Origin: Aneurinibacillus sp.
GTDB taxonomy: Bacteria > Bacillota > UBA5301 > DYFA01
Direction: 5' to 3'
Assembly (NCBI GenBank): GCA_020725425.1
Contig: DYFA01000045.1
Span: 70,924 to 134,923 of the forward strand
DNA length: 64,000 nt
In this document: piece by piece, positions 1 to 64,000 of the stretch
Numbering within the stretch: position 1 is the first letter of the stretch
Layout of the letters: each line of letters starts with the position of its first letter
Program-made: the position numbers and the translations under genes
Notes under the pieces: generated by a model
The model's input: only the letters and a program-made list of their open reading frames with translations
Database searches by the model: none
What the model was told of the DNA's origin: nothing

Positions 1-1273
1 CGCGGGCTTGACACACGAGCGGAATGGTGCTCGGACGCCGGCCGCCGAAGAGAATCGCGCTGATGGGCACACCATCAGGGTCTTCCCACTCCGGGGCGAT
101 GACCGGACACTGCCTGGCCGGAGCGGTAAAGCGCGCGTTCGGGTGAGCGGCCGTGCCTGTGCGATCCCACTCCTTGCCCTTCCAGTCGATGATCCTGCCG
201 GCGGGGGCCTCATAACCGATGCCTTCCCACCACACGTCACCGTCTTCCGTCAGGGCGACATTGGTGAAGATGGTGTTCTTCTCGATCGTCTTCATCGCAT
301 TGGGATTCGACTTTGCGGAGGTGCCGGGAGCCACGCCAAAGAAACCCGTTTCGGGGTTCGTGGCGTACAGGCGGCCGTCGGCGCCGAACCTCACCCAGGC
401 GATGTCTTCGCCCACGAGTTCGACCTTCCAGCCGGGGAGAGCGGGGGTCAGCATGGCCAGGTTGGTCTTGCCGCAGGCGCTGGGGAAAGCAGCAGCCATG
501 TACCTCTTGGCACCCTGGGGCGTGGTGACGGACAGGATGAGCATATGTTCGGCCAGCCAGCCCTCGTCACGGGCGATCACCGAAGCGATGCGCAGCGCCA
601 GACACTTCTTGCTGAGCAGCGCGTTGCCGCCGTATCCGGAACCATAAGACCAGATGGTGCGTTCCTCGGGGAAGTGTGCGATATATCTCTGCTCAAGGGG
701 GGCGCACGGCCACTGGCCGTTGTCTTTTTCGCCCGGAGCCAAGGGTTTGCCGACAGAATGAAGGCAAGGGATGAACTCGCCGTCTTCGCCCAGAGCCTCC
801 AGCACCCCGGAGCTCACGCGGGCCATGAGGTGCATGTTGGCGACCACATAGGGGCTGTCGGTGATTTGGACGCCGATTAGGGCGAGGCTGGAACCGGCCG
901 GACCCATGCGGAAAGGGACCACATACATGGTGCGCCCCCGCATGCAACCGCGGAAGAGGCCCCTCATCGTCTTCTTCAACGCCTCGGGCTCGGCCCAGTT
1001 GTTGGTCGGGCCGGCCTCTTCGGGGGTCTGGCTGGCGATGAAAGTGCGTTTTTCCGTGCGCGCTACATCGGAAGGGTCGGAGCGGACCAGGTAAGAGCCG
1101 GGGCGTTTGTCTGGATTGAGCGGGACGGCCAGCTTCTCGTCCACCATGGTTTGGATTGCGCGCTCGTATTCGGCCCGGGAACCATCGCACCATACGATTC
1201 TATCCGGCTGAGTCAGGCGGGCGACATCCTCGACCCAGGCGAGAAGTCGCTTATGCTTGACGACCAAGCTCAT
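1..1273 (-). CDS. pckG: GTP-dependent phosphoenolpyruvate carboxykinase, N-terminal ~424 aa (gene continues beyond window start)
   Basis: Reverse-strand translation from ATG ~1271-1273 ([16 protein letters not shown]...) runs to position 1 without a stop. It contains PEPCK-GTP motifs: P-loop '[14 protein letters not shown]', '[11 protein letters not shown]', '[16 protein letters not shown]', '[14 protein letters not shown]'. Confidence 0.85.
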
Positions 1274-1598
1274 GCCGCTCCTCCCGTGCATCATGTTAAA
1301 GCAGACGGTTCTCGAAAGTCGTCGTCACTTCCTTCCTCGCCTGCCCGCGGTCGCAGGCGTCCCAGCTCAGGCTGGGGCTCTGGAGGTTCCAGTCCCACCG
1401 CTGGCCGCCCGCTCCGGCGCAGCCCGTACAGGAGCAGCGCCTCACCCTGGGCCAGAATGCCCTGCAGGTGTTTGGGCTGCGATGATCCGAAAAGAAATGG
1501 TACTGGCAGCAGGAAACGGTTGCCATAATGTCGAATTCTTATGGCAGTTTCACCCATCTGGTCGGAGGGTGCCACATTACGCTAAGGAGGGGACCTTT

Positions 1599-3479
1599 AT
1601 GAAACACGGAGGCACATATCGGAACCTCGCGTTACTAGCGGCGCTGGCAGTGGTGGTAGGCAGCCTGACCGGCTGCTTCGGCGGCAGTTCGACCCCGACG
1701 GCGCCGTCCGCCAACGTGAGCCAGGTGACCGGGACCATCTTGGCTCCCGAAGGTACCGCAGTGGCGGCCGCAACTCGCCGCCCCATGCTTCTCGACTGGT
1801 TTGACCCCGTCGCCTATGCGTTGGGCGTTGGTACTCCGTTAGCCGGAGCAAAAGTGATCGCTCTCAACTTCGCTAACGGCACGCAGGTCGGCACCGAGGC
1901 GACGACCGACAGCAGCGGGAGATACACCATCAGCAACATCCCTGCCGGTATCGATGTCTTGATCGTCGCCACCAAGGACACCGCCGCGGGCCCCGTACGC
2001 CTCACGCGCCTGGTCGCCGACCTCGCGGAGGGCACCTCTCCTGCCGACGTGGACGCCGCGACCAGCGTGGTAGCCGAAGCCTATGCCGTGAATATGAACA
2101 AGGACTTTGACCTCGCAGCCGACGTGGTCCAGGCCGCGGTGCAGGCCGCCGCGGCGGAACTGGAGTCGGTGTCGACGCTGGACCTGACAGTCGGCCACGG
2201 CGTGATTCAAAGCACCCTGGGCAGCGGCCTGGATCCCGCAGCTCGAACGGAGGTACAGAACATCGTGAAAACCGCCGTGGCTGAGCCGGCCAAGGCCATG
2301 GTCAGAGGCCTGCTCACCGCCGGCCTAACCGCCTCGGGGACCTTCGAGACCGAAGTCGAGGCTGAGGTGAACGACTTCGACGCCAACATCATCCCGTACT
2401 TCCAGGATGTCGTGAACGCTTTCGTGGAACCGTACGGATACGAGTTGACCCGGGTCGCAGCGGCTTCATACACCAAGGCTGATTTGGAGGCGGCGCTGAG
2501 TTCCTCCACCGCCGAATGGGGTGCCTACCATGGCACCTGGACAATCACCGATGCCGGCATCACCCAGGTAGTCACGATCACGAAGTCCGGCGATTACGAG
2601 ACTTGGACGTTCAGTATCACCGGCCAGAACGGGTTTGAGGAGACCGGCAGCGCTCCCCTGCAAGCAAGGCTCGCTCCCGGTCAACTCAATTCGAATAGCT
2701 TCTCCTTCACCGCCCGGACCAGCACTGATGCCACCCCAGTCAGCTTCTCGGGGTCTATGAACTGTTCCCTGGACGAGCAAGGTCGCATGACCTCCGGCAC
2801 GCTGAGTGGCACTTTCTCTTCGGAGAAGGTCAACGGCCAGGGCACCCTCACCGTGCAGTGCTTCGACAGCAGCCCCAGTGTACCTCAGAGAATCACCTAT
2901 AACGGGACGTTGCGCACCGTTTCCCGGACCTATACCGGAACCTTTACGACGGATCTGGTACTAGTCCCAGAGACTCCGACCGTGCTGCCCTGCGTGCCGT
3001 CACGCATGGTCTTCACCGGCTCCTATACCTCGACCACCGGTGTCACGGCTCAGGGAACGCTGGACGCTCAGTTCCCCAACGCGGCCACCTACGATCCGTC
3101 AAGCGGCGAAAACTCCTCCAACTACCTGCAAGGGACGTTCACCTTCGACGGCAGCTTCACTAAGCCCGGATATCAGACAATCAACACCGACCTGACCATC
3201 ACCCGCAGCAGCAATACGACGTACACTGCGGACCTCGCCTACTCCTGCGGAGCCGCCACGCTCGCGGGAAAGATCGCCCATCAGACCGACACCGGCTCGA
3301 CCACGGTCAACCTCACCAACGAGGCCGGCTTGGTGGTCCAGATGACGGTCGACGGGAGTGGGCGGGCCACCGGCACCATCACGGGATTCGGCGCCCAGCT
3401 CGCTACGATCGCCTACAACTCAGCGCTCCACATGAATCAAGCGACGTACCCGGATGGCGAATTCAACAGTTTGTTCTAG
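1599..3479 (+). CDS. Secreted lipoprotein with N-terminal carboxypeptidase-regulatory-like domain and a Thr/Ser-rich beta-rich C-terminal region
   Basis: RBS AGGAGG upstream of ATG at 1599. Signal peptide with lipobox 'LTGC'. A 'SGRYTISNIPAG' motif is typical of CarboxypepD_reg-like domains. The listed ORF 1257..3479 carries a spurious N-terminal extension. Confidence 0.6.
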   Translation: MKHGGTYRNLALLAALAVVVGSLTGCFGGSSTPTAPSANVSQVTGTILAPEGTAVAAATRRPMLLDWFDPVAYALGVGTPLAGAKVIALNFANGTQVGTEATTDSSGRYTISNIPAGIDVLIVATKDTAAGPVRLTRLVADLAEGTSPADVDAATSVVAEAYAVNMNKDFDLAADVVQAAVQAAAAELESVSTLDLTVGHGVIQSTLGSGLDPAARTEVQNIVKTAVAEPAKAMVRGLLTAGLTASGTFETEVEAEVNDFDANIIPYFQDVVNAFVEPYGYELTRVAAASYTKADLEAALSSSTAEWGAYHGTWTITDAGITQVVTITKSGDYETWTFSITGQNGFEETGSAPLQARLAPGQLNSNSFSFTARTSTDATPVSFSGSMNCSLDEQGRMTSGTLSGTFSSEKVNGQGTLTVQCFDSSPSVPQRITYNGTLRTVSRTYTGTFTTDLVLVPETPTVLPCVPSRMVFTGSYTSTTGVTAQGTLDAQFPNAATYDPSSGENSSNYLQGTFTFDGSFTKPGYQTINTDLTITRSSNTTYTADLAYSCGAATLAGKIAHQTDTGSTTVNLTNEAGLVVQMTVDGSGRATGTITGFGAQLATIAYNSALHMNQATYPDGEFNSLF

Positions 3480-3492
3480 CTTCAAGCTGGAG

Positions 3493-3525
3493 GGCAGGGG
3501 AGTCCAACCTCCCCTGCCCTTTTTC
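3493..3525 (+). terminator. Rho-independent terminator after the lipoprotein gene
   Basis: Perfect 10-bp stem 'GGCAGGGGAG'/'CTCCCCTGCC' with a 5-nt loop, followed by 'CTTTTTC'. Confidence 0.55.
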
Positions 3526-3564
3526 ACCACAATATGCCGGGCACGGAGGGTCGCGGTCTTCCTT

Positions 3565-4680
3565 GTGACCAGCGTGGTTCTTCTGTGTGCCGGCACCGGT
3601 TCGGCGTTCCTTGATCCCTCCAGTCTCGCCGGCTTTCCGTCTTCCCGGCCGGCGACCGCCAGCTTTGACCCCTTCGGCTCGCTCAACGTCTCCGGCAACT
3701 ATCTTCCCGTCAATCGACTGGTGTCCCGGCCGTTCTCTTTCTCTCCCGCTTCTCTGACTCTCGGCTCCGCCGTCTTTTGGCCCGCTCGCCCCATTCCCCC
3801 GACAGTCCACTTCCGCCAGTCCGCGGCAGTGGCATGCCCGGCTTCTCTCCGTGCTGGCTGGGCAGTCGCCGTTCTGGACACATCCCGCCGCCAACTGGCG
3901 CTCAGCCGGGATGCCGTGATCTATGCCAAAGCGCCGGGGAGCATTCCCCCCGGCGAGACGCTGCTTTTCGCCGCCGCCTATTCCGAGGCCGCTGAGCAAA
4001 GGGTGCGCCTCGCGACCCGGCAGTCGTTTTCCGTCCGGGGGTTCAAGGGTGAAGCGGAGGTCCTGCTCGACCTGCTGTCCGGATCCAGGTACGCCGACCT
4101 TTCGGTCGCTGGGCCGATCACCAGTGACCAGACTGTACTGACGATCTCCAGCCTGGAGGCGCGCCCCGGTTCCGGCGCCCAAGGACTCGGGTTCGCCCTG
4201 CATGGCGCCGTCCAACTGGAACTCCCGGGAGGGTGGGAGTTGTCCGGCGCAGTCGAGAACGCCTTGTCCCGGATGTGGTGGACCGGCCTGACCCAGACCG
4301 AGGCATTAGCTAACACCAGCACCACGGTCACCGACCCCGACGGTTACCTGACGGTGGTCCCAGTGGTCTCTGGCACCGAAAGAAGAGTCAATCGGATAGT
4401 GGAGTTTCCGGTCGAGCCGACCATAGCCCTCTCCCGTCGCCAGGGTCCGGCCACCTACCGGCTCCTCGTCGACCTCTACACCGACCGGCCGGCCTTCCGC
4501 CCCGCCGTCTCCTGGCGCCTCCGCCGCTCCACCCTGACCCTGTCCTACCATTCCCTCGACTCCGCCACCACCCTGGGCCTGGTCTACGGCCCCGCCACCC
4601 TGGCTCTGACCACCAACGATCTCGACTTCAGCCGCGCCACGGCGTTGGGCATGACCGCTGGTCTTGTACTTGGCTTCTAG
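3565..4680 (+). CDS. Putative outer-membrane beta-barrel protein (start uncertain)
   Basis: The ORF ends '...ALGMTAGLVLGF', i.e. a C-terminal Phe with an alternating hydrophobic pattern typical of OMP C-terminal beta strands. The listed ATG at 3454 lies before and overlaps the terminator, so the real start is downstream (GTG ~3565 or later). Confidence 0.45.
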   Translation: MTSVVLLCAGTGSAFLDPSSLAGFPSSRPATASFDPFGSLNVSGNYLPVNRLVSRPFSFSPASLTLGSAVFWPARPIPPTVHFRQSAAVACPASLRAGWAVAVLDTSRRQLALSRDAVIYAKAPGSIPPGETLLFAAAYSEAAEQRVRLATRQSFSVRGFKGEAEVLLDLLSGSRYADLSVAGPITSDQTVLTISSLEARPGSGAQGLGFALHGAVQLELPGGWELSGAVENALSRMWWTGLTQTEALANTSTTVTDPDGYLTVVPVVSGTERRVNRIVEFPVEPTIALSRRQGPATYRLLVDLYTDRPAFRPAVSWRLRRSTLTLSYHSLDSATTLGLVYGPATLALTTNDLDFSRATALGMTAGLVLGF

Positions 4681-4942
4681 GGGCAACGGCCATGTTCACG
4701 GCCTCAACCGCAAGTTCGGCCACCGGACGTTCCCCCATGGCCCAACCCACAACCATGTTCGGTCATGTCCGCAACCCGCAGACGGTTGGGGGCCGCCGCC
4801 GTGACTGCCGCTGAACCAGGTCTGGCGCCAGTTCGTGCTCGGGGTTGCGGTGAGTAAAGCCGCAGAGTCTCCAAAACCCTGATTCTTCCAATATCCTGAT
4901 ACATCGGGCTTCCCCACAACGGGAGCAACCCAAAGTACACTA

Positions 4943-5209
4943 CAACCCCAAGCCAACACTGAAAATACCGACCTTCTCGCTGGGCACAGGCAAGACCCGG
5001 CCGGGATCGTCCTGGTAGTGGAGCGGGCGCCCGGAGAGCTCCAAGGTCATCGCGCCGTCATCGTTCTTGAAGGTCTTGCTGTGGGAGGTGCGGAGTTCAA
5101 TCAGTTCGCTTCGGGCCGCAGTCGCTGGAGGGGGCCACACAAAGAACCCGACAAGCACAACCAGGAAACCCGTCACGACGCTCGACGCGACCCAACGTCC
5201 TCCCCGCAT
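4943..5209 (-). CDS. Small membrane-anchored hypothetical protein (88 aa)
   Basis: Strong RBS 'GGAGGAGGG' 5 nt upstream of the ATG. N-terminal TM helix 'VASSVVTGFLVVLVGFFVW'. Divergent from the secretin gene. Confidence 0.4.
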
Positions 5210-5448
5210 ATAGACCCTCCTCCCCCAGGAATCAAAGCGGCCTGTTTCCCGGTGTCGAGAAACAGGCCCCGTGCCCGCTGGGTTGATTTCCTGTCTCTCC
5301 GGCAGCCCGGCTGTCGTAGCCTCCGTTTGGCTGTAGACCCGCAGCTTTGCGTCTCCCTCTCGCTGGCAGGATTAGCCAATGAAAGGTGGAACAACTATCT
5401 CACCAAAGCGCAAGGGGGTCGCCTTGTGTGAGCCGGGGAGGGAGAGCG

Positions 5449-7998
5449 GTGAAGCGGTTGCCCGGGTTGCTGCAGGTGGGTGTGACGCTCGGTCTCTGCG
5501 TGGCGCTGGTCGGGAACCTGACGATCTGCTCGCTCCCCGGAGCGGCGGCTGGCGGAACCGTCACTCTCGACTTCAAGGACACCGACATTCGGGACATCCT
5601 GCGGGTGCTCGGGGCGCAGCAGGGGGTCAGCATCCTCCCCGATCCCGGAATCGCCGGTCCGGTGACCATCCACCTGACCGACGTGCCCTTCGAGGAGGGC
5701 TTGCGCGCGCTGCTCGAATCGCAGGGTCTGACCTACACCAAGCAGGGGAACGTCTACCGGGTCCAGCGGGCCAAGACGGCGCAGTTCAAGGTGGCGTGGA
5801 ACAAGGAGAAGGGGCGGCTGTCGCTCAGCGCCAGCGGGGCCGACCTCGGGGAGCTGGCCCGGGAGATCACCAACCAGACCGGGATCAACGTGGTTCTGGA
5901 GCGGGGGGCCCGAGCCACCGTCACGGCGACCCTGGTGGACCTGCCCTTCGAGGCGGCGCTGGGGGCGCTGGCGGAAGCCAACGGGCTCCGGGCGGTGAAG
6001 CGGGAGAACTACTGGGCCCTGGCACCGGCCGACGGAGCGACGGGCGGGGGTCTGGAGCAGTTGCAGGTCGAGGGCGACCTGTTGACTCTGCGGGCTCGGG
6101 AGGTGGATCTGGGGCTGCTCCTGCGGGAGCTTTCGGCCCGGGCCAACCTCAATCTGGTCGCCGACCGGGAGGCAAGGGGGCCGGTGAGCGGGTCGCTGGT
6201 GCGGGTGCCCCTGGTGGCCGGGCTGACCACCCTGCTCGAAGCGAACGGCTTCCAACTCGTGAACCGGGGCGACACCTACGTCGTCCGCCGGGCTCAGGCT
6301 TCCAATTTCACCCTGGTCCGGCGCCTCGACGGGAAGTTCGACCTCAACGTCTCCGGAGCCGATCTCGGCCAGGTGCTGCGGGAGTTGGCCGAACGGGCCG
6401 GAGTCAACCTGGTGGTATACAACTACGTCCGGGCGCAGGTCGCCCAGGTGACGGTGGAAGGGGTAACCCTGGAGGAAGCCTTCACCTACCTGCTCAAGGG
6501 GACGCCGCTCGTCTTCCGCAAGGAGGGCAATCTCTACCTCGTCGGTGACGCCGGCACGCTCCGCCCCGACTCACTCGACCTGATCCAGTCGCGCTTCTTC
6601 CGCCTGGCCTACGTGGCCCCTGAGGGGCTGGCCGCCCTGCTCCCGCCCATTTTCCCGGCCAACGCCGTGCGCCCGGTGAAGGAGCTGTCCGGGATCGTCG
6701 CCACCGGCTCCCCTGAGCTGCTCGGGCGGCTCGAGGAGTACCTGAAGATGATCGACGTGCCGGGTCGGGGAGGGACGGTCGAGCTCGTCCGGCTGACCAA
6801 CACCAAAGCTGACGAGCTGGCGCCGGTCCTGGGCCGGGTCTACTCGCCTCAGGGTCTGCAGCCGTTGCGGGACGGGAGCGGCTTCCTGCTCAGCGGGACA
6901 CCGGAAATGGTCGCCCAGATGAAGGAGACGATCGGCCGCCTCGACCAGCCGAGCCCTGCTACCAGCCGCCTGTTCGTCCTCAAACACCTGCGGGCCGAGG
7001 ACGTGACCCGCCTGCTGCCACCCGGAATGGACAAGGCGGGGGTTCTGGCACTTCCCCACCTCAACGCCGTGGTCGCCTCAGGGAACGAGGCTTACCTCGC
7101 GCAGCTCGCGGCCTACCTCCACGAGATCGACGCCCCCACGCCGCAGATCCTCTTCGACGTTTTGGTGGTGGAGTACAGCCGGGACGTCAGCGATACCGCC
7201 GGACTCTCCATGACCGGCAAGGAGGGGCAGGTCGAGTTGAAGCTGAACGAGGGGGACTCCAACGACAACCCCACCGGGCTGGTGCTGAACGTGAACTCCG
7301 GCTGGTCCCTGAACCCCTCCTTCTCTGCCACGCTGAAAGCCCTGGTCCACCAGGGCAAAGCCAAAATCCTGGCCAACCCGAAACTGGCGGCCCTCTCCGG
7401 GGAGACGGCCAGCTTCAACGTGATCACCAAGAGCTACTACTGGGACCCCCGCTACGAGGACAGCGACGCCAACACGGCCCCCAACACCGGCACAGGCTCG
7501 TCGGGCACCAGCGGAACCGGCGGGAGCAGCGGGACCACCACGACCACGGACGGGACTCTCCCCACCCTGCGCGGCGGGGCGCCGCGGTCGATCGACACCG
7601 GCCTCAAGGTGAAGGTGAAGCCGTGGGTCTCGGGGACGGGCGAGATCACCATCGACATCGAACCCTCGATCAGCGACTCCATGCCGAGCCAGGCCGACTT
7701 GCCCAAGACCAACGAGCGGTCCGCCCGGACGACGGTCCGGGTGAAGGACGGCGAGACCATCATCATCGGGGGGCTGATCCAGAGCGAGGTGCACCGGCAG
7801 AGTTACCGCGTGCCGCTCCTGGGGAGCATCCCCGTGATCGGCGCCCTCTTCCGGAGCAAGAACAACCTGGACCGGCAGAGCGAGTTCGTCATCTACATCA
7901 CGCCCCATCTCGTCACGGGGGCGGAGGAGGCCAACCGCCGCTTCGTGCCGCTCTGGCAGCCGGAAGAGCTGAAGAAGGAAGGGGCGGCCGCCCACTAA
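5449..7998 (+). CDS. gspD: Type II secretion / type IV pilus secretin (GspD/PilQ family)
   Basis: GTG start at 5449 preceded by 'GGGAGGGAG'. Signal peptide present. Multiple N-domain repeats. C-terminal secretin domain ('...GETIIIGGLIQSEVHRQSYRVPLLGSIPVIGALFRSKNNLDRQSEFVIYITPHLV'). Contains a Gly/Ser/Thr low-complexity insert. Confidence 0.85.
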   Translation: MKRLPGLLQVGVTLGLCVALVGNLTICSLPGAAAGGTVTLDFKDTDIRDILRVLGAQQGVSILPDPGIAGPVTIHLTDVPFEEGLRALLESQGLTYTKQGNVYRVQRAKTAQFKVAWNKEKGRLSLSASGADLGELAREITNQTGINVVLERGARATVTATLVDLPFEAALGALAEANGLRAVKRENYWALAPADGATGGGLEQLQVEGDLLTLRAREVDLGLLLRELSARANLNLVADREARGPVSGSLVRVPLVAGLTTLLEANGFQLVNRGDTYVVRRAQASNFTLVRRLDGKFDLNVSGADLGQVLRELAERAGVNLVVYNYVRAQVAQVTVEGVTLEEAFTYLLKGTPLVFRKEGNLYLVGDAGTLRPDSLDLIQSRFFRLAYVAPEGLAALLPPIFPANAVRPVKELSGIVATGSPELLGRLEEYLKMIDVPGRGGTVELVRLTNTKADELAPVLGRVYSPQGLQPLRDGSGFLLSGTPEMVAQMKETIGRLDQPSPATSRLFVLKHLRAEDVTRLLPPGMDKAGVLALPHLNAVVASGNEAYLAQLAAYLHEIDAPTPQILFDVLVVEYSRDVSDTAGLSMTGKEGQVELKLNEGDSNDNPTGLVLNVNSGWSLNPSFSATLKALVHQGKAKILANPKLAALSGETASFNVITKSYYWDPRYEDSDANTAPNTGTGSSGTSGTGGSSGTTTTTDGTLPTLRGGAPRSIDTGLKVKVKPWVSGTGEITIDIEPSISDSMPSQADLPKTNERSARTTVRVKDGETIIIGGLIQSEVHRQSYRVPLLGSIPVIGALFRSKNNLDRQSEFVIYITPHLVTGAEEANRRFVPLWQPEELKKEGAAAH

Positions 7999-8017
7999 CC
8001 CCTGCCGGCGGACCTCC

Positions 8018-10213
8018 TCACGGCAGCGGCAGCCGGATCCGGGCGCCTTTGACCTCCACCACGATCCCGTCCCGCCGGATCTCGACCACTCTCTCCCCGC
8101 CGACCGTGTCTCCGGACTTGACCACGACCGTCGCCCCCCCGCCGGCCTGGCGGACCAGGGCGCGGGGGCTGCCTTGCGGGTCATAGACCAGGCCCAGGAG
8201 GACGAGGCTGCTGCGGGGCGGCTCAGGCGGGGCGGGCGCTCCCGCCGGGCGCCGGTTGCCGGCCTTCTCGGGCACCGGAGTAACGCCCAGCCCGAAGAGG
8301 CGCCCTTCCCAGAGGCGGGGATACGCCTCTACCCGGGGAACGGTCAAGCCGGCTGCTTCAGCCAGGGCGCCCGGCGCAGCGGGCGGCGCGGCCGCCGGGC
8401 GGGTATCCGGCGAGCCGGCCGAGGACGGGCGGTCCAGGACCAGTTGCAGACGGAAGATCATGGCGCCGGACTCGCCGGCGCTTCTTTGGGCAGCCAACAC
8501 CTCCAGGGAGAGGAGCGGGTTTTGCCCGGCCAGCGCCACAAGGAAGGCAGTCAGGCTGCGGTCGCCGCCGGAGAAGGAGACGTCCACCGCCAAGCGCTGG
8601 CGCCCCGGGGGCGAGGTGAGCAGTTGGGCGCTCTTCGTCTCCAACCGAACCTCCGCGCCGGCGGCGGCCCGCTCGACCTGCACGAGCAGGCGGGTCAGGG
8701 CCTGGTCCGGCGGGAGTCCGGCCCATCCCAGCGCCCGCAGGGCGGCCAGAGCCTGGGTCCTGTCGCCGGCCCCGGTTGACTGGACCGGCGGGGCGGCGGG
8801 AGTCAGGCGTCCCACCAGGGCGAAGGCCTCACTGCCGTCGGCGCGGCGGGTGACCGGCCCGGCCAGGGCGACCTCCGCCAGGCGGCGGTTCCCCGTCAGG
8901 GCAGACAACACCGCGCTGGCCCGGGACGCTACGGCGCGGAACTCGACCAGGTGGTCCCCTTCCAGACGCAGGCCCTCCAGCCGCGTTCCGGCAGGCAGGC
9001 TGGCCGCCAGGGAGTCGATGGTCTCCAGGCGGGCGGCCAGAGGGAAGGCCACCGTGCGCCAGGCGGTCACCTCGGCGGCCTGACCGGCCAGGGCGGCAGA
9101 GGCCCGCTCCGCCGCCCGCTGCTCGTGAAGGCGGTAGACAGCGGCCCCGGCACCCAGGAGGGCCATTCCGACGGCCAGAGCCAGCGCCGCCACCCGTCTC
9201 CCTTCATACAGGGGTCGCTCCCCCGCTCTCCGCCCCCCGTTCAACAAAAGCGGCAGAGCTGCCCGGCCCCCCGCAGCCAGGAGGCCACCCCAAGCCGCCC
9301 AGTACTCCGCCGGCAGGCCGCCCACCCCGGCCGGGCGCCATTCCCAGACCGCAAACCCCGGCAGGGACGCCCAGGAGGCGCCCGCCGGCACCCACAACTC
9401 GACCGGCCCCCCTTCCGGGGCAACGAACTGGCGGGACCGGTCGATCTCCGCCTCAGCCTCGGCCCGGGGGAAAGAGCGGGAGAACCCCCAGTCGCCCCCG
9501 GCCAGCGCCACCAGGTCGACCTCGTCCCGCGCCCCCACCAGGAACCCCCGCCCCGCCAGGGGGCCCGGCGCCTCCGCGCTGTCTTCCCTTCTCTTGGCCT
9601 TGCTCGTGCGGAAGGCGTTGAGCAGCGCCACGCCGGCCGGCACCACTCCGGCAAGTGAGGCGAGCTCCAGCCCGGCGTCCTGGCAGGCCTTGAGCCACGG
9701 CGCCAGCGCCTCCCGCTGCGCCGTGATGGCGAGCAGCCGGCGCGGCGCACTGTCCGACGGGCGGTCGGGCAGGGGTTCGGAGAGCGCAGTCCCGGGGAGA
9801 AGAGCGAAGCCGTCGTAGCGCTCCTCGTCGGTCCAGGGGAGAACGGCGTTGAGCTCCTGGGTCACCAGCGCCCCCAGGTGGCGGGGGCTCAGGGGCGGAA
9901 CGGTGAGCACCCGTTCCAGGAAGAGGCGGCGGGGCAGAACGACCACCAGACGTGCCCGCCCCGGCGGCAGCCAGTTCAGCAGCCGGCGCAGCGTGGCTGC
10001 CCGCGCCCCGGCGTCCGCGCCGGATGGGCCCTCGCTGGCGGCGGGCTCACCGGTCTCCTCCTCCGCCCAGCGTTCCTCAGCCCACCCCTCGACCGTCCAG
10101 ACAGCCCCCCAGCGGCGGGCAACCACGCCGCGCGCGGCGCACTGGTCGAAGTCGACGGCCACCCATCTCTCCGGCAACCAGCCCTGGAGCCTCATTGCCC
10201 CACCTCCGCCCAA
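8018..10213 (-). CDS. Fused pilus/T2SS assembly-platform protein: PilM(GspL)-like cytoplasmic domain + TM + PilN/PilO(GspM)-like + C-terminal PilP/GspC-like domain
   Basis: 731 aa. N-terminus 'WVAVDFDQ...' is actin-like PilM-like. A single TM follows ('ALALAVGMALLGAGAAVY'), then coiled-coil periplasmic domains. The C-terminus 'LVLLGLVYDPQGSPRALVRQ..GATVVVKSGDTVGGERVVEIRRDGIVVEV' is PilP/GspC-like. It sits last in the pseudopilin operon. Confidence 0.5.
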   Translation of the reverse strand: MGGGGAMRLQGWLPERWVAVDFDQCAARGVVARRWGAVWTVEGWAEERWAEEETGEPAASEGPSGADAGARAATLRRLLNWLPPGRARLVVVLPRRLFLERVLTVPPLSPRHLGALVTQELNAVLPWTDEERYDGFALLPGTALSEPLPDRPSDSAPRRLLAITAQREALAPWLKACQDAGLELASLAGVVPAGVALLNAFRTSKAKRREDSAEAPGPLAGRGFLVGARDEVDLVALAGGDWGFSRSFPRAEAEAEIDRSRQFVAPEGGPVELWVPAGASWASLPGFAVWEWRPAGVGGLPAEYWAAWGGLLAAGGRAALPLLLNGGRRAGERPLYEGRRVAALALAVGMALLGAGAAVYRLHEQRAAERASAALAGQAAEVTAWRTVAFPLAARLETIDSLAASLPAGTRLEGLRLEGDHLVEFRAVASRASAVLSALTGNRRLAEVALAGPVTRRADGSEAFALVGRLTPAAPPVQSTGAGDRTQALAALRALGWAGLPPDQALTRLLVQVERAAAGAEVRLETKSAQLLTSPPGRQRLAVDVSFSGGDRSLTAFLVALAGQNPLLSLEVLAAQRSAGESGAMIFRLQLVLDRPSSAGSPDTRPAAAPPAAPGALAEAAGLTVPRVEAYPRLWEGRLFGLGVTPVPEKAGNRRPAGAPAPPEPPRSSLVLLGLVYDPQGSPRALVRQAGGGATVVVKSGDTVGGERVVEIRRDGIVVEVKGARIRLPLP

Positions 10214-11220
10214 CTCACGACGGCCAGCTTCGGCCGCCCCTCATCCCACCGGCGCCGCACGACGACCCGCGCCGCCACCCGGGCCTCCCCTGCCCGGGCC
10301 TCCACGTCCACCCGGACCACGCGGCTCAGGACAGTCAGGTGGGGCCGGAGAGCCGCGGCGGCGGCCGGGTCGCCCAGGGTGGTCCAGAGGGCGGCGGTCT
10401 CCGGCCAGACCACCGCCTGCCGGGCGTCGAGCAGCCGCAGCCGGCTCTCGGCTCCGAGCTCCAGACCGGCCCAGAGCGACGCCAACACCTCCGGCGGGGC
10501 GAGGTGGGCGTTGATCGTCCCGTCGAGAACCACGTCTTCCTGGAGGCGGTCCCAGTCGCCGGGCGACAGGCTGGGCACCGCCTTCCGCAACTCCTCCAAG
10601 GTGGCGGGCTGCTCCGCCGGCGGCTTTCGGCGGACCTCCTCCAGCTCGGCCACCGCCGCCCGAGCCTCACTCTCGTCCAGCCCCCGCGCCCGGAGCAGCG
10701 CCGCCACTCCTTCGGGCGCCGCGCCGAGGGGGTTCAGCGGGCCGAAGGTGGTGACCATCTCCGCCAGCTCCGGCCACCTGGCCGCCAGGCCCTGCACCGC
10801 CCGCAGTTGCTCCGGCACCTCGATCCACTGCTGCCGGAAAGACAGGAGCCGGTCGAGCTCCTCCGGTCCCACCCCCGGCAGGCGGGCCAGCGCCCCCGGC
10901 GGAGCGGTGTTGAGGTTGAGCCGGCTTCCCTCGTCGCTCACCGCCACCCGGACCTCGCCGGCCGGCACGCGGCGGGTGACCGGCCGGAGCCACTCCTCGT
11001 CCGGGCTGTCGTATCCGGGAGTCGAGTCGGCGGCCAGCCGCTCGAGGGCCAGCGCCACGCCCCCCTGAACCAGCTCCCGGGCCTGCAGCTCGTCCAGGAA
11101 ACGGCGGGTGGCCGCCGTCTCCCGGCTGACCCGGTCCACCACGATCCCCAGAAAAACTCCGAGCACCGTGCAGGCCATCAGCACCAGAAGCAGCGCCGCG
11201 CCGCGCTCCCGCCCGCCCAT
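10192..11220 (-). CDS. gspK: GspK-like minor pseudopilin
   Basis: Internal start 'MGGRERGAALLLVLMACTVLGV'. Central 'LNLNTAPPGALARLPGVGPEELDRLLSFRQ' (HhH) is typical of GspK. The ORF N-extension overlaps the upstream gene, and the start overlaps the stop of the previous pseudopilin gene. Confidence 0.7.
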   Translation of the reverse strand: MGGRERGAALLLVLMACTVLGVFLGIVVDRVSRETAATRRFLDELQARELVQGGVALALERLAADSTPGYDSPDEEWLRPVTRRVPAGEVRVAVSDEGSRLNLNTAPPGALARLPGVGPEELDRLLSFRQQWIEVPEQLRAVQGLAARWPELAEMVTTFGPLNPLGAAPEGVAALLRARGLDESEARAAVAELEEVRRKPPAEQPATLEELRKAVPSLSPGDWDRLQEDVVLDGTINAHLAPPEVLASLWAGLELGAESRLRLLDARQAVVWPETAALWTTLGDPAAAAALRPHLTVLSRVVRVDVEARAGEARVAARVVVRRRWDEGRPKLAVVSWAEVGQ

Positions 11221-11870
11221 CAGGGTTCCGCTCCAGCCGGGGCTCCGGCGTGCAGGGGGAAGACCCAGAGGCGTTCCGAACCGTAGCCCGAACTTGTCCC
11301 GGCGCCGCCCACCGCCAACTCCACCGCCACCGGCAGCCCGCCCTCGATCTCGCTCCCCCAGCGGGTGCTCCACCCGCCGGCCCGGCTGAGATAGCGGAAC
11401 CGGATCTCCCGCACCGACTCCAGAAGCACAGCCGAGCGGGTCCCGGACAGAGGCGCCAGCACGCCCGGCGCCCCACCCGCGCCGTCTTCCCCCCCGGCCA
11501 CCCAGGGCGTCACCCGCCGTTCGAAACCCTCCCGGCCGGGTGTGTACTCCACCCGGCTGAGGCCGCTCGGGCCGAGCCGGGCGGCGAAGGAGAGGCGGTC
11601 CGGCTCGCCGGAGAAAGAGGGCAGCGCGGGGTTGGGCGAGGTGTACGCCGCCTCCAGATCCGCCCGGAGCCGCCGGTAAACCGCCCTCTGCCGGGCCTGG
11701 GCGTCCGCCGCGACCAGGGCGCTCAGGCTGCGGTGGAGGACGAAGTAGACGCCGGCGACCGTCATCAGCGTCAGGGCGGTCAACGCCAGGGCCGACACGA
11801 CCTCCATGAGGGTGAAGCCCCGTTCACGGCGGGCCGGTCCCGTATGAGGGGCAGAGTAGCGGGCGCTCAT
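11220..11870 (-). CDS. Minor pseudopilin (GspJ-like), prepilin-type N-terminal methylation domain
   Basis: 'RRERGFTLMEVVSALALTALTLMTVAG' prepilin cleavage/methylation motif. The start is at an internal Met. Confidence 0.6.
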   Translation of the reverse strand: MSARYSAPHTGPARRERGFTLMEVVSALALTALTLMTVAGVYFVLHRSLSALVAADAQARQRAVYRRLRADLEAAYTSPNPALPSFSGEPDRLSFAARLGPSGLSRVEYTPGREGFERRVTPWVAGGEDGAGGAPGVLAPLSGTRSAVLLESVREIRFRYLSRAGGWSTRWGSEIEGGLPVAVELAVGGAGTSSGYGSERLWVFPLHAGAPAGAEP

Positions 11871-12271
11871 CGGCGCGCCCCAGCCCAGGTGGAGAGGGTG
11901 ACGGCCGTCTCCCTCCGCGCCCGCCAGGCCAGGCGGGAAACCGTCACCCGCCCGGGCTCGCCCAGCTCCACCCCGCTCCCCCGGGGCGGCTCCCACCGCC
12001 AGCGGAGGGAGGGGTCATTACCCAGCCCGGAGGTGCCCGGCTCCACCCCGACGGCCAGAAGGGCAGCCTGATTGGCCGCGGCGGTGCCCAGCGTCTCCCG
12101 CTCGGCCAGCGCCGACAACACCCCCACCCCGTGGGTGAACCCTTCCACCAGTGCCGTCAGGGCGATACCCAGCAAGGCGACGGCCACCACTACTTCGAGC
12201 AGGGTGAACCCGCGCCCGCCGACTGCGCCCCGAGCTCGGCTCCTACCAGTTCCCGATGTCGGCATCCTCAC
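11867..12271 (-). CDS. Minor pseudopilin (GspH/GspI-like)
   Basis: 'GGRGFTLLEVVVAVALLGIALTAL' prepilin N-terminus. 134 aa. Confidence 0.6.
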   Translation of the reverse strand: MRMPTSGTGRSRARGAVGGRGFTLLEVVVAVALLGIALTALVEGFTHGVGVLSALAERETLGTAAANQAALLAVGVEPGTSGLGNDPSLRWRWEPPRGSGVELGEPGRVTVSRLAWRARRETAVTLSTWAGARR

Positions 12272-12710
12272 CCTCCCCCCCGGGCCGCCCGTCCCGGCCC
12301 AAGGAGAAGAGGTCGTACCGGTCGGGGTTGTGCACCCCCGGGCAGAGGTACTGGTACTCCCGGCCCCACGGGTCCTTGGGCAGGTCCTCCTCCAGGTACG
12401 GCCCGTTCCAGCCTTCCGCCCCGTAGGCCGGTCGCTGGCGCAGGGCCGAGAGCCCCTGCTCCGTGGTGGGATAGGCGCCGGTGTCGGTCCGGAACAGGTT
12501 CAACGCCAGGGAAAGCGTCTTGATCTGCGCCTTGGCCGCCGTCCGCTGAGCTCCGGCGATGCGCGTGAAGACGCCCGGAGCCACCAGGGCCGCCAGGAAG
12601 CCGATGATCACCACTACCGCCAGAACCTCGAGCAACGTGAAACCCTGTTCCCCACGGCGAGCGCGGCCTGCGACCATTCTCGATCCCCCCATGTCCTGCG
12701 ACCTGCGCAA
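12243..12710 (-). CDS. gspG: Major pseudopilin GspG
   Basis: 'GEQGFTLLEVLAVVVIIGFLAALVAPGV...AKAQIKTLSLALNLFRTDTGAYPTTEQGL...GWNGPYL...DPWGREYQY' is a textbook GspG. The likely start is the internal Met (~12677). Confidence 0.8.
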   Translation of the reverse strand: MRRSQDMGGSRMVAGRARRGEQGFTLLEVLAVVVIIGFLAALVAPGVFTRIAGAQRTAAKAQIKTLSLALNLFRTDTGAYPTTEQGLSALRQRPAYGAEGWNGPYLEEDLPKDPWGREYQYLCPGVHNPDRYDLFSLGRDGRPGGEGEDADIGNW

Positions 12711-12717
12711 GATAAGC

Positions 12718-13926
12718 TTAGAACTCCAGGGCGGGCAGAGACAAGACCGGCAGAAGCATCGCCGCCACCACCAGCGCCACGAGCCCCGCCACCCCCAGGA
12801 TCAGCGCCGGCTCCACGAGCGCCAGAAGCCGCCGGGTCCGCTCCCGCGCCTCAGTCCCGTAGACCTCCGCCACCCGGCTGAAGGCCGTTTCCAGGTTGCC
12901 CGCCTCCTCCCCGACGGCGACCATCTCCACCGCCAGCGCGGGAAAGAACGCCTGCTCCGCCAGAGTGGCAGCGAGGGGGCGGCCGCTCTCCACCCGCTCG
13001 TGGGCCTCGGCCAGGACCCTTCTGAGGCCGGGCGAGGCCTCCGCCTCGGTCAGCACGGCCAGCGCCCGGGAGAGGGTGAGCCCGCTTCCCAGGAGCATGG
13101 CCGCGCTCCGGGCGAGGCGGGCGACGGCCAGGTGGTGGCGGATCGTCCCGACCCCCGGCAGTCGCTCCGCCAGGCGGCCCAGTGCCGCCCGGCCGCCCGG
13201 CGAGCGGACCCAGATCCATCCGGCGAGGCCGGCCGCGCCCAGAACCAGCAGCCATACCGGCCACCTCCCGGCCAGCGCCGACCCGATCCCCACCACCACT
13301 CTGGTCGGCCAGGGGAGCGCCCGGTGGAACTGGCGGAAGAGCGCGGCGAAGCGCGGCACCACGAACCCCAGCATGACCCCGGCGGAGAGGACCGAGGCGG
13401 CGGCCACCACCGCCGGGTAGACCAGAGCGGTCCGGACGAACCGCCGCACCTCTTCCTCCTCCTCGCGGTAAGCCGCGAGGCGCCGGAGGACCGCCTCCAG
13501 GTTGCCGGCCGCCTCTCCCGCCCGCACCAGCCCTGTGTAGTCCGGAGGGAAGAGCCGCGGAAAGCGGGAGAGGGCGCCGGCCAGTCCGGCCCCGCTCTGA
13601 ACTTCGGCCCGGACGGCCAAAAGAAGCGGCTGCCACCGGGGCGGCGCCATGCGGCCGAGCGCGCCCAGCGCCCGATCCAGGTCGAGGCCGCTTTCGAGGA
13701 GGTCCGCCAGATGGCGGGTGAAGGCGGTCACCCAGGGACCGGCCCCCGCCGGGACGGCGCCCGCCCCGTTGCGGGCCTCCCGCAGACTCAAGGGGAAGAG
13801 TCCCTGCTCCCGCAGGCGCAGCCGGGCCGTCCCCAGGTCCTCGGCGGACAGTTGCCCCCGGACCACCCGCCCGTCCATCCCGGCGGCCCGGTAGGCGAAC
13901 TGGCGCACGGGCCGTTCCCCGGTCAT
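12718..13926 (-). CDS. gspF: Inner-membrane platform protein GspF/PilC
   Basis: Two GspF repeats with polytopic TM segments. The likely start 'MTGERPVRQFAYRA' overlaps the gspE stop. The ORF N-extension is spurious. Confidence 0.85.
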   Translation of the reverse strand: MTGERPVRQFAYRAAGMDGRVVRGQLSAEDLGTARLRLREQGLFPLSLREARNGAGAVPAGAGPWVTAFTRHLADLLESGLDLDRALGALGRMAPPRWQPLLLAVRAEVQSGAGLAGALSRFPRLFPPDYTGLVRAGEAAGNLEAVLRRLAAYREEEEEVRRFVRTALVYPAVVAAASVLSAGVMLGFVVPRFAALFRQFHRALPWPTRVVVGIGSALAGRWPVWLLVLGAAGLAGWIWVRSPGGRAALGRLAERLPGVGTIRHHLAVARLARSAAMLLGSGLTLSRALAVLTEAEASPGLRRVLAEAHERVESGRPLAATLAEQAFFPALAVEMVAVGEEAGNLETAFSRVAEVYGTEARERTRRLLALVEPALILGVAGLVALVVAAMLLPVLSLPALEF

Positions 13927-15410
13927 TCGCTGGTCACCCGCCACACCTCGGCGAGGCTCGTCACGCCGGCCGCCGCCTTGCGCAGCCCGTCCGCCCGGAG
14001 AGTCACCAGCCCCTGGCGCAGGGCCACCTCCCGCACCGCCCGGGCTGCCGGCCGGGTGAGGACGAGCTGGCTGATCTCCGGCGTCATCACGATCAATTCG
14101 TACAGGGCGGTGCGGCCGCGGTAGCCGGTTCCGCCGCAGGCCGGACAGCCCGACGGCCGGTAGAAAACCGCGGCGCCCGCCGAAGCCGCCATCTGCCCAG
14201 GCACCTCCGACGGCTGGCAAGGGATCTTGCACTCCGGGCAGAGCACCCGCACCAGCCGCTGGGCGAGGAGACCCCGGACAGTCGAGGCGACCAGGTACGG
14301 TTCGAGTTCCATGTCAAGCAGCCGGGTGACACCCCCCGCGGCGTCGTTGGTGTGGAGGGTGGAGAAGACGAGGTGCCCGGTGAGCGCCGCCTGGACGGCC
14401 ATCCGGGCCGTCTCCCGGTCCCGGATCTCGCCGACCAGGATGATGTCGGGGTCCTGGCGCAGGATGTGCCGGAGCCCCCGGGCGAAGGTGAAGCCGATCT
14501 TCTCCTTTACCTGCAGTTGGTTGACCCCGTGAAGCTGGTACTCCACCGGGTCCTCGATGGTGATGATCTTCTTCTCCGGCGTGTTGATGGCGCTGAGGGC
14601 GGCGTAGAGAGTCGTGGTCTTGCCGCTCCCGGTCGGGCCGGTCACCAGGATCAGGCCGTGCGGCAGGGCGATCAGCCGCTCGAAGGCCGCCTGGACCTCC
14701 GGCGAGAAGCCGAGCTCGGAGAGGGTGAGCAGGAGGCTGGCCCGGTCGAGCAGGCGGAGCACCACGCTTTCCCCGTGGACCGTCGGGACGGTGGAGACCC
14801 GCACGTCCACCTCCCGCCCCCCCAGCCGCAGCCGGAACCGGCCGTCCTGAGGCAGCCGACGCTCGGCGATGTTGAGCCCGGCCATGACCTTGATGCGGGA
14901 GACCACCCCGCTCCAGAGGCGACGGGGTGGAGGGGTCTCTTCGCGCAGGACGCCGTCGATCCGGTAGCGCAGCCGCACCTGTCCCTCGAAGGGCTCGAGG
15001 TGGACGTCGCTGGCCCGCTTCCGGAGGGCCTCGGCGATCATGGAGTTGACCAGCCTGACGACGGGGGCTTGGTTGGCCAGCTCCTCGGCGCCCTCGGCCT
15101 CCTCCTGCTCTCCCTCCTCAGACAGCCCCGCCAGGACTCCGGCCACGGTCTGCGAGCCGGCGCCGTAGTACCGGTCCACCAGGCCGTCCAGCTCAGCCGG
15201 GGGCACCGCCACGCCCCGGACCCGGCACCCCAGGAGCACCGCCAGCTCATCGAGAAGCAGGAGGTTGGAGGGGTCGGCCATTCCCACCACCAGGGCGCCT
15301 CGCTCCCACTCGACGGGCAGGACCCGGTAGCGGGTGGCAACCTCGGCGGGGATCCTGCTCCGCAGGTCCTCGGGGATCTCCGTTAGACGCAGAACCTCCT
15401 CGCCGCCCAT
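13923..15410 (-). CDS. gspE: Secretion/pilus assembly ATPase GspE/PilB
   Basis: N1 domain, Walker A 'GPTGSGKTTT', Asp and His boxes, and tetracysteine 'CPECKIPC...CPACGGTG'. RBS GGGAGGTGGG upstream. Confidence 0.9.
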   Translation of the reverse strand: MGGEEVLRLTEIPEDLRSRIPAEVATRYRVLPVEWERGALVVGMADPSNLLLLDELAVLLGCRVRGVAVPPAELDGLVDRYYGAGSQTVAGVLAGLSEEGEQEEAEGAEELANQAPVVRLVNSMIAEALRKRASDVHLEPFEGQVRLRYRIDGVLREETPPPRRLWSGVVSRIKVMAGLNIAERRLPQDGRFRLRLGGREVDVRVSTVPTVHGESVVLRLLDRASLLLTLSELGFSPEVQAAFERLIALPHGLILVTGPTGSGKTTTLYAALSAINTPEKKIITIEDPVEYQLHGVNQLQVKEKIGFTFARGLRHILRQDPDIILVGEIRDRETARMAVQAALTGHLVFSTLHTNDAAGGVTRLLDMELEPYLVASTVRGLLAQRLVRVLCPECKIPCQPSEVPGQMAASAGAAVFYRPSGCPACGGTGYRGRTALYELIVMTPEISQLVLTRPAARAVREVALRQGLVTLRADGLRKAAAGVTSLAEVWRVTSE

Positions 15411-15558
15411 CCGCCCACCTCCCGTCCCATATACTGCCAGTAAAGCCAGCTCTTCCTTACTTCGACCGCCCCCGGGTCATTCCTTCCGGGGCGGGAGCCA
15501 GGCCCCACCCACCGGCGGAGGTCATATAATAGGCTGGCTTGTGGGGAGGGACGGATGA

Positions 15559-15936
15559 ATGAGGACCTTCGATCTGCAGCGTTTTGCCACCGCCGGCCCG
15601 AGCGCCGGGTCGAGGCGGGTGCGGCGGAAACGAGTGTCGGGCCGCAGCCGCCCGGCCACCGCCGTCGTGTGTCCTCTGCGCCGCGCCGCGGCGCGAACCC
15701 GCCGCCCCCCCCGCAGCGCTTCGGCCAAGTCTCCGGCCGCCGCCCCGAGCCCGGCGCCGCCGGCCATCCCCGCCCTCACGGTGAAGTACGTGGTGCAGCC
15801 GGGAGACACCCTCCACCGCATCGCCCGCCGCTTCGGCACCACGGCCAGAACGCTCGCCCTCCTGAACGAGCTGCACAAACCGGTGTTGCTCGTCCCAGGC
15901 GAGATCATCCTGGTTCCGGATGAGGGGCGGGTCTAG
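15559..15936 (+). CDS. LysM domain protein (basic, Ala/Pro-rich N-terminus)
   Basis: C-terminal 'YVVQPGDTLHRIARRFGTTARTLALLNELHKPVLLVPGEIILVP' is a LysM motif. The start is uncertain. Confidence 0.4.
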   Translation: MRTFDLQRFATAGPSAGSRRVRRKRVSGRSRPATAVVCPLRRAAARTRRPPRSASAKSPAAAPSPAPPAIPALTVKYVVQPGDTLHRIARRFGTTARTLALLNELHKPVLLVPGEIILVPDEGRV

Positions 15937-16682
15937 AGCGGCTGCCCGGGGCGGGAAGGCTTCTCCTCCGCCGATCGCTGGGTCTGGAGGAAGAGCTTGC
16001 CTTCCGTGTCGAGGCTGGCGAGGTAAACCTCCTTGGGGCTCTGGAGGTTGAAGTTGCGGAGCTGGGTGGAGAGCCAAGTGTAGTCGAGGCCGACCTTGGC
16101 CAGGTTCTCGTAGAGGACCCGCCCCCGCTCGACGAGCACCACCGGCAGGCCCTCGTACTTGGTGGGGAGGCGCAGGTCGGCCGGCGTGAGCGGCGCTTTC
16201 TCCGGCTTCGGGATGACCGAGATCTCCCCGTTGGTCTCCAGGATGGCGAATTCGACGTCGGCCAGATTCGGGTAGCCCTTGGTGCGGAGCCGGGACAAGA
16301 GGTCGTCCACGCTCCAGAAGGCCTCGCGCAGCCCCCGCTTGACCACCTTGCCCTGGTCCACCAGGACGATCGGCGAGCCGCCGATCAGGCGGGAGAGCCG
16401 CCGGTTCTTCAGCGTGGCCAGGGAAAGCCCCACGTTGAGGAGGGTCAGGGTGGCCAGGGAGACCGCCGTCGGCCAGATGGGGAGCCGGCTGACGGTCAGC
16501 GGGTGGGCGGCGAGCGACCCGAAGAGGATGGAGATCATGAAATCGTAGGGGGTCAGCGCGGAGATCTGTTCCTTGCCGGTGATCCGCACCGCGGCGAGCA
16601 GCGCCAGGTAGATCACGAGCGCCCGGACGAGCATCGCCCAGATCGGCAGGGTTGACTGGCTACCGAACAGCGACGGACTCAT
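15933..16682 (-). CDS. DUF421 (YetF/YrbG-like) membrane protein, paralog 1
   Basis: N-terminal TM pair with a C-terminal YetF-like domain. 40% or more identical to the adjacent paralog. Confidence 0.75.
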   Translation of the reverse strand: MSPSLFGSQSTLPIWAMLVRALVIYLALLAAVRITGKEQISALTPYDFMISILFGSLAAHPLTVSRLPIWPTAVSLATLTLLNVGLSLATLKNRRLSRLIGGSPIVLVDQGKVVKRGLREAFWSVDDLLSRLRTKGYPNLADVEFAILETNGEISVIPKPEKAPLTPADLRLPTKYEGLPVVLVERGRVLYENLAKVGLDYTWLSTQLRNFNLQSPKEVYLASLDTEGKLFLQTQRSAEEKPSRPGQPL

Positions 16683-16692
16683 GCCTCTCTCC

Positions 16693-17430
16693 TCACTTCA
16701 GGTACTTGAACTGCGACGGCCGGATGTAGTCCACGTAGATGTTCTGCTGCCGGTCGATCGCCATGTAGAGGACGTCCTTCAGGTCCGGGATGCCCTTGGC
16801 CCGCAAGACGTCCCGCACCCACTGCTCGCCCTGGCCGATCATCCGCAGGTTCTCCTCGTTGATCTGTCCGTCGGCGATCAGGGTGAGGGGCCAGCCCTTC
16901 TCCGGGGGTTTGAGGCCCAGGTCGGCCGGGGTCGCCGGCCGGGCCTGCGACTTCAGGACCACTGACAGGTCGCCGGAGGGCTCCAGGACTGCAAACTCCA
17001 CGTCGGAGAGGCTGGGGGCGTTCTTGAGGCGCAACTGCATCAGCAGGTTGTCCATGTTGTAGTGGACCTTCATCAGATTGTCCTCGACCACCTTCCCGTT
17101 CTCCACCAGGACCACCGGCTCGTCCCCGACCAGCTTGGCCAGGTATGGGGAGGACTGTTCCAGGAAGAAGAGGATCAGGTGGAGGGTGTAGAAGGCGCCG
17201 ATGACGGCCAAGGCGGTGAAGGTCGAGGCGCCGGCGTCGGCCAGGGGCGGGCTGGCGAGCGACCCCACGGTGACGGCCACGACGAAGCTGTAGGGATCGA
17301 GGGTGGAGACCTCGCGCCGCCCCGACAGCCGGGTGACGAGGATCAGTGCCAGGTAGATGACGGCGGTACGCACGGAAAACGCCCAGAGCGGCAGGCTGGT
17401 CGAAGCACCAAAGAGGCGGGCCAGCGTCAC
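16693..17430 (-). CDS. DUF421 (YetF/YrbG-like) membrane protein, paralog 2
   Basis: Same architecture as paralog 1 ('...VIYLALILVTRLSGRREVSTLDPYSFVVAVTVGSLA...'). Of the two ORFs listed at this locus, frame 16693..17430 is the coding one. Confidence 0.75.
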   Translation of the reverse strand: MTLARLFGASTSLPLWAFSVRTAVIYLALILVTRLSGRREVSTLDPYSFVVAVTVGSLASPPLADAGASTFTALAVIGAFYTLHLILFFLEQSSPYLAKLVGDEPVVLVENGKVVEDNLMKVHYNMDNLLMQLRLKNAPSLSDVEFAVLEPSGDLSVVLKSQARPATPADLGLKPPEKGWPLTLIADGQINEENLRMIGQGEQWVRDVLRAKGIPDLKDVLYMAIDRQQNIYVDYIRPSQFKYLK

Positions 17431-17568
17431 GGCGACTCTCCTTCCCGGCCAGGATGGGCAACACCAAGCCTAACCTGCCCGGCTCTCCCCGGACCTATGC
17501 AGGCGGACAGGCGCACAAGGAACCAGCCCCGGCCTGGCGAACACCCAACGGTGGGTAGGTGAGCGACC

Positions 17569-18489
17569 GTGGTCAGCCCTCATGACCCGACCCGGTGGAG
17601 CCGGGCGTGGTTTCTCCTCTTGACAGCCGCCCTGCTGTTCTCCGCCGCTCTGCCGGCGGCAGGCGCTTCCCCCAAGGCCAAGGAGCTGTTCGCTCAGGGC
17701 ACCGACGCGGAGCAGGCCGGGGATTTCCAGTCGGCCCTGCCCTTGTTCGAACAGGCAGTCGCCCTGGACCCGAAGTACGCGGAAGCCTGGCTGGAGCTGG
17801 GGAACTGCAAGCTGATGCTCGGCCGGACCGAAGAGGCGGTGGAGGCCTTCAAGGAGGCCCTCCGGCACAAGCGGAACCTGGCCATGGCGTACGTCAACCT
17901 CGCCTTCGCCTACGTCCAGCTCGGGCGGTACGAGGAGGCGGTAGCCGAGTGCCAAAAGGCCCTCAAACGCCACCCGGGCAATTTCCAGCTCCACGGCAAC
18001 CTGGGCGAGGCCTACCTGCAACTTGAGCGCTACGCGGAGGCCGAGGTCTCCTTCCGGCAGGCCATCCGGTTCAACCCCAACTGGCCACTCCTGCACCTCG
18101 GCCTCGGGACGGCCTGCATGGCCCAGGAGAAGTTCTCTGAAGCGCTGGAGGCGTACGAGTACGCGGTGCGCCTCGACCCGGAGTTCGCCCTGTCGCACCT
18201 CCTGGTGGCCGAAGCCTACGAGGCCGCGGGCCGCCATGAGGAAGCCGTCCGGGCGTTCGAGAAAGCGATCGAACGCGCGCCGGCCCGTTCCGGGGAGAAG
18301 GGGATGGCCGAGGACAACCCCGAGGATGCCGGCACCTGGTTCAGTCTCGGCCGAGCCTACCGCAACCTGGGAAGTTACGACAAGGCAGCAGAGGCGTTCC
18401 AGCAGGTGGTGCGGCTCGAGCCGGAGTACGAGATCGTCAAGACGCTCGACGCCGCGCTGGCGGAAGAACTGGCCGGCAGCCTTGAGTAA
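17569..18489 (+). CDS. Secreted TPR-repeat protein
   Basis: Signal peptide followed by at least seven 34-aa TPR-like repeats (W-LG-Y...A...F..A..P). Confidence 0.7.
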   Translation: MVSPHDPTRWSRAWFLLLTAALLFSAALPAAGASPKAKELFAQGTDAEQAGDFQSALPLFEQAVALDPKYAEAWLELGNCKLMLGRTEEAVEAFKEALRHKRNLAMAYVNLAFAYVQLGRYEEAVAECQKALKRHPGNFQLHGNLGEAYLQLERYAEAEVSFRQAIRFNPNWPLLHLGLGTACMAQEKFSEALEAYEYAVRLDPEFALSHLLVAEAYEAAGRHEEAVRAFEKAIERAPARSGEKGMAEDNPEDAGTWFSLGRAYRNLGSYDKAAEAFQQVVRLEPEYEIVKTLDAALAEELAGSLE

Positions 18490-18547
18490 GCCGGCAGGCG
18501 ACCGTCACCTCGATACCTGACCTGGTCGGAATGAACCGGTGGCCCCG

Positions 18548-20299
18548 TCAGGCGGGATCCGCCGGCGGAACGATCGGCGCGCAGGGGATGCGCACCCGCT
18601 GGCCGGGGTAGATCAGGTCGGGGTTGGGGATCTGCGGGTTGGCCCGGATGATGGCCTCCAGCGGTACTCCGTACCGGCGGGAGAGCTTCCAGAGGGTGTC
18701 CCCGGGCTGGACGACCACCAGGCGCAGGGTGGTGCCGGGTGGGCAGGGAGCCACCATGATGCACTCCACCACGACCTCCACCTGGACGACCCGCATCGCC
18801 CGGACGTGGAGTTTAAGGACCACGTCCACCTGGATCGTCTCGGGGTCGACCAGGCGGCAGGCGACGGTATGGAGGGAAACGTGGGCGCAGGCCGACATGC
18901 CCGGGCTGACCCCCGGTATCTCCACCGCCTGCGAGAGGCGCAAGGCCCGGGGGAACTCGGCGTGGTGGATCATACAGTCGGGATCGGCCGCCTGGTACAG
19001 CAGGTCGAGCGACAGGTCGCCCTCGACCAGCACCCGGCCGTCCTCCACCGCCACCTGGTCGGGGATGAAGACCGCGCCGGTCCAGAGGACACAGCCCACC
19101 GGCGGCTTGGTCGGCGGCAGGGAGAGCACCCCACCCAGGGTCAGCTCGCGATGGCCTTCCGGCAGGTGATGGGGGAAACGCACCGTTCTCCGGATCACGT
19201 CCAGCGGGCCCCCGCTCTCAGCGACGACGTCGGTGACGAGTGGGAGATCCATAGCCTGACGGGCCGCCACCCGCAGCCGACCGTCGACCGTCACGGCGCA
19301 ACACCGGTCAGTCTCCCGCAGGCCGAAGCAGTCTTCGAGTTCCCAATCGGCCAGGAGCATCATCCCGGGGCGGGCGCCGGGGAGATCGAAGGCGGTGGAG
19401 AAGCGGTGGGCGTCAGGCCAGGAGAAGGCCCGCACCGGGGATTGCGGATCGCCGGTGAGGTAGACGGCGTCGACGTCGAACACGCCCTCGACGAAACACT
19501 TTCCCTCACCGGTCCGGCCCATGACGTGGTGGCAGCGGGGCACCACCCATAGCACTTCCCCGAGCGGCGGCTCCTCCCCCGGGACCGCCAGGTTCATCTC
19601 CAGCCGGAGGGGGCTTTCGGCCTCCGCCACCAGGTGCTCGACGTGGGTCACCTCCCGGACGAAGCGCACCCGGTCCGGGGGAAGGGCGGTCCCCTCGACC
19701 GCCGCCCGGACCTCCTGATCCTCGCAGACCCGGGCGACCGCCACCAGGGCCACGTCGCACCCGAGGCGCCGCCGGTTGACCAGGCTGGCGTTCACCGACT
19801 CGATCGTCACCATGGCGCGGGCAGTGAACCCCGGCGAGACGCCGGACATCTCCACCGCCACCTCGAAGGAGCAGACCTCTTTGAACTGGACCAGGACCAG
19901 CCGGGGGGGTTCATGGTCGTGATCGTGGTCGTCGTCGTGGTCGTCGTCATGGTCATGGTGGCCCTGGTCGTCGTACTCGTCCCGGCCGTGACGGTGGTCA
20001 CGGCGGTCGTGGCGGCGGTCGCGGCGGTCCTCGTGGCGCGGCCGGGACGGTTTCGCCGCCTCATAGAGCAGGCGCAGGTCGACCGCGCCCCGCACCATCA
20101 CCCGTCCTTCGCCGCAGACGGCGTCGACATGGCGTGGGACGGCGTGCGCCACGATCACTCGGTCCACGTCCGGGTACTCGCCCGTGAGATCCAAGGTGTC
20201 CTGCAAGATGGCGCTGGCCTTCCCCTCGCCCAGGCAATCCCGCACCCGCAGGAAGCGGTTCTGCACGGTGATGCTCATGTGCACTCCCCCCGTCTGCAA
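18548..20299 (-). CDS. C-terminal LysM protein with duplicated internal domains and a His/Asp/Arg-rich tract; SipL/SpoVID-like spore-coat morphogenetic candidate
   Basis: C-terminal LysM 'VVQPGDTLWKLSRRYGVPLEAIIRANPQIPNPDLIYPGQRVRIP'. Repeated modules 'GRVMVRGAVDLRLLYEA' / 'GRVLVEGDLSLDLLYQA'. Low-complexity 'HEDRRDRRHDRRDHRHGRDEYDDQGHHDHDDDHDDDHDHDHE'. Confidence 0.55.
   Translation of the reverse strand: MQTGGVHMSITVQNRFLRVRDCLGEGKASAILQDTLDLTGEYPDVDRVIVAHAVPRHVDAVCGEGRVMVRGAVDLRLLYEAAKPSRPRHEDRRDRRHDRRDHRHGRDEYDDQGHHDHDDDHDDDHDHDHEPPRLVLVQFKEVCSFEVAVEMSGVSPGFTARAMVTIESVNASLVNRRRLGCDVALVAVARVCEDQEVRAAVEGTALPPDRVRFVREVTHVEHLVAEAESPLRLEMNLAVPGEEPPLGEVLWVVPRCHHVMGRTGEGKCFVEGVFDVDAVYLTGDPQSPVRAFSWPDAHRFSTAFDLPGARPGMMLLADWELEDCFGLRETDRCCAVTVDGRLRVAARQAMDLPLVTDVVAESGGPLDVIRRTVRFPHHLPEGHRELTLGGVLSLPPTKPPVGCVLWTGAVFIPDQVAVEDGRVLVEGDLSLDLLYQAADPDCMIHHAEFPRALRLSQAVEIPGVSPGMSACAHVSLHTVACRLVDPETIQVDVVLKLHVRAMRVVQVEVVVECIMVAPCPPGTTLRLVVVQPGDTLWKLSRRYGVPLEAIIRANPQIPNPDLIYPGQRVRIPCAPIVPPADPA
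19900..20050. repeat. Imperfect trinucleotide (GTC/GTG/GAC) repeat tract encoding the His/Asp-rich segment
   Basis: 'gtcgtcgtcgtggtcgtcgtcatggtcatggtg...gtcgtggcggcggtcgcggcggtc' simple repeats. Confidence 0.5.
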
Positions 20300-20328
20300 G
20301 CTGAAGCGCGCTACACGCTACAAAATGA

Positions 20329-21492
20329 CTATGCTCTCAGCTCCCGAATATTCCGGCGGCCGGTCGCCCAGGCCTGGGAGACCTGCACGGCGAACAGGTC
20401 GGCCATCGCCCGGAAGACATCCTCCTGCCCGGCAGCCAGATCCCACAGAACCACCCCGCTCAGGGTCAGGCGGGTGACAAGGCTGAGCCTGGCCGAGAAG
20501 CCCGCCCGGGAACCGGTGGCGGAAAGACCCAGGAAGAGGCGGTAACAGGGATGGCGGCGGAGGAGGCGCCGGACAGGGGCGTAGTCCTCCTCCGAGGACT
20601 GGGACGGCAACCGCACCACCAGGCGGTCCACCTCCGCCAGATCCGCCACTCTCTGGAGTTCTTGGGCGACTTCCAGATAGAGCTGGGTCGAGGGCGGGAG
20701 GGCCCGGTGGAGAGCGGAGGTCAGCGTAGCCGCCGCGTACCGCTCTCCCGGGGCCAGCGGGTCGAAGAGGAGGTAGAGGCCGGGCAGGCGGTAGCGGGAG
20801 GCGACGCGGGCGATCTCCCCCACCGCCTGCCGGCGCCGGCGCCCGGTGGGAACGAGGCCGTCAGGGGCGGCCACCCTGACCTGGGCCACCAGCGGCAGGG
20901 AGAAGTCCTGCGCCAGTTCCCACACGGCGGCGTCCACCTTGCCTCCCGCCGTGCCGTCAGGCGCGACGCTCAACCAGGGCGCTACCAGGGCCGTAACCTG
21001 CTTCCGGTGGCGGCTCAGGGCGCGCCGGAGACGCTCCAGGCTCTGCGGCTCGCTCTCCTCAACCATCCCCAGGACCGGACGGACGGGGATGACCAGCCGG
21101 GTGCCGGGAGCCAGGTCCCGGCTCCCGGCGTCCCGGGCTAAGCGCCGCAGGAACGCCGGACTGACCCCGTACCGTTCCGCCAGGTCGTACAGGTCGTCGC
21201 CCGGCGACAGGGAGTGAACGAGGCGGAGGCCCGAGGGCAGGCCGGCCCCCAGGAGCTGCGCCACCTGCCGGCCGGCGACGCCGTCCCGGCGCAGGTGGTA
21301 ATCGGCTTGGAGCTGGTAGACCGCCTCCTCGGTGAGCAGGCCGAACTCCCCGTCGATCGGTCCCGGGTCGTACCCGAGCGCCAACAGCTTCTCCTGAAGC
21401 CGTGCCACGGCCGCCCCGCGGCTTCCGCGCCGCAGGGGCGCCCCCGACCACTCCGGCACACCAAAACCCCCCGTCGATGGTGGTGAAGGCAC
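20329..21492 (-). CDS. Peptidoglycan-binding (PG_binding_1) + LysM-like protein, possible inactive GH18/YaaH-like C-terminus
   Basis: N-terminus 'AAVARLQEKLLALGYDPGPIDGEFGLLTEEAVYQLQ' is a PG-binding domain. It is followed by a LysM-like 'YDLAERYGVSPAFLRRLA...GTRLVIPV'. Confidence 0.5.
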   Translation of the reverse strand: MPSPPSTGGFGVPEWSGAPLRRGSRGAAVARLQEKLLALGYDPGPIDGEFGLLTEEAVYQLQADYHLRRDGVAGRQVAQLLGAGLPSGLRLVHSLSPGDDLYDLAERYGVSPAFLRRLARDAGSRDLAPGTRLVIPVRPVLGMVEESEPQSLERLRRALSRHRKQVTALVAPWLSVAPDGTAGGKVDAAVWELAQDFSLPLVAQVRVAAPDGLVPTGRRRRQAVGEIARVASRYRLPGLYLLFDPLAPGERYAAATLTSALHRALPPSTQLYLEVAQELQRVADLAEVDRLVVRLPSQSSEEDYAPVRRLLRRHPCYRLFLGLSATGSRAGFSARLSLVTRLTLSGVVLWDLAAGQEDVFRAMADLFAVQVSQAWATGRRNIRELRA

Positions 21493-21536
21493 ACCATCAT
21501 ACGGGGGGTTTCCTCAATTGCAACTCGTCCCGCGAG

Positions 21537-23663
21537 CTACGCCGGGCGGTCAGCCGGTTGAGCCGCCGGTTCGGCCAGGACGTGGGCCAGCGCCTCGTCC
21601 ACCGTCTCCACCGGGACCACCTCGATACCCCGCAGGTTGGGCGGCACGTCCTTCCGGTTCTCCGCCGGGATGATGACCTTGCGGACGCCCGCCTGCTTGG
21701 CCCCGTAGATCTTCTCGTAGATCCCGCCCACCGCCCGCACCCGGCCCTGGATCGACAGTTCGCCGGTGACTGCCACGTCCTGGCGCACCGGTCGGCCTTC
21801 GACCGCCGAGTAGACCACAAGCAGCACTGCCGTCCCGGCCGACGGCCCGTCGATCCGCCCGCCGCCCACCACGTTGACGTGGACGTCGTACTCGGAGAGC
21901 TCCTTCCCGGTCAGCCGGCGGAAGACGGAGGCGGCGTTGAAGACCGAGTCCTTGGCCATCGAGCCCGCGGTCTCGTTGAACCGGAGCAGGCCCTTGCCCG
22001 GCTCGCGGGCCGGGAAGGCCACCGCCTCGAGCTCGATCACCGAGCCGAGGAAGCCGCTCACCCCCAGGCCGAAGACCTTGCCCACCTCCGCCGACTCGGA
22101 CGCCCGCACCGTGATGTTCGGGGTCAGCCGGCTGGACTGATAGACCTCGCGGATGTCCTCGCAGGTCACGACCACCCGGAGAAACTCCGCCGCGGCGGCG
22201 ATCTCCCGGGCCGCCCGGAGGATGGCCTCCCGGATCTGGCCCGGCCCGGCGCCCGGCGGCGCCGCGACCTCGGCCTGCCCAAGCTGGACGGTTGACGCCT
22301 TTTCCTCCCAGCGCTCCGGATGAGCCGCCACTTCCCGGTAGAGGGCGACCCCGTAGGCGTCGGCCAGGATCTGCGTCGCCTTGCGCCCCTCCATGGTGTA
22401 CTCGGCGATCAGCTCCGGCACCTCGTCCTCGAGGGTCACGTGGAGGCGGTCCGCCGCCTGCCGAATGATGCGGACGATGTCGTCCGGGGTGAGGGGCTCG
22501 AAGAAGATCTCGGCGCAGCGCGACCGCAGCGCCGGGCTGATCTCCGAAGGGTCACGGGTGGTGGCGCCGATCAGGATGAAGTCGGCTGGCGCCCCCTCTT
22601 CGAACAGCTTCTTCACGTACTTCGGCACGTTCGGGTCGGTCGGGTCGTAGTAGGCCGAGTCGAACGACACCCGCTTATCCTCGAGCACCTTGAGGAGCTT
22701 GTTCTGGAGCAACGGGTCCAACTCACCGATCTCGTCGATGAAGAGGATGCCGCCGTGAGCCTCGGTGACCAGGCCGAGCTTCGGTTCGGGTACTCCGCCC
22801 TCCGCCAGGTCGCGCCGGGCCCCCTGGTAGATGGGGTCGTGGACCGACCCGAGGAGCGGGTTGGTCACCTCCCGGGGATCCCACCGCAGGGTTGCGCCGT
22901 CCGTCTCGACGAACGGGGCGTTGGGGGCAAAGGGTGTGAAGGGCAGCCGCTTCGCCTCCTCCAGAGCCAACCGGGCCACGGTGGTCTTGCCGACGCCGGG
23001 CGGCCCGTAGAGGATCACGTGCTGCGGATAGGGCGAGGCGATCTTGGCGAAGAGGGCCTTGATCGCCCGCTCCTGGCCGACCACTTCGGAGACGTGGCGG
23101 GGCCGCAGCGCTTCGACGGCCGACCGCGAGAGGTGGCGCTTCTCCAACTCCTCGAGCTCGGACAGCTTCTTGAGCGTCTGGGGGTTCTCGGGGCCGGAGT
23201 CCTCCTTGAGGACCTGCATCTTGATCTCCTTGACGTAGTCCTCGTGGCGCTGCTGCATCCGCTCGGCGATCTTCTTCTCGATCTTGTCCTCCACGGTCTT
23301 CCGCGCCAAGAGGTCGGCGATCTCATCCTCCACCTGGTTCAGGACAGCCGGGATCTCCTCTGCCGGCGGCAGTTCGTCTATAGTCGGATCCTCGTATACC
23401 AGCCGTTCCAGCGCCAGGACCCGCTCCCGCAAGTCCGGAGAGCGCATGAGGTGCAGCGCCTCCAGTTTCCCCGCTTTCAGGATCAGCTTGTCCGACCCGT
23501 ACAGGCTCGAGAGCAGCCCGAAGAGGGCGGCCACCTGCCGCTTCTGTTGCTCCTCCTCGCTCCACCGCTCTCCCTCAGGTAGGTTCTTGCCCTCCAGGAT
23601 CCTGCGGATGAACCCCTTCACGTAGTTGCTCCTTTCACGAACCGCCTTGGGGTAACGGCGCAC
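21537..23663 (-). CDS. lon: Lon-family ATP-dependent protease (sporulation-type LonB/LonC-like)
   Basis: AAA+ Walker A 'GPPGVGKTT'. Lon proteolytic domain with the catalytic Ser motif 'DGPSAG', followed by the Lys-containing region. Confidence 0.85.
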   Translation of the reverse strand: MRRYPKAVRERSNYVKGFIRRILEGKNLPEGERWSEEEQQKRQVAALFGLLSSLYGSDKLILKAGKLEALHLMRSPDLRERVLALERLVYEDPTIDELPPAEEIPAVLNQVEDEIADLLARKTVEDKIEKKIAERMQQRHEDYVKEIKMQVLKEDSGPENPQTLKKLSELEELEKRHLSRSAVEALRPRHVSEVVGQERAIKALFAKIASPYPQHVILYGPPGVGKTTVARLALEEAKRLPFTPFAPNAPFVETDGATLRWDPREVTNPLLGSVHDPIYQGARRDLAEGGVPEPKLGLVTEAHGGILFIDEIGELDPLLQNKLLKVLEDKRVSFDSAYYDPTDPNVPKYVKKLFEEGAPADFILIGATTRDPSEISPALRSRCAEIFFEPLTPDDIVRIIRQAADRLHVTLEDEVPELIAEYTMEGRKATQILADAYGVALYREVAAHPERWEEKASTVQLGQAEVAAPPGAGPGQIREAILRAAREIAAAAEFLRVVVTCEDIREVYQSSRLTPNITVRASESAEVGKVFGLGVSGFLGSVIELEAVAFPAREPGKGLLRFNETAGSMAKDSVFNAASVFRRLTGKELSEYDVHVNVVGGGRIDGPSAGTAVLLVVYSAVEGRPVRQDVAVTGELSIQGRVRAVGGIYEKIYGAKQAGVRKVIIPAENRKDVPPNLRGIEVVPVETVDEALAHVLAEPAAQPADRPA

Positions 23664-23688
23664 CGGGGCAGGCCCGCCGAACCGGCGG

Positions 23689-24132
23689 TCAGCCGGGAAT
23701 CACTCTTACCGCCAGCTCCGAGTGGACCTTGGGATGCAGCTTGACCGGAATCCGGTACGTCCCCAGCTGTTTGATGGGTTCCTCCACCTCGAGCTTCCGC
23801 TTGTCGAGCGTCACGCCCTGCCTGGCCAGTGCCTCGGCGACGTCCTTGGCGGTGACGGAGCCGAAGAGACGCCCCCCTTCGCCCATTCTGGCCGGGATGA
23901 CCACTTCCAGCCTGGACAGCCGCTCAGCCAGCGCCCGGGCCTCTACCTCCTGGCGGGCCTTCTTCGCCTCAGTCGCCTTCTGTTCCATGGCCAGCGCCTT
24001 GAGCGCCCCCTCTGAGGCGACGGTCGCCAGGTCCCGGGGAATCAGGTAGTTGCGGGCGTACCCCTCCGCCACCTCAACCGTCGCGCCCCGCTTGCCCAGG
24101 CTCGGCACGTCCTTCTTCAGGATGACCTTCAT
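23689..24132 (-). CDS. rplI: 50S ribosomal protein L9
   Basis: 'MKVILKKDVPSLGKRGATVEVAEGYARNYLIPR'. The start overlaps the upstream stop. The ORF N-extension is spurious. Confidence 0.9.
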   Translation of the reverse strand: MKVILKKDVPSLGKRGATVEVAEGYARNYLIPRDLATVASEGALKALAMEQKATEAKKARQEVEARALAERLSRLEVVIPARMGEGGRLFGSVTAKDVAEALARQGVTLDKRKLEVEEPIKQLGTYRIPVKLHPKVHSELAVRVIPG

Positions 24133-25145
24133 ATCTCGCCCTCCCGTGGCTCTCGGTAGTCCAGAAAGATGTCCAGGAAGCCGATGGCCACCACGACCCA
24201 GAACGTCACCGCGCCGAACGCCCACAGGGCAAAGAGCGCGATGACCCACCGGGTCAACCTGTCCACCTTCCACCTGTCGAAATAGTACCAGGCCACCGCC
24301 AGCCCTTCAATGAGAAATGCATACAGGCATAGATTAAACAGGTTGTCGAAGACCGCTTTCGCCCCTGTCAGGTGCCAGGCGGCGTCGGCATACCCGGCGG
24401 CGTAGGCCGCCAGCCCGGCCCAGCCGACCCATTCGGGCAGCCGCCACAGGCGGAAGGGCGGGAAGGCCGGCAGCTCGCCCAGCTTCAGCCGGCGGAAGGT
24501 CAGGCGGATGATCCCGTAGTTGAGCGCGCCAGCCAGAAAGGCCGCGGTCACCACGGCCGCCGGCCACATGTGCGGCGCCTGCCGGGCAGCCTCCTGGAAC
24601 CCCTGCTCCCAGGCCTTGAGCTGCTGCAGGGTGGCGGGGTTGGGGGCCTTCTGGACGGAGTCCCTCATCACCTTGAGGACTTGATCCATGAACGTCCGCT
24701 GGAACTTGAGCGCCTCCTGCCATAGGTTGATCCCCAAGAACCAGAGCGAGAAGAAGAACTGCCCGACAAGGGTTACGAGGCCTGCGCCTGACGCCAGGAG
24801 CACCGTCTGAATGGCGGGATACCCCCGCCGCACCCCATAGGCGATCACCAGGCCGGCCGCCGCGGCCGCAATCACTTCGCCGACCGCCACCGGCGATCCC
24901 GACAGGAGGAAGGTCAGCGCCACCGCCACCGCCGCTGAGGCCGCCGCCCGGCGCAGCCCGTAGCGATACCCGACGATGGTCAACGGAATCGGAATGGCCA
25001 GGTGGAGGATGGCCAACCACGGCAGGAGCCCGGCCACGGCAAAAAGCGAAGCGAGCGCCGCGAAGAGCGCCCCCTCGACCAGCGACCGTGCGCCGGTCCG
25101 TCCCTCCGGCTGGCCCGGCTGCTTCATCCCCAACGCCTCGTTCAT
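24129..25145 (-). CDS. DUF2232 (YybS-like) polytopic membrane protein
   Basis: Multi-TM protein lying between rpsR and rplI, as yybS does in Firmicutes. The likely start is 'MNEALGMKQ'. Confidence 0.65.
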   Translation of the reverse strand: MNEALGMKQPGQPEGRTGARSLVEGALFAALASLFAVAGLLPWLAILHLAIPIPLTIVGYRYGLRRAAASAAVAVALTFLLSGSPVAVGEVIAAAAAGLVIAYGVRRGYPAIQTVLLASGAGLVTLVGQFFFSLWFLGINLWQEALKFQRTFMDQVLKVMRDSVQKAPNPATLQQLKAWEQGFQEAARQAPHMWPAAVVTAAFLAGALNYGIIRLTFRRLKLGELPAFPPFRLWRLPEWVGWAGLAAYAAGYADAAWHLTGAKAVFDNLFNLCLYAFLIEGLAVAWYYFDRWKVDRLTRWVIALFALWAFGAVTFWVVVAIGFLDIFLDYREPREGEI

Positions 25146-25456
25146 GACCCCGCCCGCTCTTCCAGATACCGGCGGAAGGAAGAGAAGTCGCCGTACCACT
25201 GCTCGATCTCGTGGCTCTTCGTGATGTTCGCCGACACCTTGTTTTCGATCTTCACGTCCAGGCGGGAGAAGGGAATTCCCAGCCGCTTGCCCAGGAGGTA
25301 GCACGCCACCACCACGTTGGCCAGGGCGTCCAGGATGGCGTCCTCGCTGTTTTTGAGCAGCGCCTTGAAGAGGGCCGACACGCCGCCGACCAGTTCGGCC
25401 TTGAGCCATTCGATGGTCCGCACGTTGCGGGCGATGTCCAACTCTGGCTTCGCCAT
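25142..25456 (-). CDS. Small conserved protein, possibly MazG-like nucleotide pyrophosphohydrolase family
   Basis: 104 aa, all-helical ('...EWLKAELVGGVSALFKAL...DALANVVVACYLLGKRLGI...'). Its start and stop overlap the neighbouring genes. Confidence 0.4.
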   Translation of the reverse strand: MAKPELDIARNVRTIEWLKAELVGGVSALFKALLKNSEDAILDALANVVVACYLLGKRLGIPFSRLDVKIENKVSANITKSHEIEQWYGDFSSFRRYLEERAGS

Positions 25457-25642
25457 GCCGTTCGTTGGCCTCCTTTGGCCTTCCCTGCCGAAGTCTCTAC
25501 TTACTTCGTGGGCGGCGAAACCTTATCCTGCCCCCCGGGAACGCAACTCCTCCCAGGAGTGGAAAGCGGCGGACCGCCCATCGGGCAGTCCGCCGCCGTC
25601 CGTCAAAGTTCGCCGGACAGAGCTGGTGCCGGAACTTCCAGC

Positions 25643-25873
25643 TTACTCCACGGTGTAGGGTAGCAGCGCCACCTGCCGGGCGCGCTTGACGGCGATAGTG
25701 ACCTGCCGCTGGTGCTTGGCGCAGTTGCCGGAGATCCGCCGGGGCAGGATCTTGCCCCGCTCCGTCAGGTACCGGCGCAGGCGGTTGGTGTCCTTGAAGT
25801 CCACGCCTACTATCTTGTCGACGCAAAACTGGCAAACCTTCCGCTTGCCCTTGCGCCCGCGCTCACGAGCCAC
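25643..25873 (-). CDS. rpsR: 30S ribosomal protein S18
   Basis: '[56 protein letters not shown]'. Confidence 0.95.
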
Positions 25874-25901
25874 GCTTCTTCCTCCTTTGCGAGTCTCAAG
25901 G

Positions 25902-26321
25902 TTAGAACGGGACGTCGTCGTCCACGTCGATGTCCGCGAGGTCCTCCGGGGCGCTGCCCGGGGGCTGTGTCCGGCCGGCTCCCGCCGACCGCTCGCCCTC
26001 CTTCGGCCAGTCGAGGAACTGCACGTTCTCCGCCACGACCTCGGCGGCCTTGCGCTTCGTCCCGTCCTGGGCGTCGTAGGAGCGGATCTGGAGCCGGCCC
26101 TCGACCGCCACCATCCGGCCCTTGCCGAGGTGGTTGGCGCACAGCTCCCCGAGTTTCTCCCAGACGACGATGTCGATGAAGTCGGTCTCCCGCTCCGCCT
26201 GCCCGCCGCGGGGCCGGCGATCCACCGCCAGGGTGAAGCGGGTCACGGCCTTGCCGCTCTGCGTGTACCGGAGGGCGGGATCGGCCGTCAGCCTACCGAT
26301 GAGAATGATCCGGTTGAGCAC
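25902..26321 (-). CDS. ssb: Single-stranded DNA-binding protein
   Basis: GTG start preceded by GGGAGGGAGG. OB fold '[32 protein letters not shown]'. Acidic tail '[10 protein letters not shown]'. Confidence 0.9.
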
Positions 26322-26341
26322 TGGGCCTCCCTCCCTCGTGG

Positions 26342-26629
26342 TTACTCGTCCGTCCGGACAAGCAGGTGCCGGATGACTTCGTCGGTGATCTTGAGCACGC
26401 GCTCGAGCTCGGTCGCGGCGTTGCTCTCGCTCTGAAAGTCGATCACCACGTAGAAGCCTTCGGTGTGGCCGTCGATCTCGTAGGCCAGCTTTCGCTTGCC
26501 CCACTTGTCGGTCTTGACAATCTCCCCGCCGTTTCCGGTGATCAGCTCCTGGAACTTGGTGATGAGAGCTTCAAGCGGCTCTTCCTCCAGGTTGGGGTTT
26601 AGAACGACCACTACTTCGTACGGGCGCAC
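26342..26629 (-). CDS. rpsF: 30S ribosomal protein S6
   Basis: 'MRPYEVVVVLNPNLEEE...KTDKWGKRKLAYEI'. Confidence 0.95.
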   Translation of the reverse strand: MRPYEVVVVLNPNLEEEPLEALITKFQELITGNGGEIVKTDKWGKRKLAYEIDGHTEGFYVVIDFQSESNAATELERVLKITDEVIRHLLVRTDE

Positions 26630-26808
26630 CGCGCTTCACCTCCTCCCTTTGGACTTGCGGCCCCGCCGGGGGTGAACGGCGGAGCAGGGGGTTGGCCTGC
26701 GTGTGGCGCGCTGGGCGCCACGTACCAAGTTTGGTATGGTCGCAGGACTTTTTAATTATACCAGAGGGGGTTCCGGGCTACAAGCGATACTTGCCGCGAT
26801 GGACGATG

Positions 26809-27789
26809 CTAGGCCACCCGCTCGACGGAGACCTCATTCAGGAACCGCGCGACCTCCGACAAGTCCACTTCACCAGCGCAGGGCTGAAGGGCGGCGCTGG
26901 CGGCGGCCGCTGTGCCCAGGCGCAATGCTTCGAGCACCACGGATTCCGCTGCCTCCCTCACGAGGTCCTGGGGGGACCGGTCGAACACCACGGCACACCC
27001 GGCCACCAGGGCGTCGCCGCAACCGACGGTGTTCACGGGGGACAACCGTGGCGGGCGGACTGACCAGGCACCTTTCTCGGTGACCGCCACGAGACCGGCT
27101 GCTCCGAGGGAGACTACAACCAGGGAGAGGCCCCTTTCCACCCAGCGCCGGCTGACCCCGACAATTCGACGCACATCCTCGCCGGCCCCGTAATCTTGTT
27201 TTACCTCGAGGTCGCCCAGTTCTTCTTCGTTGGGCTTGATGAGGTACGGGCCGGCTTCGAGGCCTTTGGCCAAGGGAGCGCCACTGGTGTCGAGGATGGT
27301 CAGCGCCCCCGCTCCTTTAGCGGCTGTGACCAGGTCCCCGTAGAATCCCGCGGGAAGGCCCGACGGCAGGCTGCCGGAGAAGACGATCACCCGGCTCCGT
27401 TCCGCCAGGTGCTTGACCTTGTCCAGCATCAATCCGGCTTCGCGCGGAGAGATGTCCGGACTCGGCTCGCGCAGTTCCGTCTGGTTTCCGGCGGCCCGGT
27501 CCACCAGTACCAAGGTGGTACGGGATTCGCCGCCGACACGCACGAAGTCGGTAGCCAGGCCGAGCCTCGCCAGCTCCTCCTCGATCCAGCGACCGGCGTT
27601 CCCGCCGGTAAAACCGCTGGCCAGGGCTTCGGCTCCGAGGGTCTTGACCACCCGGGCGACGTTGATCCCCTTCCCACCGGGGCGGAGGAGCAGCGAGTCG
27701 ACGCGGTTGGCCCGCCCCACAGCAAAGCCGGAGACGAAGTAGGTCTTGTCGATTGCAGCGTTGAGCGTGACGGTGGTTATCATGTGCAC
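26809..27789 (-). CDS. PfkB-family 1-phosphofructokinase / tagatose-6-phosphate kinase
   Basis: 'MITTVTLNAAIDKTYFV' FruK/LacC-type N-terminus. PfkB signature 2 'DTVGCGDALVAG'. Confidence 0.8.
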   Translation of the reverse strand: MHMITTVTLNAAIDKTYFVSGFAVGRANRVDSLLLRPGGKGINVARVVKTLGAEALASGFTGGNAGRWIEEELARLGLATDFVRVGGESRTTLVLVDRAAGNQTELREPSPDISPREAGLMLDKVKHLAERSRVIVFSGSLPSGLPAGFYGDLVTAAKGAGALTILDTSGAPLAKGLEAGPYLIKPNEEELGDLEVKQDYGAGEDVRRIVGVSRRWVERGLSLVVVSLGAAGLVAVTEKGAWSVRPPRLSPVNTVGCGDALVAGCAVVFDRSPQDLVREAAESVVLEALRLGTAAAASAALQPCAGEVDLSEVARFLNEVSVERVA

Positions 27790-28646
27790 TGTTCCCTGGC
27801 GGCCGCGCGCCCCGCTGCTCCCACAAGGACGATCTTCTCGAAGACCGTCTCTTCCACCGCCTGCCGCCCGGCTCCCAGGTACTTCCGGGGGTCGAACTCC
27901 TCCGGATGCGCCGTGAGGAAGGCCCGGATGGCCGCAGTGAAGGGGATTTTCAATTCGGTGGAAAGGTTGACCTTCCGTATTCCCAGCTCCACGGCCCGTC
28001 GGACGCTCCCCTCGGGCACTCCCGAGGCCCCATGCATCACGAGCGGCACCGCCACCCGCTCCCGAATGGCGGCAAGGCGTTCGAAGTCCAACTTCGGCTC
28101 GCCCTGGTACACCCCATGGGCGGTCCCGATCGCCACCGCCAGGGCGTCCACCCCTGTCTCTTCGACAAACCTGGCCGCTTCGTGGGGATCGGTAAAGCCG
28201 CCCTCCCCGGAGAGGTCGTCCTCCATGCCGCCGATACGACCGAGTTCGGCCTCGACCGAGACCCCGGCGCCGTGGGCGACCTCGACCACTTTTCGGACCA
28301 GAGCGGCGTTCTCAGCGTAGGGGAGGCGGGAGCCGTCGATCATCACCGAGGTGAAACCGTGGCGGAGGCACTGCACGACCACCTCGAAGCTGGTACCGTG
28401 ATCGAGGTGGATGGCTGCCGGAACCCGGAGATCCTCCGCCAGAGTCCGCAGCAGCGCGGCCAGCGGCCTGATCCCGGCGTACTTGATGGTCCCCTGGTTC
28501 ACCTGAAAGATCACCGGGGCTTGGGCGCGTTCAGCCGCCGCGGCGACGGCCTGGGCGATCTCCATCCCGTGGACGTTGAAGGCGCCTACGGCATATCCTC
28601 CGGCCCGGGCGTCCGCCAGAAGCTCCTTAAGCGTCACAAGACTCAT
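27780..28646 (-). CDS. Class II tagatose-/fructose-1,6-bisphosphate aldolase (GatY/KbaY/FbaA family)
   Basis: 'GGYAVGAFNVHGMEI...PVIFQVNQGTIKY...AAIHLDHG...'. Confidence 0.8.
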   Translation of the reverse strand: MSLVTLKELLADARAGGYAVGAFNVHGMEIAQAVAAAAERAQAPVIFQVNQGTIKYAGIRPLAALLRTLAEDLRVPAAIHLDHGTSFEVVVQCLRHGFTSVMIDGSRLPYAENAALVRKVVEVAHGAGVSVEAELGRIGGMEDDLSGEGGFTDPHEAARFVEETGVDALAVAIGTAHGVYQGEPKLDFERLAAIRERVAVPLVMHGASGVPEGSVRRAVELGIRKVNLSTELKIPFTAAIRAFLTAHPEEFDPRKYLGAGRQAVEETVFEKIVLVGAAGRAAAREQCT

Positions 28647-29593
28647 GCCTTGTCACCTTCCCGTTCGCCGGACTCCAGGAACCGGCGCACCTCAGCCAGA
28701 TTCCGGAAGCCCCCCGTTCCTCCGGCCCTGGAGGCAGCCAGCGCCCCGCAGGCGTTACCCCAGACGAGGGCCTCCGGGACGTCGAAACCGTTGAGGTGGG
28801 CGTAGATGAAGCCGGCGTTGAAGGAGTCGCCAGCCCCAGTGGTATCCACCGCCTGGATACGGAATCCCGGTTGGCGGTAGAGCTTTCCTCCGACTCGGGC
28901 CACCGACCCCCGGGCACCCAGCTTGACGGCGACCACCGGCACGTCCCGGGCCACCCGGTCCAAGGCTTCCTCCACTGTCCCTGCGCCGGCGAGCTTCATG
29001 ACCTCCCGCTCGTTGGGCAGGAACACGTCAACCGACCGCCAGACCTCTTCGATCTCGCGGCCCCACCGGTCCCGCGGGTCCCACCCCGTGTCCAGAGAGG
29101 TGGAGAGCCCGAGGTTCTTCGCCCGGCGGTAGACTTCCGGAAGATCCGGCCGGAGACCGTCTTGGAGGTAATAGGCCGAGGTGTGGAAGTGCCGCGCTTG
29201 GCGGAGGTAATTCCAGTCGAGGTCCTCCGCCGTAAAGCAGGCCATGCTCCCCTGGTAGGTCACAAGCAGCCGGTCCTCCGGATAGGACAGGGAGATGGTC
29301 ACGCCGGTCGAGATCTGGGGGTCGACGATGACCCGGGAAGTGTCGATGCCTTCCCGGTGCAGGAAGTCGACACAGTAGCGGCCGAACTGGTCGTCGCCGA
29401 CCTTGCCGGTCAACCCGACGCGCAGCCCGAGCCGGGCGAGGCCCACGGCAAAGATAGCCGACGAGCTGCCCATAGTGAGGGTGAAGCCGGAGGCCAGCTG
29501 TTCGATCCCCAGCACGGGTAGGCCGTCCAAGCCCGTCAGAATCAGGTCCGGGTTCAATTCCCCGGCTACGACTACGTCGAGGCTCATGGGCAC
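28643..29593 (-). CDS. PfkB-family sugar (amino-sugar?) kinase
   Basis: Ribokinase-like fold. 'DTTGAGDSFNAGF' PfkB signature. Confidence 0.75.
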   Translation of the reverse strand: MPMSLDVVVAGELNPDLILTGLDGLPVLGIEQLASGFTLTMGSSSAIFAVGLARLGLRVGLTGKVGDDQFGRYCVDFLHREGIDTSRVIVDPQISTGVTISLSYPEDRLLVTYQGSMACFTAEDLDWNYLRQARHFHTSAYYLQDGLRPDLPEVYRRAKNLGLSTSLDTGWDPRDRWGREIEEVWRSVDVFLPNEREVMKLAGAGTVEEALDRVARDVPVVAVKLGARGSVARVGGKLYRQPGFRIQAVDTTGAGDSFNAGFIYAHLNGFDVPEALVWGNACGALAASRAGGTGGFRNLAEVRRFLESGEREGDKA

Positions 29594-29624
29594 CGCTCCT
29601 TGGTTGGCGGAAGGCAGCGGATGT

Positions 29625-30956
29625 CTACTCCGCCACGCCGCAGAACCGGACGATGAAGGCCGCCAGTTCCCGAACGCCCTGCCGCAGTTCGTCGAGGCTC
29701 ACGAACTCGTCGATCTCATGGGCATTGGCAAGATTCCCCGGCCCATAGATGAGCGAGGGGGTGTCGCCCCAGAGCATCAGGGTCATGGCGTCACAGGCGC
29801 TCTCGAACCCCCGGACCGGCGGCTGCCCCGGGCGGAGGTCGGCCAGGGTATCCCGGAGGACGGTAAAAACCGGATCGGACTCCTCTACAGCCACCGGGAA
29901 GATGGGCCGGAGCGGGGGTGATTCGAGCCTCACCGGGTGATCCTTCAGGAAGGGGTGGCGGGAAGCCCACTCCGCCACGAACTCCTCGAACCTCCTCATC
30001 ACGCCCTCCCGTGACTCGCCCGGCAGCATCTCGACCATGAAGTACATAACAGCCTCGTCAGGCACGGCGAAGAAGTTGGGGTCGCCTGCCTGGATTGACC
30101 AGATGTCGTCGACCAGCGCCGGGACGGCGAAACGGCGAGGGTCGGCGTACAGGGGATGGGAGCGGGTCTCTTCGGTCCGCACCTCCTGAAAGCGGCGGAG
30201 CCCCTCTTTCAGGTAGATGGCGTGGTCGAAGGCGCTGGCCCCGGCCCACCAGAGGCAGTTGTGGGTGGCCTTGCCGGGTACGACCATGCGGTACACGTGG
30301 TTACCCTTCAGGCCCGGGCAGATCTCGAGCTGCGTCGGTTCCACCACCACCGCCCCGTCGGCCCGGTAGCCCCGGGCGCAGCAGGCCAGCGTCCCGTCGT
30401 ACACTCCGGTCTCCTCGCTCACCACGCTTTCCAGAATCAAGTCTCCCGCAAGCTGGACGCCGGCGCGGCGGACAGCTTCCGCCGCCATCACCGCCATGGC
30501 CAGGCCACCCTTCATGTCGCAGGCCCCGCGGCCGTAGAGGCGGCCCTCCTTGACCACACCCTCGAAGGGCGGGTAGGTCCAGCGTTCGGGCTTCCCCGCC
30601 GGGACCACGTCCATGTGGCCGTTGAGGATGAGCGACCGTCCTCCGCCCCGTCCCTTCCGGACCGCCACCACGTTGGGCCGGCCGGTGAAGTCCTGTCCCG
30701 GCCACCATCCGGGATGCTGTTCGATGCCGGGAACGTCGGTGGGGAGGAAGACGTCCACCTTGTCATAGCCTAACTCGCCCAACCGGCCGGCCAGGAAGCG
30801 CTGGGCCTCCCCTTCGTTGCCGGACGGCGGTCGGATTTCGCTCGGCCGGCGGATCAACTCGACCGCCAGCTCCACCACTTCGTCGGACAAGGCTTCCGCT
30901 GCCTGCGCCGCGGCCAGGGCCGCTTTCCGTTCATGCTCGACCGCCACGAGGATCAC
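29625..30956 (-). CDS. M20-family metallo-deacylase (ArgE/DapE-like)
   Basis: 'NGHMDVVPAG', 'GRGACDMKGG', and the dimerisation domain. Confidence 0.8.
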   Translation of the reverse strand: MILVAVEHERKAALAAAQAAEALSDEVVELAVELIRRPSEIRPPSGNEGEAQRFLAGRLGELGYDKVDVFLPTDVPGIEQHPGWWPGQDFTGRPNVVAVRKGRGGGRSLILNGHMDVVPAGKPERWTYPPFEGVVKEGRLYGRGACDMKGGLAMAVMAAEAVRRAGVQLAGDLILESVVSEETGVYDGTLACCARGYRADGAVVVEPTQLEICPGLKGNHVYRMVVPGKATHNCLWWAGASAFDHAIYLKEGLRRFQEVRTEETRSHPLYADPRRFAVPALVDDIWSIQAGDPNFFAVPDEAVMYFMVEMLPGESREGVMRRFEEFVAEWASRHPFLKDHPVRLESPPLRPIFPVAVEESDPVFTVLRDTLADLRPGQPPVRGFESACDAMTLMLWGDTPSLIYGPGNLANAHEIDEFVSLDELRQGVRELAAFIVRFCGVAE

Positions 30957-30971
30957 CTCTATCCGCGAATC

Positions 30972-31955
30972 CTAACCCCGGCGGGCCAACACCGCCAGGA
31001 TGATGATGACGCCCTTGATGACCATCTGCGGATAGGCGGCGATGCCCATCAGGTTCATCATGTTGCCGATAATGCCGATGATGAAGGCCCCGATCAGCGT
31101 GTTGAGAATCGTTCCCCGCCCACCGGCGAAGGAAGCCCCGCCGATGACCACCGCGGCGATGGCGTCAAGCTCCATCCCCTGACCCACCAGGGCCGTCCCC
31201 ACCCGGAGCCGCGCCGCCATCAGGATGCCCACTAGCCCGGACAAGACGCTGGAGAGCATGTACACCGCGAACAGATTCTTCCGGAGCGAGATGCCGACGA
31301 GGCGCGCCGCGTCCCGGTTACCGCCGATGGCGTAGAGTTTCCGGCCGAAGGTCGTGTACTTGAGTACCACGTGCAGGACGACCGCCGCCAGCGCCATGAT
31401 CAACACCGGGACCGGGATCGGCCCCAGGTTACCGGTGAAGCCGTTGATGAAAGCGTTGTTGAAGATGACCCGGACCGAGCCGACCTGGTACATGTAGGCG
31501 GCACCTCGCACGATGGTCATCATCGCCAGGCTGGCGATGAACGGCTCCATCTTCCCGATCGCCACGAGCCCGCCGGAAATGGCGCCCGGGATGAGCATCA
31601 GCGCCAGAACCGCCAGGATAGTCAGGGGGATGGACCAGCCCGCTTCGAGGAAACCGGCGGTGAAGCAGGCGGCCAGGGCCACCACCGAGCCGACCGACAG
31701 GTCGATGCCCCCGGTGAGAATGACGTACAGCATGCCGAAGGAGACGATGGCCACCGCCGAGTTCTGGATGGCGATGTTCATCAGGTTCTCCTGGCTCAGA
31801 AAGCGCGGTGAGAGGATACTCGAGATGAGGACCAACAGCACCAGGCTGATGATCAGGTAGTAGCGGCCCAGCCAGACCCCAAGACTTTCCCTTGGCTGGC
31901 GTTGCGCCTTGAGGGAACCAGTGTTCACAGGCATGTGGCGTCCTCCCAATGACAA
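30972..31955 (-). CDS. Ribose-type sugar ABC transporter permease
   Basis: RbsC/BPD_transp_2 family, about 10 TM segments. Confidence 0.85.
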   Translation of the reverse strand: MSLGGRHMPVNTGSLKAQRQPRESLGVWLGRYYLIISLVLLVLISSILSPRFLSQENLMNIAIQNSAVAIVSFGMLYVILTGGIDLSVGSVVALAACFTAGFLEAGWSIPLTILAVLALMLIPGAISGGLVAIGKMEPFIASLAMMTIVRGAAYMYQVGSVRVIFNNAFINGFTGNLGPIPVPVLIMALAAVVLHVVLKYTTFGRKLYAIGGNRDAARLVGISLRKNLFAVYMLSSVLSGLVGILMAARLRVGTALVGQGMELDAIAAVVIGGASFAGGRGTILNTLIGAFIIGIIGNMMNLMGIAAYPQMVIKGVIIILAVLARRG

Positions 31956-31966
31956 AAGCGTTCTGC

Positions 31967-33454
31967 TCAGCTGACCATCTTGTTCATCAGCGCCGCTTCG
32001 CTGGCCTCTTCCCGGCTGAACTCCCCGTTGATGCGCCCTCGAGCCATGACCAGGATCCGGTCGGAGATGGCGAGGAGCTCGGGCAGTTCGGAGGAGATCA
32101 CGATGGTCGATCCACCCTGCTTCACGTAGTCATCGATCAACCGGTAGATCTCTTCCTTCGATCCCACGTCAACCCCGCGGGTCGGCTCATCGAACACCAG
32201 GATCCGGCAACGGGTGGCGAGCCACCTGGCGAGGACCACCTTCTGCTGGTTGCCGCCGCTGAGGATGGCAACGGGGCTCTCGAGCGACGGCATCTTCACG
32301 CGGACCTGCTGGGCGTAATCGGCCGCCACCTGACGGTCGGCGGAGGTGATCCACCCCAGGCGCGACACCCGCCCGAGGTCGCCCACGGTGATGTTGGCCC
32401 GGACCGGCAACTCCAGGAAGAGCGCCTGCTGCCGCCGGTCTTCCGGCAGGAATCCGATGCCCCGGTGGATAGCCTCCTGAGGTGAACGGACCTGGACCGG
32501 CTGACCGTCCAGGAGAATCCGGCCGGCCTGGCGCGGGTCGATGCCGAAGAGGGCCCGGGCCATCTCGCTCCGGCCGCTGCCCACGAGGCCCGCGATCCCG
32601 AGGATCTCCCCCTCGTGGAGCGCGAACGAGACGCCGGCCACTTTCGGCAGAGCCGTCAGCCCCTCGACCTGGAGGACCAGCCTTGAGGTGCAGTGCCCGC
32701 CCAACTTGAGGTCGCGCACCGGCCGCCCGATCATCAACTGCACGATCTTCTCCGGGCTGAACTCCTCCCGCCTGAGGTGGCCGGAGAGGCGGCCATCCTT
32801 GAGGACGGTGACCCGGTCGCACAGGTCCACGACCTCCCCCAGGCGGTGGGAGACATAGATGATCCCCACGCCCTCCTGCTTCAACTGGCGGATGAGGTCG
32901 TGCAGCCGGGCGATATCGTCGAGGCCCAGGACGGCGGTGGGTTCGTCGAGGATGACTAGTTTCGACCGGATCGACCACGCCCGGGCGATCTCGACCATCT
33001 GTCGCGCCGCCACCCCGAGCTGTTTCACCGGGACAGTCGGATCGATCTCCAGTCCCAACTGGCCCAGGATCTCCCTGGCGGCCTGGTTGAGCTTGCGATA
33101 GCTCACGGTCCCCCGCACGCCGGCGGAAGGGAGGCGTCCCAGGAAGATGTTCTCCGCCACGCTCAACTCCGGAACCAGGCTGAACTCCTGGTAAATGGTG
33201 ACGACCCCCGCTTCCCGGGCCTGGTTGGGACTCCAGCCCTGGACAGCCCGGCCCTCGAAGCGAATCGTCCCGGCATCCGGGGTGTATGCCCCCGAGAGAA
33301 TCTTGATCAACGTCGACTTGCCGGCCCCGTTCTCGCCCACCAGCCCGTGCACCTCTCCGGACTGTACGTCCAGAGAAACGCTGTCTAGCGCCCGAGTACC
33401 CACAAACTGCTTGGTCACACCGTTCACTTCTAGAAGCACGGCCATCAGGTTCAC
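31967..33454 (-). CDS. Sugar ABC transporter ATP-binding protein (tandem NBDs, RbsA-like)
   Basis: Two Walker A sites ('GENGAGKST', 'GLVGSGRSE'), two LSGGQ motifs, and Walker B motifs. Confidence 0.9.
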   Translation of the reverse strand: MNLMAVLLEVNGVTKQFVGTRALDSVSLDVQSGEVHGLVGENGAGKSTLIKILSGAYTPDAGTIRFEGRAVQGWSPNQAREAGVVTIYQEFSLVPELSVAENIFLGRLPSAGVRGTVSYRKLNQAAREILGQLGLEIDPTVPVKQLGVAARQMVEIARAWSIRSKLVILDEPTAVLGLDDIARLHDLIRQLKQEGVGIIYVSHRLGEVVDLCDRVTVLKDGRLSGHLRREEFSPEKIVQLMIGRPVRDLKLGGHCTSRLVLQVEGLTALPKVAGVSFALHEGEILGIAGLVGSGRSEMARALFGIDPRQAGRILLDGQPVQVRSPQEAIHRGIGFLPEDRRQQALFLELPVRANITVGDLGRVSRLGWITSADRQVAADYAQQVRVKMPSLESPVAILSGGNQQKVVLARWLATRCRILVFDEPTRGVDVGSKEEIYRLIDDYVKQGGSTIVISSELPELLAISDRILVMARGRINGEFSREEASEAALMNKMVS

Positions 33455-33523
33455 CTCTGAGTGCAGGGGTGAAGGGGCGATGCGCCGTCAGGCTCAGGCG
33501 GCGCATCGCCCTAGTCTGAGCAA

Positions 33524-34588
33524 TTAGTACTTGGATTTCGGGTTGTAGAAGTCCTTGACGTTCTCGGTGTTGATGCCCACGACCGGGATGTGGAAGATCG
33601 CCGGCACCTCGTATTTCTTCGCCGCGTTGGCCGCCAGGTACACAGCCCACTTGCCCTCTTTCCGCGGATCGACCAGGGCGCTCGAGACCACGCCGCTCTT
33701 CGGATCCTGGATCAGCTGCAGCTCCTCTTTTCGGCCACCGGCGGTGGCGATCATGATCTTGCCCTGTTTGCCGGCGGACTGAATGGCGGAGTAGGCGCCC
33801 ATCAGCATGTTGCCATCCAGCGTAAAGAGAACGTCGAGGTCCGGGTTGACCGTCAGGATGTCTTCCATCTGCTTCAGGGCGGCATCGGCCTGCCAATGTC
33901 CATACCGTGTGGCCACGATGTTAAGGTTCACCTTATTGTACTTCTCCAGGTAATAGGAGACGAACCCGGAGATCATGCCGTTCGACTCATCCTGAGAGTA
34001 GAGTTCCTTCGGGAAGCCCATGAGGAAGGCGGCCTTGATCTCCTTGGGGTTGCCGTGCTTCTTGTCGTACATCTCAGCCAGGTCCCGCCCGGCCACGTAG
34101 CCGAAGGCGTAAGTGTTGTGGCCCACGAAGGACAGCGGCTTGGCCTCCGGCACCATCTGACTGTTCACGTTGATGAGCGGGATCTTGGCGGCGTGGATCT
34201 TCTTCACGGCCGTCATGATGCCCTGTGGATCCACCGGGTTGACGATGATGGCGTCAACCTTCCGCGCGATCAGGTCTTCGATGTCGGAAATCTGCTTCGC
34301 CAGGTTGCCCTGAGCATCCAGCACGATCAACCTGGCCCCCAGGTGCTTGGCCTCTTCTTGGGCCAGCCGGATCAGATTCTCGTACCATCCGCTCCCGGCC
34401 ACCGCCCGCTGCGAGAAGCCGATCGTGATCCCTTTGAAGGAGTCCTTCTGCCCGATGACCGACTCGGAGCTCGCCTTCAGCATCTCGTCGGTAATCGTGG
34501 CGTCCTTCGCCAAAGCAGCAACGCAGGCGGCCATGACCACGACCGTAACCATGGCCAGCGTCAGCAGTGCCATCAGAACCTTCTTCAT
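33524..34588 (-). CDS. Sugar ABC transporter periplasmic-binding protein (RbsB/PBP1 family), secreted
   Basis: Signal peptide 'MKKVLMALLTLAMVTVVVMAAC' followed by a PBP type 1 fold. Confidence 0.8.
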   Translation of the reverse strand: MKKVLMALLTLAMVTVVVMAACVAALAKDATITDEMLKASSESVIGQKDSFKGITIGFSQRAVAGSGWYENLIRLAQEEAKHLGARLIVLDAQGNLAKQISDIEDLIARKVDAIIVNPVDPQGIMTAVKKIHAAKIPLINVNSQMVPEAKPLSFVGHNTYAFGYVAGRDLAEMYDKKHGNPKEIKAAFLMGFPKELYSQDESNGMISGFVSYYLEKYNKVNLNIVATRYGHWQADAALKQMEDILTVNPDLDVLFTLDGNMLMGAYSAIQSAGKQGKIMIATAGGRKEELQLIQDPKSGVVSSALVDPRKEGKWAVYLAANAAKKYEVPAIFHIPVVGINTENVKDFYNPKSKY

Positions 34589-34651
34589 CTTCACGCCTCC
34601 CATCTAGGTCGACTCTGTCGCGTGTCCATCCGTAACCGATAACAGATCGAC

Positions 34652-35980
34652 TCACCTGCACAACCCCTGCCTGATCACCCCCAACTCGCGCTTCACCAGT
34701 TCCCTCACGGCGGAGACCGAATCCGGGACCGGATAGCCCTTCTCGTCCAACAGGTTGTTCGCCCGGTCGAAGAGGCCCACGAGCCTCGGGGTGCCGCTCA
34801 CGCCGCGGACGACTGCCACGTGGCTCCGGGTCGTGAACACCTGCGCTCGAAACCCAAAGATCACCGTGTCCCCGCTCTTGACCTGGTCGGGACGTTCCAT
34901 GAGCATCGTCCCGCCGTAGTAATCGGTGGCGTTAAGCGTCCGGCCGAAGAAGGACCCGACGTCCACCGGAAGCCGACGGTCGAAGATGTCCTCAGGGCTT
35001 TGGCCGACGTAGGCGTGGGGCTCCCACCGCCGGGAAAGCCGGAAGGGGGTATCGTCCCCGCGGTTGGCCGGGGTGTCGCAGGCGTAGAAGCCGCCGCCGA
35101 AGCAGTAGGCCTTGTCCTCGAAAGTATGAGACACCTCGTTGACGTAGACCATGGCCGGGCGCTCCGGCAAGTCCTCCAAGAGGTGCCAGGGGGTGGTCCC
35201 CATGACCCCGTGGCCCGGTTCACCGTGCGTGCCGCCGTGCTCGCGGATGACGGGGAGCATCGCGCTGGACGTGGCGCCTGGTGTATTGATCTGAGTTACT
35301 TCGAAACCCCACCGCCGGAGTTGCCCGGCCGCCCGGACCGCTGTCTGGAAGTTGACTGTGGCCGTGCCGCCCTTGGCCGCTTCGGAGACCAGCGTGCCGG
35401 GGAAGGTCACCGTGCCCGCGATCCGGACGCCTTTCATCCGGGAAATCTGCTTCACGGCGTCCTCCAGGTCGGACTCCCAGATACCCCCCTCTTCGTTGGG
35501 GTAGATGATGTCCTGAGGAGCACGCACCCTGAGCAGAATCGGCTGGACCCGCCCCATCCGCTCGGCGGCCTCCGACAGCTCCCGAGCCTTGTCCACGCTG
35601 TAGATCGTCCAGACTTCCGGCTCCATCTCCAGGACGTGGGGCACTTCGCTGTGGGGTATTTGAACCAGATGGCCGACATGCTTGACCGGGACACCGAAGC
35701 GCCACAGATATTTGGCGCACTGGACGTCGACGGCGACGGCGCCAGGCAACCCCGCTCGTACGATGGCCCAGCTGACGAGAGGGTTCCGGTTGAAGTGCTT
35801 GCTCATGAAGTAGTTCTGGATACCCGTCCGCTCCGCGGCCTCCGCGATGGCCCTGGCGTTGGCGATCACCGTGTCCAGGTCGATCACGTAGGTGTTGGCC
35901 GGGATGACCCGTTCCCGGTGGAGTCGGACCGCGGCCCGGATGAGGTCGGGGTTACGACGGCGGGTCAGCTCGAGAAACAT
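34652..35980 (-). CDS. YhfX-like PLP-dependent alanine-racemase-fold protein (putative amino-acid/amino-sugar racemase/epimerase)
   Basis: Ala_racemase_N-like TIM barrel with a C-terminal beta domain. Similar in length and layout to E. coli YhfX. Confidence 0.55.
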   Translation of the reverse strand: MFLELTRRRNPDLIRAAVRLHRERVIPANTYVIDLDTVIANARAIAEAAERTGIQNYFMSKHFNRNPLVSWAIVRAGLPGAVAVDVQCAKYLWRFGVPVKHVGHLVQIPHSEVPHVLEMEPEVWTIYSVDKARELSEAAERMGRVQPILLRVRAPQDIIYPNEEGGIWESDLEDAVKQISRMKGVRIAGTVTFPGTLVSEAAKGGTATVNFQTAVRAAGQLRRWGFEVTQINTPGATSSAMLPVIREHGGTHGEPGHGVMGTTPWHLLEDLPERPAMVYVNEVSHTFEDKAYCFGGGFYACDTPANRGDDTPFRLSRRWEPHAYVGQSPEDIFDRRLPVDVGSFFGRTLNATDYYGGTMLMERPDQVKSGDTVIFGFRAQVFTTRSHVAVVRGVSGTPRLVGLFDRANNLLDEKGYPVPDSVSAVRELVKRELGVIRQGLCR

Positions 35981-36061
35981 GTCGGGGCACCTCCGCTTCC
36001 CGGTATGAGGACAGACCTTTCTCTCCAGATTGTTGCTCGTTTTGAAACATTTTCCCTGCTC

Positions 36062-36117
36062 ATATAATCATAATGCGCCGCACTGATCCGGTATTTGAGC
36101 GTTCATTGTGATTATAT
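36062..36117. promoter_or_regulatory. Inverted repeat ATATAATCA ...38 nt... TGATTATAT in the AT-rich divergent promoter region (candidate DeoR/AgaR operator)
   Basis: The arms at 36062-36070 and 36109-36117 are exact reverse complements. A third TGATTAT copy lies at ~36270. Confidence 0.3.
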
Positions 36118-36164
36118 CTTATCAAGCGCGCTGGCTGGCGTCAACCCGGAGCCATCGAAAACCG

Positions 36165-36186
36165 CGTGAATAATCCGTGAATAATC
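36165..36186. promoter_or_regulatory. Perfect 11-bp tandem direct repeat CGTGAATAATC x2 (candidate DeoR-family operator)
   Basis: Visible directly in the sequence. DeoR-family regulators commonly bind direct repeats. Confidence 0.3.
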
Positions 36187-36335
36187 TGGGAGGAGCCTCA
36201 GGCCTCCGGCTGGGGTGTCTCTGTGGCAACTTTCTGCTCATTTGCGCATAGTAGTTGACCGTTTAGCCATAACTGGTTATGATTATGGCAGGAGGCATTC
36301 CTGGCGGAGCCAGGCGTTATGCCGGGGAGGAAGTT

Positions 36336-37118
36336 ATGGCACAGAACCGACGATGGGCGGAACGGTGGCACAGCATTCTGAGGGAAGTCGAAAAAACCGG
36401 CCTGGTGAACGTGGATGAGTTGGCTCGGACGCTCAACGTCAGTGAGGCCACCGTCCGGCGTGACTTGTACCGCATGGACCGGGAGGGCCTGATCCGCCGG
36501 GTACACGGGGGCGCGGTGATGCGGGATCGCGGGGCAGCCGAACTCCCGCTGATCGAGCGGTCCACTCTGCGCCAGGAAGCAAAACGGGCGATCGGTAAAG
36601 CGGCCGCGGCGCTCGTCAATTCCGGGGAGACCGTGTTTATCGGCAGCGGGACGACCGCGCTGGCAGTCGCTGAGGCGCTGGTCGAGCGAACCGAGCTCAA
36701 GGAGGTGACGATCATCACCAACTCCATCCCGGTAGCCGTGACCGTGACTCGTGCCCCACACCTGGGGCTGATCGTGGTCGGAGGTTTCCTGCGCCGGGAA
36801 GAGCAGTCTTTGATCGGTTTCCTCGCCGAACAGACCTTCCGCGAGTTGCGCGCCGACAAGGTGATCATGGGGGTGGGCGCCATCCATCTCGAGCACGGCC
36901 TCACCAACCGCCACGTGGTGGAGATGCATACGGACCGCACTATCATGGACCTAGCCCCTGAGGTGATCGTCGTCGCCGACCACAGCAAATTCGGGACCGT
37001 GGCCACGGCCCGCCTCGCCGGCCTGGACAAGGTCTCCACGATCGTCACCGACTCGGGCTTGCCTGAAGCTGAAGCAGCCAAGTACGAAGCTCTGGGGATT
37101 CGCGTATTGCGCTCTTGA
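36336..37118 (+). CDS. DeoR-family transcriptional regulator (AgaR-like)
   Basis: N-terminal HTH 'VDELARTLNVSEATVRRDLYRMDREGLIRRVHGGAV' with a DeoR C-terminal sugar-phosphate sensor domain. RBS GGGGAGGAAG precedes the ATG at 36336. Confidence 0.85.
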   Translation: MAQNRRWAERWHSILREVEKTGLVNVDELARTLNVSEATVRRDLYRMDREGLIRRVHGGAVMRDRGAAELPLIERSTLRQEAKRAIGKAAAALVNSGETVFIGSGTTALAVAEALVERTELKEVTIITNSIPVAVTVTRAPHLGLIVVGGFLRREEQSLIGFLAEQTFRELRADKVIMGVGAIHLEHGLTNRHVVEMHTDRTIMDLAPEVIVVADHSKFGTVATARLAGLDKVSTIVTDSGLPEAEAAKYEALGIRVLRS

Positions 37119-38332
37119 GACCCCTTACTACCCCGGAAAGGATGCGGCCGATGAACGCTCTACAAAGCCTGCTCGCCGAAAGCGACCTCGAGAAAGCCCG
37201 TAGTAAAGGTCTGGCCTACACCCCGCGCGAGATCGCCCACCAACCCGAAGCCTGGTTCAAGACCGCCGAGAGGGTGCTGGAAGAGGCGCCGTTGGCCGGT
37301 TTCCTCCGGCAGGCCCTTGAACCGGCGGGACCCGTGATCCTGGCGGGGGCCGGCACCTCCTATTACGTTGGTACTTCAGTGCGCAACTTCCTGACCGCCT
37401 CCTGGAAGCGCACTGTCCTGGCGGTCCCTTCGACGGAGATCGTCCTCGCCCCCGACCTCTGCCTCCCCCGGGACGCCACCCTGATGATCAGCTATGCCCG
37501 GTCCGGGCAAAGCCCGGAGGGAAACGCCGCCTTGGAGCTGGCAAGACAGGTCCGGCCGGAGACGGCCCACCTGGCCGTCACCTGCAACCACGAGGGTCTG
37601 CTCTACCGGCTGGCTGGAGGGTGGCCGGGGGGCTTCCCGCTCCTCCTGCCCGAGATGACCAACGACCGGGGGCTGGCCATGACCAGTTCCTACTCGAGCA
37701 TGGTGGTCGCTACCTACGGGCTGGCCTTCCTGAACGAACCCGAAACCTATCTGTCCCTCGTCGAGAAGCTCGCCGTCACCGCCCGACGCATCCTGGACGC
37801 CGAAGCCGACGCCGCCCGGCAGATCGCCGAAATGCCCTTTGCCCGGGCGTTGTACGTGGGAAACCGCGACCTGTTCGGAGTGGCTCAGGAAGCCCACCTC
37901 AAGCTGCAGGAGATGAGCGCCGGCCGGGTGATCGGCAAGGCCGAAACCACCCTCGGTCTCCGCCACGGCCCGATGGCTTCGATCGACGACCAAACGCTGG
38001 TGGTCGTGTTCCTGTCTTCGGACCCCTATGTCCGCCGCTATGAGCTGGATCTCCTGCGCGAGCTGAAGAACCAGGGACTGGGCATGCTCCGGGTGGCGAT
38101 CGATGAGCAGGCTGACCTGGAGGTGGCGCCGCTGGTGGATCACCTCGTCGAGCTGCGCCTGGGCGGAACGCCGATGGGCGATCTCAGCCGGGCGCCGGCG
38201 GCGGTCATCTTTCCGCAGTTGTTGGCCCTTTTCCGGTCCCTCCATGAAGGGTTGCTGCCCGACGCCCCGAGCCCCAAGGGGGTGATTAACCGGGTGGTCC
38301 AAGGGGTGCGCATCTACCCCTACTCGGCCTGA
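37115..38332 (+). CDS. Double-SIS-domain sugar-phosphate isomerase/deaminase (AgaS / GlmS C-terminal-like)
   Basis: Two SIS domains (405 aa). Translationally coupled to the DeoR gene. Confidence 0.75.
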   Translation: MRPLTTPERMRPMNALQSLLAESDLEKARSKGLAYTPREIAHQPEAWFKTAERVLEEAPLAGFLRQALEPAGPVILAGAGTSYYVGTSVRNFLTASWKRTVLAVPSTEIVLAPDLCLPRDATLMISYARSGQSPEGNAALELARQVRPETAHLAVTCNHEGLLYRLAGGWPGGFPLLLPEMTNDRGLAMTSSYSSMVVATYGLAFLNEPETYLSLVEKLAVTARRILDAEADAARQIAEMPFARALYVGNRDLFGVAQEAHLKLQEMSAGRVIGKAETTLGLRHGPMASIDDQTLVVVFLSSDPYVRRYELDLLRELKNQGLGMLRVAIDEQADLEVAPLVDHLVELRLGGTPMGDLSRAPAAVIFPQLLALFRSLHEGLLPDAPSPKGVINRVVQGVRIYPYSA

Positions 38333-38343
38333 GACGCTCGATG

Positions 38344-38550
38344 TTACGGCAGCTCGTCCACCCGCCATTCTTCCTTGCCGGCCTTGGCGAGGAACCGGTC
38401 CGCTGCCGACAGGGCAAGGGCGTAGTCCTGATCGACGGTGGCTGCCGGTTCCTCGGCCAGCCGCCTCGGCGACCCGTTCCACCAGCCTCCGGCCCAGAAG
38501 GCCAAAAGGAGCAGGACCAGGGTCCCCAGAAAGACAATCCCGCGCCTCAT
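38344..38550 (-). CDS. Small membrane-anchored hypothetical protein (68 aa)
   Basis: RBS GAGGTG 6 nt upstream of the ATG. N-terminal TM 'IVFLGTLVLLLLAFWAGGWW'. Confidence 0.35.
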   Translation of the reverse strand: MRRGIVFLGTLVLLLLAFWAGGWWNGSPRRLAEEPAATVDQDYALALSAADRFLAKAGKEEWRVDELP

Positions 38551-38603
38551 CCGCGATCACCTCGGCTCTAAGGCTTCCACCGCAGCAGGCAAGCCTTTCA
38601 TCG

Positions 38604-39734
38604 CTAGATCAGAAGACGCTTGTATCGCTCGACCTCGGCCCGGACCTCTTGAGCCAGTCTCTCGTACTTGTCCGCCAGCCTGACCGTCCGGATCCGCTCC
38701 GCCCGGGGATCGGCCGGCACCAGGAACCCCTCCTCGATCCACCTCTTCGTCTTCTCCCGGACAGTCCGGTCCGCCAACCCGGTGAGGCGGCGCAGGTCCG
38801 TGGTAGTGGCGGTGCTGCTGCGGAGAGCCAGATGGGCAAAGACCGTCCGCTGGACGCCGTCCAGGTGACGGAGGAGGTCGGGCTCGACCGACACGAACTC
38901 CTGACTCTTCGCCTCCACCACTTTGGCCGCCTCCAGAAAGACCTCGCCCACGCCTTGCAGGAAGAAGTCCAGCCAAGGGGTGAGGTCGGCGTCGTGGCGC
39001 CCGAAGTAGTAGTTGTGATGCAAGCCCATCTGGAGATTGGCGTAATAAGCGGCCAGGTTCCGGTCGTAATAGGTTTCGAGTACGAACAGGCGCTTCAACC
39101 CGAGCCCGCCACGCCGCATGAGATAAGTGGCCAAAGCCCTGCCTGTCCGGCCGTTCCCGTCAAGATAGGGGTGGATCGTCAGGAACTGGTAGAGAAAGAT
39201 CCCGGCCTGGATGGGCACAGGCAGCTCGCTGGCCGCCGGATGGTTGATCCAGGCCACCAGATCCTCCATCAAGCGGGGGACGTCTTCCCACTCCGGGGGC
39301 AGGTATACGATGCGCCCCGTGGACTCGTCTCTTACGGCGTTCTGCTCTTTGCGGTACTCGCTTAGGCGCGGCCGCCGGCCGCCGGGGATGACCCTGATGA
39401 TTGCATGGACCCGCTTGATCAGTTCCTCCGTGACCGGCAGACCCCGCTCTTCGCACTCCTCCAGGTACTCCATCGCCTTATACAGGTTGGATACCTCTTG
39501 TTCGGCCGCCGACCTGGTGCGGGCATATAACGCGGTCCGCTTTTGGGCTTCACTCAGCCGGTTTCCTTCGAGTTTGGTCGAGAGCAACACAGTCTGGACG
39601 CGGGACTCCCGCTGGAGCTCCTTCAGGATGTTGGCCGGCAGCGGGAGGTGCTCCACCAGTGTATTGGCGCGCGCAATCTCCATCAGATTAGAGGCCATGC
39701 GAGGGGTGATCGAGAACCGCGGGGCAAACGGCAT
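38604..39734 (-). CDS. Class II Fic-family protein (AMP-transferase) with intrinsic inhibitory helix and C-terminal wHTH
   Basis: Fic motif 'HPYLDGNGRTGRAL'. Inhibitory motif 'STKLEGN' ([ST]xxxE[GN]) near the N-terminus. The likely start is the second Met (RBS GGAGG precedes it). Confidence 0.85.
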   Translation of the reverse strand: MPFAPRFSITPRMASNLMEIARANTLVEHLPLPANILKELQRESRVQTVLLSTKLEGNRLSEAQKRTALYARTRSAAEQEVSNLYKAMEYLEECEERGLPVTEELIKRVHAIIRVIPGGRRPRLSEYRKEQNAVRDESTGRIVYLPPEWEDVPRLMEDLVAWINHPAASELPVPIQAGIFLYQFLTIHPYLDGNGRTGRALATYLMRRGGLGLKRLFVLETYYDRNLAAYYANLQMGLHHNYYFGRHDADLTPWLDFFLQGVGEVFLEAAKVVEAKSQEFVSVEPDLLRHLDGVQRTVFAHLALRSSTATTTDLRRLTGLADRTVREKTKRWIEEGFLVPADPRAERIRTVRLADKYERLAQEVRAEVERYKRLLI

Positions 39735-39755
39735 AATAAAGCCTCCTCGGGCCAT

Positions 39756-39784
39756 ATTATACCATTGCCGCTAATTTGCCGCAA
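39756..39784 (-). promoter_or_regulatory. Sigma-70 type promoter for the Fic gene (-35 TTGCGG, 17-bp spacer, -10 TATAAT)
   Basis: On the minus strand: TTGCGG-CAAATTAGCGGCAATGG-TATAAT, immediately upstream of the Fic RBS. Confidence 0.5.
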
Positions 39785-40045
39785 TCAGGTACGCCCGCTC
39801 TTCCCGCGGCTGGGGCTCTTCCGGACGGGGCGGGGACGGAGCTTGATCTCCGGGGTGACGCCCGGGGGGAGCAGTTCCTTCACGTCCCGCTCGAACTGAC
39901 GGCGGGGCAGCATCACGATGTGGCCGCACCCCAGGCACTTCAGCCGGAAGTCCATCCCCACCCGCAGGACCTCCCAGGCGTCCGAACCGCAGGGGTGTTC
40001 CTTCCGCAGCCGGACCAGGTCGCCCACGTGGTAGCGGGTCACAGT
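39785..40045 (-). CDS. DUF951 family small protein
   Basis: 'HVGDLVRLRKEHPCGSDAWEVLRVGMDFRLKCLGCGHIVMLPRRQFERDVKELL' matches the DUF951 consensus. GTG start overlaps the mscS stop. The listed 140-aa ORF is an N-terminal over-extension. Confidence 0.7.
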   Translation of the reverse strand, partial: TVTRYHVGDLVRLRKEHPCGSDAWEVLRVGMDFRLKCLGCGHIVMLPRRQFERDVKELLPPGVTPEIKLRPRPVRKSPSRGKSGRT

Positions 40046-40977
40046 CACGGCTTGCCCTCCCCTTCCGGCCGGCCGGTAAGGACGGGCTCCGGGCCGGCGG
40101 GTCCGCTTCCCTTGACGATGAGCATCCGGTGCGGGAAGGGAATCTCGATCCCCTGGGCGTCGAAACGCTCCTTGATCAACCGCTTCAGCTCCCGCTCGAC
40201 CCCCCACTGCTCCATGGGGCGGGTGCGGGCCAGGACCCGGATCGCGACCCCCGACTCACCCAGCTCCTGGACGCCGAGGACGGCCGGAGCCTCCACCAGC
40301 CGGTCGTTGCCCTGGGCGTACTCCTCGAGGACCTGCTGCAAGACGGTGATGGCCTGCTCTAGATCGGTCCCGTAGGAGACCTCCACGTCGAACATCACCC
40401 GCATGGAGGGCCCCATGTGGTTCGTGACCTGGGTGATCTGGCCGTTGGGGATGATGTGCAGTTGTCCGCCGGGGTCGCGGATCTTGGTGATGCGGATACC
40501 CATCTCCTCCACGATCCCCGTCACCCCGCCGGCGGTGATGAGGTCGCCCACCCCGTACTGGTCCTCGAAGAGGATGAAGAAGCCCGTGATGACGTCCCGG
40601 ACCAGGTTCTGGGCCCCGAAGCCGATAGCCAGCCCGCCGATCCCGGCGGCGGTGAGAATCGAGGTGGTGTTGAACCCCAGGTTCTGAAGAACCATCACCC
40701 CGGCAAAGAAGTAGATGACGTACTGGGCGATGGAGGCGATCAGAGTGGAGAGGGTTTTAACCCGGCGCTCGTCGAGGTAGACGTGGCGTTCCGGCTGGAA
40801 GAGGCGGTTCACGAAGGTTTCGGCCACCTTCACCAGAAGGCGCGCCCCGACGACGATCGCCAGGAGCACCAGGACACGGCCGAGCGCCTCCAGCAGCGCG
40901 CCTCCCTCGACCATGCGTTTGAACCAGGCCTGAACCCCCGGAAGAGCAGTCAGCAGATAGTTCGTCGCCGTCGCCAA
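40045..40977 (-). CDS. MscS-family small-conductance mechanosensitive channel
   Basis: Three TM helices followed by the MscS beta domain ('...GDLITAGGVTGIVEEMGIRITKIRDPGGQLHIIPNGQI'). Confidence 0.85.
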   Translation of the reverse strand: MATATNYLLTALPGVQAWFKRMVEGGALLEALGRVLVLLAIVVGARLLVKVAETFVNRLFQPERHVYLDERRVKTLSTLIASIAQYVIYFFAGVMVLQNLGFNTTSILTAAGIGGLAIGFGAQNLVRDVITGFFILFEDQYGVGDLITAGGVTGIVEEMGIRITKIRDPGGQLHIIPNGQITQVTNHMGPSMRVMFDVEVSYGTDLEQAITVLQQVLEEYAQGNDRLVEAPAVLGVQELGESGVAIRVLARTRPMEQWGVERELKRLIKERFDAQGIEIPFPHRMLIVKGSGPAGPEPVLTGRPEGEGKP

Positions 40978-40988
40978 CCTGCCACCCC

Positions 40989-41861
40989 CTAGCGGAATCC
41001 TTCAAGCAGCCGCAGCGCCAGGGCCGGGTCACCCATGGGGAAGAGGTGCACCCCCGGCACCCTGCCCCAGAGCTCGGCCAGGATCTCCCGGGCGAGACGG
41101 ACGCCTTCGTCCGGGGCCCCTTTCTCCATGCGCTCCAGGATGAACGGCGGGATCCGGATTCCCGGCACGTGCGTGTTCAGGTAAACCGCCGACTTGTAGC
41201 TCTTGAGCGGCAACACGCCGTAGATCACCCGAACTCCGAGATGGGCCGTCCGGCGCCGGAACTCAGCCGCCTGCTCCAGGTCGAAGACGGGCTGCGTCTG
41301 GGCGAAGACGATCCCCGCCTCCACCTTGGCCTCGAGGCGCGCCGCCTCGACCTCCAGGTCCGGGGCGTTGGGGCTGGCCGTCCCGCCGATCAGGAAGTCG
41401 GTCGGAGCGTCCAAGGGTTTGCCGTTGCTGTCCTGGCCGGCGTTGAGCGTGCGGGCCAGCCTGGCCAGACCCAGGGCGTCCACGTCGAACACCCCGGTGG
41501 CCTGGGGGTGGTCGCCCCGTTCCGGCCGGTCTCCCGTCAGGGCCAGGATGTTCTTAACCCCGAGCGCCGCCGCCCCGAGCAGCTCGGCTTGCAGCCCCAG
41601 GAGGTTGCGGTCCCGGCAGGTCAGGTGGAAGATGGCCTCCACCCCCAGGTCCTGCTGGAGCAGGTGGGCGCAGGCGATGGGGCTCATGCGCAGGTTGGCC
41701 ATGGGGCTGTCCGCCACGTTCACCGCGTCCACCAGCGCCGCCAGCACGCCGGCCTTCGCCAGCATCGGACGGGGGTCGGACCCCCGGGGCGGCTCCAGCT
41801 CCACCGTAACCACGAACTCTCCCCGGGCCAGCTTCTGCCGGAGATTCTTTTCCTCCTCCAC
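40989..41861 (-). CDS. metF: 5,10-methylenetetrahydrofolate reductase
   Basis: 'FVVTVELEPPRGSDP...' with an MTHFR TIM barrel. 290 aa. Confidence 0.85.
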   Translation of the reverse strand: MEEEKNLRQKLARGEFVVTVELEPPRGSDPRPMLAKAGVLAALVDAVNVADSPMANLRMSPIACAHLLQQDLGVEAIFHLTCRDRNLLGLQAELLGAAALGVKNILALTGDRPERGDHPQATGVFDVDALGLARLARTLNAGQDSNGKPLDAPTDFLIGGTASPNAPDLEVEAARLEAKVEAGIVFAQTQPVFDLEQAAEFRRRTAHLGVRVIYGVLPLKSYKSAVYLNTHVPGIRIPPFILERMEKGAPDEGVRLAREILAELWGRVPGVHLFPMGDPALALRLLEGFR

Positions 41862-41887
41862 TACTCCCTGCTCCTCCCTGTCTCCTG

Positions 41888-44416
41888 CTACCCCCGCTCC
41901 CTACCGGCCGTCAGTTCCTGGGCCAGCCGGACCGCCGCCACGGCGTCCCGCCCGTAGCCGTCCGCCCCGATCTGCCGGGCGAACTCCTCGGTCACCACCG
42001 CCCCGCCCACCATGACCTTCGCCGGGAGGCCCGCCGCCTGCAGAGCCTCGATCACCCGGCCCATCCCGACCATGGTAGTGGTCATCAGAGCGGAGAGACC
42101 CACCAGCCCGGCCCGCTCCGCCCGGGCCGCCTCGACCACCCTCGCCGCCGGGACGTCCCGGCCCAGGTCGACCACTCGGAACCCGTGGTTCTCCAGCATG
42201 ACCGCCACGATGTTCTTCCCGATGTCGTGGATGTCGCCCTCCACGGTGGCCAGGACCACGGTTCCGCGGCCGGCCGGAGCGCCACCCCGGGCGAGGTGCG
42301 GTTTGAGCTCGGCGAAGGCCGCCCGGGCGGCGTCCGCCGAGAGCATCAACTGCGGTAGAAAGTATTCACCGGCCTCGTAGCGGCGTCCCACTTCCTCGAG
42401 AGCCGGCACCACCGCCCGATCTACGATCTCGAGAGGATCCGACCCGGCCAGGGCCTTGGCCACCAAGTTCGGCGTCTTTTCGGCTTCCCCTTCTACAATC
42501 GCCCGGTAGAGAGCGGCGACGCTGTCGCCCTCAGCCGCGGGAGGCGGTTCGGGCATCCGGGCGGCCGCCGGTGCAGGCAGAGAACCGGCAGTATCCGCCG
42601 CCTGCGGCCGCCGCTCCTCCTTGGGCTGAGTGGCCAGGTAGACCCGGGCGTGGCGGTCCCGGTTCACCAGGACCGCCCCCGCCTGCAGCGTCTCCCAGAC
42701 CCGGGCATCCAGGGGGTTGACGATGGCCGCGTCCAGCCCCGCCCCCAGGGCCATCGCCAGGAAGGTGGCGTTGAGCAGGGATCTTCCCGGCAGCCCGTGG
42801 GAGACGTTGCTGACCCCCAGGACCGTCCCCACCCCGAGCTCCTCCCGGATCAGCCGCACTGCCCGGAGCGTCTCGGCGACCTCGGCCTGCTGCGCCCCGG
42901 CCGCCAGGACCAGACAGTCGATCAGGAGCTCCTCCCGCCGCAACCCGGCCGCCTCCGCCGCCGCGACGATCCGGCGGGCGATTGCCAGCCGCTCTTCCGC
43001 CCGCGGAGGTATGCCTCGCTCATCCAGGGTCAACCCGAGGACGGCCGCCCCGTATCGCCGGGCGAGCGGCAGAACCTCCGCCAGGACCTCCTCCTTGCCG
43101 TTGACCGAGTTCAGCAGGGCTCGTCCGTGGAAGATCTCCAACCCGGCTGCCAGGGCCTGGGCGTTGGCCGAGTCGATGCTCAGCGGGACCGGCACAGCCG
43201 CCTCGACCGCCGCCACCGCCGCTCGCATCGCCGCGGCCTCGTCCACCCCGGGCACCCCGACGTTCAGGTCGAGCACCTTCGCCCCGGCGGCCACCTGCGC
43301 TTTGGCCTCGTCCCGGTAAACCCCGAATTCCCTCGCCCGCACCGCCTCGGCCAGCCTCTTCCGGGCGGTCGGGTTGAGCCGTTCGCCGATGACCACCGGC
43401 AGCTCCTCCGGCCCGATCGCCACCACTCCGCCCGGACCGGCGAGGAGGGTCCGCCGCGATCCTCCGGCCACCCGGGGGGCCCCACCCTTCCCCGCCGCCT
43501 CGACCGCCCGGCGGAGGGCCCGGATGTGGTCCGGCGTGGTGCCGCAGCAGCCGCCGACCAGCGTCGCCCCGGCCGCCAGAAGCTCCTCCCCGGCCCGCCC
43601 GAACTCCTCCGGCCCCTGGGGGTAGACAGCCCGTCCCGCCTCCAGGCGGGGCAGGCCGGCATTGGGCTGAACCGCCACCGGAACCCGCGCTACCGCCGCC
43701 ATCCGCCGGATAAGCGGGACCAGCTCCCGGGGCCCCAGCGAGCAGTTGGCCCCGAGGAAGATCGCCCCGAGCCCCTCCAACACCACGGCCACCGTCTCAG
43801 GATCGGCCCCCAAGAGAGTCCGCCCGTGAGCGTCAAAGGTGAAGGTGCAGGCCACCGGAATCCCCGCGTCCCGGGCCGCCAGAACTGCCGCCCGGGCCTC
43901 GCCCAGGTCGGAGAAGGTCTCCAGGAAGATGAAGTCCACCCCGCCGGCGGCCAGCGCCTCGATCTGCTCCCGGTAGACGTCGTAGGTTTCGGCAAAGGAA
44001 AGCGGCCCGAAGGGCTCGACGAACTCTCCGGTCGGCCCTACGTCCCCGGCGACCAGGGCGTTCCCGCCCGCCGCCGCCACCGCCTCCCGGGCGAGCCTGA
44101 CCCCGGCCTGGTTCAGCTCCGCCACCGCCCTGCCCAGCCCAAAGGCGGAGAGTTTTCGGCGGTTAGCACCGAAGGTGTTGGTGGTGACGACCCGAGCTCC
44201 GGCCTCCAGGTAGGCCTGATGGATCCTCCGGACGGCCTCCGGACGGGCGGTGTTCCAAGTCTCCGGGCACTCCCCGGGGCGTAACCCGGCCGCGATGAGC
44301 TGAGTTCCCATCGCCCCATCCAGCAGGACCGGCCCCCGGTCGAGGAACACCCCAAGCCGCGCCGGACCCGGTCGGGCCACTTCGTTTCGCCGTCCGTCGC
44401 CCATCTGCGTCACCAT
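41888..44416 (-). CDS. metH: Cobalamin-dependent methionine synthase, short form (Hcy-binding + pterin-binding + B12-binding; no AdoMet reactivation domain)
   Basis: 'LLDGAMGTQL', pterin-binding domain, and B12 motif 'DIHDIGKNIV'. The ORF ends after the B12 domain. The ORF N-extension is spurious. Confidence 0.85.
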   Translation of the reverse strand: MVTQMGDGRRNEVARPGPARLGVFLDRGPVLLDGAMGTQLIAAGLRPGECPETWNTARPEAVRRIHQAYLEAGARVVTTNTFGANRRKLSAFGLGRAVAELNQAGVRLAREAVAAAGGNALVAGDVGPTGEFVEPFGPLSFAETYDVYREQIEALAAGGVDFIFLETFSDLGEARAAVLAARDAGIPVACTFTFDAHGRTLLGADPETVAVVLEGLGAIFLGANCSLGPRELVPLIRRMAAVARVPVAVQPNAGLPRLEAGRAVYPQGPEEFGRAGEELLAAGATLVGGCCGTTPDHIRALRRAVEAAGKGGAPRVAGGSRRTLLAGPGGVVAIGPEELPVVIGERLNPTARKRLAEAVRAREFGVYRDEAKAQVAAGAKVLDLNVGVPGVDEAAAMRAAVAAVEAAVPVPLSIDSANAQALAAGLEIFHGRALLNSVNGKEEVLAEVLPLARRYGAAVLGLTLDERGIPPRAEERLAIARRIVAAAEAAGLRREELLIDCLVLAAGAQQAEVAETLRAVRLIREELGVGTVLGVSNVSHGLPGRSLLNATFLAMALGAGLDAAIVNPLDARVWETLQAGAVLVNRDRHARVYLATQPKEERRPQAADTAGSLPAPAAARMPEPPPAAEGDSVAALYRAIVEGEAEKTPNLVAKALAGSDPLEIVDRAVVPALEEVGRRYEAGEYFLPQLMLSADAARAAFAELKPHLARGGAPAGRGTVVLATVEGDIHDIGKNIVAVMLENHGFRVVDLGRDVPAARVVEAARAERAGLVGLSALMTTTMVGMGRVIEALQAAGLPAKVMVGGAVVTEEFARQIGADGYGRDAVAAVRLAQELTAGRERG

Positions 44417-44967
44417 CCCCTGCCAGGCAGGGCGCCGCCCCACCCGGTCGCCGAATCCCGCCTTGCCTCTGCCCCCGGCTTGACAGCTTTGCGCATGGAG
44501 ACCACCGGCACCCGGGCGCCGTCCGAGCGCACCACAACCCGCTCGTCGTAGGCCTCGTATCCCAGCGAGGCATACAGCCGGACGTTCTGCTGTATTTCCG
44601 CCCGGACGTTGCACCAGACAACGCTCTCCCCGTTCTGCCGGGCGTACTCCTCGAGCCAGCCAACGATTGCCCTGGCTATGCCCCTTCGCCGGAAACCCGG
44701 CCGCACCGCAAGGCGTTTGAAATAGAGGCCGTCCTTCGAACGGAGGAACCGGACGGACCCCACCGCCACGCCGTCCACCAGACAAAGCGCTGCTTGCTCC
44801 ACGCCCTCCCGCATGAGGCCCTCGACGTCCTCCAGGCTCTCGCTCAGCGCCCCCGATGGGGTAGGCAGGTTGCGGTACTCTGCGAAGGCGTCGAGCGTCA
44901 CTGAATGAACCAGCGGGGCCTCCTCCGGGGTCGCCAACCGGATCTCCACTTCACCCTGACTGTTCAT
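44410..44967 (-). CDS. GNAT-family N-acetyltransferase
   Basis: 'FKRLAVRPGFRRRGIARAIVGWLEEYARQNG' acetyl-CoA-binding motif A. Start 'MNSQGEV'. Confidence 0.75.
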   Translation of the reverse strand: MNSQGEVEIRLATPEEAPLVHSVTLDAFAEYRNLPTPSGALSESLEDVEGLMREGVEQAALCLVDGVAVGSVRFLRSKDGLYFKRLAVRPGFRRRGIARAIVGWLEEYARQNGESVVWCNVRAEIQQNVRLYASLGYEAYDERVVVRSDGARVPVVSMRKAVKPGAEARRDSATGWGGALPGRGW

Positions 44968-46835
44968 GTTCCCACCGCCTTGCCACGCCGCCGCCCGTTC
45001 CAGGCCTCGGTCGCATACTTGAGCCGCACCAGCTCCTCTGCCCGGGAGCACTCCCCCGGCGTGAGCTCGCCCGGGGCCAGGACCACTCCGAACACCTCCG
45101 CCACCCCCGCGGCCACCGCCTCGACCACCTCCGTGAAGGCGGGGACCCGGCCCAGCACTCCCTCGAGCGAGGCGACGCCGTCCACCAGCGCTCGCCGCAA
45201 TCGCTCCCGGGCCGAGCGGGAGGGAAGCGCCAGACAGCGCAGGAGCTGATCGGGATCGAAACGCAAGAGAATCGAGCCGTGCTGGAGGATAGCCCCGGAC
45301 CGCCGGACCTGGGCCGAGCCGACCAGCTTCCGCCCCTTCACCACCAGTTCGTAGAAGGAAGGGGAGTCGAAGCAGGCCGCCGAGCGCTCCCCGCCCCGAT
45401 GCTTCGCCGGCGCCATCTCGGCCGGTGCCCCCAGCCGCCGCAACCCGGCCGCCAGCCCTTCGCCGATCGCCCGGTAGGTCTCGCTCACCGAAGACCCGGA
45501 GAAGCGGGGGTGCCCCTCCGGAACGACCACGGCATAGGTGACCTCTTCGGCGTGGAGCACCGCCCGTCCTCCAGTCGGCCGCCGGACACAGTCGAACCCC
45601 TGGGCGGCGCAGCCCTCCAGGTCGATCTCCTGCTCCCGGTCCTGGAAGTAGCCGAGGGAGAGGGCCGGCGGGTTCCAGCCGTAAAACCGCAGCGTCGGTG
45701 GGGCCTCGCCCCGGCCGACCGTCTCCATCAGAGCCTCGTCCACGGCCATGTTCCAGGCACCGGAGGCGAAACCCGTATCAAGCAGTCGCCAGGTTTCCCC
45801 GACAGGGAGAGCCACTGGCGTGAGCGGCGGCCGAGCCGTCTCCGGGAGACCCGCCTCCCTCAGGGCCCGCTCCGTCTCCTCCTCGCCCAACGGCCGGGGG
45901 TAATTGTAGGTAATGCCTCCGGGGCGCTCGGTGTAGTATGGCCGGTTGCAGTCCGGGCACCCGGAGGTCCGGAACGCCTCCCCCCCGGCCAGCGCCTCGC
46001 GGAGGTCCGCCGGAGACAGGCCGAAGCCGACCAGCCGCCCCTCAGGGTCGAAGGCGAAGGGTCGTCCGTCCGGCGCGACGCGGCCGGTAGCCAAAAGCCA
46101 CCGGGCGATCTGGAGCCGCCGGTAGACTGCCAGGTCAGGCGGGGCCTGTTCGGCAAGGGCGGTCCCGGGGACCGGGGTGAAGGCGAAAAGGCCCACCGTC
46201 AACCCGAGCCGGTGGAGCAGGAGCAGCGCCTCCGCCGCCTCCTTCTCCGACTCGCCCAGCCCGACGATCAGGTGGGTGGAGATCCGCCCCGGGAAGGCCG
46301 CCGCTGCCTCGCCCAGGAGATCCAGCAGGCGGGTGAAGCTGCCGCCCTTGACCCGGCGGAAGACCTCCGGCGTGGCGGCGTCCAGGGGAATACCGACCCG
46401 CTCGACGCCAAGTCTCAGCCATTCCCCCACTTCGGCGGCGTTCTTTGGCCTCACGGAGAGGCTGAGCGGCGGGTGAAGGGTCCCTTCGAGGGCAGAGAGG
46501 AAGGAGGCGACCCGTTCCCGCCAGCAGGGAGCGCTCACCACCTGCAGGCATAACCGGCGGAAGGGCGAGCCCTGCAGCGCCGCCAGGATCTCCTCATCCG
46601 CAAAGGCCGGCCAGGTCACCCGGGAGAGCCGGTCCGCCCGGCCCCGCGCCGTCCGGGCCTGGGGACAGAAGGCGCAGTCGGCCAGGCACCGCCCCTCGAG
46701 CAGAAGATAGGCGGTGGTAGGCGGGTCGCTCTGCCGGACCCGGGCTAAGCCCAGGACCCCGGCGGTACCCAGCGAAAGGCGCACGGTCGTCCTCCTTGTC
46801 AGGGATTTCCGGATGCGCTGAGAAAGGCGCAGCAC
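44964..46835 (-). CDS. Fusion protein: radical-SAM domain (LipS-like) + lipoate-protein ligase/octanoyltransferase (LplA/LipM BPL_LplA_LipB) domain
   Basis: N-terminal 'CLADCAFC' (CxxxCxxC). C-terminal 'GETWRLLDTGF...RFYGWNPPALSLGYFQ...RRPTGGRAVLH...KLVGSAQVRRSGAILQHGSIL' carries the lipoyl-ligase catalytic Lys motif. Confidence 0.7.
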   Translation of the reverse strand: MLRLSQRIRKSLTRRTTVRLSLGTAGVLGLARVRQSDPPTTAYLLLEGRCLADCAFCPQARTARGRADRLSRVTWPAFADEEILAALQGSPFRRLCLQVVSAPCWRERVASFLSALEGTLHPPLSLSVRPKNAAEVGEWLRLGVERVGIPLDAATPEVFRRVKGGSFTRLLDLLGEAAAAFPGRISTHLIVGLGESEKEAAEALLLLHRLGLTVGLFAFTPVPGTALAEQAPPDLAVYRRLQIARWLLATGRVAPDGRPFAFDPEGRLVGFGLSPADLREALAGGEAFRTSGCPDCNRPYYTERPGGITYNYPRPLGEEETERALREAGLPETARPPLTPVALPVGETWRLLDTGFASGAWNMAVDEALMETVGRGEAPPTLRFYGWNPPALSLGYFQDREQEIDLEGCAAQGFDCVRRPTGGRAVLHAEEVTYAVVVPEGHPRFSGSSVSETYRAIGEGLAAGLRRLGAPAEMAPAKHRGGERSAACFDSPSFYELVVKGRKLVGSAQVRRSGAILQHGSILLRFDPDQLLRCLALPSRSARERLRRALVDGVASLEGVLGRVPAFTEVVEAVAAGVAEVFGVVLAPGELTPGECSRAEELVRLKYATEAWNGRRRGKAVGT

Positions 46836-47662
46836 TCGTCATAAGGGACCAGCGCCCGGCCCTGAGCCGCCGCGAGTCGGCGCGCCGCCGGCGCCGGCTG
46901 GACGATGGCGTCCACCCCCGCCTCCACCGCCGCTACATCGAGTGCCTCCCGGTACCGCCCCCCCGGGCGCATGCAGCCCAGGGTGAGCCGGGCGCCGGGC
47001 AGGCGTTTCCGGGCGGCGGAGAGGAAGGCTGCCACCTCCTCGACCGGCGGGGCGCTCCGCCCCGCGTAGCGGGTCCCGGGCGTCGGGATGAAGACGAGCA
47101 CCACCAGGGCGTCGACTCCTTCCGCCACTAACCGGTCCAGGGCCGCGCCTTCCGGGCCGAGCCCGCCGCCGCGCAACCCGAGGCAGAGGTGGGGCACTAC
47201 AGGGAGCCGGGCCCGCAACGCCCGCAGGGCGGCCACGAACCTTTCCGGGCCGGCCTCTAAGCCGTAGACCTCCCGCAGCGTATCAGCGTCCGCGACGAAG
47301 TCGAGCGAGGCGACGTCCGCCCAGCCGGCGAGCGCCTCGGCTTCCGCCTCCTCCACCAGGCCGGGATGGGCGTTCAACCGGAACCGGCGGCGCAACCGGC
47401 GCAGCCGGCCGGCCTCCCGGGCCAGCGGCACCACGCCCCGGCGGTCACATCCCCCGCTGACGAGCAGGCTCTTGATTCGCCGCCAGCTTCTCCCTTCCTC
47501 CTGACCGGCCTCAACCGGCTCCAGCCCGACGGTGCGCAGATCGGCCATCCCGGCCAGGTATCGCCGGCCGCAGTGGGCGCAGTTCAGGGCGCACTCCGTC
47601 CCGGTGACGCTCACCGCCCGGGTCGCCCGGGGCCAGACGCAGATCAGCGGCCGGGGGTCCAC
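46799..47662 (-). CDS. Second radical-SAM protein (LipS partner-like)
   Basis: '[10 protein letters not shown]' CxxxCxxC, a TIM-barrel-like alternation, and a C-terminal CC pair. Confidence 0.6.
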
Positions 47663-49101
47663 CGCAGGTCGGGCTGGCGGGCCGCCCGGGCCTCGTCGAG
47701 GCGGCGGACCGGCGTGTGGTGCGGAGCGTCCTTCACCAGCTCCGGTTCCTCTTCCGCCTCCCGGGCAATCTGAGCCATGGCCGCCGCGAAGGCATCCAGC
47801 GTCTGCTGACTCTCGGTCTCGGTCGGCTCGATCATCAGCGCCTCCTCGACGATCAGCGGGAAGTAGATCGTCGGGGCGTGGAAGCCGAGGTCCAGGAGGC
47901 GTTTCGCCATGTCCAGGGTATGGACGCCCCGGGCCTTCTGCCGGCTCCCTGAGAGCACGAACTCGTGCATGCAGGTCCGGTCGAAGGGCACCGCGAAGTG
48001 CGGCCGCAGCTTCACCCGCAGGTAGTTGGCGTTCAGCACGGCGTCCTCGCTCACCTGCTCGAGCCCCTCCGGCCCCACCGCCCGCAGGTAGGCGTAGGCC
48101 TTGAGCGCCACCAGGAAGTTGCCGTAGAACGCCTTGACCTTGCCGATGGACTGCGGCCGGTCGTAGGCCAGGCGGAACCCGTCCGGTCCCTTTTCCACCA
48201 CCGGCACCGGCAGGAACGGCACGAGCGCCTCCTTGACGCCGACCGGCCCCGAGCCCGGGCCGCCGCCGCCATGAGGCGTGGCGAAGGTCTTGTGGAGGTT
48301 CAGATGGACCACGTCGAAGCCCATGTCGCCGGGGCGGGCCTTACCCAGAATAGCGTTGAGGTTGGCCCCGTCGTAGTACAGGAGGGCGCCGGCAGCGTGC
48401 ACGGTCCGGCTGATCTCGACGATCTGCTCCTCGAAGAGCCCCAGCGTGTTAGGGTTGGTCAGCATCAGGGCCGCCGTGTCGGGGCCGACCGCCGCCCGGA
48501 GTCTCTCCAGGTCCACCATGCCCCGCTCATCGGAGGGCACGGAGACCACCTCGAACCCGGCGAGAGCGGCCGAGGCCGGGTTGGTCCCGTGGGACGAGTC
48601 CGGGACCAGGACCTTCTTCCGCTGCTCTCCCTCGCCCCGGGCCCGGTGATAAGCAGCGATGAGGAAGAGGCCGGTCAGCTCGCCGTGGGCCCCCGCCGCC
48701 GGCTGCATGGTCATTCTGGCCATCCCCGTGACCTCGCAGAGGTCCCGCTCCAGCTCCCAGAGGAGCGCCAGCGCCCCCTGGACGGTCGTCTCCGGCTGGT
48801 AGGGGTGCAGCCCGGCGAAGCCCGGCAGTTCCGCCACCGCCTCGTCGATCTTGGGGTTGTACTTCATCGTGCAGGAGCCGAGCGGGTAGAAACCGACGTC
48901 CACTCCGTAGTTCAGCCGGGAGAGGTTGGTGAAGTGGCGGACCACGTCCACCTCGCTCACCTCGGGCAGCATCGGCGCCTCCTTGCGCAGCGCCTTCGCC
49001 GGCAGAAGCCGCTCCACGGGCTTCTGCGGCACGTCCGCCGCGGGGAGAGAGTAGCCGCGCCGCCCGGGAGACGAGATCTCGTACAACAACGGCACGCTCA
49101 T
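47644..49101 (-). CDS. gcvPB: Glycine dehydrogenase (decarboxylating) subunit 2
   Basis: Start '[17 protein letters not shown]'. PLP-Lys region present. ATGA overlap with gcvPA. Confidence 0.9.
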
Positions 49102-50447
49102 GCCCGCTTCGCCTCCTCCGCCAGCGCCTCGACCAGCCGGTCGATCGCCGCCTTGCTCTTCGTCTCCGTGACACAGACCAGCAGGGCGTCGGTCAAGTCC
49201 GGGTAGAACCGCCCCAGCGGCAGTCCGGGCAGGATCCCCCTCGCCGCCAGCCGTTCGGCCAGCTCCTCCGCCGGCCCCGGCACCCGCACTACGAACTCGT
49301 GGAAGAACGGCCCCGGGAAGGCAAGTTTGAAGCCGGGCAGAGCGCTCAAGCGGTCCGCGGCATAGTGGGCCTTCTGTAGGCAAAGCTCAGCCAGTTCTTT
49401 TAGCCCCTGCGGCCCCAGGAGCGAGAGATGCACGGTGAAGGCGAGGGCGCAGAGCGCCTCGTTGGAGCAGATGTTGCTCGTGGCCTTCTCCCGCCGGATG
49501 TGCTGTTCCCTCGTCTGGAGGGTCAAGACGAACCCCCGCCGCCCGTCCCGGTCCACCGTGGCGCCGACGATCCGCCCCGGCATCCGCCGGACCAGGCTCT
49601 CCCGGGCGGCCATAAAGCCCACGTACGGCCCGCCGAACCCGAGAGGGTTGCCGAGCGGCTGTCCCTCACCCACGCAGAGGTCCGCCCCGTAGGCCCCCGG
49701 CGCTTCGAGCAGCCCGAGGCTCACCGGGTTAGCGACCACGATGAGGAGCGCCCCCTTGGCGTGGGCCGCCTGGGCCAACTCTTCCCCGGCCTCCACCAGC
49801 CCGAAGAAGTTGGGGTTCTGCACGATGACGGCCGCCGTCTGTTCCGAGACCTGCGCTGCCGCCGCCGCCGGGTCGAGCGCCCCCTCCGGCGCCGGCAGTT
49901 CCCGGACCGTCACCTCCCACTGCCGGGTGTAGGTCTTGAGAACCTCCCGGTATTCCGGGTGGACGTTCGCCCCGATCAGAACCTCCGTCCGCCGGGTGTG
50001 GGCGAGGGCCATCGCCGCCGCCTCGGCCACCGCCGTGGCCCCGTCATAGAGCGAGGCGTTCGCCACGTCCAGCCCGGTCAGAGCCGCCACGTAGCTTTGG
50101 AACTCGTAGATCGCCTGAAGGGTCCCCTGGCTGACCTCCGGCTGGTAAGGGGTGTAAGCGGTGTAAAACTCGGCCCGCCCGGTGAGCTGGCCGACCGCGG
50201 CCGGGACGTAGTGCTCGTAGGCCCCGGCGCCCAGGAAAGAAAGGAGCCCGTTAGTGGGCGTGTTCCGCCCGGCCAGCGCCTGGAGGTGGCCCGCCAGTTC
50301 CATCTCGGAGAGGGGTCCCGGCAAATCCAGCGGGCGGCGGAGCCGAACCGCCTCCGGGATCGGGGCGAAGAGTTCCTCGACCGACTTGACCCCGCAGGCC
50401 TTGAGCATCTCCGCCCGCTCCCGCTCGGTGTGCGGCAGGAAGTTCAT
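49098..50447 (-). CDS. gcvPA: Glycine dehydrogenase (decarboxylating) subunit 1
   Basis: '[20 protein letters not shown]...[16 protein letters not shown]'. Confidence 0.9.
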
Positions 50448-50839
50448 CGGCCGCCGCCTTCTTCCCCTCCGACGAAGGCCGCATAATCGTCGGCCGACAG
50501 CAGGTTATCCAGCTCGCCCGGGTCGGACAGCTCGATCACCGCGATCCAGCCGTCCCCGTAGGGATCCTGGTTGATGGTCTCCGGATGGTCGGAGAGGTTC
50601 TCGTTCACCTCGACCACCGTTCCGGAGACCGGGGCGTAAACCTCGGAGACCGCCTTGACCGACTCGACCACCGCGAACTCCCCGCCCTGGGTGGTCGTGT
50701 CCCCCACCGCCGGCAGCTCGACGAAGACGACGTCCCCCAGCTCCTTCTGGGCGTGGTCGGTGATCCCCACGATCGCCCGCTTCCCTGAGACCCTGACCCA
50801 CTCGTGTTCCCGGGTGTATTTCAGCTCCTTCGGATACAT
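50444..50839 (-). CDS. gcvH: Glycine cleavage system H protein (lipoyl carrier)
   Basis: 'MYPKELKYTREHEWV...ESVKAVSEVYAP' with the lipoyl-Lys in 'SVKA'. Confidence 0.9.
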   Translation of the reverse strand: MYPKELKYTREHEWVRVSGKRAIVGITDHAQKELGDVVFVELPAVGDTTTQGGEFAVVESVKAVSEVYAPVSGTVVEVNENLSDHPETINQDPYGDGWIAVIELSDPGELDNLLSADDYAAFVGGEEGGGR

Positions 50840-50948
50840 CAGTCGCCCTCCTCCGCTCTTGATTCCCGTATAATTCCGGGCCTCCGTTTCCGGCTCCTGC
50901 CAGTGTCGAGCCGGAGTGTTGACACTTCGCTCAACTACGCTCATACGT

Positions 50949-52094
50949 CTATGCGCCGGGTGCGGCCGGCTGCTTGGGCGGCTTGCAGGTGCGGGCGGGG
51001 ACGAACGGCGTCCGCACCACCTTGGCCGGCACCGCCTTCCCCCGGATCTCGACCCCGATCTCCTGGCCCTCCGCCGCCAGATCAGCCCGTAGATACCCCA
51101 GCCCGATGTTCCGGCCCAGGGTCGGAGAGAAGGACCCGCTCGTGACCTCCCCCGCCGCCGCCCCATCCGGCGCCTTGAGCCCGTAGCCGTGGCGGGCCAC
51201 GCCGCCCTCCACGACGAACCCGGCGAGCTTCCGCTTGACCCCCTCCGCCTGCTGTTTGAGCAGCGCCTCCCGGCCGATGAACTCGCCCTTCTCCAGCTTC
51301 ACCACCCAGTTCAGGCCGGCCTCGAGGGGCGTCGTTTCGTCCGTCAGGTCGTTGCCGTAGAGCGGGTAAGCCATCTCCAGCCGGAGCGTGTCCCGAGCCC
51401 CCAGCCCGACCGGAACCAGGCCCAGCGGCTCACCCACGGCCAGGAGTCTCCGCCAGAGCCTCGGCGCCTCCGCCGCGGCCACGTACAGTTCGAACCCGTC
51501 CTCCCCGGTGTAGCCGGTCCGGGCGATGATCGCCGGAACCCCGTCGGCCTTCCCCTCCACGAAGCGGTAGTAGTAGAGTTCCCCCAGCGACTGGTCCGCC
51601 ACCTGGGCCACGATGTCGGCCGCCTTTGGCCCCTGCACCGCGATCAGCGCCGTCTCCAGGGTGGCATCCCTGAGCTCCACGCCGGGGCCCGGCCCCTGGG
51701 CGGCTACCCAGGTCCAGTCCTTGGTCACGTTGGCCCCGTTCACCACCACCATGAACCCCCTGGTCCGCCGGTAGACGACGATGTCGTCCACCACCCCGCC
51801 GGACGGGTTGAGGAGCATGGAGTAGTGGGCCTGCCCGACCGCCAGCCTTCCTAGGTCGTTGGTCGTCAGCCGCTGCAGGAAGGCCTCGGCTCCCGGCCCC
51901 TCGACAAAGAACTCGCCCATGTGGGAGAGATCGAAGAGACCGGCCTTCTCCCGGGTGGCCACGTGCTCGGCGACGATGCCTGTATACTGGACCGGCATCT
52001 CCCAACCGCCGAAAGCGGTGAAGCGGGCTCCCAGGGCCTGGTGTTCGGCATGGAGCGGGGTCCGTTTGAGGGCTTCACGGGTCTGGTTCTCCAC
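50949..52094 (-). CDS. gcvT: Aminomethyltransferase (glycine cleavage T protein)
   Basis: GTG start with RBS GGAGGGAG. '[29 protein letters not shown]'. Confidence 0.9.
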
Positions 52095-52132
52095 AGCTGT
52101 CTCCCTCCGTTCGGTACTGTTTCCCCAGTCCC

Positions 52133-52175
52133 CCAAAAAGAAAAGACAGGGGAACGCGCCCGTTCCTCTGTCCTT
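52133..52175 (-). terminator. Intrinsic terminator forming the riboswitch expression platform
   Basis: RNA 'GGAACG-GGCG-CGUUCC' hairpin followed by 'CCUGUCUUUUCUUUUU', about 40 nt upstream of the gcvT RBS. Confidence 0.5.
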
Positions 52176-52360
52176 CTCGCCTGAGAGATGCCCTGGGCGA
52201 CTTTCCCTCCGCCCGGGTTGCTCCTTCGGCGGGCTTTGCGCCGCCTCTCCAGAGTGCCGTCCTCCCGGGCTTCCGCTTGCCTGAGAGTTTCAGCGAGGGT
52301 GGCCGCTCCTCGCCTTGCTCCTTCGGCGCCCGACTCTCCGGGTCTCTCCCCCGGGACTCC
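52147..52360 (-). ncRNA. Tandem glycine riboswitch (two aptamers)
   Basis: Minus-strand RNA aptamer 1: 'GGGGGAGAG...GCGCCGAAGGAGCAAGG...ACUCUCAGGCAAG'. Aptamer 2: 'CUCUGGAGAG...GCCGAAGGAGCAACC...UCUCUCAGGCGAGAAGGACAGAG'. Both match the glycine riboswitch consensus and sit upstream of gcvT. Confidence 0.85.
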
Positions 52361-52585
52361 TCCGGCCGGTATGCGATTGTCGGTCGCTTCAAGTCTATTC
52401 GCCCGCTGCTATTATTGGGCACCGGCGGGGCCAATTCCTGCCAGACCCGGACCCCCTGGCGCGGGGAGACATATAATGGCGCCAGAACGGGCGATGGTCC
52501 CAGGGAAAGTGGGGTGGAAGGATGGAGACCCTTCTGCAGCGGCTGGTCAATCCGATTCTCAGGCGGTGCAACCGCACGGTCATCC

Positions 52586-53488
52586 TCATCTGGCGCCGCC
52601 ACCGGTAATCTCCTGCGCGAAGCCGGCGATCAGGCCGGCCACGTGCTCCGGCTGCTCCAGGGGGCTCAGGTGGCCGGCTTCCGCTATGTCTGCCCGCCGG
52701 GCGCCTGGCACCAGCTCCATCAGGTCCTGGGTCGCCTCGGCCGGCAGGGCCGGGTCCTCCTCGCCCCGCCCCACCAGGACCGGCCGGGCGATGCCCCTCA
52801 GCTCCTCCCGGAGGGCCACCAACTCCTCCTCCGGGGTGGTCCCCACCCCCTCGATCAGCTTGGTCAGCGTCCACACCGCCTCCGGCCGGCTGAAGGCCTT
52901 GGTACCTTCCTCCACCAACTCTTCCGGGATCTCTCCCCCCGGCCGCCAGAGCCGGCGCAGGATCCCCCGGAGCCCTCCCAGCTGCCCCAAGCGGAAGACC
53001 CCGGCCATGAACGACGGCCGGGCGGCGAAGAGCGTGATCCAGGGGAAGGGATGATAGGGCGAGGCGGTGGCGTCCAAAGCAGCTACCCCCGCGACCAGCT
53101 CCGGCCGACGCGCCGCCAGCCGCAAGGCCAGCAGCCCGCCCAGGTCGTGCCCGGCGACCACCCATCGCTCGGCCCCGGCCAGGTCCGCCAGCAGAGCCTC
53201 CACCAGGCCGGTCAGGCCGCTCAAGGTATACGAAAAGCCCAGAGGCTTGTCGCTCCCCCCCATCCCGACCAGGTCCACAGCGACCACCCGGTGTCCCCGC
53301 TCGCCCAGCAGAGGCGCCACCCCCCTCCAGGTCAAGGAGGCCAGCGGGACCCCGTGGAGCAGGAGGATGGGCCTGCCCCTCACCCCCTCCCCCTCTGGAC
53401 AAGCGGAAGGCGGCCCGGGCACCTCCCAGACCGCCATTCTGACTCCACCCAGCTCCGCAAATCTCCCGGCCTCGCCTCTTCCGGACAA
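52586..53488 (-). CDS. Alpha/beta-fold hydrolase
   Basis: 'ILLLHGVPLAS', nucleophile elbow 'GHDLGG', and a C-terminal His. Confidence 0.75.
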   Translation of the reverse strand: MSGRGEAGRFAELGGVRMAVWEVPGPPSACPEGEGVRGRPILLLHGVPLASLTWRGVAPLLGERGHRVVAVDLVGMGGSDKPLGFSYTLSGLTGLVEALLADLAGAERWVVAGHDLGGLLALRLAARRPELVAGVAALDATASPYHPFPWITLFAARPSFMAGVFRLGQLGGLRGILRRLWRPGGEIPEELVEEGTKAFSRPEAVWTLTKLIEGVGTTPEEELVALREELRGIARPVLVGRGEEDPALPAEATQDLMELVPGARRADIAEAGHLSPLEQPEHVAGLIAGFAQEITGGGAR

Positions 53489-53593
53489 GCGCCTCTCCTC
53501 CGTTCGTGCCTAGCGTTCGCCCGGAACTGTACCCGTACCCTAGGGTCCTTCCTCTGAAACAACGACCTGACTGCCCGAAAACAGAAGCGGCTC

Positions 53594-55852
53594 TCAGCCG
53601 GAGACACCTTCAGGTGCCGACGTCTCTAGCCTGCTGTCCTGGTCCGCCTCAGATTCTTCGGTGCTGCCACCCTCGGATACTGTCGTTTCTGTGACATGGC
53701 GGTGTACCGATGCGAATTGGTGCGCCACCCGTTCGTCGATGTGCCCTTTCCGATAGTTCTCAGCGCGAGGAGACTCTAGTGCTGACCCGTAGACCCTGCT
53801 CAGCGCCTTAAGCACCTGCCCCGGGTCCACAACTAATCTCAAAGAATCGTACTGCATACGTTCAAAATCTCCTGGGGCCGGACCTGAGTCGCTGCCCCAA
53901 GCAGTGCCCAGGTAGCACTTAAGCAGTTCTACTGCATTCCGAGGGTTTTCTTCCATTAGCTTAACTAGGTAATCGTTGCTTTCCTGCCGGGACCCCCAAT
54001 GCGCCCATACGTAGAGTAGTGCAGGGGCTTCTTTTCGGAAGTCTTCGTGAAGAACATGTGTTTGGCTGTACTCGCGAATTCGATTTGCCGCAACCCTGCC
54101 AATCTCGTCTTCCTGGCTCTTGGGTAAGGTTGCCTCCTCGCCTTCTTCAGACGCGCGGAGCCATCTGTAGAACTCGACAGCCAGTGACAACGGTTCTATA
54201 CTCTTGATCAGAAGCTTAGCCACATCGAATCGTTGCTGGACATCAGGAATGTTCTTGAGCAACGTCGCCAGCAGGGCAGCTGCTCTTGAGAAGGGACTCA
54301 GTGAAAGAAACGTTTCGGTATTCGGAAACTCCGGGCCAACCTCTCCGATGGCTAGGGCCAAGTTAACCGACGTCTCTGGAGGCAGTACCTCGGCCCTTCT
54401 GATGAACTTGGTCAAAACCCTGTCGGGCCCTGCGTCCTTGATTGCCGCACGAAGCTCGGGGAGACAAGCGCTTACTCTCTCCCTCCTCTCAAGTCCAGCT
54501 AGTAGGGAGAGTATCGCGTTGTCAGAGACATCGCCGAGGGGAATTGCATACGAGAAGTAGCGCCGGAAGTAGTCCTGGGAGGCGACTCGTTGTTCCTCTG
54601 CCCAATGCTTGTCCCAGTCGGATCCGTATGCCGCGTCGCCATATAGCCCGCACCCGGATCTCGGGAACAACACACCAAGCAATTCTCTTGCAGCATCCTT
54701 GTCCTCAAGCGGAAGCTCGGCTAGAGCTTCGTCAATGAGTTGTTGTTTTCTCTTTCGTTGGGACTCATCGCGAGAGCTCTTCAGAACAGCATCAGGATTG
54801 TCACGAACCATCGAGTAGAGCTTTGGATAGAAGACCCTCATGCCTTCAACTAGCATCAGATCTACGGGATTGACCTCACCTTTGAGAATCGGGAGGGCGA
54901 ACAGCAGTGCGTTGCCGTATCGTTTCGCCATCCTTGGTGTCCGAAGTCGGGGCCCGAAGGCTGTGATAAAGCGGCTGCTGAACGAGTTGGCATCTTCCTT
55001 CTTGAGTGTAATACCTGCAAGAGAAAGTGCTTCGTTTGCTGCCATAAAACATATTTCTACGAGAGACGCTTCGTCAGCGGGAGGAAGATGCAGCGGGACC
55101 TGCACGATCTTATCAAGGAAATCGTGGCCCGCTGCCTCGTCCGAGCCATACCGCTCCGCCAACGCTTTGGCCACCATGTCATCGTCGAACGCCAAGACGT
55201 AGCTTGTGTATGCAAAATCCGCGGTCAACTTTACGAGCTTAAAGATTGCGTGAATTTCTGTCTTATCCAGACGATCAATGTCGTCCACCAGCACTACCAC
55301 GCGCTTCTTTGAGCTCGTTAGAATGGTTTCAATCTTCTTCTTTAGGGCTTCTGCATCTATTGAAGTGAGTTTCTCTCCGACCTTTTGTAGACTGCTAGCA
55401 TAGGGGTTGACAGGGACCAGTAGCGCTGCATACTGCATGAGCAGTCCAAAGATCTCTGTGGTAGAAGTAAGACTCCTATGTAGCGCCGATGCCAAGGTCC
55501 TGAAGTAGGCTATTATGAGTTGGGTCTCGTCCTCGCATTGCCAAGGATTGAACCAAACGCAGATAATGTTGGCATGATGTTCAAGTTCATGCTTGATAAA
55601 ATGGAGGACTGTCGATTTCCCCTCTCCCCACGCGCCGTATATCCCTACTACCAGACTGCTGGAATCCTCAGATGCAGCTATCGTGTCCGCTACTCTCTTG
55701 GCAAAAGGCCACCGTCGAAAGCGATCTTGACTTGGATCCGTTATCGGAGAGTCCGCAAAGTAAGCACCTTGCGCTTCCGTTGACCTATTCTTGCGGGGTT
55801 GGTGGCCAGCTCGGCCCCTCCTGCTCTTGAATGGCCACATTCGCCGCATCAC
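53594..55852 (-). CDS. KAP-family P-loop NTPase
   Basis: 'DRFRRWPFAKRVADTI', Walker A 'GAWGEGKST', 'FNPWQ', and Walker B 'VVLVDDIDRL'. 752 aa. GC is markedly lower than the flanks. Confidence 0.8.
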   Translation of the reverse strand: MMRRMWPFKSRRGRAGHQPRKNRSTEAQGAYFADSPITDPSQDRFRRWPFAKRVADTIAASEDSSSLVVGIYGAWGEGKSTVLHFIKHELEHHANIICVWFNPWQCEDETQLIIAYFRTLASALHRSLTSTTEIFGLLMQYAALLVPVNPYASSLQKVGEKLTSIDAEALKKKIETILTSSKKRVVVLVDDIDRLDKTEIHAIFKLVKLTADFAYTSYVLAFDDDMVAKALAERYGSDEAAGHDFLDKIVQVPLHLPPADEASLVEICFMAANEALSLAGITLKKEDANSFSSRFITAFGPRLRTPRMAKRYGNALLFALPILKGEVNPVDLMLVEGMRVFYPKLYSMVRDNPDAVLKSSRDESQRKRKQQLIDEALAELPLEDKDAARELLGVLFPRSGCGLYGDAAYGSDWDKHWAEEQRVASQDYFRRYFSYAIPLGDVSDNAILSLLAGLERRERVSACLPELRAAIKDAGPDRVLTKFIRRAEVLPPETSVNLALAIGEVGPEFPNTETFLSLSPFSRAAALLATLLKNIPDVQQRFDVAKLLIKSIEPLSLAVEFYRWLRASEEGEEATLPKSQEDEIGRVAANRIREYSQTHVLHEDFRKEAPALLYVWAHWGSRQESNDYLVKLMEENPRNAVELLKCYLGTAWGSDSGPAPGDFERMQYDSLRLVVDPGQVLKALSRVYGSALESPRAENYRKGHIDERVAHQFASVHRHVTETTVSEGGSTEESEADQDSRLETSAPEGVSG

Positions 55853-55892
55853 GAGTTCTCTCCATCATTGGAATAGTATTCATGTTGGTCGA

Positions 55893-58800
55893 TCACCCGC
55901 ACTTCGAGTACCCGCAGCTGACGCAGACGACGCAGCCCGCCTCGTGGGTCAGCGTGCAGCCGCATTCAGGGCAGAGGTTCTTCTCGAGCGCGGCGTGGTA
56001 GCTGTCGCCGCTGGCCGCTACCTCCAGGGGCGCCCGGTGGGTCTCGCCGGTCGGCTCTTCGCAGCGGGGGTCGGCCCCGGGCGGCGGCTGCGGATCCGGC
56101 GCCAGCGGGATGGCGGTCGGCGCCTTCGGGACTCCGCCGCCGAAGGGGAGGCCGGGCTGGACGGCCCCGCCGGTCCGCTCGACGTACTTCTTGATCGCCT
56201 TGGCGATGGCGTCCGGGCAGGAGGTCACGTGAACCCCCGGGCGGCGCAGGCAGGCCGGGCAGCGGATGCCCCGCAACTGCTCGTAGATGGCGTCCACGGA
56301 GATCCCCGACCGCAGGGCGATCGAGATCAGGCGGCTGGTCGCTTCCGACTGGGAGGCGCATCCGCCCTCCCGGCCGGTGTTGGTGAAGACCTCGCAGACG
56401 CCGTACTCGTCGGCGTTGACGCTGACGTACAGGTTTCCGCAGCCGACCTGCACCTTCTCGGTGGTCCCGGCGGTCACCTGGGGCCGCGGGCGGGGCACGA
56501 TGGCCACGGGTGGGTGGACCGGACCCGAGCCGTCCACTTCCTTCGCCTTCGTCCCGGCGGTCAGCACCTGCTCCTCCCGGCTGCCGTCCCGGTAGACTGT
56601 CACCCCCTTACACCCCTTGGCGTACGCCAGGAGATACGCTTTGGCCACGTCCTCCCGGGTCGCCTCGTGGGGGAAGTTGATCGTCTTCGAGACGGCGTTG
56701 TCGGTGTACTTCTGGAACGCCGCTTGGATGGCGATGTGCCACTCCGGGGCGATCTGGTGCGCCGTGACGAAAAGCTGCCGGTAGCGCTCGGGCACCTCCT
56801 CGATGTCCTCGAGCGACCCCTTCTCGGCGATCCTCTCCATGAGCTGCGGGGTGTAGAACCCTTCCCGGCGGGCGATCTCCTCGAAGAGCGGGTTCACCTC
56901 GACCAGCCTCTGGTTGTCCAGGACGTTCCGGACGAAGCAGACCGCAAAGAGCGGCTCGATCCCCGAGGAGCAGCCGGCGATGATGCTGATCGTCCCCGTC
57001 GGGGCGATGGTGGTGGTGGTGGCGTTGCGGACTGGCCTGGCTCCGGGCTTGTCCAGGATACTCCCCTTGAAGTTGGGGAAGGGTCCCCGCTCTTCGGCCA
57101 AGTCCGCTGAGGCCTCCCAGGCCGTCTTCTGGATGAAGGACATGACCTCCTCGGCGATCTCGGCCGCCCGGTCGCTGTCGTAACGGACGCCGAGCTTGAT
57201 GAGCAGATCGGCGAAACCCATCACTCCGAGCCCGATCTTCCGGTTCGCCTTGACCATCTCGTCAATGATGGGCAGAGGGTACCGGCTGGCGTCGATCACG
57301 TCGTCCAGGAACCGCACCGCCAGCCTGACCACCTCGGCCAGTTTCTCGTAGTCGATCTCCGCCCGGTCCCCGACCTCCTCCACCATCTTGGCCAGGTTGA
57401 TCGAGCCGAGGTTACAGGCCTCGTAGGGCAGAAGGGGCTGCTCGCCGCAGTTGGAGACGACGATCCCGTTGGCGATGAAGGAGTGGGTCATTGGCTCGGT
57501 CAGGTCGAAGACCGGCTTCTCCCCGACGGGCACGACCGAGGCTACCCTGTCGGTGAAGCTGCGGGCGTAGAAGCCGCGCTTACGGCCACGGAGCTCGGCC
57601 ACCCGCTCAGCATACTTGTTGCCGAGGAACCCGATCTCGTCCAGGAACAGCTCTAGATCCTCCCGGCTCACCTGCAACTCGAAGAGGACCCCGTCACTCT
57701 CGTACCGCCGCTCCTCTCCGGCCACAGTCAGGTACCGGAAGGCCTGACGCGGGGTCCGGGATCGGTCATAGATCCGGCTCTTGACGCCTAGCGCCAGGAG
57801 GAGCCGCTGCACGTCCTGGAGCAGCAGGAGGGACTTGGCCGTCAGGCGGGCGTAGGCCGTCTGGTTCTTCCCGAGCGCCAGCGTCCCGTCGGCGGTGAAC
57901 AGGCCGCGCAAGAATCCGACCACCGCCTCTCGGGAAGCCGTGAAGAGGGCCTCCGGAACCCGCTTCTCCCGAGCCTCCCCAGGCACCACCCCGAGCTTCC
58001 GGAGGAACTCCACGAAGTAGCGGCTGTGGTAGGATAGGTGAAAGACCCCGTTCGCCCGCCGGATAGGCTTGACCTCGGTCCCGTACCACCGGTTGAGGAC
58101 CGGTGCCAGGCGCTCCATCGCCTCCCGGTCGTCGGCGGCGAAGGTGAACCCGACGCGGCAGTTCCGCTCGCCGTCCACGAGCCAGCCGTCGCCGACCAGC
58201 CATCCCAGCGCCTGCCCCAAGTCCTCGCTCCATTCGTGGGGGAAGGCATGGCGGTAGGTCCGCCCGTTCCGCCCCTGGACCTCCGCCTCCGGGACGAAGG
58301 GCAGGGCCGCCTTCTCCGGAAAACCGCTCTCGCCGGACTGGAGCAAGACGGAGTGGAAGCCCGGCTTAAGCTCACCCGCCCGGACCCAGCCCCGGGTTGT
58401 CATGATCTTGTGGTCCGGAGTGACTTCCAGGCTGTATCCGGCTTCGGTCGTCACCCGGACGACTGGCTTGACACCGCTGGCGAAGGCCCTTAGGACCGGA
58501 TGGAGCGTCACCCCGCCGGTGACCGCGCTGCTCCCGGCTGTACCGTTCTTGAGGCAGGTCAACGGAAGCACTCGGTCGTCCGTCGCCACGGCGACTTCTC
58601 TCCCGGCAGCTTCACGTACTAGCCGTTCCATGCGTATCAGCCCGTCGGCGGTGGAGACCAGAGCATCCCCGACTACGCACGGGTTGGTGCTCTCGATCTC
58701 CCCCACGGCCGGTGTCGGGTTGTCCCGGTTGATCCGGTCGAGGAAGATGATGCCCGGTTCCCCGTTCTTCCAGGCCCCCTCCACGATGAGGTCGAAGACC

Positions 58801-59495
58801 TCCCGGGCCCGGAGCTTCCGGACCACCCGGTTGTTGCGGGGGTTGACCAGCTCGTACTCCTCGTCTCTTTCCAGGGCCTCCATGAACTTGTCCGTGATCG
58901 CCACGGAGAGGTTGAAGTTGGTGAGGTCGCTGTTGTTCTCCTTGGCCGTGATGAACTCCAGGATGTCGGGGTGGTCCACCCGCAGGATGCCCATGTTGGC
59001 TCCCCGGCGCGTGCCCCCCTGTTTCACCGCGTCGGTGGCGGCGTTGAAAACCTTCATGAAGGAGATGGGCCCCGAGGCCACCCCGCCGGTCGTACGGACT
59101 TCGTCGTTCTTGGGCCGCAGGCGCGAGAAGCTGAACCCGGTTCCCCCGCCCGACTGATGGATCATGGCTGAGTACTTGATGGAGTCGAAGATCCCCGCCA
59201 TGGAGTCCTCGACGGGCAAGACGAAGCAGGCCGCCAGTTGCTGGAGGTCCCGCCCGGCGTTCATCAGGGTCGGCGAGTTGGGCATGAACTCAAGCCCGGT
59301 CATCAGGGCGTAGTAGCGGTCGGCCAGGGCCGCCACTTCCCCAGGGCTCTTGCCGTAGGCCGACTCGACCCCGGCGATGTTCTCCGCCACCCGGCGGAAC
59401 ATGTCCTCCGGGGCCTCGCAGGGTTTGCCGTCCTTCTTCTTCAGGTACCGCTTCTCGAGCACGCTCAGGGCGTTTCTCGAAAGGTTCAGACCCAT
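55893..59495 (-). CDS. nrdJ: Adenosylcobalamin-dependent class II ribonucleotide reductase, intein-containing precursor
   Basis: 'LEKRYLKK', 'FMPNSPTLMNAG', the catalytic 'NPC|GE' split by an insertion, and a C-terminal Cys-rich tail. 1200 aa, against about 790 aa without the insertion. Confidence 0.9.
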   Translation of the reverse strand: MGLNLSRNALSVLEKRYLKKKDGKPCEAPEDMFRRVAENIAGVESAYGKSPGEVAALADRYYALMTGLEFMPNSPTLMNAGRDLQQLAACFVLPVEDSMAGIFDSIKYSAMIHQSGGGTGFSFSRLRPKNDEVRTTGGVASGPISFMKVFNAATDAVKQGGTRRGANMGILRVDHPDILEFITAKENNSDLTNFNLSVAITDKFMEALERDEEYELVNPRNNRVVRKLRAREVFDLIVEGAWKNGEPGIIFLDRINRDNPTPAVGEIESTNPCVVGDALVSTADGLIRMERLVREAAGREVAVATDDRVLPLTCLKNGTAGSSAVTGGVTLHPVLRAFASGVKPVVRVTTEAGYSLEVTPDHKIMTTRGWVRAGELKPGFHSVLLQSGESGFPEKAALPFVPEAEVQGRNGRTYRHAFPHEWSEDLGQALGWLVGDGWLVDGERNCRVGFTFAADDREAMERLAPVLNRWYGTEVKPIRRANGVFHLSYHSRYFVEFLRKLGVVPGEAREKRVPEALFTASREAVVGFLRGLFTADGTLALGKNQTAYARLTAKSLLLLQDVQRLLLALGVKSRIYDRSRTPRQAFRYLTVAGEERRYESDGVLFELQVSREDLELFLDEIGFLGNKYAERVAELRGRKRGFYARSFTDRVASVVPVGEKPVFDLTEPMTHSFIANGIVVSNCGEQPLLPYEACNLGSINLAKMVEEVGDRAEIDYEKLAEVVRLAVRFLDDVIDASRYPLPIIDEMVKANRKIGLGVMGFADLLIKLGVRYDSDRAAEIAEEVMSFIQKTAWEASADLAEERGPFPNFKGSILDKPGARPVRNATTTTIAPTGTISIIAGCSSGIEPLFAVCFVRNVLDNQRLVEVNPLFEEIARREGFYTPQLMERIAEKGSLEDIEEVPERYRQLFVTAHQIAPEWHIAIQAAFQKYTDNAVSKTINFPHEATREDVAKAYLLAYAKGCKGVTVYRDGSREEQVLTAGTKAKEVDGSGPVHPPVAIVPRPRPQVTAGTTEKVQVGCGNLYVSVNADEYGVCEVFTNTGREGGCASQSEATSRLISIALRSGISVDAIYEQLRGIRCPACLRRPGVHVTSCPDAIAKAIKKYVERTGGAVQPGLPFGGGVPKAPTAIPLAPDPQPPPGADPRCEEPTGETHRAPLEVAASGDSYHAALEKNLCPECGCTLTHEAGCVVCVSCGYSKCG
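57450..58679 (-). mobile_element. Intein (410 aa) with LAGLIDADG homing-endonuclease domain inserted at the RNR thiyl-radical Cys site (coordinates +/-2 nt)
   Basis: Extein junctions: 'ESTNP|CVVGDALV...' (Cys1) and '...FIANGIVVSN|CGEQPLL' (terminal Asn, +1 Cys). LAGLIDADG motifs 'LGWLVGDGWLV' and 'VVGFLRGLFTADGTLA'. Confidence 0.8.
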
Positions 59496-59554
59496 CGCCG
59501 CTTTCCTCTCCCTCCGTGGACCCTACTGCGTCCAAGTACTATATCGCCCCATCC

Positions 59555-59602
59555 CACACTATATCTAGTGGGAACGCCGTGTTCATCATACTATATGTGG
59601 TG
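59555..59602. promoter_or_regulatory. Two tandem NrdR boxes (~32 bp centre-to-centre) upstream of nrdJ, plus a possible third half-site at ~59534-59549
   Basis: 'CACACTATATCTAGTG' and 'ATACTATATGTGGTGT' match the NrdR palindrome acaCwAtATaTwGtgt. They sit in the low-GC 5' leader of nrdJ. Confidence 0.6.
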
Positions 59603-59810
59603 TCCGCAGGTAAAACGGGAAAGCAGCGCTTTCTGTGCCGCCTGGCTGGTTCTTCGCCAACTGCGCCTCCTACAGGAGCGCGTTTGGGCGTTTGGCTTGT
59701 TTCCTTCCGGGCGCCCACCCTAGCTGCGGTTCAGTGTTTATCCCCTCCTTGTTCACACTCCCCTCTCCCTGGCCAAGCCGATGAGCAGAGGGCACCGGGA
59801 GTTATGCACA

Positions 59811-60752
59811 TTACCCACAGGTGCCTGTGGACAAACCGAAAGGTTGTTCGGTATTGGTACCGGCTTCCAGGCGCCTCTCCCACCGGCAGTACATCGCCAC
59901 GCGGCACTGCCCGGCGCAGAGGGCGGTCTGGCCCTGCCGGCACAACTGGTCCCCCTGGTGGAAGAGGGGCAGAGGGTCGCCGCCGAAGTAGCGCTCGATG
60001 GCCCGGAGGCAATCTCCCGTGGGGATATCCCGCAAGAAGGCGGCCTCCCGGCCGACGAAACCCAGCCGCCAGAGCGCCAGCTTGACCGGGGTATCCACCG
60101 CGATGCAGGCCTGAGGTTCGAGGTCGGGCCAGAGCCCGTGGCGGCGCATCTCCCGGCAGAGCCAGTAGGCCCGCGACTTGAGGTGGGGAAACTCGCGCAG
60201 CGCCTTCAAGGTCGCCTGCCAGGGCTGCCCCGGCTGGTGGACGTGGCGGAGATCCCCGCCGTACCGCTGGGTGACCCGTTCAGCCGCCGCGAACAGCGCC
60301 CCCGCCTTCTGCACCTTGTTGGCCAGGGCCCGGTAGTGCTCCTGGAGCACGGCCAGGACGGCCTGCTCGTCCTCCCGGTCCTGCGCCGCCAGGCGTTCCA
60401 GCCCGGTCAGCCCGCGCTCCCGCAGGGCGTTGAAGGTAGCGATGGCCGTCGCCTCCTGCACCTTGGCTCCGGCCAGAATGGCCAACAGCAGCAACCCGAA
60501 GCGGTCCTGCCGCTCCGTCAGATCCAGTTGAACCTCCTCGCGGCCCCGCCGGAGGATGAAGCGGGGCCCCTCGGTCCTCCACTCCCGCCAGGCCTCGCGC
60601 AAGGCCCGGGCGGCCGCCTCCAGCGACGGTTCCGCTCCCCGCGTCACCCGACGCCACATAAAACAGCCAGCTCCTTTCTGCTTCCCGGCTGGTGCCCGGC
60701 GGCCAAAAGTCGCTGGCGAAGTCATCGTACCATTTGCTGTAAGGAGAGTCAA
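59811..60752 (-). CDS. HhH-GPD superfamily (endonuclease III-like) protein with C-terminal [4Fe-4S]-type Cys cluster; start uncertain
   Basis: 'IAVDTPVKLALWRL' aligns with the EndoIII 'IAVDTHIFRV' catalytic Asp region. C-terminal 'C-x6-C-x3-C-x5-C' is near the EndoIII C-x6-C-x2-C-x5-C pattern. Confidence 0.4.
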   Translation of the reverse strand: MTLLTANGTMTSPATFGRRAPAGKQKGAGCFMWRRVTRGAEPSLEAAARALREAWREWRTEGPRFILRRGREEVQLDLTERQDRFGLLLLAILAGAKVQEATAIATFNALRERGLTGLERLAAQDREDEQAVLAVLQEHYRALANKVQKAGALFAAAERVTQRYGGDLRHVHQPGQPWQATLKALREFPHLKSRAYWLCREMRRHGLWPDLEPQACIAVDTPVKLALWRLGFVGREAAFLRDIPTGDCLRAIERYFGGDPLPLFHQGDQLCRQGQTALCAGQCRVAMYCRWERRLEAGTNTEQPFGLSTGTCG

Positions 60753-60780
60753 GAGGTGGAGGGAATCCCGCCGGTTCCGG

Positions 60781-62247
60781 TCAACCCGCCACTCCGGTCA
60801 GCCAGGCCAGGGCCGCGGCCAGGAGGGCGCCGGCCAGAGTGCCGGCCAGATTGACCAGGTCGTTGTCGACCCACGGCTTGCCCCGCCGCAAGAGCGTCGC
60901 TGTCCCGCACCCGTGGCGGGGGGTTTCGGCGGCCACGGCACAGACGGGGCAGTAATAGCCGGCCTGCAGCGTCGCCCCGAGCAGGCTGTCCACCAGGGCG
61001 CCCCCGAAGCCGCCCACCCACGGAGCAGCCACCCGCCAGGCCGTCGCCGGCCCCGGTGGCCCCACGAGGAGGGCGCCGACCAGGGAGATGAGCAACGCCC
61101 CGGCGGCGGACGCCCAGAGGCCCAGCGCAGTCACCCCGCCGGAGGTCCCCGGGGGGCACTGCACTCCCCCCAGGATGAGCCGGGGGGGCTTGGCGGACAG
61201 GACGCCCACCTCCGTCGCCCACGTGTCCGCCGCGGCTTCCGCCACCGCGCCGAGGTGCGCCAGGAAAAGCAACCCGGCCCGGTCGGGGAAGAACAGGCTG
61301 AGCGCTGCCGCCACCGCCGCCACCAGCCCGTTGGCCAGCACCTGGCCGGCGTCCCGCGCCCCCTCCTTGCCCTTGACCGCCCGGACCGCCTCCTTCGCCC
61401 CCGCCTTCCACCGCGAGAGGGCGCTGCTGGTGAGGAAGAAGACCACCAGGGGGATCGCCCAGCCCCACCCGCCGAAGGCCAGGACGAACGTGCCGATGCC
61501 AGCCGCGGCCGCCGCCCCGTCCGGACTCAGCGCCCGCCACCGGAGACCCAGCACCGCCAGAGCCCCGGAGAGGGCCACCCCCCAGAGCAGGCGCACCAGG
61601 AGCGGGCTGGCCGCGCCGGTGTGCGAGAGCAGAAAAAGCGACCCGGCCAGAGTGACCGGCACCGTGAAGTGGCCGAGGTCGGAGGGGGTCACGAGCCGAA
61701 CCAGGAGCCCCACCAGGCTGAGCAGGACAGCCAGCAGCACCCCTTGTCGGACCGGGAGTTCGGAGAGGTAGACCAGGGCCAAGAGAAGCGAGGCGAACCC
61801 CGTGACCAGGGCGAACAAGTCGCCCTCCAGGGTTCCCTGCCGGCCGAAGAGGCTGTACCGGCTCGACCCCCACAGCGCCTCGCCCACCTCGCCGCCGAGC
61901 ATCAGGCCCGTTCCGGCCAGAAGCCCCACGGCGGCGGCGTAGCGGTACTCGGGCGGCCAGAAGACCGGCAAGAGCAGGACGTAGGCGCCCAGGAACCAGA
62001 GCGTGGCCCGGGCGGCGGGCGCGGCGGCCCGTCTCGAGCGGCGGCCCACCCGGAAGAAGGCAAAGTAGAGGAGGAGCAGGAGCAGGAACGGCACCAGCGC
62101 CGCCGTCCACCAGCGGGAGAAGAAGGTGAGACTGGGCACGACGAACGCCGCCAGAAAAAGCCGGGGCAGGCTCCGCCCCAAGTTGCCCGGCCAGCGCAGA
62201 TGCCGCCGCAACTCCTCGGCGAACCACAGCGCCATGACGAAATACAC
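60781..62247 (-). CDS. Polytopic membrane protein with C-terminal DUF92/TMEM19-like domain
   Basis: 'LVDSLLGATLQAGYYC' resembles the DUF92 signature. At least ten TM helices. The alternative same-strand ORF 60749..62227 is judged non-coding. Confidence 0.55.
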   Translation of the reverse strand: MYFVMALWFAEELRRHLRWPGNLGRSLPRLFLAAFVVPSLTFFSRWWTAALVPFLLLLLLYFAFFRVGRRSRRAAAPAARATLWFLGAYVLLLPVFWPPEYRYAAAVGLLAGTGLMLGGEVGEALWGSSRYSLFGRQGTLEGDLFALVTGFASLLLALVYLSELPVRQGVLLAVLLSLVGLLVRLVTPSDLGHFTVPVTLAGSLFLLSHTGAASPLLVRLLWGVALSGALAVLGLRWRALSPDGAAAAAGIGTFVLAFGGWGWAIPLVVFFLTSSALSRWKAGAKEAVRAVKGKEGARDAGQVLANGLVAAVAAALSLFFPDRAGLLFLAHLGAVAEAAADTWATEVGVLSAKPPRLILGGVQCPPGTSGGVTALGLWASAAGALLISLVGALLVGPPGPATAWRVAAPWVGGFGGALVDSLLGATLQAGYYCPVCAVAAETPRHGCGTATLLRRGKPWVDNDLVNLAGTLAGALLAAALAWLTGVAG

Positions 62248-62289
62248 CAGGTTGACGACGATCGCCCAGAGGTCATTGGGCCAGATGGG

Positions 62290-63006
62290 TCATTCCTCCC
62301 CTGCGCCGCTCCGTTCCAGGTCCTTCCCCAGCGCCTGCCGGAGAAACACCTCCATTTCGGTAAATCCCTTCAACGGGGTGCAGGCGATTCCCTCCGCCCG
62401 GCAGAAGCCGAGCAGGTACCCCCGGGCGAAGACGGCGTCGGCCCGGCGGGCGGCGCAGCGGTCGGTCCGGCCATCACCGGCGTAGAGCACCCGGTATCCC
62501 TGCCGGTGGAACGCGTCCACCCACTCCCGCTTGCAGTTGCCGCACAACCCGCAGCCCCCCGGCGGTTCGACGAACGCCAGGCGGACGCCGGAGGCGGTGT
62601 AGGAGGCGTTGTTGGCCGCCACCGGCAGCCTGTCCAGGCCGGCGTCGGCCAGGAGCAGCTCGATGTAGAAGCGCTGCCCGTCGCTGACCACCTGCAGTGG
62701 GACACCGTGATCCAGGCAGAACCGGGCGAAGGCGGGGAAGGTGGGGTCAAGCCGGACGCGCTTCCGGACGAAGGCGGCCACTTCCTCCGCCGGCAACCGG
62801 AAACCCTCGTAGATCAGGGGGTAGGCGGCCCGGGAACCCAACCCCCCGGCGTAGACCTCATCTTCCACAGCGGCCCAGTCGGGGCGCCCGAAAGCGTCCA
62901 AGAGCAATACCTGGGCGTCTTGGATGGTGACCGTTCCGTCCCAGTCCAACAGGCAAGCCCAACGTTCCCGGCCTGCCGGCGTCGCCCCGCCGCCCGTCCC
63001 CCTCAC
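62290..63006 (-). CDS. HAD-IB family phosphatase (MtnX-like)
   Basis: Motif I 'DWDGT'. 'SDGQ', 'GGCGLCGNCK' and 'AGDGRTD' are the type of motifs seen in MtnX-type HAD phosphatases. Confidence 0.55.
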   Translation of the reverse strand: MRGTGGGATPAGRERWACLLDWDGTVTIQDAQVLLLDAFGRPDWAAVEDEVYAGGLGSRAAYPLIYEGFRLPAEEVAAFVRKRVRLDPTFPAFARFCLDHGVPLQVVSDGQRFYIELLLADAGLDRLPVAANNASYTASGVRLAFVEPPGGCGLCGNCKREWVDAFHRQGYRVLYAGDGRTDRCAARRADAVFARGYLLGFCRAEGIACTPLKGFTEMEVFLRQALGKDLERSGAGEE

Positions 63007-63815
63007 CGGTCCAACCCCAACATCCGCCGGGCGTTGGCGGTGGTGGCCTCCGCCACCTCCGCCAGGGCCAGGCCCCGCACGCCCGCCAGCGCCTCCGCCA
63101 CCCGGACGACGTAGGCCGGTTCATTGCGCTTCCCCCGGTAGGGCGCCGGCGCCAGGTAAGGGCAGTCGGTCTCGATCACCAGCGCCGACAGGGGAACCGC
63201 CTCCGCCACCTCGACCACCCGGCGGGCGTTGGCGAAGGTGAGCGGCCCCCCGACGCCGAGCAGCAGCCCCAGGCCAAGAAAGTCCGCCGCCATCTCCCGG
63301 CTCCCGGAGTAGCAGTGCATGACCCCCTGCACCGTTCCCGTCCCCCGCCGCTCCGCCTCCTGGCGCAGCGCCGCCAGGGTGTCGGCATGGGCCTCCCGGT
63401 CGTGGACCAACACCGGCAGGCCCAATTCGCCCGCCAGGGCCAACTGTTCCGCAAAGAGACGCCGCTGCGTGTCACGGGGTGAGAAGTCGTAGTGGTAGTC
63501 GAGGCCGATCTCCCCGAGGGCGACCACCCCCGGCCGGCGCGCCAAGTCCCGCAGCCGCTCCAGGTAATCGGCCGGCGCCCTGGCGGCGTCGTGGGGGTGG
63601 ATCCCCACCGCGGCGTAGAGCCCCTGCCCCGGGTCGGCCATCGCCGCCGCCTCCGCCGAGGAAGCCAGGTCCCACCCGGCGTTGAGGATATACCTCACTC
63701 CGGCGGCCCGGGCCCGCTTCAGGACTTCCTCCCGGTCGGCGGCGAAGTCGGCGTGGGCGAGGTGGGCGTGGGTGTCGAAGAGGACGGCAGCACTGTGCCC
63801 CGCGTCAGGCGTCAA
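63003..63815 (-). CDS. tatD: TatD-family metal-dependent hydrolase/DNase
   Basis: 'LFDTHAHL...', with His and Asp metal ligands and a TIM barrel. TTG start. Confidence 0.85.
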   Translation of the reverse strand: MTPDAGHSAAVLFDTHAHLAHADFAADREEVLKRARAAGVRYILNAGWDLASSAEAAAMADPGQGLYAAVGIHPHDAARAPADYLERLRDLARRPGVVALGEIGLDYHYDFSPRDTQRRLFAEQLALAGELGLPVLVHDREAHADTLAALRQEAERRGTGTVQGVMHCYSGSREMAADFLGLGLLLGVGGPLTFANARRVVEVAEAVPLSALVIETDCPYLAPAPYRGKRNEPAYVVRVAEALAGVRGLALAEVAEATTANARRMLGLDR

Positions 63816-63819
63816 GGGT

Positions 63820-64000
63820 CACTTCACCCGGCTTCCCGGGGGCACCGGCCGTTCCGCCGTCACGAGGCTCAGCACGGCGTGGTCGGGGGTCGAGGCGGCG
63901 AGGAGCATCCCCTGGGAAACCTCCCCCCGCAGCTTGGCCGGTTTGAGATTGGCCACGACCACGATCTCCTTGCCCACCAGCTCCTCCGGGGTGTAGTGGA
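63820..64000 (-). CDS. metG: Methionyl-tRNA synthetase, C-terminal tRNA-binding domain (gene continues beyond window end)
   Basis: Reverse translation '...[30 protein letters not shown]...PGSRVK*' is an EMAP/Trbp111-like domain. metG precedes tatD in many Firmicutes. Confidence 0.7.

Follow-up and report, generated by a model that had tools for sequence, protein, structure and literature searches.

How does a glycine-cleavage operon provide its carrier protein with a lipoyl cofactor when two radical-SAM proteins other than LipA stand beside it, and does the acyl-attachment domain fused to one of them load scavenged acid or an acyl group made de novo? The question is raised by a locus in a Bacillota metagenome-assembled genome, of which we analysed a 64-kb stretch (hereafter the window). 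Here gcvT-gcvH-gcvPA-gcvPB-lipS1-lipS2::lipM-GNAT-metH-metF form one tight run of overlapping or closely spaced genes on the minus strand, with a glycine riboswitch ahead. The aptamer (52258-52361, minus strand; Rfam RF00504, 51.1 bits against a gathering score of 32, E=1.4e-07, full model 1-94) lies upstream of gcvT, and the terminator-like hairpin and T-run between the two (GGAACGGGCGCGTTCC then CCTGTCTTTT; 52141-52166, minus strand) is probably the expression platform of the riboswitch. Within the gene string, we found no internal terminators above chance.

The first gene, gcvT (50949-52136), encodes an aminomethyltransferase whose orthologue products carry PF01571/PF08669 and which scores 300-700 bits across related loci in phmmer. 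It is followed by gcvH (50444-50839), encoding the lipoyl carrier of 131 aa (orthologues with PF01597), then by gcvPA (49098-50447; glycine dehydrogenase subunit 1, 449 aa; orthologues with PF02347) and gcvPB (47644-49101; glycine dehydrogenase subunit 2, 485 aa; orthologues with PF02347 and PF21478), the end of which is overlapped by lipS1 over 19 nt. The lipoyl-lysine of GcvH is presumably K62, in VESVK62AVSEVYAP. Beyond the lipS genes lie a GNAT acetyltransferase gene (44410-44967; 185 aa; PF00583, 8.7e-13), whose start overlaps the stop of the fusion gene (ATGA), a gene for a metH-like B12-dependent methionine synthase (41888-44404; 838 aa; an identical gene in the related locus L001 carries PF02574, PF00809, PF02607 and PF02310), and finally metF (40989-41861; methylenetetrahydrofolate reductase, 290 aa; PF02219 on the identical L001 gene), all on the minus strand. 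The coordinate given for gcvT is that of the ORF start, and the true start may sit a few codons downstream.

The two radical-SAM proteins belong to the LipS1 and LipS2 families. LipS1 (46799-47662, minus strand; 287 aa; NCBI MDI6871512.1) matches the NCBIfam equivalog NF053742 at 256.7 bits against a cutoff of 230 (E=2.7e-76, profile 4-268 of 268), and the N-terminal LipS2 domain of the fusion protein (residues 18-313; 45897-46784, minus strand) matches the equivalog NF053743 at 340.1 bits against a cutoff of 270 (E=1.1e-101, profile 1-292 of 292); Pfam Radical_SAM is found in both proteins. Their Cx3Cx2C cysteines are C24/C28/C31 in LipS1 (CALNCAHC, residues 24-31) and C50/C54/C57 in LipS2 (CLADCAFC, residues 50-57). 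In the Thermococcus kodakarensis enzymes (TK2109/TK2248; Jin et al. 2020, Neti et al. 2022, PMC9585515), the ligands of the auxiliary clusters were identified by mutagenesis, and all of them are kept here: C230, C277, C278 and H158 of LipS1, 98-100% conserved in 51 LipS1 homologues, correspond to C230, C276, C277 and H159, and C96, H188, C293 and C296 of LipS2, invariant in 38 fused homologues, to C85, H178, C276 and C279. The window has no further credible radical-SAM gene; neither protein matches the LipA model TIGR00510, and the LipA signature (Cx4Cx5C with RSSY) occurs in no ORF of the window and in none of 86 related loci.

LipS2 is the N-terminal part of a single ORF of 623 aa (44964-46835, minus strand), whose numbering we use for residues throughout, although translation likely begins at the GTG at 46784, which lies 6 nt beyond an AAGGAGG and would yield the 606-aa product of the NCBI annotation. 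A linker of about 30 residues rich in Pro, Glu and Ala (residues 314-346; 45798-45896, minus strand) joins it to the C-terminal domain (residues 347-623 plus the stop codon; 44964-45797, minus strand); the linker is poorly conserved and of variable length among homologues. An AF2 model of the protein shows two well-folded domains of the expected folds, that of LipS2 being HydE/BioB-like, with the disordered linker between them (pLDDT <50 at residues 338-344). Neither misassembly nor a frameshift explains the fusion, since the same single-ORF arrangement occurs in ~40 protein clusters at 90% identity drawn from independent JGI, ENA, NCBI and Logan assemblies. The joined state is labile: in a relative of 76% identity the two genes are separate, with a stop codon, 4 nt and then an ATG at the position of the linker. 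It is also rare, true fusions making up three clusters at 50% identity in a set of 1.84 billion representatives. In its architecture, the original prediction has held up well: both cysteine motifs are present, in minus-strand ORFs lying exactly where it placed them; profile comparison with LipS1 and LipS2 bears out the proposed pair; one member does continue into a complete LplA/LipM-type catalytic domain; the lipS genes do sit directly after gcvPB and gcvH, in the order gcvT, gcvH, gcvPA, gcvPB, lipS1 and lipS2 fusion; and the canonical LipA that it had found missing from the window is absent from every ORF.

The C-terminal domain has the catalytic fold of lipoate-attachment enzymes (LplA-B_cat PF21948, 1.7e-39, residues 360-577; BPL_LplA_LipB PF03099, 5.7e-17) and is ~50% identical over 97% of its length to stand-alone proteins of 270-280 aa, among them proteins from Tumebacillus and Lihuaxuella listed in UniRef as 'Octanoyltransferase LipM'. 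All fused proteins keep Cys488 and Lys503, the Cys standing 15 residues before the Lys of the family, and both align with the Cys and Lys of the UniRef-named LipM proteins in a common motif, ACFDxPSxYEL...GRK. The catalytic Cys of Bacillus subtilis LipM is reportedly C150, 15 residues before K165, and we take Cys488 to be its equivalent. B. subtilis LipM has an active-site Cys and no ligase activity, and it octanoylates GcvH (PMC7253636).

From these features, we consider it likely that the locus encodes a self-contained de novo route to lipoyl-GcvH, set inside an operon for glycine cleavage and one-carbon metabolism under glycine-riboswitch control. The LipM-type domain would take up an octanoyl group, most likely from octanoyl-ACP, as a thioester on Cys488 and, with Lys503, hand it on to its putative target, Lys62 of GcvH, whose gene stands three places upstream. 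The LipS2 domain, with its radical-SAM and auxiliary [4Fe-4S] clusters, would then put sulfur at C8 of the octanoyl-lysine, and the separate LipS1 protein would put the second sulfur at C6 to yield lipoyl-GcvH. The order of these steps is presumed from the Thermococcus enzymes, of which LipS2 accepts only octanoyl-lysine and LipS1 only 8-mercaptooctanoyl-lysine (PMC9585515). With the transferase fused to the first-acting half of the synthase, octanoyl-GcvH would be made beside LipS2, and the fusion may bring a kinetic benefit. The fusion suggests an interaction between LipM and LipS2, and a stronger version of the same idea would make the link between them the mark of an obligate hand-off complex that keeps hold of GcvH through octanoylation and C8 thiolation and channels the intermediate; were that so, the widespread close spacing of lipS2 stop and lipM start in unfused organisms would reflect the same physical complex. 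Alternatively, the LipM-type domain or the co-translated GNAT might possibly use a donor other than octanoyl-ACP, for example octanoyl-CoA. We regard this pair of departures from the simple de novo route as unlikely.

Published reviews warn that functions within PF03099 cannot be assigned reliably by sequence alone, and the fused domain could be read as the catalytic subunit of an ATP-dependent ligase (LplA-N type) that loads free octanoate or lipoate onto GcvH, with LplB possibly encoded elsewhere and LipS2 and LipS1 then inserting sulfur, in a salvage-plus-synthesis machine like the LplAB-LipS1/S2 systems of archaea and sulfur oxidizers. Its best PDB match by both sequence and fold is indeed the catalytic subunit of Thermoplasma acidophilum LplA (TM 0.88, 28-30% identity; the closest solved structure), ligases are the partners in those LipS1/S2 systems that have been studied by experiment (PMC10332631), and Thorarchaeota have a ligase subunit, then lplB, at the same position after lipS2. 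Against this, the closest named relatives are LipM octanoyltransferases, and the LplA models fail by wide margins (54.1 bits against a cutoff of 280 for TIGR00545, 97.9 against 480 for the LplA large subunit and 91.2 against 550 for LplAB). The fusion protein ends ~45 residues after the catalytic-domain match and contains no LplB accessory domain (PF10437) in Pfam, and neither the window nor any gcv-linked locus of Bacillota has an lplB-like ORF. Moreover, in the 13 related loci where an lplB-like ORF does lie beside an LplA-fold gene, that gene either lacks the Cys or is not scorable, so that the Cys488 loop was not seen in any scorable neighbour with lplB; conversely, among the 86 related loci, none of the 39 Cys-containing LplA-fold neighbours has lplB beside it. 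Together, the missing LplB, the failure of the LplA models, the likeness to LipM and the pattern of the Cys across related loci point to octanoyl-ACP, and hence de novo synthesis, as the most likely input rather than free octanoate. A ligase therefore seems to us quite improbable, and the salvage function envisaged by the original prediction is not supported: in its sequence features, the transferase-type Cys among them, the fused domain is unlike a salvage ligase and is probably not one.

The same Cys is compatible with an amidotransferase resembling LipL, which would move octanoyl or lipoyl groups from GcvH to the E2 subunit of a 2-oxoacid dehydrogenase and leave the loading of GcvH to another enzyme encoded elsewhere. 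LipL too works through a Cys acyl-enzyme intermediate, for which C150 is essential (10.1101/419234), GcvH is its partner as well, and a place beside gcvH would suit a relay enzyme. This reading is nevertheless very unlikely, as the scores on the NCBIfam LipL equivalogs NF047857 (19.9 bits, cutoff 450) and NF053589 (18.3 bits, cutoff 400) fall far short, BH3822 (2p5i) is matched only weakly (E=4.8e-4), the full-length identity of 50% is to proteins named LipM, the operon contains no E2 gene, and the conserved loci contain no other octanoyl-loading enzyme. That the radical-SAM pair might instead be BioB, HydE or an anaerobic maturase, a grouping with unrelated families that the original prediction had itself contemplated, and the fusion an artefact of annotation or assembly, is effectively refuted, even though the JGI annotation names many relatives 'biotin synthase', NCBI holds the proteins of the window as 'hypothetical protein' and 'radical SAM protein', and the Foldseek matches of the N-terminal domain are HydE, BioB and PylB: the BioB model TIGR00433 gives 27 bits against a cutoff of 225 where the LipS equivalogs pass, the LipS-specific auxiliary ligands are conserved, the fusion recurs across independent assemblies, and HydE and BioB, merely the nearest solved folds, head the fold matches because the PDB contains no LipS structure.

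Set beside known systems, the favoured de novo route combines known parts in a rare layout. With the Thermococcus enzymes, it shares the Cx3Cx2C motifs, the complete mapped set of auxiliary [4Fe-4S] ligands, membership of the NCBIfam equivalogs and the expected chemistry, in which LipS2 would act first at C8 and LipS1 then at C6; unlike them, it is bacterial, its LipS2 shares a chain with the acyl-attachment enzyme, a LipM-type transferase takes the place of the bipartite LplAB ligase, and the genes lie inside a gcvTHP operon. The sLpl(AB)-LipS1/S2 pathway of sulfur oxidizers (PMC10332631) is likewise a bacterial LipS1/S2 system, but in its experimentally tested form the ligase has an LplB domain, the protein lipoylated is LbpA of the sHdr system, and LipT is often part of the set; here GcvH is the putative target, there is no lipT in the vicinity, and a single chain combines LipS2 with LipM. 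Metagenomes also contain natural fusions of another kind, LipS1::LipS2 proteins of this same pathway (P0277, P0299, P0379 and P0092, each passing both equivalogs), although these join the two halves of the synthase, and the window protein joins transferase and LipS2. An acyl-attachment and a sulfur-insertion enzyme are also united in one polypeptide in NF053790 ('LplA_LipA_fuse', compared here by model name), yet there the partners are an LplA ligase and canonical LipA, and the window protein scores 20 bits against a cutoff of 800. B. subtilis employs a LipM-LipA(-LipL) lipoyl relay (reviewed in PMC7253636). As in that relay, a Cys-dependent LipM-type octanoyltransferase would act on GcvH, the first protein to be lipoylated (PMC7253636); in contrast, a single LipA inserts both sulfurs there, at C6 and then C8, where LipS2 would act at C8 and LipS1 then at C6 in our system, and no LipL was seen in the window.

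The gene order gcvT-H-PA-PB-lipS1-lipS2(::)lipM recurs across dozens of Bacillota, in many cases with lpdA next, and the gcv-lipS1-lipS2-lipM arrangement is common in this phylum. Tanabe et al. 2023 described bacteria with lipS1/S2 and lipM in place of a ligase, for which they inferred sulfur insertion into transferase-octanoylated proteins (PMC10332631); the category 'LipS1/S2 + LipM, no Lpl' makes up ~0.3% of Firmicutes species in their S4 Table. The novelty that the original prediction implied for a bacterial system of this kind was consequently overstated, as LipS1/LipS2, their bacterial occurrence, the clustering of their genes with gcvH and the use of LipM as partner were all published between 2020 and 2023 (PMC9585515, PMC10332631). 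We found no description of a LipS2-LipM fusion in the literature, and no mention of such a single polypeptide in the main text of PMC10332631 or, as far as these were accessible, in its supplements. The advance is therefore modest: a rare layout and architectural variant of an already described pathway, in which only the fusion appears to be new, and which leaves the 2020-2023 picture of lipoate biosynthesis unchanged.

Within that picture, a glycine-cleavage operon that probably encodes every step needed to mature its own cofactor, with a glycine riboswitch in control, is of interest in that apo-GcvH and the three lipoylating activities would be made together. Fusion of the transferase to LipS2, the half that acts first, lends independent support to the published order of C8 then C6, and the fused protein would be handy, as one chain, for studying the structure and kinetics of LipS2 acting on its protein substrate. 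Correct naming of these proteins would also improve metabolic reconstructions of anaerobic Bacillota. As a minor observation, conservation of the GNAT gene downstream is patchy: it is absent from loci L002 and L090 and present in loci L001, L087 and L088, and in a protein of 60% identity (P0004) the GNAT is itself part of the fusion.

The original prediction placed two radical-SAM ORFs side by side, and both were found on the minus strand with the expected Cys motifs, at 46799..47662 (lipS1, 287 aa, CALNCAHC) and 44964..46835 (lipS2::lipM, a 623-aa ORF, CLADCAFC); no other credible radical-SAM gene was found in the window. Pfam placed Radical_SAM in both proteins and, over the C-terminal half of the 623-aa ORF, LplA-B_cat (1.7e-39) and BPL_LplA_LipB (5.7e-17), upholding the proposal that an LplA/LipM-type domain is fused in frame to one member of the pair. 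The fusion gene most likely starts at a GTG at 46784, six bases after AAGGAGG, yielding a protein of 606 aa, a form deposited at NCBI from a Bacillota MAG (MDI6871511.1, ‘hypothetical protein QME79_09190’). As anticipated, canonical LipA was absent from the window, with zero ORFs carrying Cx4Cx5C plus the RSSY signature, and neither lipA nor lipB was seen in the window or in the flanks of related loci (up to 10 kb scanned).

NCBIfam offers a curated equivalog model for each half of the two-protein lipoyl synthase. On the LipS1 model (cutoff 230) the 287-aa protein scored 256.7 bits, and residues 18-313 of the long protein scored 340.1 bits against LipS2 (cutoff 270), covering the entire profile, whereas the BioB model (cutoff 225) gave just 27 bits. 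This HMM comparison, proposed alongside the LipS1/LipS2 identification, bears it out. Mutagenesis of the Thermococcus enzymes identified C230, C276, C277 and H159 as auxiliary [4Fe-4S] ligands of LipS1, and C85, C276, C279 and H178 as those of LipS2 (Neti et al., PMC9585515). Their counterparts in the window are 98-100% conserved across 51 homologues for LipS1 (C230, C277, C278, H158) and invariant across 38 fused homologues for LipS2 (C96, H188, C293, C296). By every sequence criterion that could be checked, the two proteins are members of the LipS1 and LipS2 families. A sequence search of the LipS2 half against the PDB returned no match at E ≤ 0.01.

Residues 347-623 of the fusion protein are predicted to adopt the LplA/LipB catalytic fold (AF2 model, mean pLDDT 88), with a TM of 0.88 to the catalytic subunit of T. 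acidophilum LplA in Foldseek. The original prediction had taken this domain, which also matches that subunit by sequence, for a salvage ligase; however, the LplB accessory domain is absent from it, and both ligase models fell below cutoff (TIGR00545, 54 vs 280; LplA_large, 98 vs 480). Its nearest stand-alone relatives are proteins of 270-280 aa, ~50% identical across 97% of the length, several of which are named ‘Octanoyltransferase LipM’ in UniRef (Tumebacillus, Lihuaxuella). A cysteine, C488, in the motif ACFDxPSxYEL is invariant in 38/38 fused proteins, is common to the UniRef-named LipM relatives and lies 15 residues ahead of the family-wide lysine K503; the catalytic residues of B. subtilis LipM are reportedly C150 and K165. 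LipM transfers octanoyl groups, has an active-site Cys, lacks ligase activity and loads GcvH, and functions within PF03099 are notoriously hard to assign from sequence (Cronan review, PMC7253636). Together, the fold and family, the missing LplB, the failed ligase models, the LipM-named relatives and the invariant Cys point away from a ligase, and the fused domain is assigned on these sequence features to the LipM-type transferase class rather than the bipartite-ligase class, leaving a salvage role unlikely. A LipL-like relay, in which the domain would serve as an amidotransferase, appears highly improbable, as both LipL models scored ~19 bits against cutoffs of 400-450.

Related loci, which serve as an internal control, show two versions of the gene that follows lipS2. 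Thorarchaeota and a few other lineages carry an LplA-fold gene without the Cys loop, and in these loci the next ORF has an LplB domain (PF10437, 1.4e-10). A profile built from these LplB-domain ORFs found lplB in 13 loci, 12 of which belong to the 16 loci scored as Cys-less (the thirteenth is absent from the Cys alignment). It found no lplB in the window or in any of the 39 loci whose neighbouring gene contains the Cys. Two classes, bipartite ligases and LipM-type transferases, therefore occupy this operon position. In a separate architecture, two proteins from metagenomes or Bacillota MAGs (P0070, P0098) have a LipM-like domain, 52-55% identical to that of the window, in a predicted fusion N-terminal to an ACT-domain prephenate dehydratase.

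The LipS2::LipM fusion is real, rare and evolutionarily labile. It was seen as a single ORF in ~40 clusters (90% identity), 44-85% identical to the window protein, drawn from independent JGI, ENA, NCBI and Logan assemblies; that the protein is an artefact, or not a lipoyl synthase, can be dismissed as extremely improbable. Searched against 1.84 billion representatives at 50% identity, the best 150 matches held three full-length fused proteins, the remainder being stand-alone LipS2 or LipM. In a locus survey of one genome per GTDB species, with genes labelled by phmmer searches, the order lipS1-lipS2-lipM was widespread (Desulfosporosinus paludis, Pelosinus, Thermincola, Peptoclostridium litorale, Frackibacter and many Bacillota and Chloroflexota MAGs). 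In the majority of those loci lipS2 and lipM are separate, often no further apart than one stop and several more codons, and true fusions were found only in the window's lineage, a Symbiobacterium thermophilum MAG and a few others. One relative with a 76%-identical LipM, seen in two samples, has separate genes joined by AAGGAG, TGA, 4 nt and ATG. This rarity and lability argue for the same function in the fused and the split proteins.

Among loci L008-L045 are cases in which lipS2 and the next LplA-fold gene lie in the same frame with one stop between them (e.g. L010, 10960/10964; L024, 1489/1493), an arrangement in which fusion and fission would be one-mutation events. Same-frame pairs made up 30/50 loci with separate genes, but such pairs were probably enriched when loci were ranked on tblastn score, and we therefore make no claim from the excess. 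TAA, TAG and TGA all occur at these split junctions, and lipM begins at a start codon of its own 0-15 codons on; selenocysteine insertion or readthrough at the junction was considered and rejected.

The position downstream of gcvH and gcvPB also held: the minus strand reads gcvT, gcvH, gcvPA, gcvPB, lipS1, lipS2::lipM, a GNAT acetyltransferase gene, metH and metF, with genes overlapping or separated by gaps of a few bases, and no internal terminator rose above chance expectation. The only glycine aptamer to reach the gathering score (RF00504, 51.1 bits; 52258-52361, minus strand) lies upstream of gcvT, with a terminator-like hairpin and T-run between the two (52141-52166, minus strand). Behind this riboswitch the genes for lipoylation share one packed string, apparently with metH and metF as well. 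The lipoylation site of GcvH is the canonical VESVKA. Dozens of Bacillota conserve the gcvT-to-lipM block, and in more distant relatives lpdA (L-protein) follows the block or the fusion gene; no lpdA homologue was found in the window.

The GNAT gene (44410-44967, minus strand) starts within the lipS2::lipM stop codon (ATGA) and is translationally coupled to it. It recurs in a related locus (L087, 5343-5876) and as the 60%-identical GNAT part of a 784-aa LipS2::LipM::GNAT protein (P0004; L089, 615-2969), a related fusion that adds GNAT to the window pair. We rejected it as a component of the system, because the 75%- and 68%-identical relatives lack it and the GNAT of the protein P0177 is unrelated, and treat it as a lineage-specific passenger.

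LipS2 accepts only octanoyl-lysine, adding sulfur at C8, and LipS1 only 8-mercaptooctanoyl-lysine, adding sulfur at C6 (PMC9585515). The best-supported reading, and one we consider likely, is that lipoyl-GcvH is made de novo by a route expressed together with the glycine cleavage system. The LipM domain would transfer octanoyl, most likely from octanoyl-ACP, via a Cys488 thioester to Lys62 of GcvH; the LipS2 domain would then attach sulfur at C8 and LipS1 at C6. The transferase is joined to the first-acting half of the synthase, which fits a hand-off of octanoyl-GcvH. The donor of the acyl group, its target, the sequence of the steps and any channelling are inferred.

The discovery of LipS1/LipS2 in T. 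kodakarensis dates from 2020, and its characterisation from 2022, when neighbourhood analysis also revealed bacterial LipS1/S2 clustered with H protein and a biotin/lipoate A/B ligase-family gene (PMC9585515). Tanabe et al. (2023, PMC10332631) demonstrated a bacterial sLpl(AB)-LipS1/S2 pathway and reported bacteria with lipS1/S2 and lipM but no ligase, ~0.3% of Firmicutes species in their S4 Table. The pathway is thus already known. A LipS2::LipM polypeptide was not described in the LipS main texts, the parts of the supplements consulted or full-text searches, and neither a fused ‘LipS2-LipM’ label nor this lineage appeared in the consulted parts of the Tanabe et al. supplementary tables. We rate the fusion as a new architecture of a known pathway, of modest interest. 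LipS1::LipS2 fusions from metagenomes (P0277, P0299, P0379, P0092; 607-683 aa) pass both equivalogs but pair different partners from those in the window, and the NCBIfam LplA-LipA fusion family likewise joins attachment and sulfur-insertion enzymes.

Several other features of the window were recorded. A c-di-GMP-I riboswitch aptamer lies at 5298-5387 (minus strand; RF01051, 55.5 bits, E=4e-08), and positions 8000-14000 have very high GC (0.74-0.75 vs ~0.65-0.70 elsewhere), with long ORFs overlapping on both strands. A Fic/DOC-family gene (38604-39755, minus strand; PF02661, 3.3e-18), downstream of genes for an MscS-like channel and a DUF951 protein, also occurs in L001, the identical contig, and is missing at this position in L002, the 75%-identical relative, and in related locus L090. 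A low-GC island at 53594-55852 (minus strand; GC ~0.53 vs ~0.68 around it), which codes for a 752-aa KAP-family P-loop NTPase (PF07693, 7e-49), sits between genes for ribonucleotide reductase and an alpha/beta hydrolase, is missing at this position in L002 and was probably acquired horizontally. The ribonucleotide reductase large subunit itself (55893-59495, minus strand; 1200 aa) has a TSCPD domain at its C terminus and is interrupted by an intein that bears a LAGLIDADG homing-endonuclease domain, an architecture shared with L002.

What the first reader, a model, noticed from the sequence alone, without database searches (positions are those of the whole stretch)
53594..55892. Low-GC island encoding a solitary KAP-family P-loop NTPase directly downstream of nrdJ
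GC drops sharply, to roughly 50% against about 70% in the flanks, across a single 752-aa gene with KAP NTPase hallmarks (GAWGEGKS, FNPW, VVLVDDID). It has its own RBS 40 nt after the nrdJ stop. KAP NTPases are a poorly characterised STAND-like family that recurs in mobile or defence-type contexts. A horizontally acquired single-gene cassette placed next to an intein-bearing RNR is a good candidate for an uncharacterised abortive-infection or defence function.
Basis: partly seen in the sequence, partly recalled or inferred. Interest (0 to 1): 0.6.

Follow-up and report, generated by a model that had tools for sequence, protein, structure and literature searches.

The report
Acquired PifA-like KAP NTPase defence gene
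A single foreign gene sits just after the ribonucleotide reductase gene of a high-GC bacterium; it is a distant relative of PifA, the F-plasmid protein that aborts phage T7 infection, so it is a probable anti-phage gene of a known kind and not a new type of system.

Summary
A 751/752-aa ORF lies on the minus strand (53594-55852), 40 nt after the stop of an intein-bearing nrdJ. It has 53% GC against 68% for the rest of the window, GC3 of 0.57 against 0.82-0.94, and a CAI z-score of -7.6. The GAWGEGKS, FNPW and VVLVDDID motifs are all present.

The gene is a lineage-specific insertion. Three related genomes have nrdJ followed directly by the same alpha/beta hydrolase (empty site). A fourth carries an RHH+PIN (VapBC-like) toxin-antitoxin pair at the same point. 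No integrase, target-site duplication or tRNA flanks the insert.

The protein is not unclassifiable. It matches PADLOC's PifA model over nearly its whole length (E 8e-71). A profile of its homologues aligns with F-plasmid PifA from end to end (hhalign 99.8%). Like PifA, it has no transmembrane helices. The family is large: 3,567 cluster representatives at E<=1e-30. Three homologues examined sit beside defence-type or recombinase genes, with no shared partner gene.

KAP NTPases with unannotated C-terminal regions were shown experimentally to block phage in 2026. My verdict is a new, distant member of a known defence family. Its position next to the intein appears coincidental. The variable site after nrdJ and likely read-through from an NrdR-box promoter are the only mildly unusual points.

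The parts
53594..55852 (-). PifA-like KAP P-loop NTPase ORF (752 aa from GTG 55852; 751 aa from ATG 55849; stop TGA 53594-53596)
   Evidence: ORF list and translation. Pfam KAP_NTPase E 7e-49. PADLOC PifA E 8e-71, protein 32-687 against profile 6-699/720. 100% identical to public protein P0001.
55853..55892 (-). 40-nt AT-rich leader between the nrdJ stop and the KAP start, with RBS GGAGAG at 55858-55863. It is part of the imported DNA. No promoter-like or terminator-like site was found on this strand.
   Evidence: Sequence. Promoter/terminator scan. Homology to relatives stops exactly at the nrdJ stop.
55613..55636 (-). Walker A / P-loop, GAWGEGKS (residues 72-79 in 751-aa numbering; K78)
   Evidence: G72, W74, G75, G77 and K78 are invariant in the 47-sequence family alignment A3.
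55541..55552 (-). FNPW motif (residues 100-103), a KAP-family signature after strand 2
   Evidence: F100, P102 and W103 are invariant and N101 is nearly invariant in A3.
55274..55297 (-). Walker B, VVLVDDID (residues 185-192), followed by R193
   Evidence: D189, D190, D192 and R193 are invariant in A3.
55310..55528 (-). Insert between Walker A and Walker B (about residues 108-180). It contains the hydrophobic stretch IFGLLMQYAALLVPV and has low model confidence. Many KAP NTPases carry transmembrane helices at this position; none is present here.
   Evidence: AF2 pLDDT is below 50 for residues 133-163. Maximum Kyte-Doolittle 19-residue mean is 1.4 for the whole protein and 1.32 for this stretch; F PifA reaches 1.27. 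This is the least conserved part of the N-terminal half.
53666..54802 (-). C-terminal all-helical domain (residues 350-728) with no Pfam family. It is the more variable half and is presumed to be the sensor and/or effector. It contains the conserved block LFPR...YGSDW..W..EQR..S..YF.RYFSY.IP.GDVSD.
   Evidence: AF2 model, pLDDT mostly 85-97. No Pfam hit at E<=5. Identity to homologues is 31-41% here against 57-70% in the NTPase core. Invariant F395, P396, F432, Y434, D443. C-terminus-only HMM against the F PifA C-terminus scores 12.7 bits; the best of 200 shuffles scores 1.8.
53534..55892 (.). Lineage-specific inserted segment. The proximal edge is exact: the base after the nrdJ stop. The distal edge lies between about 53534 and 53560, where similarity to the relatives' intergenic sequence ('AGAGGAA...TCCGGGC') resumes.
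   Evidence: blastn breakpoints: window 55893 = L004 8590; window 53525 = L004 9550; window 53533 = L077 1375. Junction alignments.
53588..53600 (-). Weak terminator-like hairpin overlapping the KAP stop (CGGCTGAGAGCCG, then CTTCTGTTTT). Function doubtful.
   Evidence: Consensus scan. Folding energy is no better than shuffles: -9.5 kcal/mol, z = -0.08.
55893..59495 (-). Context: nrdJ (B12-dependent ribonucleotide reductase, 1200 aa) with a LAGLIDADG intein, immediately upstream on the same strand
   Evidence: Pfam and NCBIfam. Intein GC3 is 0.89, which is host-like.
59556..59603 (.). Context: two NrdR-box-like palindromes 32 bp apart upstream of nrdJ. They mark the likely regulated promoter from which KAP may be read through.
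   Evidence: These are the only two matches to ACACWATATATWGTGT (up to 3 mismatches) in the window; 0.03 expected by chance. The consensus was recalled from the NrdR regulon literature (own knowledge).
52586..53488 (-). Context: alpha/beta hydrolase, the gene that directly follows nrdJ in relatives with an empty site
   Evidence: Pfam. Synteny in L003, L004, L076 and L077.

Best explanation
The segment is a recently acquired single-gene cassette of about 2.35 kb. It probably came from a donor with about 50% GC and inserted immediately after the nrdJ stop codon of a high-GC organism (a MAG labelled Bacillota). It encodes a soluble protein of the PifA branch of the KAP P-loop NTPases.

Shown here:
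- The gene is foreign and is absent from the same site in relatives.
- Walker A (K78) and Walker B (D189/D190) are intact.
- The protein has an N-terminal KAP NTPase followed by a helical domain of about 470 aa, and it aligns with F-plasmid PifA from end to end.
- It has no partner gene.

Inferred:
- It acts as a one-protein anti-phage sensor and effector.
- The more variable helical C-terminal half recognises one or more phage proteins, as PifA responds to T7 gp1.2 and capsid gp10.
- NTP binding or hydrolysis by the KAP domain converts that recognition into a toxic or blocking activity.
- By analogy with PifA, the outcome would be membrane depolarisation and nucleotide leakage, stopping infection at the cost of the cell (abortive infection). 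The hydrophobic, poorly ordered insert between Walker A and B is a candidate membrane-contact element.
- Expression is most simply explained by read-through from the NrdR-box promoter of nrdJ, using the cassette's own ribosome-binding site.
For: Foreign origin: GC 53% vs 68%, GC3 0.57 vs 0.82-0.94, CAI z = -7.6. The site is empty in L003, L076 and L077 and holds a different cargo in L004. The closest homologues are only 48-50% identical and lie in 53-55% GC contigs.

Family: Pfam KAP_NTPase at 167 bits. PADLOC PifA at E 8e-71, covering 96% of the profile; QatA and PDC-S20 match far more weakly. hhalign of the 47-sequence family profile against F PifA gives probability 99.8%, E 1e-27, 624 aligned columns, query 32-692 against target 13-708. 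A C-terminus-only HMM still finds the F PifA C-terminus at 12.7 bits, against at most 1.8 for 200 shuffles. Neither protein has a transmembrane segment, in line with the literature statement that PifA lacks TMHs (PMC13001434).

Integrity: the catalytic residues are invariant across the family, and the AF2 model is confident (pLDDT 79.8, pTM 0.68).

Defence context of homologues: P0002 lies next to TCAD9, HNH and DUF5615 genes. P0005 lies next to an SNF2/NOV_C helicase and a DUF1156 methylase. P0011 lies next to a large serine recombinase. They share no partner gene.

Experimental precedent: KAP NTPases fused to unannotated C-terminal regions protect against phage and need Walker B and the C-terminal region (PMC13552941). 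PifA causes T7 abortive infection with membrane depolarisation (PMC13001434; PMC8594841).

Conservation pattern: the NTPase core is 57-70% identical to homologues and the C-terminal half 31-41%. This fits a conserved engine with a diversifying recognition module.

Expression: there is no promoter-like or terminator-like site in the 40-nt gap on the coding strand, and NrdR boxes lie upstream of nrdJ.
Against: - No function was tested. The organism is an uncultured MAG and no phage is known for it.
- Identity to F PifA is only 21-24%. By BLASTP only the N-terminal 350 residues align, and the C-terminal similarity is weak (12.7 bits). Mechanistic transfer from PifA is therefore an analogy.
- The PifA mechanism itself is unresolved, and its role as a dedicated defence has been questioned (PMC8594841; PMC13552941).
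- One tested KAP defence protein (EF_KAP) was reported not to act by abortive infection.
- There is no solved structure or fold match for the C-terminal domain, so the effector activity is unknown.
- The gene is alone next to housekeeping genes, not in a defence island. PADLOC found nothing in the other ORFs scanned from the window, which included the three immediate downstream neighbours.
- Co-transcription with nrdJ is inferred only from the absence of signals.
Confidence: 0.65

Rival explanations
1. It is an anti-phage KAP NTPase, but it does not work like PifA. The C-terminal domain blocks phage replication directly, without killing the cell or permeabilising the membrane, as reported for the Enterococcus KAP protein EF_KAP.
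For: EF_KAP protected equally at MOI 1 and MOI 10 and was judged not to be abortive infection. Different C-terminal regions gave different phage-defence profiles (PMC13552941). Similarity of our C-terminal domain to that of PifA is weak. No fold match suggests a pore or a nuclease.
Against: The best model match in PADLOC is PifA, over the full length. The protein aligns with F PifA from end to end. EF_KAP has transmembrane helices, which this protein lacks.
Confidence: 0.2
2. It is a KAP NTPase whose main role is not phage defence. Possible roles include controlling assembly of a membrane-associated complex, or acting against plasmids or other mobile elements. Any phage exclusion would then be a side effect.
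For: The narrow target range of F PifA has led authors to suggest that defence may not be its primary function (PMC8594841; PMC13552941). Here the gene lies among housekeeping genes and may be transcribed with nrdJ.
Against: It is absent from the same site in four relatives, so it cannot be a core function of this locus. Its distribution is patchy across phyla, and its homologues sit beside defence or recombinase genes. Several KAP proteins have been shown to block phage.
Confidence: 0.1
3. It is an inert passenger: a recently transferred gene that is not expressed or not functional in this host and is on its way to being lost.
For: Codon usage is extremely poor for this host (CAI 0.32). No promoter of its own was detected. 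Only one species-level lineage carries it.
Against: The 2.26-kb ORF is intact and every family-invariant residue is retained. An RBS is correctly spaced from the start. The sequence is identical in three assemblies.
Confidence: 0.04
4. It is an assembly or binning artefact: a low-GC fragment from another organism joined into a high-GC contig.
For: The composition changes abruptly in a metagenome-assembled genome.
Against: Both junctions are identical in the 145-kb source contig, in a 59.5-kb contig of GCA_030019095.1 and in an independently assembled 8.4-kb Logan contig. The insert begins exactly at a stop codon and ends in recognisable ancestral intergenic sequence.
Confidence: 0.01

Closest known systems
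PifA of the E. coli F plasmid (Pif, 'phage inhibition by F'; PADLOC model PDLC02361), a single-protein abortive-infection system against T7
   Same: Both have an N-terminal KAP P-loop NTPase, are a similar size (751 vs 741 aa) and lack transmembrane helices. They align from end to end at profile level. The PADLOC PifA HMM is covered from position 6 to 699 of 720. Both act, or would act, as a single gene.
   Different: Identity is only 21-24%, and BLASTP aligns only the NTPase half. The score on the PifA HMM is 238 bits, against 963 for F PifA itself. There is no pifC repressor and no pif operon. The gene is a chromosomal insertion after nrdJ in a high-GC MAG labelled Bacillota, not a plasmid gene. 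Its triggers and effector activity are unknown.
KAP NTPase antiphage proteins found next to small serine recombinases (EF_KAP and three gut-metagenome KAP proteins; PMC13552941)
   Same: All have a KAP NTPase fused to a C-terminal region with no known domain or structural match, and all act as single genes. In EF_KAP, defence depends on Walker B and on the C-terminal region.
   Different: EF_KAP has transmembrane helices and was reported not to be abortive infection. No serine recombinase lies next to the gene here.
QatA of the QatABCD system, and the PADLOC candidate PDC-S20 (other KAP-type defence NTPases)
   Same: They share the KAP NTPase core. Local matches to QatA are about 70-80 bits and to PDC-S20 about 30-45 bits.
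   Different: The NCBIfam QatA equivalog scores 79.7 bits against a cutoff of 600. The matches are confined to short stretches of the NTPase core. There are no QatB, QatC or QatD neighbours.
Variable sites flanked by core genes that hold alternative defence or toxin-antitoxin cargo ('defence hotspots')
   Same: One chromosomal point, between nrdJ and the hydrolase, is empty in three relatives. It holds a VapBC-like pair in one relative and the KAP gene here.
   Different: Each cargo is very small (one gene or one TA pair). No integrase, tRNA or direct repeats are present. Only five genomes were available, so recurrence is weakly sampled.

Membership tests
KAP family P-loop NTPase (Pfam PF07693) | Match to the family HMM above the curated threshold | tested here: met
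   167.1 bits against a gathering cutoff of 20; residues 49-316 against profile 3-286/293.
KAP family P-loop NTPase (Pfam PF07693) | Intact Walker A (GxxGxGK[ST]) and Walker B (hhhhDDxD) motifs | tested here: met
   GAWGEGKS and VVLVDDID are present. K78 and D189/D190/D192 are invariant in 47 homologues.
KAP family P-loop NTPase (Pfam PF07693) | Transmembrane helices associated with the NTPase domain (typical of many members, but known to be absent in PifA) | tested here: not met
   The maximum 19-residue Kyte-Doolittle mean is 1.4, so there is no TM-grade segment. The same is true of F PifA (1.27), in line with PMC13001434.
PifA (F-plasmid Pif abortive infection; PADLOC PDLC02361) | Significant, near full-length match to the PifA profile, better than to any other defence model | tested here: met
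   E 8e-71, 237.6 bits, protein 32-687 against profile 6-699/720. The next best is QatA at 70.6 bits. For calibration, F PifA scores 963 bits and four homologues of this protein score 255-290 bits. PADLOC's own cutoffs were not available to me.
PifA (F-plasmid Pif abortive infection; PADLOC PDLC02361) | Homology to F PifA that extends beyond the NTPase into the C-terminal domain | tested here: met
   hhalign gives probability 99.8%, 624 columns, query 32-692 against target 13-708. The C-terminal half alone scores 12.7 bits, against at most 1.8 for 200 shuffled controls. This is weak but above background. BLASTP alone does not detect it.
PifA (F-plasmid Pif abortive infection; PADLOC PDLC02361) | pifC-pifA operon organisation with the PifC repressor | tested here: not met
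   The insert holds a single ORF. The neighbours are nrdJ and an alpha/beta hydrolase. In F, pifC directly precedes pifA.
PifA (F-plasmid Pif abortive infection; PADLOC PDLC02361) | Phage exclusion triggered by specific phage proteins, with membrane depolarisation and nucleotide leakage | not testable with these tools
   This needs phage challenge and physiology. Literature description in PMC13001434 and PMC8594841.
Qat system (QatABCD) | QatA equivalog score and the presence of QatB/C/D | tested here: not met
   NF041923 scores 79.7 bits against a cutoff of 600. No partner genes lie in or next to the insert.
STAND NTPases (Avs / NACHT / NB-ARC-type defence) | STAND-type NTPase domain above the family threshold | tested here: not met
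   There are only sub-threshold hits: nSTAND_NTPase5 at 24.2 bits against 34, and AAA_16 at 30.2 bits against 32.6. Foldseek against the PDB gives no match with E<0.04.
Horizontally acquired genomic islet | Atypical composition and codon usage relative to the host | tested here: met
   GC 0.532 vs 0.683, GC3 0.57 vs 0.82-0.94, CAI z = -7.6, and the lowest-GC stretch of its length in the window.
Horizontally acquired genomic islet | Absence from the orthologous site in related genomes | tested here: met
   L003, L076 and L077 have nrdJ followed by 31-76 nt and then the hydrolase. L004 has RHH+PIN there instead.
Horizontally acquired genomic islet | Mobility signatures (integrase or transposase, tRNA target, flanking direct repeats) | tested here: not met
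   There are no flanking repeats beyond chance-level short matches. There is no mobility gene in the insert or next to it.

The most novel reading that the evidence does not exclude
The position immediately 3' of the nrdJ stop codon may be a lineage-specific capture site. Promoter-less defence or toxin-antitoxin cassettes would be inserted there in the sense orientation and so come under the NrdR-box promoter of the ribonucleotide reductase gene. A PifA-like sensor would then be expressed in step with dNTP demand or replication stress, which is a state that phage infection produces. This would be a regulatory coupling not described for PifA-type systems.
Probability: 0.12. Interest if true: 0.5.

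Novelty: new member of a known kind. Interest (0 to 1): 0.3.

Why it matters
The finding adds a distant PifA-type KAP NTPase, from a high-GC MAG labelled Bacillota, to a family whose founding member has been known since the 1970s-80s but whose mechanism and structure are still unsolved. Sequence, profile and Foldseek searches of the PDB found no relative. The family is large: 3,567 cluster representatives at E<=1e-30. Its C-terminal domain has no Pfam family. A soluble, confidently modelled member could therefore be a useful target for structural work.

The locus also gives a clean natural example of cargo turnover at one chromosomal point. The site is empty in three relatives, holds VapBC in one, and holds the PifA-like gene here. 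None of this changes current understanding. Standard defence-annotation tools would already label the gene.

Tried and rejected
- **Mobile-element boundaries.** A repeat search across 52800-56600 found only short, chance-level direct and inverted repeats and no target-site duplication.
- **Terminator after KAP.** The consensus scan flagged a hairpin at 53588-53600, but its folding energy is no better than shuffles (z = -0.08). I do not rely on it.
- **More relatives.** A metagenome-contig scan with the hydrolase returned only hits of 40% identity or less and no orthologous loci.
- **Distribution of the C-terminal domain.** The search for homologous proteins with residues 350-728 returned nothing, not even the protein itself. 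I take this to be a word-prefilter failure and not biology.
- **Domain assignment for the C-terminus.** Pfam on the C-terminal domain at E<=5 gave no family.
- **Link to the intein or to RNR.** I rejected this. The intein has host-like codon usage (GC3 0.89). L003 has the intein and an empty site. tblastn with the KAP protein found no hit in 57 nrdJ loci totalling 708 kb.
- **Qat, STAND or PDC-S20 membership.** I rejected all three on scores and on missing partner genes.
- **Other RNA elements.** Rfam at gathering threshold across 52000-61000 found only the glycine riboswitch of the gcv operon.
Full report
**1. The observation**

The ORF at 53594..55852 encodes 752 aa from a GTG. From the adjacent ATG at 55849 it encodes 751 aa, which is the form held in public databases as P0001, 'MAG: P-loop NTPase fold protein [Bacillota bacterium]'. 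The three quoted motifs are present: GAWGEGKS, FNPW and VVLVDDID.

The upstream gene on the same strand, 55893..59495, is a 1200-aa B12-dependent ribonucleotide reductase carrying Intein_splicing and LAGLIDADG_3 domains. Forty nucleotides separate its stop from the KAP start. A GGAGAG ribosome-binding site lies 5-8 nt before the start codon.

Composition:
- GC drops to 0.46-0.56 in 400-nt windows, against about 0.68-0.75 on either side.
- The insert as a whole is 53.2% GC and the rest of the window is 68.3%. It is the lowest-GC stretch of its length in the 64 kb.
- GC3 is 0.57, against 0.82-0.94 for host ORFs.
- CAI is 0.322, against 0.705 +/- 0.050 for 32 host ORFs, z = -7.6.

**2. The gene is an insertion**

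I used the C-terminal extein of nrdJ to search one genome per species, and the downstream hydrolase to search the protein collection. This recovered four related loci plus two further assemblies of the same organism.

- The same-organism assemblies are L075 (GCA_030019095.1) and L002 (a Logan contig). They are 100% identical to the window across both junctions. This argues against an assembly chimera.
- In L004, which is 81-87% identical at the DNA level, similarity to the window stops exactly at the nrdJ stop codon. It resumes at window 53525, just upstream of the alpha/beta hydrolase. The 959 bp in between encode a ribbon-helix-helix protein and a PIN-domain protein, a VapBC-like toxin-antitoxin pair.
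- In L003, L076 and L077 nrdJ is followed after only 31-76 nt by the hydrolase region.

The site is therefore empty in three relatives, holds a TA pair in one, and holds the KAP gene here. The ancestral intergenic motif 'AGAGGAA...TCCGGGC' reappears on the far side of both inserts. This places the distal edge of the KAP insert at about 53534-53560.

No integrase, tRNA or convincing flanking repeat is present. How the cassette arrived is unknown; homologous replacement through the conserved flanks is the simplest guess, and it is only inference. The nearest homologues are just 48-50% identical and lie in 53-55% GC contigs. The donor is unidentified, but a source of about 50% GC fits.

**3. What the protein is**

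Pfam assigns residues 49-316 to KAP_NTPase, at 167 bits against a cutoff of 20. PADLOC's best model by far is PifA: E 8e-71, with protein residues 32-687 aligned to profile positions 6-699 of 720. QatA and PDC-S20 match only short stretches of the NTPase core. NCBIfam's QatA equivalog scores 79.7 bits against a cutoff of 600.

I fetched F-plasmid PifA itself (L001) for direct comparison:
- BLASTP aligns only the N-terminal 350 residues, at 24% identity and E 2e-22.
- A profile of 47 homologues (A3) aligns with F PifA from end to end: probability 99.8%, E 1e-27, 624 columns, query 32-692 against target 13-708.
- To check that the C-terminal part of that alignment is not simply carried by the NTPase, I built an HMM from the C-terminal half alone. 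It finds the C-terminal half of F PifA at 12.7 bits. The best of 200 shuffled controls scores 1.8 bits. This is weak but real.
- For calibration, F PifA scores 963 bits on the PADLOC model, this protein scores 238, and four of its homologues score 255-290.

The protein is therefore a distant PifA-family member, not an orthologue.

Neither protein has a transmembrane-grade hydrophobic segment. This agrees with the literature statement that PifA lacks TMHs, unlike many KAP proteins (PMC13001434).

**4. Anatomy**

The AlphaFold2 model has pLDDT 79.8 and pTM 0.68. It shows the following parts:
- An alpha/beta P-loop core spans about residues 47-252.
- A poorly ordered, partly hydrophobic insert lies between Walker A and Walker B (residues 133-163, pLDDT below 50; IFGLLMQYAALLVPV).
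- A helical lid follows the core.
- A confidently modelled all-helical region runs to residue 728.
- The disordered tails are basic at the N-terminus and acidic at the C-terminus.

The C-terminal 380 residues have no Pfam family even at E<=5. Sequence or profile searches found no relative with a solved structure. Foldseek against the PDB gave nothing below E 0.04.

Across the family the NTPase core is 57-70% identical to this protein and the C-terminal half 31-41%. One well-conserved C-terminal block stands out: LFPR...YGSDW..W..EQR..S..YF.RYFSY.IP.GDVSD, with invariant F395, P396, F432, Y434 and D443. Every family-invariant residue is retained, including K78 and D189/D190, so the gene looks functional.

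**5. Family size and contexts**

An exhaustive HMMER scan of 1.84 billion cluster representatives found 19,878 proteins at E<=1e-3 and 3,567 at E<=1e-30. At least 150 are near full-length relatives at E<1e-120. Named hits span Deltaproteobacteria, Bacteroidota, Cyanobacteria, Paenibacillus, Brevibacillus and Candidatus Kaiserbacteria. On plasmids, hits occur in Xanthomonas, Bacillus cereus group, Hymenobacter and haloarchaea.

The genomic contexts of three homologues differ and share no partner gene:
- P0002 lies next to TCAD9, HNH and DUF5615 genes.
- P0005 lies next to an SNF2/NOV_C helicase and a DUF1156 methyltransferase.
- P0011 lies next to a large serine recombinase.

This is the distribution expected of a mobile, single-gene defence determinant.

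**6. How it most likely works**

Shown: this is a foreign, intact, solitary PifA-family KAP NTPase.

From the literature: PifA aborts T7 infection in response to gp1.2 and the capsid protein gp10, with membrane depolarisation and nucleotide leakage (PMC13001434; PMC8594841). Several KAP NTPases fused to unannotated C-terminal regions protect bacteria from phage. For the Enterococcus protein EF_KAP, protection needs Walker B and the C-terminal region (PMC13552941).

Inferred for this gene:
- The helical C-terminal half recognises a phage protein.
- The NTPase converts that recognition into an active state.
- The outcome is arrest of infection, most likely abortive and membrane-directed. The hydrophobic insert between Walker A and B is a possible membrane-contact element.

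I put about 0.65 on the defence function overall. I put roughly half of that on the specifically PifA-like abortive mechanism, because EF_KAP was reported not to be abortive and the C-terminal similarity to PifA is weak.

**7. Expression**

The coding strand has no promoter-like or terminator-like site in the 40-nt gap. Upstream of nrdJ lie two NrdR-box-like palindromes 32 bp apart. They are the only matches to the consensus in the whole window, with 0.03 expected by chance. The consensus was recalled from the NrdR regulon literature. Read-through from the nrdJ promoter is therefore the simplest account, but it is untested. The hairpin at the KAP stop that the scan flagged folds no better than shuffled sequence.

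**8.

The neighbouring intein appears to be coincidental:
- The intein is compositionally host-like (GC3 0.89).
- L003 has the full intein with an empty site, whereas L004 has a shorter nrdJ with a cargo.
- None of 57 nrdJ loci from other genomes contains a KAP homologue.

'STAND-like' is loose. Only sub-threshold STAND and AAA hits are seen.

**9. Verdict**

This is a new, distant member of a known defence family (PifA-type KAP NTPase). It was acquired horizontally at a small variable site after nrdJ. It is not a new kind of system. I score interest at about 0.3.

The most novel reading still open is that this site captures promoter-less cassettes into the NrdR-controlled RNR operon, which would couple defence expression to nucleotide stress. 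I give that about 0.12.

Noticed in passing
window 59556-59571 and 59588-59603: Two NrdR-box-like palindromes lie 32 bp apart, just upstream of nrdJ. They are the only matches to ACACWATATATWGTGT (up to 3 mismatches) in the 64 kb, with 0.03 expected by chance. They imply NrdR control of nrdJ and, by read-through, possibly of the KAP gene.
   Followed up: partly
L004 8591-9549 (JBLNCL010000022.1): A close relative carries an RHH antitoxin-like gene (8712-9059) and a PIN-domain gene (9056-9484) exactly where the window carries the KAP gene. This VapBC-like pair has mildly reduced GC (0.63 vs 0.68; GC3 0.75 vs 0.86).
   Followed up: yes
window 52258-52361 (-): A glycine riboswitch aptamer (Rfam RF00504, 51 bits) lies upstream of the gcvT-gcvH-gcvP operon. 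This is ordinary regulation of the glycine cleavage system.
   Followed up: no
window 5386-7998 (+): A GspD-type secretin (Secretin, STN, Secretin_N and N0 domains) is encoded in a MAG labelled Bacillota. This suggests a diderm, high-GC Bacillota lineage or a wrong taxonomic label.
   Followed up: no
L003 and L004 (PRJNA950955 MAGs): These loci are 75-87% identical in DNA to the window over several kb. Yet they are labelled Chitinophagales and Betaproteobacteria, whereas the window's organism is labelled Bacillota. At least some of these taxonomic labels must be wrong.
   Followed up: no
window 57454-58640 (nrdJ intein region); L004 5633-8590; L076 5498-7924: The nrdJ intein is polymorphic among relatives. 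The window and L003 have a full LAGLIDADG intein (1200 aa). L004 has a 985-aa nrdJ that lacks the endonuclease part. L076 has an 808-aa nrdJ with no intein. Intein state does not track the downstream cargo.
   Followed up: partly
window 53437-53533 (-): The hydrolase probably starts at TTG 53488, behind a GGAGGAG RBS. The 17 codons before the internal ATG are conserved in frame in L004 and L077. Public gene calls of 265 and 283 aa therefore look N-terminally truncated.
   Followed up: partly
window 1257-4680 and 24129-28646: Several ORFs have moderately lower GC3 (0.74-0.81) and CAI (0.47-0.63) than the rest of the window. One is a 740-aa protein with a CarboxypepD_reg-like domain. They are much less extreme than the KAP gene, and the three I scanned against PADLOC gave no hit.
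   Followed up: partly

Follow-up and report, generated by a model that had tools for sequence, protein, structure and literature searches.

We found that the nrdJ gene of the analysed stretch of DNA (64,000 nucleotides, hereafter the window) very probably carries a class-1 intein of canonical type, into which a two-motif LAGLIDADG homing endonuclease is built, lying between Pro272 and Cys683 of this chromosomal class II ribonucleotide reductase (RNR). The intein occupies positions 57450..58679 on the minus strand, exactly where an earlier note on this DNA had placed it, and comprises 1230 nt or 410 aa (precursor residues 273-682), with a HINT domain split by the endonuclease domain. It was matched above the cutoffs by the Pfam and NCBIfam intein models, well past anything that chance would give, and both splicing and endonuclease activity would be expected from its sequence.

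The interrupted nrdJ gene

The nrdJ precursor is encoded at 55893..59495 (minus strand) by a continuous open reading frame of 1200 aa plus stop, containing one intein. The assignment of the host to class II RNR, already made in the earlier note, was confirmed by a full-length match to the NCBIfam model NF006417 (1189 bits, cutoff 961) and by TIGR02504 NrdJ_Z (742 bits, cutoff 400). The Pfam domains Ribonuc_red_lgN, Ribonuc_red_lgC (E 1.8e-137) and TSCPD were also matched, the last one lying towards the precursor's C-terminal end together with a Cys-rich tail. The N-extein (58680..59495, minus strand, aa 1-272) ends in GEIESTNP, with Pro at position -1, and is 93% identical to that of the nearest syntenic relative (locus L017) and 83% identical to that of the relative carrying the orthologous intein (L001). 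The C-extein (55893..57449, minus strand, aa 683-1200 plus stop) starts at the +1 Cys and is 91% identical to that of L017. The 1200-aa product is best annotated as an intein-containing NrdJ precursor; its length should be taken neither for that of an oversized RNR nor for that of a fusion protein, and its expected products are a mature NrdJ of about 790 aa and a free LAGLIDADG endonuclease.

Once the intein had been removed, the spliced sequence aligned with the Thermotoga maritima NrdJ structures 1xjk and 1xje (E 1e-126) ungapped across the junction, the restored N-P-C-G-E falling on N320, C322 and E324 of 1xjk and the host motifs LAACF and YEAC on C134 and C333. The +1 Cys (precursor C683, codon at 57447..57449 on the minus strand) is the second splicing nucleophile and aligns with T. 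maritima Cys322, the thiyl-radical residue, the residue roles reportedly being those given in the structure papers of that enzyme. The insertion therefore lies at the radical Cys loop, as the earlier note had claimed; its title, however, broke the motif as NPC/GE (a slash marks the insertion point), whereas the break is NP/CGE, between Pro and the catalytic Cys, in agreement with the body of the same note. Because the +1 Cys coincides with the radical Cys, splicing must rebuild the active-site loop TNPCGE, and because 410 residues part Asn/Pro from Cys/Glu in the precursor, we infer on sound grounds that RNR activity would require splicing.

The extein sequence that the earlier note had reconstituted has the pattern of the uninterrupted TNPCGEQ found in related genomes. 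Intein-free alleles, which it had suggested looking for in relatives, were indeed frequent: among 68 informative related loci, 54 have an uninterrupted TNPCGEQ and 14 carry an intein at the identical site. The intein-less nrdJ sequence around the insertion point reads GGGGAGATCGAGAGCACCAACCCG^TGCGGCGAGCAGCCCCTTCTGCCC, and across phyla hardly any variation is seen at codon positions 1 and 2 of this empty target site. Among bacterial proteins RNR ranks second in intein richness (PMC4760082), and the present locus adds a further case of inteins that target the best-conserved codons of an enzyme essential to the supply of replication. A literature search returned no citable statement of this exact insertion site or of the effect of Pro(-1).

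Upstream of the gene, two NrdR-box-like 16-mers (59556-59571 and 59588-59603) lie 32 bp apart, 60-110 bp before the nrdJ start. With up to four mismatches to ACACWATATATWGTGT, this pair gave the sole matches in the 64 kb window, the NrdR-box consensus being the one reportedly given by Rodionov and Gelfand in 2005. The pair likely serves the transcriptional control of nrdJ and stands outside the intein. No cobalamin riboswitch was detected upstream of nrdJ at Rfam gathering thresholds, and no flanking repeats were found to bound the KAP NTPase island.

Splicing blocks, endonuclease domain and proposed mechanism

The junctions read ESTNP/CVVGDAL...GIVVSN/CGEQPLL: the insert is in frame, its first residue is Cys (CVVGDALVST) and its last is Asn, with a Cys coming next, as the earlier note had described. 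The alignment of junctions and endonuclease motifs that it had proposed recovered blocks A, B, F and G. Block A (58641..58679, minus strand, CVVGDALVSTADG) begins with Cys1, the first nucleophile; C1 and G13 were invariant and G4, D5 and T10 nearly invariant in an alignment of 12 allelic inteins. Block B (58386..58439, minus strand, GYSLEVTPDHKIMTTRGW) holds the TxxH motif (T87-P-D-H90), whose T87 and H90 were invariant in the same alignment, and aligns with the NpuDnaB, Mtu RecA and Ssp DnaB intein structures. Block F (57465..57515, minus strand, PVFDLTEPMTHSFIANG), with D392 and H399, aligns with the C-terminal segment of the NpuDnaB intein, and among the 12 alleles V390, N404 and G405 were invariant and D392 and S400 nearly so. 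Block G (57450..57464, minus strand) is IVVSN, with the terminal Asn410, so that blocks F and G together read VFDLTEPMTHSFIANG IVVSN/C, with D392, H399, N410 and C+1 all present. The ends of the insert were recognised by TIGR01445 intein_Nterm (aa 1-94, 41.1 bits, cutoff 24.5) and TIGR01443 intein_Cterm (aa 389-410, 20.7 bits, cutoff 15.6), and Pfam Intein_splicing matched as well (E 1e-10, 42.1 bits, cutoff 35.8). Sequence matches to solved inteins comprised NpuDnaB (4o1r, E 2.5e-13), the VMA inteins 7qsu and 7qss, and Mtu RecA. No second intein or endonuclease copy was found elsewhere in the window.

Two junction residues depart from the usual pattern. The penultimate His, which is common in class-1 inteins without strictly defining them and usually assists Asn cyclisation, is replaced by Ser409, and the first splicing step is in general disfavoured by a Pro at position -1. 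The SN ending was present in 6 of the 12 aligned alleles and is also kept in L001; among the scored representatives it was counted 10 times versus 51 for HN, and Ser is thus a minority state. Splicing without the penultimate His is documented (Chen, Benner and Perler, 2000, as cited in PMC8772380).

The two LAGLIDADG motifs that the earlier note had reported could be located precisely. Motif 1 (block C; 58179..58220, minus strand, LGQALGWLVGDGWL, aa 154-167, acidic residue D164) is conserved among the full-length alleles of the 12-allele alignment, and motif 2 (block E; 57879..57923, minus strand, VVGFLRGLFTADGTL, aa 253-267, acidic residue D264) has L257 and D264 invariant in an alignment of 30 sequences. 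Pfam LAGLIDADG_3 matched aa 252-350 (E 8.6e-19, 68 bits, cutoff 22.5). The AlphaFold2 (AF2) model of the intein (pLDDT 91.7, pTM 0.92) predicts a HINT fold and places helices at 152-164 and 250-264, with strands after each, as in the alpha-beta-beta-alpha-beta-beta-alpha pseudo-dimer of a two-motif enzyme. In a Foldseek search of this model against the PDB, the top hits were the TliVMA and PhoVMA inteins, PI-PfuI, PI-TkoII and PI-SceI (TliVMA/7qsu, E 5e-21; PI-PfuI/1dq3, E 1e-16; 2cw7 also among the best), all of them bifunctional intein-endonucleases, and I-DmoI, I-Tsp061I and the Mtu RecA and Ssp/Npu DnaB mini-inteins were matched too.

On these features we propose the following route. After translation of the precursor of about 133 kDa, Cys1 would start the reaction with an N-S acyl shift across its bond to Pro(-1), the thioester would be attacked by the +1 Cys to give a branched intermediate, and cyclisation of Asn410 would release the intein. 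An S-N shift would then form a normal Pro-Cys peptide bond, restoring the TNPCGE finger loop with its Cys as the thiyl-radical site; before splicing, NrdJ would be expected to be inactive. Once released, the intein of 410 aa is predicted to cleave intein-less nrdJ alleles site-specifically, with a cut at the conserved ...ACCAACCCG^TGCGGCGAGCAG..., and repair would then copy the intein in (homing).

Allelic family and alternative explanations

The intein belongs, as an unremarkable member, to a large and previously known allelic family that is widespread in bacteria and archaea; of the 145 best representatives at 50% identity, at least 129 have the same junction. Identity reaches 71% with the closest full-length homologue and about 50% or less with the other database representatives. 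An initial protein search yielded nothing but fragments of up to 720 aa, in which the intein was at best about 50% identical, and the 71% homologue surfaced only with an exhaustive search of representatives. Public assemblies gave no exact match to the precursor sequence. The orthologous intein in L001, 71% identical, shows no indels over 410 aa, next to an extein identity of 83%. Relative to L001, dN/dS was 0.22 for the intein as a whole, 0.25 within its endonuclease part and, in the two splicing parts, 0.18 and 0.19, values that are approximate because dS in the window against L001 is near saturation (about 1.0). GC content was 67.1% in the intein versus 67.0% in the extein, and GC3 86% versus 93%. 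The host-like composition and the dN/dS values together mark the intein as a long-term resident under purifying selection, which on the endonuclease domain could reflect a folding constraint instead of nuclease activity.

The nearest syntenic relative, L017, carries an unrelated mini-intein of 154 aa at the identical site, so that two unrelated inteins share one site in genomes with 81-87% identical flanking DNA. We considered the L017 element as a simple derivative of the window intein that had lost its homing endonuclease (HEN) domain and rejected this origin, given 38% identity over the splicing domain, a different block F/G and no BLAST match. HEN-less mini-inteins of the family of the window intein do occur at the same site (L055, 158 aa; P0039 and P0040, 154 aa). 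When a co-conversion tract, with extein DNA locally diverged beside the intein, was sought by comparing the window with L017 and with L001, the extein DNA near the junction was of uniformly high identity. With the window, L017 and L001, the turnover of inteins at a single site can be followed on a small natural scale.

Part of this evidence bears on whether homing still takes place. It is possible, though we do not favour it, that the intein splices while its endonuclease is inactive or decaying, and that it is now a fixed, vertically inherited passenger which has lost homing. A composition fully ameliorated to that of the host would fit such a passenger, as would the co-inheritance of intein and extein in L001 (71% and 83% identity) and the existence of HEN-less members of the same family at the site. 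The phage data point the same way: among phage nrdJ genes no allelic intein was found, the phage search giving distant inteins (20-26% identity) whose host genes encode portal, terminase and polymerase proteins, so that these sequences offer no evidence of a phage vector. Against an inactive or decaying endonuclease speak the retention of D164 and D264, the acidic residues of both LAGLIDADG motifs, an endonuclease-part dN/dS not above the expectation for a constrained domain, the lack of any indel relative to L001 and a confidently modelled HEN domain.

Two further readings concern splicing itself. Splicing could be conditional, so that the intein would switch dNTP synthesis at the post-translational level, for instance through a Cys1-Cys+1 or Cys+1-Cys694 disulfide that keeps the precursor from splicing in an oxidising environment, or through a requirement for high temperature. 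Both junction nucleophiles are Cys, the +1 Cys sits in a redox-active site adjoining YEAC, and the suboptimal Pro(-1) and Ser409 could slow splicing; moreover, a possible functional importance has been raised for inteins in proteins as intein-rich as RNR (Novikova et al., PMC4760082), and better metal loading was reported for an RNR R2 intein (PMC8772380). We nevertheless regard such a switch as improbable, considering that no sequence feature specifically points to regulation, that the intein is absent from most relatives, that no extra Cys near the junction is conserved (C42 is not conserved in L001), and that an unrelated mini-intein at the site in the nearest relative is easier to understand as parasitism than as tuned regulation. 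Equally little credence is given to a bolder version, in which NrdJ is gated by redox state or temperature, with the radical Cys as +1 nucleophile and slow Pro(-1)/Ser409 chemistry tuning the rate, while the site separately records a recent intein replacement with a homing cycle in progress. The non-canonical penultimate Ser and Pro(-1) might also mark a dead insert, that is, a splicing-incapable intein in an nrdJ pseudogene, with dNTPs supplied by an RNR of another class, which may be encoded outside the window. This is extremely unlikely, since the 1200-codon frame is intact, the nucleophiles and the TxxH motif are all conserved, intein and exteins are under strong purifying selection (exteins 83-93% identical to relatives), GC3 is 0.91, typical of expressed genes here, and the paired NrdR-like boxes still stand upstream.

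Comparison with known inteins

The inteins of class II RNRs inserted at the TNP/CGE site share with the window intein the host protein, the insertion point and the architecture of a HINT domain with a two-motif LAGLIDADG endonuclease, as well as block A (CV.GD.LV.T) and block F/G (THSF.ANG...N/CGEQ); the window intein differs by its penultimate Ser rather than His and by an identity of 71% at most. NF006207, a 1684-position model of an intein-bearing NrdJ, aligned colinearly through N-extein, intein and C-extein; we take this model (NF006207/PRK08332) to be built on a Pyrococcus RNR, and the InBase name of the inteins at this site to be RIR1. In structural terms, PI-PfuI (1dq3), PI-TkoII (2cw7) and TliVMA/PhoVMA (7qss, 7qsu, 7qst) have the same bifunctional intein-LAGLIDADG fold (Foldseek E 1e-16 to 5e-21, TM 0.55-0.63), but sequence identity is only 14-20%, and the VMA and Pol inteins reside in other host proteins. 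PI-PfuI (Pfu RIR1-1 intein) comes from an RNR too, at a site that appears different and more N-terminal, judging from the layout of the NF006207 profile.

As regards the junction, the Mth RIR1 intein of the Methanothermobacter RNR is a mini-intein of 134 aa that lacks an endonuclease and naturally has Pro at -1 followed, beyond the intein, by Cys at +1. Evans et al. (J Biol Chem, 1999) are said to have observed poor splicing in E. coli when its native Pro(-1) is present, a behaviour that would make it, among inteins characterised by experiment, the closest precedent for a Pro(-1)/Cys1 junction. The same mini-intein is used in the pTWIN2 vector (PMC7784762). The practical value of the window intein is modest and it opens no long-standing question; as a natural intein with Pro at -1 and without penultimate His it may interest intein engineers. 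The intein of the Aquifex aeolicus R2 protein (NrdB) is likewise of the LAGLIDADG type, splits RNR catalytic residues so that splicing is needed for the active site, and splices without a penultimate His (PMC8772380); it differs in interrupting the di-iron site of a class I R2 instead of a class II radical loop, and in belonging to an unrelated intein lineage.

Host gene and intein boundaries

The nrdJ gene lies at 55893..59495 on the minus strand, where ORF translation gives an uninterrupted precursor of 1200 aa. The precursor matches the Pfam families Ribonuc_red_lgN, Ribonuc_red_lgC and TSCPD, Ribonuc_red_lgC (E 1.8e-137) as a single stretch over residues 88-968 that spans the insert, and it exceeds the curated cutoffs of two NCBIfam NrdJ equivalogs, NF006417 (1189 bits, cutoff 961) and TIGR02504 (742 bits, cutoff 400). 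The spliced 790-aa NrdJ aligns with Thermotoga maritima NrdJ (1xjk/1xje, E about 1e-126) without a gap at the junction, N-P-C-G-E falling on N320-P-C322-G-E324, and LAACF and YEAC on C134 and C333. The scores and this alignment bear out the class II ribonucleotide reductase (RNR) host proposed in an earlier note. From structural work on the T. maritima enzyme, we take C322 to be the thiyl-radical cysteine and C134/C333 to be the reducing pair; since the +1 cysteine aligns with C322, the +1 nucleophile of the intein would be the catalytic cysteine itself, as the earlier note had also held.

As located by translation and junction, the insert covers precursor residues 273-682, or 57450..58679 on the minus strand (1230 nt), in exact agreement with the earlier placement. 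It starts with CVVGDALVSTADG and ends with GIVVSN, the next residue being Cys, and the translation thereby confirms the opening Cys and the closing Asn before Cys. Because deletion of the insert rebuilds the uninterrupted host sequence, the break is NP|CGE; the text of the earlier note had this right, and its title, which gave NPC|GE, was one residue off.

The insert matches Intein_splicing (Pfam, E 1e-10, 42.1 bits, cutoff 35.8), intein_Nterm (NCBIfam, intein residues 1-94, 41.1 bits, cutoff 24.5), intein_Cterm (NCBIfam, residues 389-410, 20.7 bits, cutoff 15.6) and LAGLIDADG_3 (Pfam, E 8.6e-19, 68 bits, cutoff 22.5), as well as, partially, many NCBIfam models of intein-bearing proteins. The intein blocks, all on the minus strand, were defined on an alignment of 12 allelic inteins (A1): block A at the intein N-terminus (C1 and G13 invariant), block B GYSLEVTPDHKIMTTRGW (T87 and H90 invariant), block F VFDLTEPMTHSFIANG (V390, N404 and G405 invariant, D392 near-invariant) and block G IVVSN (N410). 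The absence of blocks A, B, F and G had been named as grounds for rejecting an intein; all four are present, and so this objection fails. The two LAGLIDADG motifs reported earlier are blocks C (LGWLVGDGWL, D164) and E (FLRGLFTADGT, D264), L257 and D264 being invariant in a 30-sequence alignment. Together, these sequence features identify an intein that carries a predicted homing endonuclease (HEN), and the earlier note was right both in what it observed and in how it read it.

In the standard four-step class-1 pathway, an N-S acyl shift at Cys1 would be followed by trans-thioesterification by Cys+1, cyclisation of Asn410 and an S-N shift creating the Pro272-Cys683 bond and restoring the TNPCGE loop. 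Until splicing the precursor should be inactive, because 410 residues part the Asn from the Cys/Glu of the radical loop. Once excised, the intein would be a monomeric LAGLIDADG endonuclease of the two-motif type, with intein-less alleles as its substrate.

Two NrdR-box-like palindromes, CCACTAGATATAGTGT and ACACCACATATAGTAT on the minus strand, lie 32 bp apart at 59556-59571 and 59588-59603, 60-110 bp upstream of the nrdJ start codon. They were the only matches when the 64 kb was scanned with up to 4 mismatches to the NrdR-box consensus, and transcription of nrdJ is probably controlled by NrdR. A search upstream of nrdJ for a cobalamin riboswitch, at Rfam gathering thresholds, detected none.

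Junction residues and evolutionary state

Two junction residues depart from the textbook. Ser409 stands in the penultimate position, where His would be usual; the A1 inteins end in SN (six of 12), HN (four), HQ (L004, a related locus) or AN (L017, another), and among the scored representatives HN is commoner than SN (51 vs 10). Inteins that lack this His are documented to splice (Chen, Benner and Perler 2000, as cited in PMC8772380). The -1 residue is Pro, set by the host motif. Proline at -1 generally disfavours the first acyl shift, and Evans et al. reportedly saw in 1999 poor splicing of the Mth RIR1 mini-intein in E. coli when its native Pro(-1) was kept. As both are conserved family traits, Ser409 and Pro(-1) are no argument against function. 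Several allelic inteins carry Gln in place of the terminal Asn, that of L004 (8203-9432) ending HQ|C, and HQ/AQ/GQ/TQ endings account for 16 of the scored representatives; a terminal Gln is atypical and known from a few other inteins.

The nearest full-length homologue, at locus L001 (representative P0070), is a 410-aa intein without indels relative to that of the window, with identities of 70.7% (protein) and 71.6% (DNA), and 83% in the exteins. Between the two, dN/dS (Nei-Gojobori) is 0.22 overall, 0.18 in the N-terminal and 0.19 in the C-terminal splicing part and 0.25 in the endonuclease part (residues 136-370), values that are approximate because dS is about 1.0. GC is 67.1% in the intein and 67.0% in the extein, GC3 86% vs 93%, and the composition profile has no step at the intein junctions. 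From the dN/dS values and the host-like composition we infer that the intein is an old resident with both activities under purifying selection, neither a recent arrival nor a decaying relic. The empty site is near-invariant at codon positions 1 and 2 across 59 intein-less alleles, and would therefore be a stable homing target.

A splicing-competent intein whose endonuclease is dead is less likely, though with an appreciable probability. Splicing as a conditional switch, gated by redox or temperature, is conceivable, unsupported and improbable. That the insert is dead and nrdJ a pseudogene is very unlikely, since the frame is intact, the nucleophiles are conserved and purifying selection is strong.

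Synteny between L017 and the window extends to both flanks of nrdJ (DNA identity 81% upstream, 84% in the C-extein, 87% downstream), and the L017 exteins are 91-93% identical to those of the window. At NP|CGE, L017 carries an unrelated 154-aa mini-intein (6817-7278; CWTGDTLVWT...THRYFVVVSNGSSLTRAILSAN, ending ILSAN) with only about 38% identity to the splicing domain of the window intein, which BLAST did not match with it. In contrast, the 158-aa mini-intein of locus L055 has a block F/G nearly identical to that of the window intein and clearly belongs to its family, having lost the HEN. Because the more distant L001 shares the window intein, the simplest reading suggests that the full-length intein is ancestral to this narrow clade and that the L017 lineage has had it replaced; the alternative is independent invasions. 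A search for a co-conversion signal in the flanking extein DNA found none. The L017 case is consistent with a homing cycle in which inteins are gained, are lost and invade again, and the classification of the window intein is unchanged. Only the SN ending with Pro(-1) and this allelic replacement in the closest relative are mildly notable.

Other features of the window

The gene directly downstream of nrdJ (53594..55852, minus strand) encodes a KAP-family P-loop NTPase of 752 aa (Pfam E 7e-49) and lies where GC is about 50%, vs 67.7% for the window. In L017 this slot is taken by another segment, of 960 bp, whose two small and overlapping ORFs (9041-9813) look like a putative antitoxin/PIN-toxin pair; no flanking repeats were found around this variable islet. 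A glycine riboswitch (52258-52361, minus strand, 51 bits) directly precedes the gcvT-gcvPA-gcvPB glycine-cleavage operon (47644..52136, minus strand), after which come a fused radical-SAM/lipoate-ligase-like gene and one for a B12-dependent methionine synthase (41888..44785). A c-di-GMP-I riboswitch (5298-5387, minus strand, 55.5 bits) abuts the start of a PilQ/GspD-like secretin gene (5386..7998, plus strand), and a GspE/PilB-type ATPase is encoded at 13923..15410. Two products of minus-strand genes, a LonC protease of the sporulation type (TIGR02903, 1005 bits, cutoff 679; 21537..23663) and a protein bearing a SafA/ExsA-type spore-coat domain (18548..20299), suggest a high-GC endospore-forming Bacillota-like organism. 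The record titles of two syntenic MAGs, 'Chitinophagales' (L001) and 'Betaproteobacteria' (L017), look like mislabelling.

Distribution and relation to known inteins

Scanning a single genome for each prokaryotic species yielded 80 related nrdJ loci, 68 with a readable site. An uninterrupted TNPCGEQ was found in 54, which supplies the intein-free alleles that the earlier note had proposed to look for, and the other 14 are interrupted by 154-412 aa at precisely the NP|CGE point, a proportion that is not a frequency because an intein-containing query ranks intein-bearing matches higher. Carriers include Synergistaceae, Cloacimonadota, DPANN archaea (Aenigmatarchaeota, Micrarchaeia) and unclassified bacteria; partial sequences with the junction, from a first protein search, are annotated at source as Omnitrophica, Thermoplasmatota, Poribacteria, Levybacteria, Anaerolineales, Actinobacteria and Methanobacteriota. 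When 1.84 billion 50%-identity representatives were searched exhaustively with HMMER, 8897 proteins matched at E<=1e-3, 2600 of them at E<=1e-10 and 299 at E<=1e-30, and an NP|C... and/or ...|CGE junction is present in 129 of the 145 best newly retrieved. Many related NrdJ precursors exceed the length expected for one intein (ORFs of 1601 aa in L004 and 1551 aa in locus L005; 2300-2600 aa in representatives P0110, P0161 and P0180; 1213 aa in locus L075, although its NP|CGE site is empty), and would therefore hold two or more inteins elsewhere in the gene.

The AlphaFold2 model of the intein, built from the 30-sequence alignment, is confident (mean pLDDT 91.7, pTM 0.92). Its top Foldseek matches in the PDB are all bifunctional intein-endonucleases, TliVMA (7qsu, E 5e-21; 7qss), PhoVMA (7qst), PI-PfuI (1dq3, E 1e-16), PI-TkoII (2cw7) and PI-SceI, whose fold the model shares; stand-alone LAGLIDADG enzymes and mini-inteins rank lower. 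By sequence search, the NpuDnaB intein structure matches both the N- and C-terminal splicing segments (E 2.5e-13), and Thermococcus/Pyrococcus VMA inteins, Mtu RecA, Ssp DnaB, PI-TkoII and PI-PfuI are matched as well. NF006207 (PRK08332, NCBIfam), whose 1684 positions far exceed the length of an NrdJ without intein, aligns colinearly, as a single stretch, from N-extein through intein to C-extein (precursor 119-810 on profile 701-1370, intein 66-409 on profile 941-1240), and thus a curated NrdJ family with an intein at the NP|CGE place already exists. In the survey of Novikova et al. (PMC4760082), RNR ranks second among bacterial intein hosts (211 inteins) and fourth among archaeal ones (43 inteins). 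The sequence of the window intein is new, with 71% identity to the nearest representative; both the kind of element and the hot spot it occupies are known, and the group is well populated and already described.
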